This document shows positions 1-64,000 of a stretch of 64,000 nt of DNA, in pieces. The notes under the pieces are model-generated. The model was not told the DNA's origin, ran no database searches, and saw only the letters and a program-made list of their open reading frames with translations. The stretch is from NCBI GenBank assembly GCA_016748015.1, contig JAAOMT010000723.1:157349-221348 (forward strand), in the 5' to 3' direction. Numbering within the stretch: position 1 is the stretch's first letter; each line of letters begins with the position of its first letter. The translations under genes were made by a program, and so were the position numbers. The stretch is from Geosiphon pyriformis uo1. Taxonomy: Eukaryota; Fungi; Glomeromycota.

Positions 1-2466
1 CACCTCTTTTTCTTTGAACTTATTCAACCTTGGGCTTCTTTGTAAAACGGAGCATTGAATTTCTATAATTTAAGTTTATTCTCGTCAGTGTCACCAAAAC
101 AAGGGCTTTGTCATATCTTTGATTTTATCTTACAAATCTTCAAATTCGTGTGAATTTCAATCGTGAAAGTGTTCTTATTAGGATTTTCGTAGTAAAGAGT
201 AATTTTTGGCATAATGAGAGATTTTACGAGGAAATCTAAGATCAAAAATGCGGATTTTTTATATTAGATAAATGATAACACATTTCGCATTTTCACAATT
301 CTTTTTGTGACGTTAATGTTTACTTTCCCTGTTTTTTTTTTTTTTTTTCAAAGTTTCCATGTAACTTGAGTGGCATTTTATCTTAGTTTTCGAAATTGAA
401 CTGCTAATAACCTATTTTACTTCTTTTAGCATGTATAATTGGCTCAAGATTTATCCCATAGTCATACATATTAAAGAATTAAATGGTTTTGTTTTCTTAA
501 AATATCTTCAAAAAAAAAACTCTAGTAATATAAGAAAAAGGTGTGGATAGTTGTGATCCTTTTCTATTAACAAAATATCCAAAACACCCAAAACCTCTGC
601 AATAAAGATTTAACTAAATGGAAGGTCATCCTTAATATCCAAGATTTATTTTATATCATATCCCTCAACAAACAATCCTAATCATTTTGAAAAAATTATT
701 TTTAATTGGATAACAATTATTTTGTTATATTATGAATTAAAAAAAGTGAAATAATGGGATTACTTTTGATAAATTTTTTCATATAAATATAAAGTGATGT
801 TTATCGAGAAATTTCAAGAAAAAAATGTTCGGAAGATAAATGACTAAACACCCACAAAACGTATTCTGTAAAGAACACGAGTGTACAGATAAAGTGTACC
901 CCGAAAAATGTACTCTTTGTCCTAAAACCAAATCCCTCACATTATCATAAATTGATTTCCAGTAAGGTTAACGAGGGCGGACTATATGAAAACTATTGGT
1001 AATTATGGAATAAAATGTTGTATATAATTTGAGTGTCCTTGATACCGAATTGTGGGACCTTTTTTCTTTTCTATTTGGGTAATATTTTCACAAATTTTAC
1101 AAAATAAATTCAATTATCATTCTTTTTATAAAAAGAAGCATAAAAAAATCTAAATTTCTTAAAAATATAATTATTATTATTTTTATAAAACTTAAGAAGT
1201 GTAACAATTTGGTTAGTCTTAAAATATATTAATAATGAAATGAAATATCTTAATACTTTTACAAAAACTTTTCTTAAATAAGTTTTAATACAGAAATTGA
1301 AACTAATAATATTTTAAATTATCATTTAAAAATTTTTTTGATGAATCCCAAAGTTTCTGAATTAATATATAATATATGACTAAAAATAACTTTTAAATTT
1401 AATTCAAAAGTTCAAATATCCAAAAAAAAATAATAATAATAATTAAAAGATCAATTTTACTCTTAAATTTCTCAAGTTCCTTTTTTCAATTTTTCCATAT
1501 GTTAATGACACACCCAATTCAAATGATTGGAAATAATTGGTTTTTCTTAAACAAACAAATAATCTTTGGTAAAAATGATGAAATTTTCAACAATCAAAAA
1601 GCACGCAAATCAAATCAAAATTATTAAACAATGGGAAATTTTGGTTTCAAAAAAGTAATAGACAATTTCTATTAATGGTCTCAATGATATCATTGACGAA
1701 TCCTTTAGAAACATAATTTGATTTGAGTCAAAAAACTTTTTTATCAACTTCATGTCACATGCAGCATGAACCCTCAACTGTTTATTATTAAACCCACACC
1801 GCCCTCCCTTTTTTTGGTTTTACAGCACAGTCCTCAAATTTCTGTACGTCGGTTTTTGTATAACAGTTCACATGTACACCTTCCCGCTGCACTCCTTAAA
1901 GCTTAACATTTCCTAGTTCAGTGTGATTTTTTTTTTTTGACAGCAGTAAAATTTGTTTGATACTGAGCTAAATCATCTCCTATTAAACGCTAACCATTTC
2001 TAAAGGAAAGAAACATTGCAAATCTTGTGCCAAATGAGGTTTAGGTATTGGCACAGCCTTGCACAAGGAATCATGTGGTGGGTAGGATATAATGATTATC
2101 TAGGGTATGAAAACTTTTCCCGTCCCCAGGTTTAAAAAATTAATGGCGTATTACCATCCCCCTCCCCCTCCCCCCCCCCCCAATACGCGTATTGTAACTC
2201 ACATTGTTCGAGTTACAATTTGTCACAATTAAAAGTGTCATCCTGTCTGCAAGATTCGAAGGACTTAATTAAAAAATAAAATAAATTTTCCACCCCCTAA
2301 TTAAATATTAAATATCCTAACACCTCAATCATTAAACATCTTTGAGCGTTATTGTTCTTATTTTCCTTCTTTTAACGACTGAAACGATACACTTCCCTAT
2401 TTTGAAAAATATTGAATTATTGTTTTTTTAACGAACAAATTTCATCTGCCCAAATAATTAAAGAAA

Positions 2467-3482
2467 ATGGGACCGAAAAGTTCAAAACTCAATGCTGGAA
2501 AATCTGCTAAAGTGAACAACCGACAAGAAAAGCCGACAGAAACTCAACGCCAAGAAAACTTCTCACCGATAACAAAAATACAATCAGAAATCGTGGCCGA
2601 GATTTGTCAATACTTAACTACAAACGACCTCTTTGCTCTATCCCAAGTCTGCTATAGTCTGAGAAATCTTCTTTGTTCGACCGAGTCTTCGATAGCTCAA
2701 GCTATATGGAGACATTCAAGACTAAATTTTATGCCTTCGTTAATTTTACCACCACCTGACGGAGTTAGTGAAAAGGAATATATTGAATTGGGATCATTTG
2801 ATCGAGGTTGTCAATTGTGTAAAAGGAAAGACAAGGAAATAAAGATCATTTGGACCTTCCGTGTACGAACTTGTGAAGCATGTTTTTTGATGAATACAAT
2901 GAGGTAAATTATTATAAATTTTGAAGAATTTAGTAATGACTTGGTGAAATGATAGAAACCTAAATTAACTTCTCTTTTAAAATCAGTGGCCGTGATTTAA
3001 CACCATTGAACTATATTCCACATCACATCTATTCTTACATTCCTTCAACAAGAGAAGATTGGTACGGTCAAAAACTTCCCTCGCAATCGGTCGCGCCGAT
3101 CCTTCGTTCGCATCCTCTATTCAACGATCGTCTTTACTGGCTTCCAGATTTCGAACGCAAAGTTGAGGAGTGGAAAAATATTGACTCGGTTCAAGGACGT
3201 CGTCAATGGGAAATGTTTCAACGCATAAAATTTCTTGATATCGTACGCGACGCCAATTTACGAGAAAAGAAATCGGCCGAAATGAATGGAGCTAAATTGG
3301 AGTTGGTCACAAAGTTTGAGGATCGAGAGGCTCAATTACGAATTGCGAATGATTATTTAAAAAATTTTTTATCAAATTTACAGAAACGCACTTTGGGTGA
3401 GTTATCGGCCGTTGTTCAGCCTACAAAGCTAATTAAAGCTCATGACCAAACGATGATCCAGTCACGTAATATTATAGTTTAA
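2467..3482 (+). CDS. F-box domain protein with CxxC...CxxC module (2 exons: 2467-2903, 2987-3482; ~310 aa)
   Basis: F-box-like SEIVAEICQYLTTNDLFALSQVCYSLR, followed by IWRHSR..PPPDG.SE..Y, GCQLC and W.FRVRTCEAC. A GT-AG intron at 2904-2986 (gtaaat...aatcag) joins the two ORFs in frame. Confidence 0.85.
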
Positions 3483-3639
3483 CATTTGGAGAAATTAGTT
3501 TCACATTTTTCAGTGTAATTTGTTTTGATTTTAAATTATTCTGAAAGATCAAAGTAAAAAATTGTTCCTCTCCAAGCAATTTTTATTTGTACAAACGATA
3601 TATAGGGTTAATTGTATTGACATATGTTTTTTAAGTTCC

Positions 3640-6250
3640 TTATTTATGGTAAAAAAAAAATAGCAGTATTCTTATAATTACCAATATAAATTTCAAAATA
3701 AATTAGTTACATGAGTTCAAGTTGAATGATGAGTACGCAAAAAAAAATTTCACTTGTTGAGAAATTACCAATAATACATTGGCAAAGCAGTAATAATTAA
3801 ATAAAATCTTGTAATTTATAAAATAACAAAGAAAGTCAAAATTTTTAAATAATAATTATTTTTTTAAATACCAAATAATAATTTATCAACAAAGAGTATA
3901 ACATTATATTAAATTTTTGTTATCATATTGCAAACCAAAAAAAATAATATTATGAAATCATTTATTCAAATAACCGCTTTTTCAAATACTTGAGAAATGT
4001 CAATAAAATACCCAATTTTTTATATATATATTTACCAGTTTTTTTAAACAGGTATTTTACAGGTATTTTAAAGAAATCATGTATTAAATTCAATTAAAAT
4101 ATGATTTTATTATTTTATTATTTTATTATTTTATTATTTTATTATTTTACAAATTTATAAAAATAATTAATATTCAAGACTTTTAAATGTAAAAATTCAA
4201 AAATAAAAATTAAATAAGATATAAAATATAATAATGTAAGAATATAATAATATAATAATGTGATAAAAATGAAATGATGTTTGTAATATTATTATATAAA
4301 TTATTTTAAAAAAAAATCAAGCAGCTATTATTTTTTCAATAATATTTAAAAATATTATAATCTAAAAAAAAAATTTCAATAGTAAAACAATTAGGATAAA
4401 ATGTTGTAAAATGGGGGGTTTTTTTTGAATATTTTTAATATAAAACAGTTTTTAAATATTTTAAAACCACTTTTTTTGTTTTTGACTAAAAAGTCTTAGT
4501 TAAAACAACATATTAAAATCTTTAATTAACTCGTAATAAATTTATAATTTATACAGTTACTTTTGTTATTATTCTTTAAATAATTGAACTTTTTAAAAAA
4601 ATAGAACTTTGGTTTTTTTTTAATGTCTTTATTAGTTTTGTATTATTAATACTAATTATAGCTTTTAATTCGATTTCGGTTGTAAATAACAGCTCTTTTT
4701 CTGTTTTAAATAATAGCAATAACAATATTTTTATTAAATTAAACTTGGTTTAATTTGTTTAATATGATAATTAAAGCAATATTTTTTTCTGAAAATACTA
4801 TTAATTTTAATAATATTTAAAAAATAATTTTCTAATTATTAAAGATTTTTGAATAAATAACTTTTATTTTAGTGTTTGATATTTAAAACAATTTATCTTA
4901 AAACTGTATTTCAGTTATTATATAATTTTATTAATGCTAAGTTAATTTTTTATAGTATTAACCTTTTTTGTACAAAAATTGTATTTTTTAAAATATTTTA
5001 AATATAATTCTTAAAATTAAGTTTGCTAAACTCTATTTTTTTATTACTCTTAAAATTGTAAAGTTTATTATTATATTATTTATTTTTTATAATATTAAAA
5101 AAATCTATGTTGTTAAATTAAAGTCTATTAATTTGTAATAATATATTATTATTTTTCTAAGTTTATTAAAACTGTTTTTGCTTACTAATTAATTTTTTAA
5201 TTTATTTAAGTTTATTTTTAAGCTGTTTATTGTATTTAAAATTATTATTTACTATTTTTATAAATTTTGTTTTGTATATTAAAGTCATTATTTTATTTGT
5301 TGTATTTAAATAAAAAGTTTAAATTTAAATTAGAATTTTTAAAAATCTTAATTGTGAAATTTTATTTATTTTAATAAAATTTGTAATTAAACTTATTGAT
5401 TTTTTGATGATGATTAAGTTATTTTTTTTATTACATTTTAAAAAAAAGTCTATTGAAAATGTTAAAAAAGTTGTTAATACTTATTATATTACTTAAAAGC
5501 TTTAATAAAACCCCAAAAAAAACATGATACACACATTTCATAAATTATAATAAAATAAGTAATTTACTAAATAAAAAACAAAGAATTATGTTTTTAATAA
5601 AAAAAATTGGTAAATAAGTATTTTGAAAGCAAATAGTTTTTTTTAATATCTATATAACTTAAAGTAGTCTTAATATAAGTCTGAATAATTAGTTACATCT
5701 AAAAAGTAATAAACTGTTTCTAATATGTAATATTTTTTTGTTATGTATTCTTAAGTTATAATTAGATAATACTTAATAATGCATTCAAATAAAAATAAAT
5801 TATTTAAGCAAACTTTTTTTAATTTAATAGAATACTTATATAAAAAAAAAATTAAAAAAATGTTTAGTTTTTATTCACAAAATCTTAAAAGCTATAAAGA
5901 TTACAAAAAAATTTAATTATTAAATTTTTATTCAAGCATTAAAGTTTATAATGATTAACCAAATTATTTTTTATTTTAGTTTGTATTTAAAAATTCATTA
6001 CCATTTCCCAAGATTATAGAAACAAATTTAGGAAAGAAACTGTTATAAAAAAAAAATATTGACATAATAAAAAAAATGTTTCAAATTAGAATTATTCAAT
6101 AAATATTATTATTCAGTACAGTATTATTTAGAAACAAAGGATTCATATATTATATATTTTATTCAATTAATAAGTAAAATATTATTTAATCCTTACAACA
6201 ACAAAAAATCATTCACACTTTAGAAGAAATTTAAGTGTGAAACGGAAAAT
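3640..6250. other. Extremely AT-rich, ORF-free tract (possible fully decayed repeat)
   Basis: Almost no G/C or CpG, no ORF in the track, (TTTTATTA)n near 4105-4150. A TE origin is only inferred. Confidence 0.4.
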
Positions 6251-6617
6251 AGAAAAAACCCAAGCTATAAAGAGATACTCAACGAACAATGAATTAGATG
6301 AATTAGAAAATAAAAAATTTAATAAAGCGACTTGGCCAAATTCGCAACCGAATCATGAGAACAATCATTATAAAAAGATTTAAATTATTATAAATCACAC
6401 AACAAAAGACTTATATATATATTATTATTTCAATTTAATGATCTGCCAAATTGGGAATGACTTATCACATAATGTTAACAATTGAGTATTAGGAGGCTAA
6501 GCATTTTCGGCAATTGAACGACAATCTATGAAATTTCTAGCAACAGCGGAAAAATACTCAAATCACTATAAATCATCGTCTTTTCTCATCACTCTTATGT
6601 TTGATGTTTTAAACATA

Positions 6618-8263
6618 ATGCAATCTCTATCTACTCTTTCAAAATCAGTCTCTTCTCAACTTTTAACACACTCACATTTAAATCCTTTAATTTCTGACCT
6701 TATACAAGACATAAGCACCCTCTACATATCCTCAGATGACTACAATGTTGTATTAAAAATTGGACAAGAACCAAATGTTCAAAACTTCGAAGCACACTCG
6801 GTTATTTTAAGAGCTAGATCTGCGTATTTTCAAACTGCATTACAAGAACCATGGGTTAAAAAAGAAATGGCTGGAGATAGGGAAAAAATTGTTTTTGAAA
6901 AACCAAATATGAAGCCGAGTGTTTTTCAGGTGATTTTAAAGTAAGAAAACCTTACATATAGGATCAAATAATGCTAAAACTATATCAAATCTTGTAGTTA
7001 AGATTTTTTACAAAGCTCACAAAAAATCACAGGAATTACTTCTTCTCTTTCAAAAAATTTTTTTACTAACCAATTTCAATTTATAGATTTATGTACACTG
7101 GAACAATATGGCTAGACGCAACAAGTGATCATATTAGTCTCTTGAGAGCAGCTGACGAATTAATGCTCACACGTCTTGTTATGCACATACAAGAACATAT
7201 AATAAATCAAGAGGATGGTCCATGGCTAGACAACGCCCTTACTCAACTATATCAATTATCATCTGATAACCTCGGAATGCAAGTTCTAAAGAAATACTGT
7301 GAAGATAGAATAGCTAGTGAACCTGAGAGATTCGCTAAAACAAATGAATTTCTTCGCCTGGAAGAAAAAAGCTTGATCACATTATTAAATCGTGACGATT
7401 TTGCCATGGATGAAATTCAAATCTGGGACAATGTGATACAATGGGCAATTGCACGTGCCGTACCAACCTTACCAAATGATATAGCCGAATGGACGATACC
7501 TCATATTCAAACTTTAGAGAAAATTATAAAACCCATTATTCCATATATTCGTTTCTTTCAAATATCATCGGCTGATTATTTTTATCGGATCAGACCATTC
7601 AAAAAATGTCTGCCTCTTGATCTACGAAATCAGTTAAAAGCCTTTTACCTGGTTCAAGGAAGTAAACCACCCGCAAATTCTCTTCCATCCCGAAACCCAA
7701 TCCATACGATTGATTCATTGGTAATTACCCCAAAACAATCCGCGTTTATTGCAAATTGGATAAAAGGACATAATGGAATGCCCAAGCCATTTGCTCCACA
7801 TTCGTTTTTGTTTAATTTGTTACTGCGTGGTAGTGTGGATGGTTTTGATATGTTCGAGTTCCATATGCGATGTGATTTAAAAGGCCCAACCGTTACGGTG
7901 ATTAAATGCAAAGGGGGCAGAGTAATTGGTGGATATAATCCTCTAGCTTGGGAAAGCTCAGGTTTCTATAAAACAACCCGTGATAGCTTTATTTTTTCAT
8001 TTGGTTACGAAATTGGTCATGAGACAAAAGAGGGAAAAGATCCAGAGAAACATAAAATTATCTTGAGCAGAGTAAAAAAAGAAAGATATGCCATAAAAGA
8101 TTTTAATGGAAGTATCGGTGGCGAAAATGTAGGGTTTGGCAATGGTGATTTACCACTTTTTGCGTATTCGTGTCGGGAAAAAGCATATGAGAGACCAATT
8201 CTGGATGGTTCTCATTTTGAAGTTGAAGAGTATGAAGTTTTTGCGATTGAAAACTTGGGCTAG
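6618..8263 (+). CDS. BTB/POZ-BACK-TLDc domain protein (exons 6618-6940, 7087-8263; ~499 aa; alternative upstream ATG at 6528)
   Basis: BTB motifs YNVVLKIGQEP, FEAHSVILRARSAYF and ILK|FMYTG across intron 6941-7086 (gtaaga...ttatag). BACK-like DEIQIWDNVIQWA and IPYIRFFQI. TLDc motifs LLLRGSVDGF, FHMRCDLKGPTV, IGGYNP, SFIFSF, FGNGDL and VEEYEVF. Confidence 0.92.
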
Positions 8264-9113
8264 TTAGCATGAAGGAATGTTTTTAAAATTTTGTAAATTT
8301 ATAATTACGTAAAGTCTCAAACTCTTTTTTTTTCACAAACTGTTTCTGTATTTTATTATCTATGTGAAAAACAAAATTTCCATTATTGTTACACCTATAG
8401 TTTTGAACTGAAAGTTCATTGCATTATTAATGAAAAAATGTCAAGTAATAAATTTGAACTGGTATTTTGAACTCAATCTCAATTAGGTGAGATTTTCTGG
8501 ATTCTTGTTTTTTTTAAATCCAAAGGCTAATTAAAGACTCACCAATTCATGGATTGACATTGGGCGTTTTCTCAATTTTGTGCCATCATGCAAATTCAAT
8601 ATGAAAAGATGGATCTGCCCCATTCACTGGCAAAAAAGATTCAAGGCGTAAATAGAAATAGTATTCCGCCTTTTAATAAACGTACAAATCTTAGCCTCCC
8701 GATAGCCTCTATACGTTCAATTATGAATATGTAAATTTATTTTTAATTGATTCATGTACCAATCACATCAGTAATGTACGCTAACGCACAATCCTTTCTT
8801 AAAAGCTTGTAATTGGGATTATAGGAGATTAAAATGATGAATGCCTCAATTTGGAAAGGTTAAAATAATCAAGTTTAATATATAACATCCTGCTTGGATT
8901 ATTTAATAATTTCTTAGCAGATTAAATAAAATGATTTTTAGCAAAGATTTAATATATATAGCTTCGCCCATTGTCTAAAATAAGATAGTTGAATACTTGC
9001 TTATACACTGCATTTGAAACAGAGAATATAAGCAGTTTAAGATTTTTGTTACCCTTCATAGAAAATCAATTCTCCTTCCCCAAGTAAACCAGAAAACTAA
9101 TTTACCTTTCGAA

Positions 9114-10959
9114 ATGGCACATATACCACCAAGAATTTTTTACTTTGCTTTTTTTATAATTTTCTTGGTATATTTGGCAATTAATTTTTTCATCGGAAGT
9201 CAAGTCGTGTCTCCACCGGACGACAATCTTAACCTTCAGGGAAATTTTTTACATATTACCGATCTCCATCCGGATCCATTTTATAAAGTGAACGCGACTA
9301 TAAAATCGGGTTGTCATAAAACTTTAAAAAAACATCGGGTCGAAGTGCAGAGAAAACCATCGCATATGAAAATTGGCATCTCGGGGCACTGGGGTGCACC
9401 AGCTAGTATTTGTGATTCATCGATGAAGTTGATTGATGCTACGTTTGAATGGTTGGAGGAGAATTGGGTTGATAAACTTGATTTTGTTATTTGGACTGGA
9501 GACAACTCGAGGTTTGTAAAGTCTCAAGTGAGGATTTTAAATATTTCATAATTTTTTTAATCAAAAAAATTCTCAATTTAGGCATGACAACGATGATAAG
9601 CGACCAAGGCATTGGAAAGAAATTGTAGAAGTTAATCAAATTATTGCGGATAAATTTATTTCCCTCTTCTCCGCGAAAAATCGTCACCATGGCAAAAGAA
9701 ATTCACCACATTTTGTTCCAATTGTTCCATCCTTTGGCAACAATGATATATATCCGACAAATATTCTCGAGGCTGGTCCAAATAATGTTTTTGAAAAGTA
9801 CAAACAAATTTGGGCTCCGTTTATTCCAGAATCTCAACTTGAAGTATTCAAAAAAGGAGGATATATGGAAGTAGAAGTCATTAAAAATCGACTTATTGTT
9901 GCGTCCCTTAACTCGATTTATTTCTTTAAATCCAATACCGCGGCACAAGGATGTGCAGCGAATGATGAGCCAGGTACGGATCAAATTAAATGGTTAAAAG
10001 ATGTCTTGCGAAAAGCACGAAAGAATGGCATGAAGGTTTGGATTGTAGGTCATGTGGCACCAAGCAAAAGCAAATATACCCCAACATGTTGGAAGAAATA
10101 TGCGAGTTTGTCACATCAATATAATGATGTGATATTGGGTCATTTATACGGACATTCGAATATGGATTATTTTTACTTTATTCGGGAAACTAAGAGAGGT
10201 CTGCAATCTTTGAACAAAACAAAAATCGACGAAGAAAATTATCAGGACGAACTTGAATTAGATGATGACAAAGACGAGACTGAATATGAAGGTTTCAACG
10301 GAGATATTAAACTTTGGGAACAGAATGAATTTGGGGATTCAGAAGATGATAACGACGAGATCAAAACAACGGTTTTCAATATTGAAAAATATGCTCGTAA
10401 ATTGTTAAAGCATTACCGACAGATTCCATCCGTCGAACGTATGACAATAAATCAATATACGGTAATTCATGTCAATCCTTCAGTGATCCCAACATTCTTT
10501 CCAGGTTTACGAATATATGAATATAATACCACGATTCCTGATCATAAAATATCAGCAAAAAATATCGTTGAAATAGATGGTGATAAAGACAAGGACAATT
10601 CAAACATGAATATATCAAAGAAAAATTATGACAAACCTTTACCACCCATCAACACTTTTCTGAGCCCAATTGGTTATACACAATTCTTTATTAACCTAAC
10701 TCTTGCAAATCTTTATCACCACAAAATACCGAAATACGAAGTAGAATATACTACTCGAGATCATTACAAAATGGACGATCTTACGGTCTTTAGTTGGCTA
10801 CAATTGGCAAATAGATTGGCCAAAGATGGCCAGAATGGGAAATTCTGGAAAAAGTTTCGAGAGCATTTGGTCATTGGTACACATAATCTAGTGGAAGATC
10901 GTATAGGGGGTAAGGAAGTACATGTACATGAAAAAGATGATGGCATAGAATCTGAATAG
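9114..10959 (+). CDS. PPN1: Vacuolar endopolyphosphatase, calcineurin-like metallophosphoesterase (exons 9114-9511, 9582-10959; ~591 aa)
   Basis: N-terminal type II TM helix. Motifs FLHITDLHPDPFY, CDS, WTGDNSR|HDND (spliced across intron 9512-9581), PIVPSFGNNDIYP, GHVAP, GHLYGHSNMD, PSVIPTFFPGLRIYEYN, GYTQFFINLT and YEVEYTT. Confidence 0.93.
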
Positions 10960-11703
10960 GGTAAAAATTTTTTTACAAATTATAAATATAGAAATAATGT
11001 AATTAATAATAAATCTTGTAATAATAATAATTTATGCTCATCAGGAGTTAATACGGGTACGAGATAATCATTTTTTTCTCATTTAAAATAATAATATTTG
11101 TACCAAGGGGTCAAAAAAATAATTACATGCATATTTTACACTTGTACAATGAACAGGATACAAACTTTTTTAGGGATAAATATTTGACAGTTATCGTAAT
11201 AATTCACCAAAAACTTTAATTTAAAATGTTGAACACCATCAATTTTCGATTAGTGCACAGATGGAACGCGTAGCTTTACTACGCATCTCGGACCTTCTTC
11301 AAAATCCTAGTGAACTTCGAGCCACAAAATTTTGTATAAAAATGGCCTCGAAGCAACGCTTGAACCGACGTATCTTGCCGTTCTTAAATTCTCACTTTTT
11401 TAACAACATTTCTTGACGTTTAACAACTCTATCGTTATTGTGTTTTTGGTTTTTAGTTAAATCAATAATTTACGAAATTTTGTTACCTTGAAATTTATTT
11501 CTTTCTTTGCACCCTTTACCAAATCTTTAAGGACGATTACCGGTTTTTGTTAACTTGTAACGTTTGATTATTCTTTCTCTTCAACCTTTTTTGTGACGAC
11601 TCTTTATCCCCAACATACGCGCTTTTCTTCTCACGCCTCCAACAAAAAACCTTCATCATCTTCCACTTCTCTATCAACTTCGTACTTTCCAATTATCATC
11701 AAA

Positions 11704-13807
11704 ATGCCAGTAACAACCACCGGTCTTTCTCTCGCCTCCCGCAAAAATATTCGTGATGAATTCACTAACAAAGCTCCTGAACTCAAAAAGATTCTTAAAG
11801 AGGTTACCGGTCATGATTACGAATTCTCTGTTGATTTTACCTCAATTTATAACGATTCGGTGAAAGCCAATGAGGAACAGACTCAGTATTTTGCCTCAAA
11901 CTTGGGAAGTATCGCTTTTCGTTATTTCGAATCGCTTATCGGGAACATTAAGCGAATCGCCCAAAAGGATGACCTTGTCCGTGGTGACTTTGTAAAATTG
12001 ACTGAAAATCGTGAAATTGTTCTTGTTCATGATCTTGATCTTGAGGAATATAATAGGTTTGTTGAAGGGATCTAGGTCTTTGTCTGTTTTCTTTTCTTTT
12101 TCTTGGGATATATTAACCTATTTGACGTAATTTTTAATCAAATCTTTCTTCGTCAATTTCATTATTTTTCTAGCGTTGAAGTTACCGATGGCACTATTTA
12201 CATTAAAACACGTCCTTCTTCATTTGGTACCAACGTCGATGCCGGTTACTATCTCATCAATCAATTAAAAGATACAGCTGAAGTTTTACCAGTTCAAACC
12301 AAGAAAAGTATTCGTGATGATTGGGAATTGAAAATTCCAGCCTTGAAGAAAGTTATCAAAGAATCTCTTGGTGAAAGCTATGAATTCGTAGTTAACTTTG
12401 ACGAAATCTACCTTATGGCAATTAAAGGAGATGATAGTCGAGAAAGTTATTTCACCTCCAACCTCGGCTCTTTGACCTTTGATTATTTTTCGGCACTTAC
12501 TGAAAATATTAAACGTCACGCGGCGAAAGATGAATTGGTTCGCAATGAAATTCTCAAATTGACCGATACGCGAAAGATTCATCTCGTCATTGAAACAGAT
12601 TTAGAAGATTATAATGAAGTGGTAGTTGTTGATGGCGGCATCTATATCAAAGTAAGGCAAAACTCCTTTGGCAACAATTCAAATTATACTGGTAAGTCCA
12701 AGAAAATAAATTTTTATTAGAAAGAGCTATCTACACACTTGCCATTCTAACTTTCAAATTATCCACTTGAAAAATCTCTTAGGATACTACCTAATTAATT
12801 CTATACAAGATCCTCACGAAGTGCTCTCATTAAAAGCCAAAAAAGACGTTCGTGATGAATGGGAGCTGAAAATTCCAGCTCTCAAGAAACAACTCAAAAA
12901 AGTACTTGGAGAAGATTATGAGTTCGAAGTAGATTTTGATGACGTTTATGCTCAGGTCATCAAAGTAAATGAAGATCAGAAAGATTATTACAATTCAAAT
13001 TTAGGATCTGTCACTTTTCGATATTTCGAATCAATCGTTCAGAATATCGAAAAGAACACCAAGAATGATGATCTTGTACGTAAAGAATTTCTTGATTTAA
13101 CTTTAGAACGTAAAATTGTACTTGTTCTTGAGGTTGACCTGGTAAGTTTGAATCGTTTATTATACATATATGTTGAATCTATAATTTTGAAAGTATACTT
13201 TTTTAATCAGTTTTAACTCTTCATTATTTTATAATAAATATTACAGGATGATTATAATGACATTGAAGTCTTAGATGGCTTATTATATATAAAAGTTAGA
13301 CCAGGCTCTTACGGAAGTAATTCTTCGGTCGGATACTACTTGGTCAAAAAACTTCATCATCCTGACTCGGTTCTACCAGTAAGCACAAAAAAAGACATTC
13401 GTGACGAATGGGATAATAAGATTCCAGAACTAAGGACCAAGCTCAAAAAAGCTGTTGGTGAATATTACCAGTTCAGGGTTGACTTTGACGATATATACAC
13501 AACAGCCATTAAAAATTCACCAGATGATCATGAATGGTTAACCAGAAGCTTAGGGGACGTAACGTACGGTTATTTCGAATCATTGGTCAATAATATAGTG
13601 CGTGTCACGAAAGATGATGATTTGGTACGTGAAGGATTCTTGGAAGTGACTGAAAATCGGGAGTTTTATTTGGTGCATGATTCCGAATGGGAAGATTCTT
13701 CTCCAGATGTACAAGTCAAAGATGGAGCCTTGTATATTCGAGTGAAGCCTGGCTCTTTTGGACAGAATCGAAATTATGTTGGGTATAATATTATTGATAA
13801 ATTATAA
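11704..13807 (+). CDS. Uncharacterised protein of four tandem ~148-aa repeats (exons 11704-12056, 12174-12691, 12783-13141, 13247-13807; ~596 aa)
   Basis: Three GT-AG introns (12057-12173, 12692-12782, 13142-13246) give one continuous frame. Each repeat starts L[SP][LV]xx[RK]K.[IV]RD[ED][WF]..K.P.L, then G..Y.F.V.F..[IV]Y, LG...F/Y.YF..L, D[DE]LVR..F, DG.[IL]YI..RP.SFG.N....GY. Confidence 0.9.
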
Positions 13808-16146
13808 TATAATACATTTATATTTGAATCTTGAGATAAAAATTTATTACTTTAATATAATTTTTATTTTTCTTATATATATATATATATAATATATTAA
13901 CTTTTATCAATACTTTCTAATCATTTTTCGCGAAATATGATTTATGCCCATACATTTTATTGAGTCCTCTTTGATTTTCCTAAGATTTTCCAATTATGAA
14001 CTTCCCTAATTGAACAAAACACAAATAACTTTGTATCCCTTTTTTTATGGTAATTCCAAGCCCATTAAGTTCATTTCATTTAAACACTATGTCTTTCATT
14101 GTAAATGTAGCAGATAAAAATTTATACATTTTGTAAATATAGTTTTAGGATATTTTTTGTTTCTAATTTAAGTAAAAATTATTTGTATTTAGTTGTAACT
14201 AAGTTTTTTTAACATTTCAAACGTAAATAAAACAAAATTCTCGAGACCAAGTTAAATCTGTAAATATATGACTGTACGTATAAAGTAATTAAACAATAAC
14301 AGGTTTGAAATGAAAATTGAATTTTAATATCTTGAGTTCCATGGTTTTTACCTGGGTAATTGAAACAGTTGAAAGATATAGGTGACAACATGCCGACTTT
14401 GGGGAAGAAATAATATTTTGCCGATACCCATTTAATAACATTTTTCTTCAACATATTTCCGATGACATTTTAGTGTTTCATATTTGTATAGATAAAAAGT
14501 AGTCATAAATCTTGCAGCTTAAATAGAAATTTTCGCTTAAAGAATCTCTACTTTGCTCAAAATACGGTATATTTATATAAAGTTTTTTTTTTTTTATAGA
14601 AAAATTTGTCTCATTTAATTTAAAATTAATTAGACTACAGATATAACCAGGCAAGAAAAATCCTAAACCATCAATTCCTCGTAACTCGTATTTAGCAAAT
14701 GAATTAGGAATTTTAATGATTAGGATGGTGGAGACAACACAATGAGTTTTAAATTAAAAAATGTTTCTAAAATAGCATTTTAAGTTACAAATCTCTATTA
14801 AACATTCAATTGTGAATAAAGGTGAATATTTGAAATTTAGAGAAATTTCATTTACACATGGAAACTTGACTAGTAATAAAAGATGGTTAAAAAATTTTCA
14901 ACCTTGCAAAAAAACAAAGTTCACATCGAATATTTAACTTTTTAACTTTTGCCTCTTTGCTATAACTGTTCATTAGATTTGTTTTAAGACTCGTGACTTT
15001 CATCTCATTAACTTCTTGAGACATTTCATTTTCTGATATATGGAAAACGAATATAAATATAAATATAAATATAAATTAAATATAAATTAAATATATCCAT
15101 TTTGGTCAATGTAGTCTTTGAATACGATTAATCATGATGGTAAAAAAAGTGTTAACCCTCGCGACAAAGACATTTATTGAAATTAGTAATAATAAAATTA
15201 TATAAAACAAAAAATCAATTTAAAAAATTGAATGATGATTTAGTGAAGAATTGTGGGATAATCAAGTTAATAATTTTTTTAATTAAATCAATGATTATTC
15301 ATATATAGCAATAACAAGAAGTTTGGTAATAATAGAAATCAGGATAAAAACTTGGCGAACTATAAGAATTTGCGATAAAATCAGAAATAAGTAAAAAATA
15401 ATTTATTTGAAAGCTATTTTTACTTTGATTCTCTGACCAAAATTCTTTTTAATAATTTTATAAATTTCTTTCTCACAAAGCTCTCATATAAACATATGAC
15501 TTTTATAAGCTTTTTTTGCTTCTTTGAGATTTTATATATTATTTATTTTTTTTAAATACCCTTTCTTTCTTTTTTTTTTTAAAATCTAAAATTACTTAAA
15601 TACAAGTAAAATTTTATTGATCTGCTTTTAATTTATTCTACATGTATTTTTCAAATATTTTTTTTATTGTACATGTACATTGGCTAGACTTTTAAAGATC
15701 AGCCTACTACCTAATCAATACATCAGGTATCACCCTCATGTATCAAAACAAAATACAAATGAGCAATTGGATTTTACCGAAAAAAAATAAAATAAAATAA
15801 AAAATCTTCCAAATAACTATAATCCATATGGATCAATTTTTTTGAGTCCCCAATCCAGTCCAAACAGGTTTGTGAAAAGCTAACTTATAAATTAAAAAAT
15901 AGCCCAAACGATAATTAGTTAAAACAACTAAATTATGGTGAAACGTTTCAAATGCTCCTTACGCTAAACTCCTAAGCTTTTGATATCTGTGTGTGATGAA
16001 TTATTGATTTTTTTCTCTTGAAATCAATTTTTTTAACTTTGGTTCCCCAAAATATTTATAAACGAAAACAAACCAACTTTATAATAGAATTTAAAGAGTG
16101 GTTACTCTCTTTAAAAGATATCCAAATTTTATTTAACTTCACAAAA

Positions 16147-16170
16147 ATGGAATCGGAATTTAATCAAATG

Positions 16171-16210
<40 letters not shown>

Positions 16211-17119
16211 TGTCGTGTTCATTATTAAATTCTTTTCAATACCAAAACCAACAATTTCAATCAAAATCATCACCATCTTTTGGCCCTCAACCTTTTCCAA
16301 ACCGTAATCACCACACACAAAGCTTATCAACCCTTCCACCAGAACTTCTTGCCGAAATTTGTAAATATCTACCACCATCCGATTTGATTTCCCTTTCACT
16401 AGTCTGTCATCGTCTACAAAATTTCCTTTGTGAACCATCCTCAAAAACAACACAAGCAATCTGGCGTGGTTCAAGATTATATTTTATCCCTAGATTACAT
16501 TTGGAACCACCCGAAGGAATGAACGAGAAATCTTATATCAGACTGAACGCATTAGAAGATGGATGTCAATTTTGTCGGATTCAGCATCCGGTCTTGATAA
16601 AAGTTTATTGGGCGTTTCGTGTACGAGCTTGTAAAACTTGTATTACTGTGAGAACTAAGGGGTATAAAATTTTTTTTGATAACTATCAAAAAATTGGAAT
16701 CTTTTTCATAATTTTTACTTCAATCTAAAATATATATCTCATTGTAATAATTTTTAAGACATAATGAATTATTAAATATTGACAAAATACCAGAATACAT
16801 CTTAAACTCACTGCCATACATTGGTCCTTACTCTACCCGTCTTTACTGGAGATCCGAAGTTAAATCCGTGTGGCAAGAATATTCACGGTTAAAATGTGAA
16901 GAAGATAAACATGATTGGTTAGTGGAAAAGAAATTGGATACTTCCCATCGAATGACAGAGACCACATTACGAGAGGATACAGCAATGGAACAAGAATGGA
17001 ATAAGAGTTGGGATTTTGTTCATAATCGATTGCGAGATGTATTGAGAAGATTAAATGAACAGTTGAGGTTGGTCGAGGAGTTGGCTAGCTCGAGGTTATC
17101 TACTAATGATGAAGTTTAG
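16147..17119 (+). CDS. F-box domain protein, paralog of 2467-3482 (exons 16147-16661, 16759-17119; ~291 aa)
   Basis: Canonical F-box LSTLPPELLAEICKYLPPSDLISLSLVCHRL, plus IWRGSR, PPEGMNE..Y, GCQFC, W.FRVRACKTC and RLYW. Intron 16662-16758 (gtataa...tttaag) restores the frame. Confidence 0.88.
16171..16209 (+). repeat. (TCA)13 coding microsatellite (poly-Ser)
   Basis: Perfect TCA run inside the N-terminus of the F-box CDS. Confidence 0.95.
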
Positions 17120-18474
17120 GGAAATTTGGTGAGTTGGGATTCAATGAATTTTTTATAGATTTTTTTGTTTTTTTTTTTGTTTTTTTTTTGTTTTTGTTTT
17201 GTTTTTGTTTTGTTTCAAAATTAGAAATATGGAAAATTCATAAATTTATTAATCAAATTTTTAAAAATGAATCGAAACATTCCACTCATATTAAAAAGAG
17301 AGAAGTTACTTTATACAATCAGTGACAACTAATTGAATGATTTCAAAATGATTTATCCAATTTTATTTTTTATCGATCAAAGAAGGAATTAAAATATTGA
17401 TTCGACATGAGGATGAAACATGAAAATGTCTTATGAAATTTTCAATCATCAAAGAAAATTGCTAAATATTTTTGACTTATTGCTTTCAAGATAATAAAGA
17501 ACAGAAACATGAGAAAAAAACATTTTTTAAAGTCCATCACTAAAAGACAGAGATTTTTATAATTATTCTCTAAAGTTTTAATAAAAAAATTTACAACGTG
17601 ATATGAAATTCTGGAGAATTTTGATATAGATATTTTGAATTTTCAGATTCAAATATTTCCAAGATTTCATATTTGAGGACTACCAAATAAATTTGAATGA
17701 ATTCACAAAAATAAAAATATTTTTCATAGGAGAATTGTTCGATCAAATAGAATACCTTTCTAATTCCTCACAAACAATTTAATTGAGAATAAATTTTTTT
17801 AGTCATTTCATTGAATCATCTTTGAAAAAATTTAATAATAATAACTTTTATATTCTCTTGCCTATTCCTTTGATGGCTGAAATAATATTATTATTATTAT
17901 ATTTTTGGAAAAAATAAATCTATTGTAATCTTTTAATATCTTTTTACCTCTTAAACAATTGCCATGAATTTCCATGAATTTCCATGATCAAAATAAGATT
18001 ATGAAATTCGATTATTTGGTATTAATAATAAATGGATAGTTTCGATGGCGAATAAATTCTCGATTAGAAAAAATGATATTACGATGAAAAATTATTCAAG
18101 AATATCTTATTCAATTATAGTCAAATCTGGAAAAAGAATAAAACTTTATAAAAGATTTTTTATTATTAAAATAAATATGTCCCATAATTCGCTTTATATT
18201 ATTCTGAACGTAAATAATAACCTGGGATACACAAATTAATAAGAAAAAATTAGTCCGTTAGTTATTTCAATATCTTTTTTTTCTAATTCCCAATCATCGA
18301 TATTGTTTGTCACACGGACTAGATTAATATTATTATTTGATCTAAAGAATATTCACATAAAATTTTCAAAAGCATAAACAAAAAGGTTTTATGGCTCTCA
18401 TTCTTTAGACATTTTTTTTTATTTTTTATAAGTAAAGAAAAATTGGAAGAGAAAGGACTTTTCAAATGAAAGAA

Positions 18475-18510
<36 letters not shown>
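18475..18510. repeat. (ATT)n microsatellite
   Basis: Read directly from the sequence. Confidence 0.9.
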
Positions 18511-18512
<2 letters not shown>

Positions 18513-18766
18513 GTATATGTATATGAAAATTTTTTAATCTTTTAGTCTCAAATTAATTAATTAATTAAAAAAAAAACTTTTTTTATCTCTTTGAGACAGA
18601 TTTTTTTTCAAAGAATTTTTTCTAATTTGGGTTTTACCTACATAACCAAAAATTAATAGAAGAAAAAACGGTCGAACAAGAAATTGATCTAAAATTAAAA
18701 TTTATTTATTTAAAAAATTTTGTTTATTTAATTTTCAAATATTTTAAATTTCATTTTGAGTAATAT

Positions 18767-18826
18767 ATTGATTGATTGATTGATTGATTAATTAATTAAT
18801 TAATTAATTAATTAATTAATTAATTG
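18767..18826. repeat. Compound (ATTG)n(ATTA)n microsatellite
   Basis: Read directly from the sequence. Confidence 0.9.
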
Positions 18827-19886
18827 AAGTGAACTTCTTTCTGGTGATAAAATATGATAAAGTTTGAAAGTAGTATTAAAGAGATTATATATATATGTTT
18901 TATTTTCTGATCTTAGAATAAAATTTTATAATATTAAAAAAAAAAATTATTAGTCATTTAATGTGAATTCATATAAAAATCCATTTTTTATATTTTATGC
19001 ATAAATTTATTAATTACAAAGTTTAAACTTTTTTTGAAAATTTACAGTTTAATTAATTTCAATATATATATATATATATAATTTATAAGAATTTTAATTA
19101 AAAATATTATTTATATATAATATTATATTAAAATTAACTTAAAAATTAACTTGATTTATTTTTTATTTTATAAAAAAAAATAAGTTAATAAATAAATAAA
19201 TATTTTAATATTTTTTTTTTTTACCTTTTACATATAGTAATCATTTTAAAATTTATATATTCAAAAATTTGTCTATTTAAAAATAAAAATACTTAATTAT
19301 TATTATTCATAATAACTGTGTTAACTATTTCTTTTTATGCAAGAAGAAAGTTATTAATTGCATAATGAAACATTTTTGTTTGCTCAAAAAAAAAATAATA
19401 AAATAATAAAAGTCATCATTTTTAGCTTTTTAAACGTGAAAATCTCAGAATGGATTACAAAATCATCTTTTTAAGTTAGCAAAAAAAAAAAAAAAAAAAT
19501 TTCAATAATGCAATATTACATATTCGGCCATTTTTATTCAGACTACGAATAATATTAAAAGGTAGTCTAGACATAATCGGATTCATACATTAATTAAGGC
19601 ATAAATAGAGATGTGAAAAAAAAATGTGTGTGAGAAAAAAAAGTTCTTTAATAATTTTATTTCTATAAATTTCTCCCTTCAAAAAAATCATTAAATGCAA
19701 AAAAAGATTTCGACATATAAAAATATTCAATATTCGAATCATGCGTATCTTTCAGTTCTCTCAATCTTTTTATGAAAAAAATTGAGGAAAGATTTCATAA
19801 ATATTATGGACCTCTCTGAAAATCACTAAATGAATTTCAAACACATGTAATAAAGTTTTTTTTTACATTACTCTTTTACCAAATTA

Positions 19887-19890
<4 letters not shown>

Positions 19891-19923
<33 letters not shown>
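19891..19923. repeat. (AAT)n microsatellite
   Basis: Read directly from the sequence. Confidence 0.9.
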
Positions 19924-19924
<1 letters not shown>

Positions 19925-20350
19925 TGAAAATCTTTCTCTTACTAAATCATTCCAACTTTATATTTGTTTGTTTTTTTAAGAACATTCTGGACTCTTTTTG
20001 GAATACGAGAACAGAAACTCTTTGTACCAAATTCTAGCTTTTGCTTTTTTTGGACTTTTAAATAGACTACTTATTAGGTATTGTATTCCTTTTTAACTAT
20101 TAATAAAGGTAAAAACTAACCCAATTGATGTATAATTTTCGAAAATTATATGTTCTAATTGGATTTCCTATCGCGGTTTCTTTGTATCTTTGAAATCAAA
20201 AAAATGTTTCGGGAAAAACCCTAGAAAATAGAGTTAGATAGGGTTCAAGTTTTAATTTTCTCTTTCAAAAATTTAAAAGTGTCCAGATGACCGTTGCTTG
20301 AAAAAAAAAAAAATTTTAAAGATTAATCCGAACACGATATGATATTATTC

Positions 20351-20450
20351 TCAGGTCAGGTCAGTTCAGTTCAGTTCAGTTCAGTTCAGTTCAGTTCAGT
20401 TCAGTTCAGTTCAGTTCAGTTCAGTTCAGTTCAGTTCAGTTCAGTTCAGG
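20351..20450. repeat. (TTCAG)n pentanucleotide array with GTCAG variants at both ends
   Basis: About 20 tandem pentamers; they generate the spurious SSVQF ORF. Confidence 0.95.
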
Positions 20451-20682
20451 TCATGTCCAGGTCGGGTCAGATGAAGTTTCCTCGGTTTTTCCCACAGGCT
20501 GCCGAATTTTCCATGTTTGGTTTAGCCATTGAGATTTTTTAGAAATTCACATGATTTTGAGTAATTTTTTTAATTAGAGATTTTGAACTATTTTCTTTGA
20601 TTGACAACGGGAAATAGATGAAATCTTTCTTGAAATTTCAGGAAATTTCATTACTTTTCTCAAAAACTTTCTTTATATACTT

Positions 20683-20713
<31 letters not shown>

Positions 20714-20720
20714 CTTTATC

Positions 20721-20759
<39 letters not shown>

Positions 20760-20768
20760 CTCTCTCTC
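20683..20768. repeat. (CT)n/(CTTT)n polypyrimidine tract upstream of the Dma1-like gene
   Basis: Read directly from the sequence. Confidence 0.9.
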
Positions 20769-21362
20769 AATCAATTTGTTGTTGTCGTTTTTCAGCTATT
20801 ACTTAACAAGTATATTTTTGATTGCCTGCATATTATTTTTAATTCCTTAAAAAAGAAAATTCATCTGTCATCTCTAAATAAAACGCAGTGTTTAAATTAG
20901 GTAACTTCAACTGTGCCCCTCGTTTCCTATTTTTAAATTTTTTATCACTAATAAAATTTTTAAGTTATGCAAATAATCGTAAGCAAAATAGTTTATTCAA
21001 AAAAAAAAAAAAAAAAAATTTAATCTTTATTACGAGTTGAACAAAACGAACTCTTCGATTTTTTTTTTTGGTTCGAATAATCCTCAACCCCAACCCCCGA
21101 CGTTTAATAATAAATATCACAACTGCCTTATACATTTGTCAACCTCATTGGTTAATATGAGAATCAAATTCAAACTTCTAAAAATTATCATGTGATGTAA
21201 TATGTCGTACTTCGGGGTTATGTATTAAAAGGGTTACACCTCTGTGTTATGATTGTGATCCCGTATTTATTACGGTAGGTCTCAGCCCATTCTTCGAATT
21301 CAAGGAAAAATTTGTTGTCAACAATAAGCAATTGACAACCTTCAAGTAACTGAACTCCTCCC

Positions 21363-23362
21363 ATGGCAGCTCCCATAAAGAATTCCAACCCGTCTCCGCA
21401 ACAACATCAAATACCCCCTCCGCAACAAGATCAAATACCCTCTATTCGTATAGTACCTCATATTGATGGACCTCGCTCTCTACACTTTGACATCATCGGG
21501 CGAGAAGTACCAGAAGGCTCTATAATTAAGATTGGCCGTTTCACTGACAAAACACATTTCCCTAATAGGGTAACCTTTAAAAGTAAAGTAGTGTCTAGAG
21601 GTCATGCTGAAATTTGGTGGGAAAGTGGAAAGGTACGCAATCTTTAACTCTGTGCTGTTAAAGGCACATATTCCCGGACTACCCACATCTGGGTTTCCTT
21701 GAAATAATGTCCAGAGTTTAAGAAAAAGGATTTCAAATTACAATAAAAAAATATAAAAAAAATTTTTTTCTACATTTTCTCGATTTTTCAAATTAATTTG
21801 TGATTTTTTCTTGTTTCTACACTAAAAGTTTTTTATTAAAGATACAAAGTCTTCGTCAGGCACTTTTTTGAACCATGTGCGATTATCATCTCCAAATCAA
21901 GAAAGCAAGCCTTATGCACTAAAGGATGGCGATGTTATTCAACTCGGTGTTGATTATCAGGGGGGCACCGAAGGTCAAGATTTTTTCTAAAATTACTCTT
22001 AAAATGTATCTTCAACTTCGAATCTTTCAACTTATATTTCTCCTCTTCCTCAATCCCCTTCCCCACAGAGATATATCGTTGTGTAAAGATGCGTATTGAA
22101 TTGAATCGATCATGGCAACGAAAAATTAACCCTTTTAAGTATGCTGCCTCAACTTTTTTTCATGAACATTCCTTCATTTTCCATTTATCAGATATTTCTT
22201 CATTTTTAGCTTGAACGCCTTGAGACAGGTTAAACAATTAACTGGACCAGATGCTTTCAAACATCAGACAACAGATTGCTGTATATGTCTTTGCAGTATT
22301 GGTCCTTGTCAAGCTTTATTTATCGCTCCATGTTCTCATGTCTTCCACTATAACTGCATAAGACCTATCCTAGTTGATCATCATCCCGGATTTTTATGCC
22401 CGCTTTGCCGAAGTTTTGCTGATCTTGAGGCAAGTACTGAGAATGCAATAGACTGGGAACAAGCACTAGCTGAGCAAGAGGAGGCAGCAAAAAAGGAAAC
22501 TGAGGGCATAAAATCAAATAAAATTCAGAATCAGAATGCACCAGTGGAAAAATCTTTAAATCAAATAAAAATTGACCTAGCTACACCCATTCCTGCAACC
22601 AACAACACTGTCACTGCTCCAGCCTCGCAAACACAGCTACAAATAGAGCCATCAGTAGTTAAAACAAAAGTCCTTCTCCCAAATAATAATGCTATCCCCA
22701 AACAATTAGATCCAATTCAAATCAATTCTCATTTGCTCACTCAAGAAGAAATCAAATTGTTCCTGAGTCCTCCAAATCGAATTCCGTCTAGTGGGTCGCC
22801 CACGCCTCCACTTCAGTCATCTGTAATTCTGATACCTAGAAATAACAAAAAATCACATACGGAAGATCATGATGAAAATGGAATCATGTTAGCCCGCACT
22901 TTGCCATCTAGTCCACCCCAAAATTCAAGTCTAGGTTTTTTCGATGATAACATGGATAGTGGTCCATCATCTCCTGCAAATCTACCAATACCTACGAATA
23001 GAGAGAGAGTAGACGGCTTGGGTGGGATTGTTGAAGAAGATGAAGGTTCAATGAGTTCCTCATCTTCCGGTCCATCAGGGCGGTTTCATCGAGAAAATCG
23101 CCTGAATATGTCTGCGACGTCAGTTCAAGATTTATCGTCTTCATCAGCAAGTGTTAGTGATAATGATGATGATGCCCTTCAAGCAAGTTTGCAGTTTGGT
23201 AACGATTTAGATAACGCATGCAGCAATTATAATTTAGTAACAGAAGATGATGGGCTAGAAAACGGTTTTGTTGAAGTTACAAACGTAAATAGCCCGACTG
23301 AACGAGTTAAAGGGAAAGGAGTGGAACGGTCAGGGCTGGAACGAAAAGAGAATATTCTATAA
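21363..23362 (+). CDS. DMA1: FHA + RING-H2 E3 ubiquitin ligase, Dma1/Dma2 (Chfr-like) family (exons 21363-21632, 21829-21973, 22069-22138, 22210-23362; ~545 aa)
   Basis: FHA motifs IGRFTD, FKSKVVSRGHAEIW, FIKDTKSSSGTFLNHVRL and LKDGDVIQLGVDYQGGTEEIYRCVKMRIELN. RING CCICL...ALFIAPCSHVFHYNCIRP...FLCPLCR. Three GT-AG introns keep the frame; the C-terminus is low complexity. Confidence 0.93.
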
Positions 23363-24908
23363 GGAAATTTCATACTGAAAGCACCCTGACATGGAAAGAT
23401 TATCTGCTCATTTATTTGGACTTTATAGCAGATTTTACATATTTTTTATGTATAATTGTAAAATGCAACGACTCATTTCTTATAACCCTTGTTGGCTTAC
23501 ATTAATTAATATCAGGTTATTTTGAAAAAATTATAGTTGTTTTGATTTCCTCTTTTTCCCTTTTTATCCCTTTATCCCTTTGGCTTGGCTTTTATATAAG
23601 TTCTCTACTGTCTCCTTTTTGCTCTTCGTTTAATGATTTTTTCCATTGAATCCTTTGGATCACATGCTTCGATTATTATTTTTTTGATTGAACTCAGAGC
23701 AATGAAGTGAAGTGAAGTGAAGAAAAGAAGCTAAGCTGGGGGTCATCGCGGGATCTTATTGAGAATTGTCGTTCTATATAAGAAAGCGCGATGGACGACT
23801 ACTCATCATCCCCATTTAACTACTGAAAATTCATTTCAACTACTACTCTACACTATTTTCTCATCTTTTTTTTCTAAACAACCTTTGTTTTCGTAGCTTT
23901 TGCTTGATTATTACATTGTTAAAAATACACATTCTATACTTGAATATATTACACACAAACTTCTATCATATTTCGTTAGTGATTCGTGCGCAACAAATTA
24001 GCTGAAGAGAGGATTTTAATGAGTCCGAGAGTTTTATATCCAAAGAGCCATCTGGGCAATATTTCCTAGGTAAATCTTTTGAGGTCAAAGAAATCCTATT
24101 TCAATATGTCAGACTGCCCTTGGTACAATATTATTAGATGATCATATCACAGATCAGCTATTTCACGGAATCTTTATCAAATGGGAATATTATGTTCCAA
24201 GGAAACAAGAAAAGGCTCCAAACTTTGACTACTTTAAAAATTTACCCGTGAGATTATTTGGCTCGAAGGGATAATTATCGAATCCCTTTTTTGATACGGC
24301 AAAATTATTTCATCAGATAGGGGAATTAATCGGAAATTAGTTGATATATGCTAATAATCTAATTATAGTTTGAAGCATCGGAGAATCTAAAGCGATCGAA
24401 ATAAGCGTGGGAATGCGCCAAGATGATCGCATTTTAGATAAAGATTTTATGTTCAACGAGACTTATTTGTGCATTCTTTGTGCAAGGATGTCAGAAACGT
24501 CATATCGCGCTTCGAGCTTTATTTTAGATGGTTTACCCACAGAAACAAATTAACTTTAGATTTTCAATGCACTATTTTTTACATTATATTCAGAAACCCA
24601 TTGTTATTTATTTATTTTTTTTTTTGACAAAAATTCATCAAATTTAGTCATTTATATATATATAATTTGAAAAGTTTTAAAATAAAAGAAAAAATAATTA
24701 GATAAATATGATTTTGGTATTGAGAATTATTTAAAATTTTCAAATAAGCATAACCTAATTTTCTACTTATTTTGACAAGACAATAAATTTAAAATTTACA
24801 AGTTATATTTTTAAAATGAAAATCTCAATTAATAATACAATATATTCATTTTGAAAGTAATAAAAAATCTCTGGAATTGAAAAAACCCATAAGAAACACA
24901 AATTTAAT

Positions 24909-24992
<84 letters not shown>
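24909..24992. repeat. Compound (AAC)n(AAT)n microsatellite
   Basis: Read directly from the sequence; it explains the poly-Leu ORF on the - strand. Confidence 0.95.
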
Positions 24993-24996
<4 letters not shown>

Positions 24997-25991
24997 CTAA
25001 AATAAAAGTTTTAATATAGTAATTACAATAAGTTCTCATTGATTGCTTTGTTAACTAACTATATTTTATGAAAACAACTAAAATTTCTCATCATAGTTCA
25101 TTCATTACTTGAAACTTATTTGTATTTCTCAATGAAGTTTGTTTTCATTTTAAAATAGTTAGAATCCTTTTTACTGGAAAAAGGACGCCTCCCCCATCTT
25201 GCCACTTTTTTTGATTAATGACATCATATAAGAAACAATACTTTAAATTACCCTTTTGTATTACTACTGGTTTTTCTCCGGTTTCTCGGCCATTTTGAGA
25301 AAAAAGATCTAAGCCTGGTGATTCTTCTTTGATGACCAATTAAGACACACACACACACACAATTATTTTCTCCTATTAGAATTCCCAAATCTTCGGTTTT
25401 TAAGGTTGATTAATCAGAAGATCGAGCAAAAATTTAGACTATTATGCTTAAAAACCAGAAAAAAGAGAAGCCATGACCAATCATGGGAAAGACTGTTGTT
25501 TTTGTGATTTTAAAAAAATCATAGAAAACAAGTGTTATTTAAAATAGTGAAACTATTTTTAATATTGGTTGAAACCTGGGTAAAAGGAGTTCGGCGTGTT
25601 TCATTGTTCACCACCCGAAATCAAACATCATAATTACGCAAAAACAAGTTTTTATTATAAAAATGCGAACAGGAATTGAATTATATAGCTTATTCAGATT
25701 TCCAATTTCACGTTTTTCGTGATTTTTTTTTTTGAACACTTAAATACGAATATAGTAATAGTGTTACCCCCAAATTCTCTTAGAGATCATCACCCCCCAC
25801 TACCAGTCAGATGTTTAAAATTCGAGGTGGGACCCCCTTATTTTTTTCGTATAAAACTGAGGTTGATTGGTTATTGTAATCGTATTTAATTAATACATCT
25901 CATACTGATAAAAACTGAATAAATTTTAAAAGCGAATAGTAAATTAGAGAAAACTACGATAAAAATTAAAAGAAATCACACAAAGGCAAAT

Positions 25992-27099
25992 ATGAAGTTC
26001 GGATACGCTATTCGTAAGTTTTTTAAAGTCTATCAATTTGAGAAATACAAGAAACGAAAAGAATTTTTTGTACCTTTTTAACTTAAATATTTATTAGAAC
26101 ATTTTTTAACTTTACTCTCTCTCCATTAATCTTTCAGAATCAGGGACACCTGGGAACGCAACCAATACGCGTATAATACTTCCAGAAAAATTGGAAAAAG
26201 TACGTCTAACACCAACAAATTCAAAGTTTATTTTCTATGGAACACGCAATGAAATTCTTGAATGGATGTTACTTAATGATAACCTTACCGTGGAATATGA
26301 TCCGATGGAAGGTGTTCTTTCACCACCCTGTTCTCCATCACTAAACCCTTTCTTATCATCACCAATGGCAGACAGACGTACATCATCTGAATCAAATTCT
26401 TCAGATGGTTCTCAGACCTCAACAACAACACGAACAAAACCTCCTTATCTAACTTTTGATTTATACGGTCAATCAATCAAGAATACTCCATTGTTATCAG
26501 ATGATATCGTATTTTGTCGTCCATTACATTTAGCCGTGAATCATTTACCATGGTTAAATATATTGCTTGAGATACGACCAACAGATCCAAAAAGAGACGC
26601 AAAATATACTCCAGTAAAAAGAGTGATATTACCTTCAGGTCTTTCAATGTACGAAATTTCAAAAGCATTAGAAAAATGCTGGCGAAATCCTATTCCACAT
26701 TCCCTTGGATTATTTCAACGACCACCTCCATCTGAACGTGAAAACCAAAATTCCAGTGATTTCGAAGAAAATAATCCGTTATTAGATTGGTTAGCACATC
26801 ATAAATCGTCCACGTTCCCAACACCAACAATCTTTTCACGATGGCAACATAAAAATTCAATTATACCACCTGGTGTTTTGACTCCCTATATCTATGATGA
26901 GGTTATGCAAGATCAAGAACTTGTGGAAAGCAAATCAATAGAAGCTGGGCAAAGTCGTGATCAAAAAAAAGAACTTGCAAATGAAGAAAAGAATGAATTA
27001 AATATAACTGATTTACCAAGATATGAAAATGTTAATGAGGATAGGTTGTTAGAGATGGGTGATGCATATATTGATGAAAAGTTAGGTTCTACTAGTTAG
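25992..27099 (+). CDS. Hypothetical protein (micro-exon 25992-26013 + exon 26138-27099; ~327 aa)
   Basis: 302-codon open frame with gene-like CpG content. Upstream ATG..ATT C|gtaagt donor and a pyrimidine-rich ctttcag acceptor splice in frame. No domain recognised. Confidence 0.7.
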
Positions 27100-28099
27100 T
27101 GTATGATCATTTTGCAATTTTATATTAAATTTTAGAATAGAAATTATACATTTGTAATTTACGCTACTCAAAACTGATGTTCACACACTACATCAAAAAT
27201 TAGCCACAACCCTGTACATACCTTCATCATTCCTTTAGGTAATTTCCCACCACCAGACTAATTGGCGTTATTATTTCGAGATCTGAATCAAGATATTCTA
27301 GAGCAATAATTATCGGTTCACAATATAAAAGATTTGTATTTTTGCAAAAACTATTATGTCCACGATTCATGGAGGTGTAATAATTAAAAATTAGATTCTA
27401 AAGATATTTAGGATTTCTATCACAATCAATTGAACTAGGCTTGATCCCGTTCTAAGGATAATCTAAGATGAGCTTAATAAGTGTTCAAAATGTAAAAGAT
27501 AGAAACTTTGCATCTAATATCATGCACGATTCAAACTCTGAAGTCTGAGAGTTATGATGAAAGCTTCAAACTATCATCAATGAAAAGAATATTCTCAAAC
27601 CAGTTTAATTATATAATCATACGCTAATTAATGCTAAATATCTTGATAATGAAATCCTTTTAATTCAAATTACTTATCTTTAAAATCCAGTTACAAAGGA
27701 AAGAAAAATTGCTTAAATTTAACCAGAATAAAATAATATTATCCCGTTGTCACCCAGTCACCCAGTCACCCAGTCACCACGATAAGATAATAACATAAAA
27801 ACTGAGATACGTACAATCCCCTGACAATTTAACCATTGGTTATACCAACGGAAATATGTTTATACCAGAATGCCCATGTTTTAATAAGAGACAGCACAAA
27901 ACTTCCAACAAAAGTAACGAGTTATTCCGAAAAGAGATATGCTTTTTTTAGAATATCATATTTTAATGGAAGTCAGTGTAAAACCTTTCACAAATAATAT
28001 AGAAAAATCACAAGAGGACTATAAAAATAGGTTTTAATTTTCATTTTAAAATACTCTCAGAAATTTTTTGTAAAAAATGTATGTCAAAGCGTAGAGCTA

Positions 28100-29372
28100 C
28101 AATTAGCACAATCTAATCTTGTTTTACATAAAACAAATAACCAGATTTTTAACTAAAAACTTGACATAATTTATGAAAAAGTTAAAATTTATACAAAAAA
28201 ACATTACTTTTTTATAAAAGTATACAAAAATTAGTACTAAAGAACAAGTTTTTAAATAATTAAAATTTAAATACATAACCAAAAAAAAATAAGTTAACAA
28301 ATAATAAAAAATTTTAATTTATTTTATCTGTATAGTTATTAGTACCAAACAACACATAATATATTATTTTAATTTTATTATTTAATCAAATTATCAAATT
28401 ATCAAATATTATTATTTAATTAATAATTTGATTTATATAATACACAAATATAATTAAAATACACAAATTTAATTAAAATATAATAATTGAATTATATAAT
28501 ATTTTAAATTATATAGTATTTAAAAAATTTACCAAAATATCTAATATTACAACCAGATATATATATAAAAAAGCTTTGCTTTTCAAAAAAAATATTTTAT
28601 TTTATTTAAGTTTAATTAAAACTAATTAATTATTACAAATTAATAAAATAAATTTTTATTTAAAAAACCAAATTTTATTCATAATTATTTTTTTTAAAAT
28701 TAAAATATTTTTTAACTGATACTCTAAAATTAATTATTTTACAAATTTGTAAAGAAATATTTCTTTTTTCAATAAATTTATTTTTTATTTTATTTTTTAT
28801 TTTTTATTTTTATTAAAAATTTTGCAATCAAAAATTTTTGTAAAAAAGTTAATTTTTATTACACAAGTTTATTAATATAAAATTAGTCATTTTAATAATA
28901 TATGCTATTACTTAACAGAATTTAACATATATTATTATCAAAATTATTTTTTTAAATTATATAATTATTAATTATAATATTTATATAATATAAATAGTAG
29001 AAATTTATAAATAATAATCAAAAACATAATACAATATAATAATATATAAACACTTATAATTGTATCTAATTTTACAAAATTATTAAAAAAATTAATTTAA
29101 ATAATATTTATTAATAAATAAATAGTTTAATAATTTATTAATTGTTTATAATTTAATCAAAATTAGTTTATTTTTATATAGCCAAAAATATATATATATA
29201 CAATAATTTTAACTTACAAAAAAAATATTTATTTAACAATAAAAAATTAAATAATTAAAAACCTTTTTTTTTAAAAAAAAATATTTGTAAAAACCACAAA
29301 AAAACATAATTAGAAATATAAAAATACTTTAAAAGATTTTTTTGTTAAATAAATATAACAAAAAAAAAAAAA
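28100..29372. other. Extremely AT-rich tract at the gene/TE-block boundary
   Basis: Near absence of G/C; no ORFs. Confidence 0.45.
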
Positions 29373-29486
29373 CTTCTTTCTTTCTTATATTTACAAATCC
29401 TCAAAAAGTGCTTTTCTAAAAAAGAAGTTTTTTTTATTTTTTCTTGTTAGTATTTCACGATTTTTTTTTCTAATAACCCATTTTTC

Positions 29487-31348
29487 ATGGACCTAAAGGC
29501 TACTTTTAATAGCAACATGTCTAAAAAGAAAGCACCAAAAGATGTTTTTTATGATCTTACAGGTGGCTCTTTTTCACAGAAAAAGAAAATTGTGTTTGGG
29601 AATGTTAAGTATTCTAATGATAAAAAAGATATCTCTCTAAACAAATCTGAGTTTGGTGACAATGTGTTTTCTAATGTGGATAGTCTATCTGGTGATGAGA
29701 AAATTTCTAATATGACTGATATTAATATTAAGTCTTTTCTGGATTCAGCTGCCAATACTTCTAAAGCAAAACATGTCAATACTAGTGCTGCTTTTGGTTC
29801 TCCACTTGGTTCTCCCAACTTTGACATAAATAATAATGAAGAAATGTCTTTTCCTTCTTATCTATCAATTTTTTTGAATAAAAAGTGGGTTGATCCCAAA
29901 ATCATCAAGACTCAGGTAGAGGTTTCAGTTAAGCAATCATTCACTTTGGACATTAATCTCTTGACTGTAGAAGGAAAATCAGTGACAGCAAAAACCCAAT
30001 TCATCAGAAAAATTTTTTCAACTATCAATGGTTTTGGGGAGACCACTATCCCTCAAAATTTGAAGAAATTATTTGATTGATATTTACTTTTAAGGAGAGC
30101 TACATTATTGGCCAGAAAGAAAGGAATTATCGTAAACAGTGATCTCAAAAAACAAGGGATTCATTCAGATTAGGCCATGATAATCAAAAAAATTCTTATA
30201 GATACGCCAAAAAAGATGATCATTGCCACAGTTTCTGAGTTTGGTAATATTAAGTCAATCAAAATTCAGCTGATTGGAATGTGGCAAAAGGCTGTGGTAG
30301 AATTTGCTGAATTGGAATAGACAAAACAACTGGCATCAAGATGGTTATTCCTCATTGGAAAAAACTCAGTATGTGTAGCTATGGCTGTAAAAGATTAGGA
30401 TACTTGGATGTCTAGGAATTGCTTTAGGGCATTTTTGTTTACTTTGCTGGTAGGAACAACTGTGTATGATTTTGGTACTCTTTTAGAAAGGGCTGGTGAG
30501 AAAACTTGTGTGATCAATTGTTTTCTGGAGACTGGCAACTGGACTTGCTGTACTGTTATTGGTTTTGAGTTTGAAAGTAAGCTTAAATTTGCATTTCACA
30601 TTGAGCTGATTTTTGGTGGTATGAAACTTTTTTGGGCTAGATTGGACTTGGTTTGGTATAAAAAATATGGGAAGTTTGGTCACTCAGCTTTGGAATGTGA
30701 TGCTTCTGACACTTTGGTGTCTGCTTCCTCTAAAAAAAACTTTAAAAGAATTGTTTTTGATGTGAATTGCTTTCAGCTGGCTAGATTGTATGCAAAAAAA
30801 ATGTTTCTATTTCTTGCTCTGCTGCTTTTGGTGACAAGTCATGGGCTCAAGTAGTCTCTTTTGCATCTTTTGGTGGTCTTCAATTTGATTCTGGTTATGG
30901 TTTTGGTTCTTTTTCTTCTGGTGTTTTGGGTTTGGATGGTGGTCCTTTTCTTGTTCTGGTCAAAAATTCATTTTTGAATGCTCATTTGACTTTTTTAGAA
31001 CATTCTTTAAAGCTATTGAGTGATTAAGTTTCTGACATTGTATGTAAACTTAGCAACATAGAATTGGTGCCTTTGGCTCTTCCTCCTTCTTCTGATCTTT
31101 TGGTTGCCCCAATAAACATCAATTTAGATTCGGACTTGAATATAGTTTTGGATGGTTCTGTGATAGTGCCTGTGCTTTCTTCTGTTATTCCAGCTCTGGG
31201 CCTCAGTAGCTCAAAAATTTTGATGACTAAGGTGGACTGTTTAAAGTTCAAATTGGTGGCTCTTAAAGCCTCAATCAGTTTGGTGCTAGTAAAGTTAGAT
31301 CAGTTGTGTGCTGGCTTAGGTTCTTAGGTGTTTTCTGCTTTCCAATGA
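29487..31348 (+). pseudogene. LINE ORF1 (gag-like; RRM-like segment, degenerate CCHC knuckle, C-terminal leucine-rich coiled coil)
   Basis: Fragments MDLKAT..., SEFGNIKSIKIQLIGMWQKAVVEF and WYKKYGKFGHSALEC (CxxCxxxGHxxxxC with Cys>Tyr TGT>TAT changes). Broken by stops and frameshifts. Confidence 0.8.
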
Positions 31349-34300
31349 TTAATTTAGTATGGAAGATTGCCACGTGCAATGTTAGAGGTATAAACAATCT
31401 AGCAAAACAGGAGGATGTTGTTTGTTGGTATTTGGAGTCAGATAACATGGTTTCCATTCTTACTGAAACTAAGATAAGGGCATGTGTTAGGTCTTGGATC
31501 AAGGACAAGTTTGAAGGTATTAGAATTTTTACTTTTGGTCTTGAGATGGGCTTTTTAGGCACAGTGGTGGCTATTATAATGAATAGTTCATTGGCTTGAC
31601 ATGTTTCAAAGATTGAAGAAATTCCTGGTCAGATTATTTCTGTTCATTTGCTGTTTAAAAATAAATTTTCAGTGATTATTCTAGGTTTGTATGCTGGTGC
31701 TTCAGTTAAGACTTGTTTTTCTCAGGCCTCTAGCATTAATTCTTTTATTTCTAAGACTGTAAATACAAGCTCTTTTGTGGTTCTTGGTGGTAATTTCAAT
31801 GAGAATAGGTTAAAAGATGTGCAAGTTTCAAGAGGTGTTTGGAGCTGGGTCTGGTCAACTCATTGATTAGATTTTCTTTAAGTAAGTCTAGCACTTGGAG
31901 CAATTTGCATGAGGTTTCAAAAACTATTAATGACGTTTTTGTAAGTGATAGTTTGGTTTCAGCTATTGTTGAACATGAAGTCATCTCTGTATCCAAATTT
32001 TTTGATATTAATCATGAAATGATTGGGATCTTGGTTGGGTTGGAAGGTTTGATTGATGCATGTTTGAACAATGTTTGCAAACAGGCTAATAAAAACACAT
32101 AGAAGTTTAAGATCAAAAATACAGATATGGCCAAGTGGATGCATTTTAAAGAACTTTTTTTGGCTAGGTTGGCTATGTCTCTAAGTTTCTTTTTAATCAC
32201 GAAAGAAGAAGGGGATTTAGATGAAATATGAAAAGTATTAAAAAGTGCATTGTGTGATTCAGCTGATGAAATATTTTCTAAACACTGGTTTAGCAAGTTT
32301 GACTGCCCAAAAAACAAGCAGTCTTCTAAGTTTTTCAAGTTGGAATCTTTATTGGCTAAGATTATGAAATGCTTGTCCTCAAGACAAATGTCAGAATTTG
32401 ATTATCTTGTTCAGGTTTGGTCAACTCTTGATGATGATGAGGCCTCTAAGTTTCTTGCCTTGCATTATGACAATCCTAAATTGGCTATGCTGCTTGAACA
32501 TTTGTCTAAAGCTAAGAAAGATTATCATAAGTCCAAATACTATGAGGCTGAGCTAACCAAGAATGGATGCATCAGAGATGCAATTGATAAGCATATAAAA
32601 AATTTTATTTTAGATAAAAGCAGTATGATCAGAAGTGTCTTAAAACAGCCATTTTGCAAGGTTGTTCTGAATCATTTAGTAATTGGAGACAAGCTAGTTC
32701 TGGAGCCTGGTGAGGTAAAATTCAAAGTAGATGAAATCATAATGGATTGGACTCATAAGAGAAGAGTTACTCCAGTCTTATCTGATTTGTGGGCCCATTA
32801 ATATAGTCCTTTGGAATATGTTAATAATACTGCTTTTTTAGAAGTAATATGTAACATTAGTTTGGAAAAGTTGTCTTTGGTGGTTAGTGGTTTACCCAAT
32901 AGAAAGACTGCTGGTCTTTCTGGTATACCTAACAAATTGTGGCAGCACTGTGGTGATAAGATCATGACATGTTTTTTGGATTTGTTGAATTCTTGCTTAA
33001 AGGTGGGTGATGTTCTCATGCTTTGGAAAAGGGCTTGGGTCTTTATGATTTCCAAGCCTTATGACTAAAATGGAGTTTTAACTAACACAAGACTAATTGC
33101 ACTCATTGAAACTGCAAGGAAAATTTTGTCCAAAGTTCTGTTAGATTGTATTTTGTCTGCATGCAGCAAGTTTGGCATTCTGCATGGTGACAACTTTTCA
33201 GTCTTGAAGAGCATTTCAACTTAGTCTCCTGTCTTTGCTGTGGGCTCAGTTGTTAAAGATGCTTTGAAGAAGGATCGTGAGATCTGGTTGGTCTTACAGG
33301 ATATGTGCAAAGCATATGATTCTGTTGGTTGGCATCATTTAAAGTTAAGCTTGGAGCACATCAAAATGTGTAGCAAATTTATAAAATTTTTTGGCAATAT
33401 TCACGAAAACAAATACAATAGGATAATGACTGACTTTGGTCTTTCAGATGACTATGTGGTCCATGATGATTTAGATCAAGGGGAGGTCTTTTTTTCACTT
33501 CTTTGGAGGATTTTTTATGACTCTTTGTTGTGTAAGATTAAAAGACAAGAACATTTGTGTGGTTATAGAATCAATTCAAATTTTGTAGCAAAAACTGGCA
33601 GAGTGGAGGCTAGTGGTAATAAATCTTCTTTTTTTACAACTGGTGTCTTTGTGGATGATACAATTTGGATAGAGAATGACCAAGCATCAACACAATACAT
33701 TTTAGATATTACTAGTGAATTCTTTGAGATTAATGATATTTTTATCAACAATGACAAGACTGTAACCATTCTTATCAACCAGAGAGTAGCAGACATCTCT
33801 TTAAGCATTAGTAATAGGCCCATATCTGTAGTAAGAAAAGGCGAATCTCACAGGTACTTGGGCATATTTTTGTCTACAGAGGGTTTGTCCAAACCCAGTC
33901 TTGCCAAGGCTTATGTGGATGTTAGGTTTTTTTCAAATATGGTTTTCAAGAAAACAGTGTTTGATAAGCAATTTTTATATTTGGTTTTGGCAGTTCTTAA
34001 GCCTATTGTCAATTATCATATGTAGTTTAGTTTTATTGCCAAGAGTGTGTATTGAAAATGAGACATTTTAATTAAAAGGAGGCTTAGGTCTAAAGCTCTT
34101 TTGCCAAGAGATTTTCCCAATAAAGCCTTGCATTACTTATCTTTATATGGTCTAAAATTGTTTAAACAGGTGCAAATTGAAGTCAAGGTTGCCTCAGTGA
34201 TCAGTTTTTCTAATGCATCTGGAATACTGGGTTGTTTGTTCGAATACCATGCTTTGAATTTATAGATTATAGGGTGGACACCCCTTTATCCATTGTGTTA

Positions 34301-36026
34301 TCCTGTTAAGTTGAGAGTTTGTCCATTGGATAATTTTTTGGCTGGTGTCATAAGGATTTTTGTTGATGTTAATGTTTTTTTGTCCAATCATATACCTTCT
34401 GCATTTTGTTGTTTCAGCCACATCCCAATGTTTGGGATTCTGGGACCCATCTCTTATTTTAATGTGGTACATTCTTTAAAGCATTTCAGTATTGCCTTTG
34501 GTAATGTTTTGCTTGACAAGCAGAGTTATATAATGGATTAGAAAACTTTTCAGCATTGGAAGAGGTTAAGTTCTAAAGGTCCAGTGCCAACTTGGTTCAC
34601 TAAAGCATTCGTGCATATAACCAATCATTTGTCAGGGCCTAGTGAAGATTTGGCTGTTGTGGATCATTCTAACTTTTTGTGTTCAGCCAACTTTTTAAGT
34701 GCTCGCGAACATTTGCATGAAGTGTGGGCTGGGGAGCTAAACATATTTACTAATAGTTCATTAAGTAGTCTGAATACAAAGAATATGGCTTGTGGGGCTG
34801 CAGCTTTTTTTTCTGAAATTAACATGGGTGTAAGTGTGGATGTTTAGGGTCTGCTGTTCTCTACTTTGGCAGAACTGCAAGCAATTGCTTTGGCTTTGGA
34901 ATGTGTTCCCTTATCATGCTCAGTTGTACTTTACTCTAATAATCAGGCAGCTTTGACTGCTTGTATATCAGAATGCGAATTGGATCAGCCTGACTTTCAA
35001 AATCAATATTGGGTGAAAAGACATTATATTGCTAATTTAATTAGGTCGAAAGACATTTCTGTTAGATGAATGAAAGTGAAAAGGCATTTGGATGTAATTG
35101 GCAATGATTGTGCTGATGTTCTGGCTTGTGCTGTGGCACATTTGGGCCTGGTTCTCTTTGCTAAGATTTCTAATAAGTTTCTTATAGCAGATGGGCTTGG
35201 CATCTCTGACAATGCTTGTCATTTTGTGCATAATGTTTTTTATACTATGAATTAGGCTTTGTAGAAAACTAGACCTGAAGTCAATATGCTAAACAAGTTA
35301 AGTATTGGGCATGTTGACTAAGAGTACACAGCATCTGTGTAGCATCTGGACTCTTATATGTTAACAGATTTTACTAGTAGAAAATTGGCTGCTTTGCGTA
35401 CTTATTTGATGAAGGCTGTTTACAGGAGATCACTGGTTGCTATTCATAAAAAACTATATAACAGAAGCTATCTGAACATCTTGTGTCTGATGTGTAGTAA
35501 AGTTGAGCTTTTTGATCATGCTTTCATGTGTGCTGCAGATGCTATGATTCATTCAAAGATTGTATCAGATTTGGTGATTTTGTAGAAGTCATTGGCAGGT
35601 GATTGTCTTTTAGTTTTATCTTCAATATTACTTGCTCTTATAGAGCCCATAGATTGTGGCATATATGTTGTAATATGCAAAAATTTTGCTTTTAAGAATT
35701 GGGCTAAGGAAACTGTTTCTATATTTGGTAACAAGAAGAAGACCATGTTGGTAGTTGTCAATTTCATCCGTCATTTGGCAGATGACCATCATAGTAGAGT
35801 ATGGTTGTTAAGGTCTAAATTTTGTGCTGATATAGAAAAGTGTGGTTTAGTTTGTGATACTGGTGCTGTTTTTGTTTCTTTATGTAGTTTGTCTTGTTAG
35901 CTGTCTGAAGGTGTGGTTTATATGCTTGGTATTATTGAGTTATTTGCTGTTAGTTTTGGTTCGAGGAAGTGTTGTTTATTTTTTTCTGGTTTGGATGTCA
36001 GTTCAGGAGTCTTTATAAGTATATAG
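31345..36026 (+). pseudogene. LINE ORF2: AP endonuclease, reverse transcriptase, RNase H, C-terminal zinc knuckle
   Basis: APE KIATCNVRGIN, ILTETK, GGNFN. RT IALIETARKILSK, QDMCKAYDSV, LDQGEV, FVDDTIW, RYLGIFL. RNase H IFTNSSL..ACGAAAFF, AELQAIALALE, YSNNQAAL, KVKRH..GNDCAD. CLMC..E..DHAFMC. Many in-frame stops. Confidence 0.92.
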
Positions 36027-36175
36027 TGCTGTTTTGATAAGCTTAAGTGACTGGTCATGTGTAGTAAGTACATGAACCATATTTAGTTTAATTTATTTTG
36101 CTTTGACTCTATATACTAGATAGTAATTAGGCTGCACTTGTTAATCAATAAAAAAAATAAAAATAAAAATAAAAT

Positions 36176-38856
36176 TTAATAATAAAAATTTTTAAATATT
36201 AATAAAATAATATTTATAACTATTAAAAACAATTTTTTATAATAACATAATATAAAATAAATAGTTTATTAAAATTTTAATAACTTTTATTAATAACAAA
36301 ATTAATATTAACAATATTAAAAAAACAACCAAATTTATGGTAATATTTGGTGTTTTTCTAAAATTTTTAACATAATAAAAAGTTATATAAAATAATATTA
36401 TTTGTAAATAAATATTTAAAATTTTATATAAAATAATATTTTTAAAAAAAAAATTGTATTAACAATTATTTTTTAAAGTAGATTTAATTTAAGTTTAAAA
36501 TTAAATTTTTTTAACAAATTTGAGTTCAATTCAAGTTTGGTTTAAAATTTATAAATTTGTTTAAGTTTAATAAAATTAAAAAAATATATATAGTTTGTAT
36601 TATTTGTTTATTAATTATTATTTTGTTTAATTATTATAATCAGTTAAAAAATATATAAAACCATATATATATAAAAATTCTGTTTTTTAACTTATTAAAA
36701 TAAATTATTGTTTAATATTACTAAAGATTTAAAATCTAAAATAATAAAATTTAATAATTCAAATAGTTTAAATATTAATAAAATAAAATATAAAACTATT
36801 TTAATAAGTTTAAATAAAAAAGAAAAAAACAGCTAAATATATAGTTTTAAAATATATACATAAATTATTTTTTGTATAACTATAATTATTATTAAATTCT
36901 TATAATATCATTTAAAAATCTTTTATTAAACAGTCTATATTATAAAAAAAAATATTATAAAAAAAAACAAAATGGTAAAAAAATTATAAATTGATTAAAA
37001 AAATATTTTAACAAATAAGATTGTTATTTTTTTATGATTTTTGACCAATTTAATTAAAAAACTGCTTTAGTTTTTGTAATAATTATTATTAATGTTAATA
37101 ATAAAAAACTTTGTAATATAATTACTATTTGGTTTATTAAGTATTAATAATTATTTATTACAATAAAAATTTTTAAATTAATTAAAATATTTTAATATTT
37201 GAACTCTATTTTTCAATTTTTTTATATTAATACTATTAAAAATAAAATTATAAATTATATATCTTAAATAAACAAAAATTAAAAGTAAATATTATTTTTA
37301 TTATAAAATATTCTTTTTATTTTACTTATATTTATAATATAATAGTCATACTTAAGTATTATTAAGTTCAAAATTTTTTTTATATTAATTTTTTAAATAT
37401 TTTTTAATATCAAAGTTTTTGTTTTTATTATTATTTATTATATTAATAACAATTAAGATTTTTAATAAATAATATTTAATTTTGGTTTATTAAATAAACA
37501 ATATAATAATATCAATATTGTAAATAAATTTTTTAAAATATTAAAAGATTATAAAATTATATTAAAAATACATACATATATATTTTATATAAATTTAGAT
37601 TAATTAATAACCAATAATAAAATTGTCATATTATATAGCAAATTAGTATTATCTAAAACTTAAAAATATTACAATGTTTATATTATTAAAAATTGTGTTT
37701 TTTTTAATATTAACTTAAGTTAGTTTTTATTATTGCTTTAAAGTTAAATTTTTAATATTTACATTATTAAAAATCATGTTTTTTAATGTTGTTTTAAGTT
37801 GGTTTTTATTATTGCTTTAAAGCCAAATTTCAATATTAGTTTTATTTAAAATTTAAAGTTATTATAATGCTTAAATTATTAAAAATTGTATTTTTTTATT
37901 ATTGTTTTTATTATTGTTTAAACCAAATTTTCAGCCAAAAAAATTAAAAAAACAATTTAAAAAAAGTTGTATTTACTTTTTTTTTATGATTTTATTATTA
38001 ATTTTATTATTTATTAAATTAATTTTTTTTTCAATAGTTTCTTGTTATTATCTTAAATAATACTACAAATAATAATATTTTTATAAAAAAATAAAATTAG
38101 AAAAAAAAAACATATAATAAAACTCAAAACACTTTTAATTTTGATGCTTTAATTATATTTTTAATTCAATAATACAAATAATTCTAAATAAAATAAATAA
38201 TAATATTTTTAAAATATTTATTAAAAACTCAAACCAAAATATAATTTATCTGAAATTTTTTTAATGTAAATTTTGTATAATTTAAGATTAAAAAACTTAA
38301 TTTTATAATTTATATTTTATTTTAATGTTTTGAATTTCTTAAATATATTTGTAATATATATTAAATTAAATATTATAAACTTATTTTAAATTGTTTTATT
38401 TAGTAAAATTTTACTTATAACATAATTAAAAATAGATTATTTCTTAAATTAATAAGTTTTTTATTTCTGATTTTATATATTTTAAATACAAAAATTCCAA
38501 CTATAAATTTATAAACATTTAATATTCTTATATTTATATTAATTTTTTTTAATATGTTATTTTACATAATAATTAAGTTGTTTTTGATAAAATTGCTAAA
38601 TTTTTTGAATTATTTAAGAATATTATATTAAAATATTAAAATATTAGCCAGTTTAAATAATACTGTTTTTTTAATTATTATTATTTTAATATTATTTTAA
38701 AACAAATACAATTGTAATATTTTGTATTATATTAAATCCAAAAAAATTTTTATTATTTTACAAAAAAAAAATTTTTGAACAATATTATTAATAAAACAAA
38801 AAAATTATAAATTATTTATTTATTTAAATAGTATTATTTTCTAACTTTTAAAAAAA
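36176..38856. other. Extremely AT-rich tract between the two LINEs, with a degenerate ~80-bp tandem repeat at ~37681-37930
   Basis: attattaaaaat..tgtttttt..tttttattattgctttaaag.. unit occurs about three times; no ORFs. Confidence 0.5.
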
Positions 38857-39262
38857 CCTTTTTTTTTATGTCTAAAATTTCCCAAAGAGCAATTTTTTAA
38901 AAAAGAAATTTTTGTTTTTAGTTATTCTAGTATTATCACTATTAATATTTTTTAAGTCAATAATCTTTTTATAATAAACATAAAAGCTGCTTTAAATGAC
39001 AAAATGTTCAAGAAAAAAATACTTAAAAGAACTTTTTATAGTTCTGTTAATGATACTTTCTTTTAGAAAAAAGAGTATCTGTAAGTAATATTAAGCACTT
39101 TGGTAATGAAAAAAAAATCTCTTTGGTTAAATTTAATCTTAGTAATAGAATATATTTAAATATAAATAATAGTGAAATTAGTAATGTTTTAATAAATACT
39201 AATGGTAGTTTTCTTTTTGGCTTAGCTATTATAACTCCTAAAGCTAAAAGATTTAATGTCAG
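38857..39262 (+). mobile_element. 5' stub of a second, more decayed LINE of the same family
   Basis: Colinear with 29373-29770, e.g. aaagctgctttaaatgacaaaatgttcaagaaaaaaatacttaaaag vs aaggctacttttaatagcaacatgtctaaaaagaaagcaccaaaag. Ends abruptly at the LTR at 39263. Confidence 0.8.
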
Positions 39263-40053
39263 TATTACAGTTTAAAAATTTAATAGGAATTATAAATAAT
39301 ATAAATTAGCCAATCATGAAATAGCACAGCAACAATTTATAAAAAGAAATAATTTACAAATAACAACAAACACTATTTTATAATAGCAGCAAGCACTATT
39401 GTACAAAAGCAACAAGCACTATTTCACAATAGCAGCAATCACTATTTAGAAATAACAAAAATAGAGTATTACAAAACATTATTTTGTAAAACAATAATTA
39501 TATATATATACAATAGTTTTTAATAATAAAAAATCAGAACAGCTTCAACTAAAAGCAACAAATATCTAAATAAAAATAATAAATTGAATTAACATCACAA
39601 TTATAAGATTAACAATAGAGTTCACATATTCTTTCTAGCAAATAAAACTATTATTCTATCTTTGAATTCTTTGGAAAAATAATTTCTAATCAAGATTATT
39701 CATGTGGTTACTAATTAAATTGAAAAAGCTTTATTATATACTTAGGGAAATTGCAAAAAGACTATTAACATTCTGTGTTTCTAGATTAAAAAAACACATC
39801 AGACAATTGCAAGAATAGTCTTAAAGAAGACCCCAAACAGTGGATAGATTTCAGATTAGTCTCTAAGAAGAAGTACACAACATACAAAGACAACTAGAAT
39901 TAAAAAAAAGACTTACATCACAACATTAAGAGAAAACTTTTAGTACATTATCATTAATATCCAACACATAAAATCGAGGAACTCATGAAAGACTGATTGC
40001 AATTAAAATAGAATATCAGTAATTAAATATACCAAGAAAACATTCCCATAATA
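39263..40053. mobile_element. Solo LTR, copy 1 (791 bp), no target-site duplication
   Basis: Colinear with 51550-52415. Termini TATTAC...CATAATA are decayed TGTTAC...TAACA. Flanks tcag / gtgt differ. Four 23-bp internal repeats. Confidence 0.85.
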
Positions 40054-43000
40054 GTGTTTTTTGGTTTTTGTATTTTGTATTGGGATATCTTTTTGGTATC
40101 TCTGTATTGAATAATTTGTTAGTTGATAATAATTTTCATATTCCATTGTTAAATTAATTGAAAAGTTGTTGTGCTAGCAAGTGAATATTGTCAGTAATTT
40201 TCATTTTTTCTGATATCTTCTATCATGTTTATTATGTTTTTATATATTTTTTTGGTCAATCAATTTGATGTGTTTGTGTTAATAATGATGATTAGTTCTA
40301 GATTTCATGAAATTTTATCTGGTTAAACTAGTATTTTTTGTACTCCCAATTGTAAAATATTGTTAGTAGATAATGATACTATATTGTAATATAGTTTTAG
40401 TCAATCTCTATGTACTGTTTTGGTTAAAATTTTGTTGTTTAATCTTAATTTATAAGCTCTATTTTCTAAAATTTCTTTTATGTAAAATGGTCTGTTCTAT
40501 TTGGGATCAAATTTTCCATTCTATTGTTTTTCTGCTTTCGTATAATATAAAAAAAATTTGTCTCTAATCCTGAATTTAACTGGTTTATCTGGTAGTTGGT
40601 TATTGTGTCTTTTTTTTTGTTTTTTTTGTGACTTTTGGATATTATTAGCTGTTCTTTGTTATTTGTTTTCTAGCATTTCTATTAAGTCATATGTTTTTTT
40701 TAACAATGTTTCTTAGAAATTATCTTCTGTTATTGGTTTAGTTAGATATGTGTTGACTTTTATCTCAACTGGTAATATTGCTGTTCTACTGTATACTAAT
40801 TCAAATGATATTGCTTGTGTGGTGTTCTGCTTTATTGTCTGATAAGTAAATAATACTGATGGTATACACAAATCTCATTTATTCTGGTTTTTTTGGCTGA
40901 TTTTGGCAATTGCTTTACACAATATTCTGTTAAATTTTTCAACTAACCCATTTGTTTGTGAATGATATAGTAATAATAATGGTCTTTTTATTCCAAATCT
41001 TTGACTTAATTCTGTTAATGTTCTATTTACAAAGTGAGTTTCTTGATCTGATAATAGCTCTTTTGGATATCTATGTTGACAGATCAAATCTTAATAAACA
41101 AATTTGGCAATGAATTCTGCATCTGCTTTTTGAATGGCTTTTGCTTTTGGCCATTTAATGAGATAATCCATGACTACTGCAATATATTTGTTGTCTTTGC
41201 TAATGATTATTAATAGTTTAACTAAGTTAATTCTAATATGATCAAATAGTTGTCTCACTTTGATTAGTCTCAATGTTTTGTTGGGTTTTGTTTCTTCTCT
41301 TCTCTGACAAGCATTACAATTTTGAACATATTGGATAATATCTGAATATATTGATGGCCAATAGGATCTTTTTTTGGTTTTTTTTATGGTTGCTTTTTTG
41401 TAAAAATGTCCTGTTTTTGGATCAGAATAAATACTGAATAATATTGTTTTTTTCTCTGGTTCTGTGATTACTCTGGTTGGTTAATCTGGATTCTTTCTGT
41501 TTTTTTGATAAAGTATATTTTGGTAAGTGATAAAATATTTAGATTGTTGTTTAATATAGTTTCATTTATTTTGAGATAATTTTTCCTTGAACTGTTGAGT
41601 ATTTATAAAATGTTGAAGTTGTTGATATTTTTGTGTATTTATTTTTTGTTATATTTTTGGATTGGAATGTTCTTAAATTTGTCTTATCTGTAACAAACTA
41701 TTGGCAATTTTTTTTTTTTTGTAATGTATCATATAATCAAATAATAAAAGTTCTATTTTCTATTTAGCATGGTAATTATCTTCAAATTCTTGTTTCTGAA
41801 TTGAAGTCAATTCTTTATAATCAGTGTATATGTTAAATTTCTGACCTAATTATTCTTTCCATTTTATGACTGCCCAATAGATTGCTAAGTGTTCTAGTGT
41901 TAAAGTTCCATAGTTTTTTTCAGCTAGACTTAAACTGCAACTAGCATATGCTATTGGGTGTTCTTTTTCATCTGGTTTTTTTTGAGATAGTACAGCTCTT
42001 AATGCTTGATCTGACATATCTGTTGTAATTATGAATGGCTTGCTATGATTTAGGTAGATTAGTACTGGAGCTTGAATAAGCTTTCTTCTTAATATATCAA
42101 AAACTTCTTACTGGTTTTCCTTCTATTCATATTTGGTGTTCTTTGTTTGGAGTTGGTGTAATGGTTGAGCCAGTTTGGAAAAGTCTTTGATGAAGTGTTG
42201 GTAGTAATCTGCAAATCCTAAGAATGCTTGTAGTTTAGTCAAGTTGGTAAGTACTGAAAAGTTTTTAATTATCTCAATTTTGTCTAGATTTATCTTAATT
42301 CTGTCTTTGCTCATAATATGTTCCAAGAATTTTAATTCTGTTTTGTCAAAGAAACATTTAGTATTATTTAATTTTAATCTGGCTCTTCTTAGTTTTTTAA
42401 ATACTTGTTGAAGATAGTGTAAATGATCATCAAATGTTTTGGAAAACACATTGGTATTATCTAAATAAACAATTACTGACTTCTACAGTAGTCCAGTATA
42501 GACAATTTTCATAAGCCATTAAAATATGGCTGGAGCATTCATTAAGCCAAAAGACATAACTTCAAATTCAAAATTTTTTTCTCAGGTTGTAAAAGCTTTT
42601 TTCTCTTTATTTTCTGGTTTTATGGCTACTTGCTAGTAACCACTATCTAAATTTAATGTCAAAAACCATTTTTTTCCTCCAAAAGCATCAAATAATTTTT
42701 GGATTCATGAAGTTAGATAATTGTCTCTATGAATTACTCTATTGAGTTTTCTGTAATTCACACAAAAGTGAATCTTTCTATTTTTTTTTCGGATTAGCAC
42801 TACTGATAACAACCATAAACTTATTGATAATTGAATTAATCTATTGTTTAATATTTAATTGATTTTTTGTCAAATAATTTCATAACTTGCTAGTGGTACT
42901 TGGTATGCTTTTTGTTTGATTGGCATTGTATCTCTAATTTTGATCTGATGCTGAATTATGTCAGTTCTGCCAAATTTATTTTCACTAACAAAGATGTTAT

Positions 43001-43489
43001 TAAAGTTATTAAGTAACATCTTAAGCTATATATGTTGTAGTGGATCTAAATTTTTCAAGCTCATCTGTTCCAATTGTTCTGGTTATAGCAGATAACATGT
43101 TTCTTATCTGTATATTGTTTGTAATATAATATCTACATATCCACACAGCTGTGGAAAATCTGAAATGGTGTTTGGTAGTTGATTTTCAACTTTAGTAGTT
43201 AGATATTCAATAGTAATTCTTTTTTGTAGTTCAATGACATTTTCAGTTATATTGTAGATGAGAATTTTTATGTGTTTTGGGCTTTTGGCTGATATATACA
43301 GATTGGTAAGTCCAATTTTTCTTGATTCACAAATTGTAGCTTCTGTTTCAAATAGTTGAGCTTGATCTTTCACTTTCCTTTCTATAGCTAACATGTACTG
43401 GCCATATGGCAGAATTGAAATTGGTTGACAAATAGAGATAATTTCTCCTTTGTTAATAACTTTTTTTTCTGCCATATTAACTGATATAT

Positions 43490-43889
43490 CTATTCTTCTC
43501 ATGAATTCGAATCTACTTATCCTTTTAACTGTAATTTTTAGTTCTTTCTTATCTTTCACTAATAATAACTGAGCTATTTTAACCAAAGGTAAGAATATTG
43601 TCTGTGCTATTTTTTTGTTTGGCTCTATGATATAGATCTTTTTTGAGTTATTTTGTAGTATTGCAATAATATTTCCTATATATTCTGCATCAATTATTTC
43701 TTCTTTAATGTTAATCTCTTTTTTTGCTAAACTATTCCTGGATGCTAACTGAACCATTGTTGTTGCTAGAATTTCCAATGCTACCTTTAGATCAATATAT
43801 GTATGCAAATGTGGTTCCAATTTGATGGTCTTTTTTCTTGGATATCTCAAATCAAACTTTGTATTGGTATTATGTGTGTATTCTGGCAT
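43490..43889 (-). pseudogene. dUTPase domain in the pol of element A
   Basis: HNTNTKFDLRYP, QLASRNSLAKK, IIDAEYIGNI, KIAQTIF, RISRFEF: degenerate motifs 1-5. Confidence 0.8.
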
Positions 43890-44860
43890 GATACCTTTAT
43901 TATTATTGCTGAACTATTTAAGTTCTTGCTCTTTGGTAAGATTAGGAAATGCAATATATTGTTCTGGGTTTAAATCAGAGTCTAAATTGTTGTTATTTTT
44001 GTTATTATTTGGAATAGAGCTAGAACTATTGTTTTCATCATTATCATTGTTAGAGTTTAAATTAGAATTGAACTGTAATTCCAATTCTAATATACAGCTG
44101 TTAATTGGTTTGTCTTCTTCTGAAATTGTGTAGATCATGTGTGATAGTAAATTGTAAATAAGATCACACTCATTACAATACTAGAAGTTATATGGAATTA
44201 AATAGTGGTCACATAATTGGGTGTTTAGCTGTTCTAATCATTGTTCTTGCTCTTCTCTTGTTGGTGCCAAGCACTGGTAATGCTCATAAAATTCTTTTGG
44301 ATTGTTCTTAACATTGCCAAAAACATCAAAAGTTGAGATGTATTCGGGTTTAGAAAGTAATAAGAAGTTGTTTTTAATTTCCAGTAATTTACTGGTTGTC
44401 ACACCTTCTGCTTTCACACTTGCCATTCTCAAAATCTCATGTTTGTTGTGGGGATATCTTTTTAATTATCACAATGCTTTTTTTCATGCATCATCAATTG
44501 GAGTTTCTTTTTGTACTCAGTCATTTATTAGGATTGTATATTGGCACATTTCATTATATATTCCTCTACATCCAAGAATGTCATTTCATATTTCTTTATT
44601 GGATAAGATGGTTCCATAGGCAAGACAAGGCTCATTATCTTATTTTTCTTGCTGTTTTGATCATTCAAACTATTTGAGAATGCAAAAATGACAATAGAAT
44701 TTTGTTGCTGTTGGATATTTTTCATTGTTGCCACAACATGTGCCCATTGATGACAATTTCTTGTCACAATTAATACACACCAGTTTTAGTTGGCAATAGT
44801 TATATGGTTGTGATAAAGTATAGCTGTATAAGATATAAGTTGTAGTAGTTGTTGGTGTCA

Positions 44861-44900
<40 letters not shown>

Positions 44901-47869
44901 GTTTTTTTCCATTTCCAAATTGGTGTTAGTTCATCCTGATTGTTGTCAGTCCACAATATTTGATCATTATTTCAGATATGTTCTTCTTTTCACTTTTCTT
45001 TTCCTTTATTGTTCCATAAAAGTATGAACAGTAGTTTGTTGTATTCATTGTTGGCCTACAAGACTTGGTAGGCTTCCCAGGTAGGTTTTTTTTTTTTTCT
45101 TCAAGCTCAATTAATGGTGCTAGAATGTGAGTGGTTTTGAAGTGACTACACATGGCTGGTACACATGTGTGTTATCTGTTCTGACTGAGTTGTTTTTCTT
45201 GGATGTTTTAGTTTAGCACAGCATTGGTCTTGGATAACCAGTCATTACCAACTAATGCTTAATATTGGGTGGCTTCTATGATGAGAACTTTGATTGGTAT
45301 GACAATACCACTGACTTCAAAAGAGAAGTTGTTGATTTCATCTATTGGAGTCTTTGTTGTTCCATCAATAGTGATTATTTGCATACTGACTTTGGCAACT
45401 TAATTAATCCATAAGTTATTGAGTGATAATGCTGCCAACTAATCTACTGTCTAGAATTAGTTTAATGGGCTGACTATTAACTTTAGCATCTGTATATATT
45501 GCAGTGATGGGTTTTGATTCTAGAGCAGCTTCACTAAATAGTGATATTTCAACTAGTTTCTTGAGTTCAAAAAAAAAGATGGTGGTAAGTAATTTATTTT
45601 TGGTAATGGTTTTTGGTAGTATGTTGTTGGTAAGTAACTGCTTTTGTTTGGATTCCAGTTTATTGGGTAAGGCATCTTCTGGGATAATTAGAAGACTTAA
45701 ATAGTTCTGGGAATTTGGGTTTTGGCTGCACCCAATTTCCGAACTCTACTGCTGTAATTCTGCTGGCTGCTGAGATGAGCTGAGGATCAGCTGATGCATC
45801 ACTATTGCCAAATGCCAGTTCTGTTGAGTGTGTGTGATTTTTGGTCTCGGATTTCCAGATATATAAGCTGAATTTTAGGGCAGTATAGTAATGAATTGTG
45901 GTTGATAAATTACTTGTGGCTGTGGTTAATAAATAACTGGAGCTGAAGTTTGATAGATTGGAAGTATGTATATTGGTTGTTGTGTTATTTGTGGATAATG
46001 GGGTTGATATTGATATGGTTCAGTTGATAAATTGTTAGTGTAATTCTGGGTTTAAAATCTGCAATTGGGGTTTTGATATTAATTATCCAATTATTAACTA
46101 TTAATTCTGACATGGCAGTCAACCCTGATGTGACCTTGTTTACCACAATTGTGGCAAATCTGTGTTTTTTACTGCCATGATGATTGTGTTGCTGCAGAAC
46201 ATGACTGATTTTGGTGCTGATCAATGGTTTTGGAATTGTCATGACATTGTGATAGTTGATATATAGCCTGATTATTATTAGTTAAGTATTTCTCTAGTTT
46301 TTGATTAATTGAATTACTGAATTGTTTCAATTTAGAATCCAATTCAGATAATTTGTTTATTACTAGATTGATGGCTTGGGCATAATTTGTTTTGAATTTG
46401 GTGAATTCGAAATCTCATGCATTGATAACTGCATCTTAGAGAGTTTGTGGGTACATTAAACATATATATTGGAGAATGCTACTGCATAATTCACAAATAA
46501 ACTGGTTTAGAATCTGTGGTACTGTAAAGTAATTCATGTCAATCACTTGTATTTGACACAAGTTTTTATGGAAGTGTCCAAGATAAGTAGTAACTGCTTT
46601 AGTTTCTCCTTGTTTAATGGTGGTGAAGGTATTGGCTAAGTGGTTAATACTATTATTATTGTTAAAATATCTCAAAAACTTCATTTTAAATGCATCAATG
46701 GTGATAGATTTGTTGATCAATCTTTGATACCATGAATTGGCGGTATTTTGCAAAAAGTATGGAATGGCCTGTAAGACCCTAACATCATCTCAATTGTTAG
46801 TAGTAATTGCTTTGGTGATGTTGTTAAGCCAAATTTGGGTGTTATCTTCTTTACCAGTAAATTTTTCTAATTTGGTAATAGAGGTGTATGCCATTGGTAT
46901 TATGACTTGTTGCTGTTGCTATAGTGGTTGAGGTTGCTGTTGTAGTTGCTGCTGAAATAGTGGTGATGATTGCTATTGTTGTTTGGCAATTAGTGAGACT
47001 GGTGATGAATTGATCACAATTATTGGAAGTAAGTTTTAGGGAACAATAAGAGCAGTGTTTGGATTATTTTGGTGTTGCTGAATTGGAATAATTGGGATTT
47101 CAATTTCCAGGTTTTCTAGAATCAAATTTTGACTATTAATTTCTTGATTGCTGTCTTTCTCTTCTTCAGAGTTGGTTATCTCCCAAGAACTAGTGGCTCT
47201 AAAATCTGGTTGTGTTGATAGTAATCAAATTTCTAATGGCATTGGAAATCATAATTTGAATTTTTTAAAATAATCACTATATGTTCTTAGTAACTCAGCT
47301 TTTTTTTGTTTACTTTGAAATGAAATTCTGTTTAATGATATTGTCGTGTTTATTGTGGATGTGTCTGTTGATGTTATATTAATAGTGCTGCTAGGTGTGT
47401 AGTAATATGATGGATTCACAGAGAAATCAACTCTTTGTTTCTTTCAAATAGGGTAATTGTATTTGCTTTGGGGTTCTTATTAGTGCTTGTAGCCTTCCTT
47501 TTTCTTTGTTTACAAAAGTGATAGAGAATTTTTGTTTAGTGTATTTTTTAATTTTTCTGTTTATTTCTGTAATTATTGGAGCAAATAAATAATTCTATGA
47601 CAATGTAATAGTTTAAAGTAGTTTACTGAAGAAATTGTTGAAAACAGATTTTGGATCTTCTTGTCCTCCCAAGTAATATACAATTTTTTCATTGACATAG
47701 TAATTGAAAGCTGATTCTGCTGGCCAATTATTATTTGTTAATTTTAGATGACTTTTGTAATACTGGAATAAGGATTTTACAAATTCCAAGTGGTTTGTCT
47801 CTGCTTCTTCTGATTCCACCACTGTTTTAGATGGTTGTTGCTGGTGTTAGTTCTCTGTTGGATTATATT

Positions 47870-47886
47870 TTATAGGGAGCACTAAA
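47870..47886 (-). promoter_or_regulatory. Putative primer-binding site of element A
   Basis: The - strand reads gtaaca|tttagtgctccc, matching the element C junction gtaaca|tttggtgctctc. Confidence 0.65.
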
Positions 47887-48739
47887 TGTTACAGGTGATT
47901 ATTTGGGGTCTTAAATCAAATAACAAATCTGTAACTTGGTGCTTAATAGTTGTTATGGATATTGATTTTTTCTAAAAAATTTTGTATCTAAAGATTTTGA
48001 TTGAAGTTCTTTGTATAATGAACAGAGATTCAAGTGTGTTTTTCTTTTAGTGATGCTTCTGTATTAACCCTTGGGTTAATGTGGTTTGTTGTTCATCACT
48101 TCCTGAAATCACAATTCTGTCAATTTTTTTTTCAGTATGGTGACCAGCAATTTCCTGATAAGCTATTTTTAAATTAAGTATCTATTCTTTTTCCTGGGTC
48201 TTTTACCAATACTATACTCTAATGTTATTAATTTAGCACTTAATCCTTAATTAATTAATATACAACAATAAAAAAAAAAGATAACAAAGAAAAATAAGCC
48301 AAGGTGATTAAGTTAGTATTTTGTTAATAGCCATGATCAAGAGCTATTGTTTCAGTGTAGTCAAGTATGGATTACTATCAACATAAAGTGTTGATAGTAA
48401 AAAGTGAATTGAGATAGCAAATAGTTATTTATTAATATTTATGACTTGAAAAATTGCTTAAATAAAATCTAAACTAAAAGATCTGTCTTTTTTACTTCTA
48501 ATACTACTGTATATAATTGAGATTCTTTACACCAGAAATCTTGGAATTTCTGGAATTCTGCAATTCTTTTAAGAGAAATTCTGGAATTCTAAAATCCTGT
48601 AATTTTTTGTATGAGAATCCTAAAATTTCTGGAATTCTACAATTCTTCTAAGCAGAATTCTGGAATTTCACATTTACTATGGCTATTTTTGATTGGTTAA
48701 TTTATATGCTAATATACTTTTTATATTCTATAAGTAACA
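47887..48739 (-). repeat. 5' LTR of element A (853 bp)
   Basis: Perfect TGTTAC...GTAACA inverted termini, adjacent to the PBS. Internal TCTGGAATT repeats at 48530-48670. Confidence 0.8.
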
Positions 48740-51700
48740 CTAATTACTGATTTTAAACTCCAAATTATAACCAAAATCAGAATCAGTATTAGTCTTATTA
48801 CATTCAAATGATATAACAACTGATATATGTACCTCTAATTTATCAAGTTCTAGCACCTATTATTTATCAATTACAACAGCCACAAATAATTTATCAAACT
48901 TTACCAATTCAAGCGCTGCCACAAAATTCAGCTCAAATATTATTTAGAAATCAAAGCCCAAGAATTACACACATTTAACAGAATTGGAGATTAGCAATAG
49001 TTATATATTAGCCAATCTCCAGTTTATTATCACAGTTATCAAAATTATGCCAGTAGAGTTCAGGAACTGAATATATTCAAAACCTGAATTTTCAGAACTA
49101 TTTAAGTCTCTTAGTAACCCCAAAAGTTGCCATATTTAATCTATTGGAAACTCACCAAAACCAAAAACTTACCAATAATATTTTACTAGCAACTGTTACA
49201 GAGGATGAATCACTTACAATCATATTTTTCTTCAAATTAAAAACCTTATTAGAAACATTATTATTTAATAAAGCTGCTTTTAATACCAAATCAATTACTG
49301 TTATATATACTGATATTAAAGTTAATAGCCATCCTATCAAGCTAATCTTTAATAGTAGTTTAGTAAACAGCATTATTACTTGACAACTCATGAACCAATT
49401 AAATTGCTAAATTAATTATGCTGTCAGCACCAGAATTATTATTACTAATGGAGTGATAAAAATGGCTATTGGTTAGATTAATAACTTTTTATTTGAAGTC
49501 AACAGCATTATAATATTCATCAAGATTTTTATAATAAAAGCCATACAGTACTAAGCTTTCATTGGTAATAACTGGCTGTTCAAAACCAATACTATGCTTG
49601 ACTAAAATACCTAAAAGCTACAGCTTAGTTAAAATGGTTTACAAACTTAAGTATCTGCTACTTGTAATCATTTTAAACCATCCACTATGCATTTACTGAT
49701 AAAATTTGAGAAAAAAAAAGAAAAACCCATCTGGAAAACTTATTAAGTTTCATGAATTAACAAAGATCACAATAAACTATTACCAATTCTGATCTGAAAA
49801 AAAAGACAACTTCAAGCTACTATCTCAACATATATTTTATATGATATTACACTACCAAGACAACCAACTTATTACTGATCCAAACTAATTTGCATTAATT
49901 GTGATAAGAAATTGTTAACAATAGACATATAATGATAAATAACCAATAACAATTAAGTACTATTGTTGTCCATATGTTTTTGAATGATTTGAACAATCTA
50001 AACAATAGGGAAAATGAAACAATAAGTCTTGTTTTATATGTAAAACAATTCTTCTTAATGAAAAAATGTGGAACAACATTCTTAAACAAGAAAAAACATA
50101 CAATGAATTGTATTGGTATAAAATTTTAATTAACAACTGGATATAAAGAAAGACTTTAATCAATGCCACTTGAAAATGAGTGCTGAGACAATTGGAAGAT
50201 TATCTACATAACAAACACAAGATTTGAAGAATAGTAAGTGCCAAAGCTAAAAATGCTTCACCTAATAAAATATTGAAAATCAAAAATAACCCATTAACTT
50301 TTTTTAAACCCAAATTTGTCTTAACTTTTAATATCTTTGATGACATCATAGACAATTCAAAACAATTTTACAAGCACTACTAAAACTTAGCACCAACTTG
50401 TAAAAAGCAAAAGCAAAGACTAAAACAATTAAATATAAGATTGTATAAATATTGCCTAATTTCCAATGACTTTGAATATTATAATAATTGTGATCTTATC
50501 TACAATCTACTATTATACATGATCTATTTGATTCCTAAAGAAGCAAAATCAATCAGCAAATGTGCAACAGAATTGAAATCAAAATTTAATCTTAATTCAA
50601 ACTCTGACAATAATAATAACAATAGTTTTAACTTTATTCACTATAGCAATAACAATTTAAACTCCAATTACAATCTTAAATAATGTATTACACTTTTATA
50701 ACTGTTAATAAAACAGAAACTAAAATAGTTTAACAATAATAATAAAGATATTATATCAGAATACATGCATAATACCAATGCAGGATTTGATTTCAAATAT
50801 CCAGGAAAAACTGTCATCAATTAAAACCATATTTGTGTACCAGTATAGATCTAGAAATTTTGGCAATAATAATGATTCAACTAGTCTTTAAATCTAGTTT
50901 AGTAAAAAAAAGATTAATATCAAAGAAGAAATAATTGATGCAAGATATATAGAAAATATCATTATAATACTATAAAATAACTCAGAAAAAAGATATGTAA
51001 TTGAACCAAATAAAAAAATAACACAGACAATATTCTTGTCTTTGGTTAAAATAGCCCAATTAATATTAGTAGAAACAAAGAAAAAGTTAGGAATTACAGC
51101 AAAAAAAATAAAAAAATTTGAATTCACAAGTAAAATAAATGTATTAGTTAATATAATAAAGGAAGAAACTATTAATAAGGGAAAAATTATTTCTATTTAT
51201 CAATCAATTTCTATTCTACTATATGACTAGTACATAGTAGTTATAGAGAAGAAAGTAAAAAACCAAACCCAAATTTTTGAAGCTAAAACAAATATTTATA
51301 AATCAGAAAAAATTGCTATTATTAATCTTTACATACCAGTCAAGAACAACAAACACATTAAGATCTCTATATACAATACAACTAAAGACACCATAGAAGT
51401 ACCAAATGGAATCATTATTAGATACTTAAGCACTAAAATTGAGAACCAATTATTTATTACCATTCCAGACTTTCTACAGCTTTGTAGATATGTAGATATT
51501 ACATCACAAATAATATACAGACAAGATGAATATTATTTGCTTTAACCAGTATTACAGTTCAAGAATTTAATAGAAATTATAAATAATATAAATTAGCCAA
51601 TCATAAAATAGCACAGCAACAATTTATAAAAAGAAATAATTTACAAATAACAGCAAGCACTATTTTACAATAGCAGCAAACACTATTGTGCAAAAACAGC

Positions 51701-54700
51701 AAGCACTATTTTACAATAGCAGCAAGCACTATCGTGCAAAAGCAGCAAGCACTATTTTACAATAGCAACAAGCACTATTTAGAAATAATAAAAATAGAAT
51801 ATTACAAGACATTATTTTGTAAAACAATAATTATATATATATACAATAATTTTTAATGATGATAAAAAAAACAGCTTCAACTAGAAGCAACAAATATCTA
51901 AATAAAATCTTATTCAAAAAGAATTAATAAAAAAAATAATAAATTGAATAAACATTACAATTACAAGATTAACAATAGAATTCACATACTCTCTTTAGCA
52001 AATGAAACTATCATTCTATCTTTGAACTCTTTGAAAGAATAATTTCTGATCAAAATTATTCATGTGGTTACTAATTAAATTGAAAAAAGCTTTATTATAT
52101 ACTTAAGAAAATTGCAAAAAGGCCATTAACATTTCGTGTTTTTAGATTAGAGAAACACATTAGACAATTGCAAAAATAGCCTCAGAGAAGATCTCAGACA
52201 GTGAGTAGATTTCAGATTAGCCTCTGGGAAGAAGTACACAACATACAAAGACAACTAGAATTAAAGAGAAAACTTATATCACAACATCAAGAGAAAACCT
52301 TTAGTGTATTATCATTAATATTCAACACATAAAATTAAGGAACTCATAAGAGACTAATTGCAATTAAAACAGGATATTAACAATTAAAATATACCAAAAA
52401 AACACTCCCATAACACCAGAACAATTGAAACAAATGAATTTAAGAAACTTAAATTTACTTCAATATATATAATTCAAGATACTACTTAACAATTTCACTG
52501 ATGTTTTTGCCAGTAAAAATGAATTTAACAGAACTGATATTATCTAACATCAGATCAAAACTGAAAATACAATGCCAATCAAACAAAGAACATATAAAAT
52601 ACTATTAGCTAGCCATAAAATTATTCGACAGAAAATCAACAAAATATTGAACAATGAATTAATTCAATTATTAATAAGTCTATAGTCATTACCAGTAGTA
52701 CTTGTCTGTAAAAAGAATAGAAAAATCCACTTTTGTGTGAATTATAGAAAGTTCAACAGTATTACTTGTGAAGATAGTTATCTAACTTTACAAATCCAAA
52801 AATTATTCAATGCTTTTAGAGAAAAAAAATGGTTTTTAACACTAAACTTAAACAGTAATTACTGGCAAGTAGCCATGAATTTAACCAATAAAGAGAAAAC
52901 AGTATTTACAACCAGAGAAAAAAACTTTGAATTTAATGTTATGTTATTTGACTTAATTAATGCTATATCTATCTTTTAATAGCCTATGGAAATTGTTTAT
53001 ACTAAATTATTATGGAAATCAGTAATAGTCTACTTAGATAACACTAATATGTTTTCCAAAACATTTAACAATTATTTCTACTATCTATAACAAGTGTTTG
53101 AAAAACTAAGAAGAACTAAACTAAAGTTAAATGTTACTAAGTATTTCTTTGGAAAAACTGAATTCAAGTTTTTGGGATATGTTATAAGCAAAGATGACAT
53201 CAAAATGAATTCAGATAAAATTAAAATAGTTAAGAACTTTCTAGTATTAACCAACTTAACAGAACTAAGAGTATTCTTGAAATTCACAAAATACTATTGT
53301 CATTTTATCCAAAACTTCTCCAAATTGGCTCAACTATTTTATTAGCTCCAAACAAAAAATGTCAAATATGAATAGATAGAAACTCAACAAAAAAGTTTCA
53401 ACATTTTAAGAAAAAAGTTTATTTAAGCTTCAGTATTGATTTATTTAGATCATAACAAACCATTTATCATTACAATAGATGCATCAGATCAAACATTAGG
53501 AGCCATATTGTTTTAAAAAAGATCAAATAAACAAGAACATCCAGTAGTATATGCTAGCAGAAGTTTAAGTCCAGTTAAAAAAAATTATACAACTCCAGCA
53601 TTAGAATACTTAGCTATCTATTGGATTGTTATCAAATAAAAAGAATATTTAAATCAAAAGTTTGACATATACACAAATCACAAGAAATCAACATTAATTC
53701 AGAAGCAAAAATTTGGAAATAATTATTATATAAGATAAAAAATAGAACTATTACTATTTAATTATATCATATATTATAAAAAGGAAAAAAAAAAACAGAA
53801 ATGTTAATGGTTTGTCATAAATAAAACAAATTTAAGAACATTTTAACTTAAAAATATCACAAAAAATAAACACACAAAAATACCAACAATTCTAATATTA
53901 TATTAATACTTAACAGTTCAAGAAAAAATTATCTCAAAAAAAACAAAACAACATAAAACAACAAGCAAAATATTTGATTATTTACCAAAATATATTATAC
54001 CAGTAAAACAGAAAATATTCAGATCAGCCATTCAAAGTAATTACAAAGCCAGAAAAAAAACAATACTATTCAATATGCATTCAAATCCAATAGCAAAACA
54101 TTTTTATAAAAAAGCAATTATGGAAAGAACCAGAAAAAAATATTATTGGCCATTTATATATTCAGATATTATTCAATATATTCAAAATTATGATGTTTGT
54201 TAGAGAAAAAAAAGAACAAGATCCAGTAAACTGCTAAAACCAATCAAAGTAAAACAACTATTTAATTAAATTGGAATTGACTTAATTAAACCATTAACAA
54301 TAATCAACAAAAGCAATTAGTACATAGCAATAACCATAGACTATTTTACAAAATAGCCAGAAACAAAAGCAATTCAAAGAACAGATACAGAATTCATAGC
54401 TGAATTCATACACCAAGATTTAATTTGTCAACATAGATGTCCAAAAAAATTATTATCAGATCAAGAAACTTACTTTGTAAACAAAACATTAACAAAATTA
54501 AGTCAAAGATTTAGAATCAAAAGATCATTATTATCATTATATTATTCATAAATAAATAACTTAATCGAAATGTTCAACAAAATATTGTGTAAAACAATAA
54601 CTAAGATCAACCAAAAAAACCAGGATAAATGGAATTTATTTATATTATAAGTATTATTTGCTTATTAGACAATAAAACAAGATATCACATAAGCAACACT

Positions 54701-55583
54701 ATTTAAACTTGTTTATAATAAAACAGCAATATTACCAGTTAAGATAAATATTAATACATATTTAATAGAACTAATAACAGAAGCCAACTTCCAAAAAACA
54801 TTGCTAAAAAGAACATATGACTTAATGAAAACATTAGAAAACAAAAGATAAAAAGCAGCTAATAATATTCAAAAATCACAAAAAAAACAACATAATAACT
54901 AATTACCAGATAAACTAGTTGAATTTAGAATTAAAAACAAAGTATTTTTGTATTATACCAAAGTGGAAAAACAATAAAGTGAAAAATTCAACTCCAAATG
55001 AAACAGATCATTTTACATTGAAAAAATTCTAAGAAATAGAGCTTATAAATTAAAATAAAACAACAAAATCTTAGCTAAAGTAGCATATAGAGATTAATTA
55101 AAATTATATTACAATATAGCATCATTATCTACCAATAATATCTCACAACTAAGAATACAATAAATATTAGTCCAATTAGATAAGATTCTATAAGATCTAA
55201 AACCAATCATAATTATCAACACAAACATGTTAAATTAATATATCAAAAAGATATATAAAGAACCAACATATATAACAAAAGCAAACAGAGAAAATGGAAA
55301 TTACTGATGACATTTACTTACTTATACAACAACTGTTTCAACTAATTTAATACCAACAATTAAACATAGAAATTACAATTAATCAACAAACTATTTAGTA
55401 CAAAAATAGAGAAAAAAAGCCAAAACACCAATACAAATACACAAAAAATCGAAAAACATAGTAGATAATATATTAGCAAAAGTAAGATTATTAGTAGAAA
55501 CACTAAGAACAACAATACTATATAAAAAATTAACAAAAAAAAACTAGAAATAGTGGACACAACAATTTCCAAAAAACTTTTAC
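48740..55583 (+). mobile_element. Ty3/Gypsy element B (same family as A, more decayed, 5'-truncated at A's LTR, interrupted by a solo LTR)
   Basis: Colinear with the reverse complement of A from just after the gag knuckle. Protease IKLIFNS ~49340, Cys-rich region ~49880-50520, dUTPase ~50760-51140, RT 52540-53380, RNase H to 53835, integrase 53866-55120. Confidence 0.88.
51550..52415. mobile_element. Solo LTR, copy 2 (866 bp) with 4-bp TSD CCAG
   Basis: ccag|TATTAC...CATAACA|ccag. The uninterrupted homologous site in element A reads ctataaccagaacaattgg. Six 23-bp internal repeats. Confidence 0.92.
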
Positions 55584-56791
55584 TATTACCACTTGAGACA
55601 AATCCTCAATATTTAAAACTTGTATATTAACAAAACAAAACAATTGTTTAACACAATTATATTGCAATAACTTGAATAATTTGTGAGAAAAAACAACCTA
55701 TTCATACAGACATAAGCTATATATTAGTTACAAGCTAGATTTTAAGGCTGATCAGAATTACTATTTTATCTAACAATAAACACAGTAATTATTAATCAAT
55801 TAAGAAGAATTATTAATGCTGTTATCAGTAAAATTTTAGCTATTAATTAGCATGAAATTATCCTTATAGTTCTTATCAGTAATTAACATGTTAATATCAA
55901 TCCAAATTATCACTTATTATTTAATCAATTTATCACATATCACGATTCAATTAATAATCCAATTAGTACAACAGAAATTAAGATGATCAAATTACACAAT
56001 ACCCTGAACTTTGTAACATTATAAAATTCGCCGAAATTTATAGAAATTCCCCAAATTTATGAATAGTTTATCTAAATTAATCAATAGTTCAGTGAAATAA
56101 CTTGTAGTTCATCAAAATATATCTTTAGTTCGCCGAAATTTGAGCAAAGAGAAAAAGTGCAAGTTCATAGACTAGTACTACAACAAGTTGTATAAAAGAA
56201 GAGCTTTTCTCTTCAAGAAAATATATTTTACTTTAGATTTATCACTTAGAACCATTCCTACACACACAAAAAAAAATAAATATCAAATAATTCGAAAAAC
56301 CAATTTTTTTAAATATTGCACTTAGAAAATCTCCAAAAACCCAACTAACATTTTTGAAATTGATTAGCTACCAATTTTAGTAAACTGTTAGTGACTTCAA
56401 GCCTAAATAGAAAACGTTTCCCTTAATAAAATCCTATTTCTTTTACATTTCTTTTATTTTTCTTTTCTTTTCTTATTACAATTATTAAAGTAGCCTACAA
56501 ACAAGATTTTTGTAGAAGAGTTGACTTTTACAGCAAAATAACTACACCTTTTTAGTGAGCTTCCAGATGAGCAATTCCTGGAAAAAAGTTGACATTTACT
56601 ACAATGTAACTACATAAAGTAACTGGCAAGGAATTGGTCATTCCACTCATAAGCCCAGCAGTTCAAATTATAGGAGATAATTTGAAGATAAATTCAGTTA
56701 CTGGAGGTTCAACTACTTCCTGGAAACGTGAATTCACAACAAATCAACATTAACAACATTTAAGAAAAGAGACTAAAAACCTCTGGTAACA
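55584..56791 (+). repeat. 5' LTR of element C (left boundary uncertain)
   Basis: Ends GTAACA immediately before the PBS. The left end is tentatively set at TATTACC (decayed TGTTAC). Confidence 0.55.
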
Positions 56792-56806
56792 TTTGGTGCT
56801 CTCCCA
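56792..56806 (+). promoter_or_regulatory. Putative primer-binding site of element C
   Basis: tt-TGGTGCTCTCCC directly after the LTR end is complementary to a tRNA ending ...AGCACCA. The tRNA identity is not determined. Confidence 0.7.
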
Positions 56807-56836
56807 TGGAAACAACACAGCAAAAACAACTTCAAA

Positions 56837-59800
56837 ATGGCGACCATACCAGACACAACAATTCTAGAGTATTACTAGTCAATTTACACCCACTGCAAGC
56901 AAAAATTCAACATCTCAGACGGAATTAAAGTTATCAAGAAATCAGTATACCAATACATTGAAAACCACATTAACAATTATCTTTTTGGAAATTACAATAT
57001 CTCAAAAGTTAGAAACAACCTTTACAATAATTTAGTGCATTATTCACAGTTAAGAATTGAAGACCTTAACAGTAAAACACTTGCCACTTACTTTCAAGAA
57101 CTTAATTTTAACATTTTCAAGTACTGTAAAAAAACATATTCAGTGCAGTCTCAATACTCTATTAATTTTGAATCAAAGACAGAAACAAGCAACAAAGGCA
57201 AACAAAAATTGAAACAATACTCAAAAACCACCCCAAATACTTCAATACTACCAAAAACAACTGCCAAACACTTGCAAACATCTGAACAAAGAACCAATGT
57301 CAAATTACCACTTTCTATTACACTATTTCCAATTTCACTTGTTCAATCACAAACACCAAGTTCACCACTTAAACATTTCTCCAGACCAGAAGATTATCAG
57401 TTACTTAGAAATCCTACTCAACAGCAGGAACCAATATTAACAAGTGCCAATATTATTGATTACTTACAAGAAAATAAAAGTAATCATTCAAAAAGTCTGA
57501 AAAGTGAAGAAATTAAATTAAAACAAGAAGAAACTACAGAAAACAAAGAAGAAATGGCAACTGCTTACATTGTAAAGATTCCAGAATTTACTGGTAAAAA
57601 TAATGATACCAGTCCTCAAGAATGGCTTAACAAAGTTCAAAAAGCAGGAGATGTAAATGGTTGGATTGCAGCAAGAATGCTCAAAGCAATTCCATATTTT
57701 CTCCAAGGAACTGTAAGAGAATGGTTTGAAAACTTAGAAGAATCATTTGAAAACTGGCAAGCATTTAAAGATGCTTTCTTACAACAATTCACTGACAACA
57801 ACACCTTTATTACTCTCTGCAATTGCTTTCACAATATCAAACAAGAAACATCTAAAACTGTCATGACTTATCTTGGAAGATTCAACAAATTTTTTCGACG
57901 GATTTGACAATTGGAAACCAATGATTATTATTCTGATGCTCAAATTCTAGACCAGTTTATAACAGGATTAAAAGACAAACTGATTAAGAAAGTCTGCCCA
58001 CATGCTCTAGTAGACTTAGCAACTGCTATCAGACATGCAAAGAACTATGAAATGGCTATAAAAGAAGCAAACCACACCAAACTTATCAACCTAGCTATTG
58101 GAGAAACCAGTTCAGCAGCTGAAGAGAAGATAGACCAACTCACAAAGAAGGTTGAAAGCTACTTCACAAACCAACAACAACAGCAACAACAACCACAAAG
58201 ATATCAACCCCCACAACAATGCAACCAAAACAAATTTGGATTACCCTTCAACAACCAACCTCAAAATTGTTATTATTGTGGAATTCCAAGACACTGGAAA
58301 CGAGATTGTAGGAAATTACAAAGAGACCAACAAAATAGAAATAATCAATGTTATTCTTCATCACAACAATCTTATTACCAACCTCCACCACCAACTTATT
58401 ATTTACCAAAACCCCAAAATCAAAACAATTACTATCAACCAGCTTCACAACCAATGCAGCAACAATATCACCAACCTTTACCAATTCAGCAATATCAGAC
58501 ACAACCCCCTCAACAATATTAAGTACCAGCCAGAAAATTGGTTCAACATAACCAATTCACACCTCAAAATCAATTTCAGAATAATAACAATAGGATCAAC
58601 CCAAATAACCAATTAGTTCCCCGAAATTCTGGTCAACAAAGACCAAATTACTTTCACACTCAACCCAGTTATTTAACAATAACTGAAAAATCGAATTTTC
58701 AACAAACTGTACTTTCTGAAGATAAAGCTGCAGTACCAAGAACAAACCCTTCCAACCATACTATTCCACTAGCTTAAATTGCTCAAAATACCAACCTTTC
58801 AGATATATTTTCATTCGAATTTGAAGCAAATGAATTACCATTCTTGCTTAATAATACAGCAGCTAATGAACAAAAAGCTATTACTGCTATGTACACTGAA
58901 GCTACAGTTGAAGGAAAACCCATCCAATTAATTCTAAACAGTGAATCAATTAGAAGTATTATCACTTATTAGTTAATGCAGCAGCTTCAAAGAACTGTTG
59001 ACAAACCAGCCCAAACTGTAATTGTTATAGCAGATGGTATGAAAAAGACACTAGTAGGAGAAATTAACAATTTTCCATTCACCATTGATGGAATCACCAT
59101 TCCAGTCAAAGTGCTAGTCATGAATGCACCCCAATACCAAGCTCTGGTCGGAAATAATTGGCTTCTTAAAGCCAATGCAAACTTAGATTGAGAAACTCAA
59201 GAACTAAAAATCTCATACCAAGGACAATACACTATAGTACCTGCTACTTGTGATATTTTTAACAAATGATCAGAGAAAGCCCCAGTATTTGAATTTAAAG
59301 AGGAGAAAAAAATACCACTTACTGAAACCTACATGGCACTTGGATCAACATCCAACTGGGCTGAGGAAACAGAACAAGAGATTTTTGAAGAATCAAGAGA
59401 ATAGAAAAAAGTTAGATATTTTACTCCAGAATCACAGAAACAACCACCCTATATTCCACTTAAATGCAAAGATTGTAACAAGAAACTTTCATCAATGGAA
59501 GCATGTATTTCTCCAGAAGAGAAATATGAAACTCGTACCTGTTACTTTTGCAAAGCATGCCATAGAGAATAATTTGGATCTCCAAAAAGAAGTGAAAAAT
59601 AGGACAACACACTTTGTCTTACATGTGGAGATATGTTACCAGAAGAATGCAACTGGATTGATGTTGTAATGAGAGGAGAAGTATATGATCAAACCTGTTA
59701 ATATGCTCTATCAATTTCGGAAAAAGTCAGAAGAGGAACACCATTTAATGCAGCATACAACAGTGCTCTCAATAAACTTTACCACTACTCTCATAATACT

Positions 59801-62438
59801 GAAATGATTTTTGATCTAGCAATGGCATTGATCAATGGAGCCACTTAAGGAAATGTCTGCCAAATGAAAGAAACTGAATATATTGAGTATACCATAGAAT
59901 TAGCTGGATTTGATTATAAAAATGAAGTAGAAACCTACCACCAAATTGCAAGCCACACATACCCAACTCAAGAAGCTCAAATTCAATAATTAGAACAAAT
60001 GAACATTCAATTGTGTGAAGAATGCATCATGCTTTGTGATAACAAATAGTGTCCAGAATGCTATGCTCTTAGCATTCTCCTGCCAAAGAAAAATGATGAA
60101 AATAAAATCGAATTTAGAGTATCTGAACTGGTAGAAAAACTACCAACCACTCCCATCTATTTTCTTGAAAAGCAACCATTTCTACAACTTAAATATTTTG
60201 ACAACCATGGCCAAGGAATCAGACCAGAAAAAGCACACGAAATTGATGCTAAATATGACCTAAGATACCCAGGAAAAGATACTTTGGTTTTCCAACCAAA
60301 GTCTTTGACAAAAATCAATCTCAAAATTGCTCTTGAAATTCTACCTGGAGCAATGGTTCAAATTGCATCCAGATCATTATTGGCAAGCAAAAGAATTAAT
60401 ATTAAAGGAGGAGTTATAGATAAAGAATATACTGGAGACATTGCCATCATATTGCAGAATAAAACAGACAAACCATTCAAGATTGAACATGCTAAAAAAA
60501 TTGTTCAAGCAATTTACCTACTCTTAATTAATATTTCGGGTTTACAATCAGTTAACAACAGAGAACAATTGGGAAAAAGTGAAAGAAGAACTCAAGGTTT
60601 TGGTTCAACTGGATGATTTACAGTTCCAGTAAATATAGCTCTTAATACACAAAATAAATCTCACCAGATTCTTTTCACCTTTTGGAGAACATCACGAAAT
60701 TTACACTTGCTCAAAACTCACCACTACACAACAAATCTTTGAATCCAATAAACAAATCTGTTTAAAACATGAAATCTCAATTCCAAACGTTTATATTCCC
60801 AAAAGAATGAAAAAATTTTGAGTTACATTCTACAACCCCAATAATTATCCTATTGTCTTATTAAACAAACTAAAGATTGAAATCATACACAGCAATATTT
60901 TTTAAGATGAAAACCCTCAAATTGTCTCTAATTTCATCGAAATTGTAAGGCACACTCTACTCCCAAATCCAAATATCATTTGCACTACTGAAAACTACCA
61001 CTTTTTGAAAGAAAAATTCTCTTAAATCAACATGGGTCTCTTAGAACCTCAACAACAAAGACAATTGAAACAATTGATAGCTGAATTTGCAGATATATTT
61101 GCAAAAAACAACAATAACCTGGGAAAAATGGATATTGTTTAACATCAGATCCATATAGAAAATGCTCCACCAAAACATTAGCAAGCTTACAGAGTGCCAC
61201 CTACCAGCCACCAATTCATCAGAGAAGAAGTCCAGAGAATGCTTAATAACGGATTGATTCAACCATCAAGAAGTCTTTGGGCCTCACCAGTAGTTCTTGT
61301 CAAAAAGAAAAATAGAAAAATCAGATTTTGTGTTGACTATTGCCAATTGAACAGTGTAACAATTGGAGATGCTTACCCTTTTCCAAGAATTGATGACATG
61401 CTAGATGCTCTAGGAAAAGCCAAGTTTTTCTCAACTTTAGACTTGGAAAGTGGATACTGGCAAGTCGAAATGAACCCAAAAGACCAATCCAAAACAGCAT
61501 TTACCACCCAGGAAAAAAACTATGAGTTCAATGTTATGCCTTTTGGACTCTGCAATGCACCAACAATATTCCAGCAACTTATAGATGTTGTATATGAAGG
61601 ACTTTTGTGGCAATTAGTAGTTGTCTATCTTGATGACACTGATGTATACTTACCAAGCTTTAAGACTCATCTCATCCACCTGCAAGAAGTTTTTCAACAA
61701 TTATGGAAAGCAGAATTGAAATTAAACATTGAAAAATGTCACTTTGGAAAAACAAGCTTAATCTTCCTTAGACATATTGTTAGCAAAAATGGAGTCAAAC
61801 CAAATTCTGGAACAATTAGTGCTGTTAAAAACTTTCAAACTCCCAAAAATACCACAGAACTATGAAGATTTGTAGGATTAGCCTCTTACTATCAAAAATT
61901 TATAAAAAAATTCTCAGAAATTGCCAAACCACTCAATTATTTTACCAACAAAAATGTACCATACAAATGGATTGAAGAACAACAAAAAGCTTTTGAAACT
62001 TTCAAAACAAAATTGACAACAGCCCTAGTTCTTGCTTACCCAGACTTCAACAAACAATTCCAATTAACCACTGATATTTCACACATAGCATTCAGTGCCA
62101 TCTTATCACAATTAGATAAAAATGGCCAGGAACAAGTTATTGCCTATGCCAGCAGAACACTCAAGTCAACAGAACTCAAATATGGCTCAACTGAATTGGA
62201 AGCCACTGCAGTCACCTGGGCTCTCAAATACTTTCAACAATACCTGAAGAATGAAAAAGAATTTGACATAATAACTAACAATATTGGCCTCAAATGGCTT
62301 AATAAAAAGAAAACTAAACAAAGTGCTAAACAGTCTCGATAGAATGACTTCCTAGCAGACTACAGATACATTGTACATCACAAACCAGGAAAACTACACA
62401 CCAATGTTGATAGTCTCTCAAGAATGAGACAATGTTAA
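56837..62438 (+). pseudogene. gag-pol of element C (gag, PR, Cys-rich domain and dUTPase in one frame; RT-RNase H after one shift)
   Basis: ORF pieces at 57035, 57911, 58538, 58976 and 60284 share a frame; those at 61194 and 62013 share another. Many TAA/TAG/TGA interruptions. Confidence 0.88.
60190..60616 (+). pseudogene. dUTPase domain in the pol of element C
   Basis: KAHEIDAKYDLRYPG, QIASRSLLA, GGVIDKEYTGDI, IVQAIY, RRTQGFGSTG: trimeric dUTPase motifs 1-5. Confidence 0.9.
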
Positions 62439-62505
62439 TACCAACATCAACACCAACAAAACACCAACAAACTTAACAGCAAAACAAACAACAAAATCAA
62501 CAACA

Positions 62506-63891
62506 ATGAATCCAGAAAACTACAACAACATCAAAAACTATTTGGAGACTCTCACCATGCCAGAAAATTGGTCTCCAAGTAAAAAACATTGATTACAACA
62601 CCAATCCAAACAATATTTTATACACCACAACAAAATCTATTACAAATATCGTAAAAACCCAAACCAACCATTCAGATTAGTACAGAAAAAGGAAAAAGAA
62701 ACAATTTTATACAACATGCACACAAATCTTTCTTTAGCACACTTGGAAAGAGATGGAACAATTCAAAGAACTCTTGAACATTATTTTTGGCCTCACATGC
62801 AAAAAGACATTTGACAATATGTAGAATCTTGTGATAGTTGTCAAAAAAGAAAAGGAACTTGCCCCACAGAACTTTTAAATTCAATTAAAGTTGAACAACC
62901 TTTTAACAAAGTTGGAATTGATTTAGTCGAACCATTACCTATCACAACCCAAGAAAATTGCTATATTGCAGTAGCAGTAAATTATCTTACCAAATGGCCT
63001 AAAACTAGAGCCATCCAAAGAGCAGATACAAAATCAGTAGCAAATTTCATCTATGAAGACATTATTTGTAGACATAAATGTCTAATTGAACTCTTATCTG
63101 ATCAAAAAACACATTTTGTAAACAACTTGATACAAGAAATTTGTGAATGATTCAATGTTAAAAGACCTCTATTATCACTTTATTGCCCTTAAACAAATGG
63201 ACTTGTAGAACGTTTCAATAGAACATTGTGTGAATCTTTAGCCAAAGTCTTAACAAACTTTGAGCAGGAATGGAATATCTTTATTCCATCAGTGTTACTA
63301 ACATACAGAATGCTAAAACAAGATACTACAAAACACACACCATTTGATCTTACTTATGGAAGAACAGCAACATTACCAATTAATTTCACAGTGGAAACAT
63401 AACCAGTGCAACCAATCAATGAAAAAAACTTTCAAGAAACACTCCAAAGAAGGGCCTACACTTTTCTTAGTACACTGAAAGGAAAAAGAAGAATAGCAGC
63501 AACTCATATTAAACATTCTCAAGCTCAACAAAAAGAAAAACATGACAACAAATTACCACCTATTACCAACAAATTTAAAGTTAGAAATAAAGTTCTCTTA
63601 CACAGAACTAAGGCTAAAAAACAATGGAGTGGGAAATTTGAAAACAAATGGAATGGACCATTTTATATTCACAAAATTCTAAACAATAGATCATATAAGT
63701 TAAAACTTGATGACAAAGTACTAGCAAAAGTTGCACATGGAGATAAATTGAAACACTATCATTCCAAAAACAATCCTGAACCATTAATTCCACAAATTGG
63801 TACATATTCTCCTTTAATTAATCTTGAAGATATTCCCCGAAATTTAGAACCAATAATTATAATAGAACAACAACCAAACTTAAACACTTAA
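62506..63891 (+). pseudogene. Integrase of element C (own ATG, single frame, no chromodomain visible)
   Basis: MNPENY..., zinc finger HTNLSLAHL...CDSC, DDE-type core, GPF module WNGPF. Internal stops. Confidence 0.85.
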
Positions 63892-64000
63892 TTCAACATA
63901 ATTTTACAATAATTTTTAATAACACACAAAAGACAAAAATAATAAATAATTACAAAACACCCAAAACCCAAAAACAAATAAAACCCCAGACCCAAAAAAA

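What the first reader, a model, noticed from the sequence alone, without database searches (positions are those of the whole stretch)
59250..60616. Ty3/Gypsy pol carries an unrecognised multi-CxxC domain next to a dUTPase, between protease and RT
Seen: in element C the gag-PR frame continues ~300 codons through LKCKDCNKKLSSM..C, CYFCKAC, CLTCGD, QTC, a helical segment, LCEECIMLC and CPEC, then into a dUTPase. A (LVCINCDKKLSSMGTCC..FYCHFC; LCDH..YCNECDL, ~44150-44800, - strand) and B (LICINCDKKL, ~49880-50520) keep the same Cys pattern although C is a divergent subfamily. Known: dUTPase occurs in some retroviruses and a few fungal Ty3 elements, but I recognise no standard pol domain matching this Cys-rich insert. 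Inference: it is a captured zinc-binding accessory module, possibly a counter-defence or chromatin-targeting factor, defining a distinct retroelement architecture.
Basis: partly seen in the sequence, partly recalled or inferred. Interest (0 to 1): 0.8.

Follow-up and report, generated by a model that had tools for sequence, protein, structure and literature searches.

The report
Triple zinc-finger module beside retrotransposon dUTPase
Decayed jumping genes of a fungus carry, between their protease and their dUTPase, a conserved stretch of about 215 amino acids with three likely zinc fingers that matches no catalogued protein family, and it likely served as a protein-binding adaptor that helped the dUTPase keep uracil out of the element's DNA copy.

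Summary
Observation largely confirmed. Copy C reads gag-protease-[Cys module]-dUTPase in one frame (57554-60613) broken by 13 stops; A and B carry decayed homologues. The window is very likely Geosiphon pyriformis: 164 of 164 named homologues come from it. One unnamed, undecayed ENA protein (P0187) has protease-module-dUTPase-RT in one open frame. Across six groups only 36-45% alike (most pairs), 12 of 43 invariant columns are Cys. Thirteen core Cys form three clusters (CxxC-x24-CxxC; CxxC-x19-CxxxC; CxxC-x3-C-x4-CxxC) around a helical core. dN/dS between C and A is about 0.4, so the module was under purifying selection. There is no hit in Pfam, PDB, PHROGs or fold searches; the first finger models weakly like treble-clef fingers. 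The module is net acidic and always lies before the dUTPase (107 of 107). Its function is untested. I favour an adaptor for the dUTPase/RT step (0.35) over counter-defence (0.25) or chromatin targeting (0.12). dUTPase between protease and RT is published for fungal and rotifer Gypsy elements; this domain I did not find in print. The scan noted other Cys/His modules in this slot in other genomes. Verdict: new variant of a known kind.

The parts
56785..56805 (+). Likely end of C's 5' LTR (..CA) followed by a TGG primer-binding-site-like motif
   Evidence: Sequence pattern only; the 3' LTR would lie beyond the window
57554..58315 (+). C gag: capsid and CCHC knuckle
   Evidence: Pfam Retrotrans_gag 3e-11, Ty3_capsid 4e-8, zf-CCHC 0.02
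58856..59212 (+). C aspartic protease, active site decayed (LNSES; LDSGS in P0187)
   Evidence: Pfam RVP_2/Asp_protease E about 0.002; 62% identical to P0187 protease
59456..59560 (+). Module finger 1, C-x2-C-x24-C-x2-C, predicted treble-clef-like
   Evidence: model pLDDT 68-89 for residues 1-40; weak matches to FYVE/LIM/ribosomal fingers
59615..59698 (+). Module finger 2, C-x2-C-x19-C-x3-C (third Cys is Tyr in this copy)
   Evidence: All four Cys invariant across subfamily majorities; model poorly resolved here, pLDDT 45-51
59699..60013 (+). Module helical core, acidic
   Evidence: pLDDT 86-94 over model residues 81-140; net charge -10 in P0187; best fold match Z 5.5, not significant
60014..60061 (+). 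Module finger 3, C-x2-C-x3-C-x4-C-x2-C
   Evidence: Five Cys invariant in the five groups that cover it
60086..60160 (+). Acidic linker ending in a possible protease cut site (PIY|)
   Evidence: the cut site is inferred, motif chosen after the fact
60224..60613 (+). C dUTPase
   Evidence: Pfam PF00692 E 7e-17
60804..62438 (+). C spacer, RT and RNase H, ending at a stop at 62436; frame shifted from the dUTPase by a deletion near 60670 that other copies lack
   Evidence: Pfam RVT_1 4e-29, RT_RNaseH 4e-29; loose ends at 60670-60673; P0187 open from protease into RT
62506..63888 (+). C integrase with own ATG at 62506; H2C2, rve and SH3-like tail, no chromodomain hit
44139..44789 (-). Module in copy A, 9 of 13 core Cys kept
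43509..43913 (-). dUTPase of copy A
   Evidence: Pfam E 1e-14
49880..50500 (+). Module in copy B, frameshifted, 7 of 13 core Cys kept
   Evidence: dUTPase remnant at 50729-51131

Best explanation
The interval is a conserved domain of about 215 residues in the Gag-Pol polyprotein of a dUTPase-bearing Ty3/Gypsy lineage, built of three likely zinc fingers and a predicted helical core, and it likely worked as a protein-binding adaptor that kept the neighbouring dUTPase at the site of reverse transcription. Shown: position, Cys conservation, purifying selection, an intact natural example. Inferred: zinc binding; packaging into the particle as part of Gag-Pol; possible release by the protease; contact with dUTPase or RT, so that dUTP would be destroyed where cDNA is made. 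The three window copies are dead, eroded by C-to-T/G-to-A change.
For: Fixed order: of 299 fetched proteins with the module, 107 have a dUTPase after it and none before, 101 have a protease before it, and 18 of 18 with both read protease-module-dUTPase. Intact P0187 has protease, module, dUTPase and RT in one frame. Cys kept 14 of 17 vs 82 of 190 other residues between C-type and A-type majorities, Fisher p 0.002; 12 of 43 invariant columns across six groups are Cys. C vs A transversions at codon positions 1/2/3 are 55/37/77 (p 0.0008); dN/dS 0.42, against 0.30 for RT-RH and 0.28 for gag. Precedent: betaretroviral dUTPases are fused to a zinc-finger nucleocapsid, proposed to attach them to sites of DNA synthesis (PMC4531489, section 9 read); Juno elements have an extra Zn knuckle beside the dUTPase (PMC5408684, section 3.1 read).
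Against: No direct evidence for any partner. The module is net acidic (about -15 in P0187; only finger 1 is neutral to basic), unlike basic nucleocapsid, so nucleic-acid tethering in the betaretroviral manner fits poorly. Tyr/Asn-hydrophobic motifs at both ends of the module may be protease sites, which would separate it from the dUTPase. Adjacency could reflect a permissive insertion slot rather than function. The papers read report dUTPase between PR and RT in other elements without mentioning such a module, so the enzyme may not need one.
Confidence: 0.35

Rival explanations
1. Counter-defence accessory protein: cut free by the protease, it binds a host restriction or repair factor (for example uracil-DNA glycosylase or a silencing factor), like the zinc-binding lentiviral Vpr/Vif (recalled analogy).
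For: Acidic helical core suits protein binding or DNA mimicry. Faster divergence than the enzymes: 40% identity to P0187 vs 59-65% for dUTPase, protease and RT. Possible cut sites on both sides. The host clearly attacks these elements: CpG observed/expected is 0.13 in C and 0.06 in A vs 1.04 in host genes.
Against: No host partner tested; no sequence or fold match to a known antagonist. Divergence equals that of gag (dN 0.62 vs 0.61), so it shows no special arms race.
Confidence: 0.25
2. Chromatin or DNA reader that travels with the pre-integration complex and steers target choice in place of a chromodomain.
For: No chromodomain hit on C's integrase. Treble-clef fingers include chromatin and DNA binders; weak structural neighbours include GATA4 and LIM fingers.
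Against: The module is not joined to the integrase, which follows a stop and has its own ATG in C. No PHD, chromo or MYND-type Pfam hit for any of 23 members at E up to 5. Net acidic.
Confidence: 0.12
3. Structural or assembly role: a folded spacer or second nucleocapsid-like element for particle assembly, protease timing or RNA packaging, unrelated to the dUTPase.
For: Lies in the gag-pol frame next to the protease; finger 1 and the stretch before it are neutral to basic; conservation level matches gag.
Against: Standard Ty3/Gypsy elements assemble without it (established knowledge); gag already has a CCHC knuckle.
Confidence: 0.2
4. Neutral passenger: captured host or transposon DNA kept only because it is in frame.
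For: Within one subfamily every column is equally conserved apart from transition decay, so within-family conservation alone proves nothing.
Against: Cys-biased invariance across groups that are mostly 36-45% alike, dN/dS well under 1, intact in P0187.
Confidence: 0.03

Closest known systems
dUTPase-bearing fungal Ty3/Gypsy elements: PosPlaTy3-5 of Postia placenta, elements of Phanerochaete chrysosporium and Tuber melanosporum (PMC2864245, four passages seen)
   Same: Ty3/Gypsy element with a dUTPase between protease and RT.
   Different: The passages seen mention no Cys-rich domain before the dUTPase; that paper centres on chromodomain elements, while C has no chromodomain hit and its integrase appears to be a separate frame. 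Its supplements were not read.
Juno/Vesta/TelKA LTR retrotransposons of bdelloid rotifers (PMC5408684, section 3.1 and passages read)
   Same: dUTPase between protease and RT; Juno has an extra zinc motif next to it.
   Different: Juno's motif is one Zn knuckle after the dUTPase; here about 215 aa with three all-Cys clusters and a helical core lie before it.
Betaretroviral nucleocapsid-dUTPase of MPMV and MMTV (PMC4531489, section 9 and passages read)
   Same: Zinc-finger protein directly N-terminal of a retroelement dUTPase.
   Different: There the partner is the basic gag nucleocapsid, joined by a frameshift and resistant to cleavage; here it is a separate, acidic, non-CCHC domain downstream of the protease.
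Treble-clef zinc fingers (LIM, FYVE, GATA, L24e/TRASH; grouping recalled)
   Same: Finger 1 superposes weakly on FYVE (2yw8_A, Z 3.7, rmsd 2.2, 40 residues) and a ribosomal finger (8r6f_a, Z 3.9, rmsd 2.1, 42 residues); finger 2 has the C-x2-C-x19-C-x3-C spacing I recall for TRASH/FCS fingers.
   Different: No significant sequence or fold match to any one family; the three-finger plus helical arrangement matches nothing found.

Membership tests
Ty3/Gypsy LTR retrotransposon (Metaviridae) | Domain order protease-RT-RNase H-integrase | tested here: met
   Pfam and tblastn on C, A and B
Ty3/Gypsy LTR retrotransposon (Metaviridae) | gag with retrotransposon capsid | tested here: met
   Retrotrans_gag, Ty3_capsid, zf-CCHC
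Ty3/Gypsy LTR retrotransposon (Metaviridae) | Paired LTRs with primer-binding site | tested here: inconclusive
   LTR-end/PBS-like motif at 56785; C's 3' end lies beyond the window; no LTR pair found for A or B
Ty3/Gypsy LTR retrotransposon (Metaviridae) | RT groups with Ty3/Gypsy on a tree | not tested
   No named RT reference set was fetched
Ty3/Gypsy LTR retrotransposon (Metaviridae) | Integrase is part of the Pol polyprotein | tested here: inconclusive
   Stop after RNase H in C and A, and an ATG in another frame in C; the copies are decayed, so two copies do not settle it
Chromovirus clade | Chromodomain at the integrase C-terminus | tested here: not met
   Only an SH3_Tf2-1-like tail, then about 40 residues to the stop, in C; one decayed copy tested
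Trimeric dUTPase | Five catalytic motifs (motif set recalled) | tested here: met
   Pfam PF00692 above cut-off in C, A and P0187; motifs intact in P0187, partly decayed in C
Betaretroviral NC-dUTPase | Basic CCHC nucleocapsid fused to the dUTPase | tested here: not met
   The module is all-Cys, net acidic and downstream of the protease
Catalogued Cys-rich families (zf-FCS/TRASH, LIM, MYND, PHD, KDZ-associated CxC) | Match to the family profile | tested here: inconclusive
   No such family among the 17 weak Pfam matches of 23 members at E up to 5, none for the P0187 module; profile-profile search against Pfam was not available
Treble-clef zinc finger fold | Knuckle plus helix binding one zinc through four ligands | tested here: inconclusive
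   Finger 1 modelled at pLDDT 68-89 with weak matches only, Z under 4 and Foldseek E over 0.4; zinc binding not measured

The most novel reading that the evidence does not exclude
Fungal Gypsy elements of this lineage carry a retrovirus-style accessory protein: a protease-released, three-finger adaptor that pairs with the dUTPase as a uracil-defence cassette, the dUTPase lowering dUTP and the module blocking or removing a host uracil-repair or deamination enzyme, much as lentiviruses without a dUTPase use Vpr or Vif. The protease-dUTPase slot would then be a hot spot for swappable counter-defence modules in fungal retrotransposons.
Probability: 0.15. Interest if true: 0.75.

Novelty: new variant of a known kind. 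Interest (0 to 1): 0.43.

Why it matters
It defines an uncatalogued domain that explains hundreds of 'hypothetical proteins' in the Geosiphon pyriformis annotation (353 hits, 421), in a genome reported to be 41.2% LTR sequence (PMC11952901, passages). The role of dUTPase in LTR retrotransposons is stated as unclear in PMC2864245. An intact natural copy (P0187) makes the module and its link to the dUTPase directly testable. If it proves to be a counter-defence factor, it would be a rare accessory protein of that kind in a fungal retrotransposon.

Tried and rejected
No whole genome was held, so no genome-wide DNA survey was possible. Pfam: nothing for the module. PDB sequences: best E 0.23, 4.8, 0.42. 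PHROGs: two weak hits, E 0.015 and 0.37, treated as chance. Phage records: no match. ESM Atlas: no usable hit for the P0003 module; best score 0.82, unnamed or zinc-ribbon clusters, for the P0187 module. Pattern scans of JGI metagenomes and IMG/VR found no confirmed relative. A word-based search with the P0187 module among longer proteins found only P0187 among 63 candidates; it also missed the known Geosiphon relatives, so it is weak. Sequencing runs: no RNA holder listed. Module-dUTPase complex prediction: not folded, no verdict. A second, degenerate dUTPase repeat after the enzyme: not supported, 92 of 500 shuffles scored as high. A recalled likeness of finger 3 to the second Cys motif of badnavirus polyproteins was not tested; a paper search gave 0 papers. 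Ty3 cleavage-site literature to check the junction motifs was not found.
Full report
Observation. Copy C is a decayed LTR retrotransposon on the + strand. One frame runs from the gag ATG at 57554 through capsid, knuckle, protease, the Cys-rich interval and a dUTPase to 60613, with 13 internal stops. RT, RNase H and integrase follow. Of 13 core Cys, C keeps 12, A 9 and B 7. Among 6336 frame windows, only this module and a microsatellite reach six CxxC motifs.

Source and decay. All 120 listed homologues of C's interval (of 353) and all 44 of A's are Geosiphon pyriformis hypothetical proteins, so the window is very likely from that fungus or a close relative. One DNA run gave 11,227 contigs on 59200-60900, which shows a multi-copy family; 92 of 130 places where C differs from other copies are T-for-C or A-for-G. 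CpG observed/expected is 0.13 in C and 0.06 in A against 1.04 in host genes, in line with methylation-driven deamination (inference; CG methylation of transposons is reported for Rhizophagus irregularis, bioRxiv 10.1101/2021.03.30.436303, passages). Other copies carry extra bases at 60670-60673, so the frameshift after C's dUTPase is likely private and the ancestral frame ran from gag to RNase H.

Is the module under selection? Within the C subfamily every column is conserved apart from transitions, which is uninformative. Between C-type and A-type majority sequences, 96 of 207 residues are identical; Cys are kept in 14 of 17 cases against 82 of 190 for other residues (p 0.002). A profile search of 1.84 billion representatives gave 421 hits, 150 listed. 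Of 20 looked up, 19 are Geosiphon and one, P0187, is an unnamed ENA protein. P0187 is undecayed and reads protease-module-dUTPase-RT in one frame of 1064 aa. Across P0187 and five Geosiphon groups (36-45% identity for 12 of 15 pairs, 64-71% among the three A-type groups), 12 of 43 invariant columns are Cys; the 13th core Cys is Tyr in the majority of one group (hits assigned to a sixth group or to none, 18 of 373 rows, were not shown). At DNA level, C vs A gives transversions of 55/37/77 at codon positions 1/2/3 and dN/dS 0.42, compared with 0.30 for RT-RH, 0.33 for integrase and 0.28 for gag; these figures include decay after insertion and are rough. On a tree of 23 module sequences P0187 groups with the C subfamily (99/95) on a long branch, inside the Geosiphon diversity.

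Anatomy. Finger 1 is C-x2-C-x24-C-x2-C, finger 2 is C-x2-C-x19-C-x3-C, then come about 100 helical residues, and finger 3 is C-x2-C-x3-C-x4-C-x2-C. AlphaFold2 on P0187's module (38 sequences) reached pLDDT 70; finger 1 and the helical core are confident, fingers 2 and 3 are not. No fold match is significant; many of the weak Foldseek neighbours are LIM, FYVE, GATA or ribosomal fingers, consistent with a treble clef for finger 1. The module is net acidic, about -15 in P0187, with an acidic linker behind it. Similar Tyr/Asn-hydrophobic words stand at the junctions on both sides (ETY|VA, ETY|MA, EAY|QV after the protease; PVN|II, PIY|LI, EQY|IA before the dUTPase). They may be protease sites, but the motif was chosen after the fact and I found no paper to check it against.

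Context. Of 299 fetched proteins with the module, 107 have a dUTPase after it and none before; 101 have a protease before; 18 of 18 with both keep the order; 103 short gene models show no other domain; 3 have a gag match after the module, likely chimeric gene models. No host-gene context was seen, but 271 weaker profile hits were not listed.

Mechanism. Being in the gag-pol frame, the module would be made and packaged with the enzymes (inferred). Its fixed place before the dUTPase, and the betaretroviral precedent of a zinc-finger protein fused to a dUTPase and proposed to bring it to sites of DNA synthesis (PMC4531489), favour an adaptor for the dUTPase/RT step (0.35). The acidic charge and possible cut sites count against a simple nucleic-acid tether and leave a counter-defence adaptor (0.25) or an assembly role (0.2) open. 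Chromatin targeting (0.12) is weakened because the integrase follows a stop at 62436 and has its own ATG at 62506. A neutral passenger is nearly excluded. No binding partner was tested successfully.

Comparison with what is known. dUTPase between protease and RT is described for PosPlaTy3-5 (PMC2864245) and for bdelloid Juno, Vesta and TelKA, Juno with an extra knuckle (PMC5408684). PMC3248453 has no occurrence of dUTPase or zinc; PMC11952901 has no occurrence of dUTPase; the Entomophthora preprint notes dUTPase enrichment among retroelement domains only. Nine full-text searches listed no paper describing this module; I saw most only as listings, the Geosiphon genome paper did not appear, and no supplements were read. 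Earlier notes of this scan report other Cys/His modules of 33 to 460 aa in the same slot in other genomes; none was found by sequence, and I did not test them.

Verdict. A real, selectively conserved, uncatalogued three-finger domain of a dUTPase-bearing Ty3/Gypsy lineage: new variant of a known kind. Function unproven. Interest 0.43.

Noticed in passing
window 62436-62508 (+); copy A near 41670 (-): A stop follows RNase H directly in C and A, and in C the integrase begins at its own ATG in another frame, suggesting a separately translated integrase.
   Followed up: partly
window 29500-36000 (+): Decayed non-LTR (LINE-type) retrotransposon with endonuclease-like motifs (read by eye) and an RT hit.
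   Followed up: no
window 28000-64000 vs 1-28000: Sharp change in CpG observed/expected, from mostly 0.7-1.2 in the gene region to 0.25 or less in the transposon block.
   Followed up: partly
window 39260-40051 and 51547-52413: An 868-bp direct repeat at 82% identity; one copy adjoins the 3' end of A and the other interrupts B between dUTPase and RT, possibly an LTR and a solo LTR.
   Followed up: no
window 2458-23359 (+): Host genes with F-box (two), BTB-BACK-TLD and RING domains.
   Followed up: no
window 56879-57553 (+): An open stretch of 225 codons in frame with gag lies upstream of the ATG at 57554, with no Pfam hit; gag may have a longer N-terminal extension.
   Followed up: no
P0187 residues 738-880; window 60614-61050: A conserved spacer of about 140 aa between dUTPase and RT (34% identity between P0187 and a C-type protein) with no clear family; dUTPase-like repeat not supported.
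   Followed up: partly
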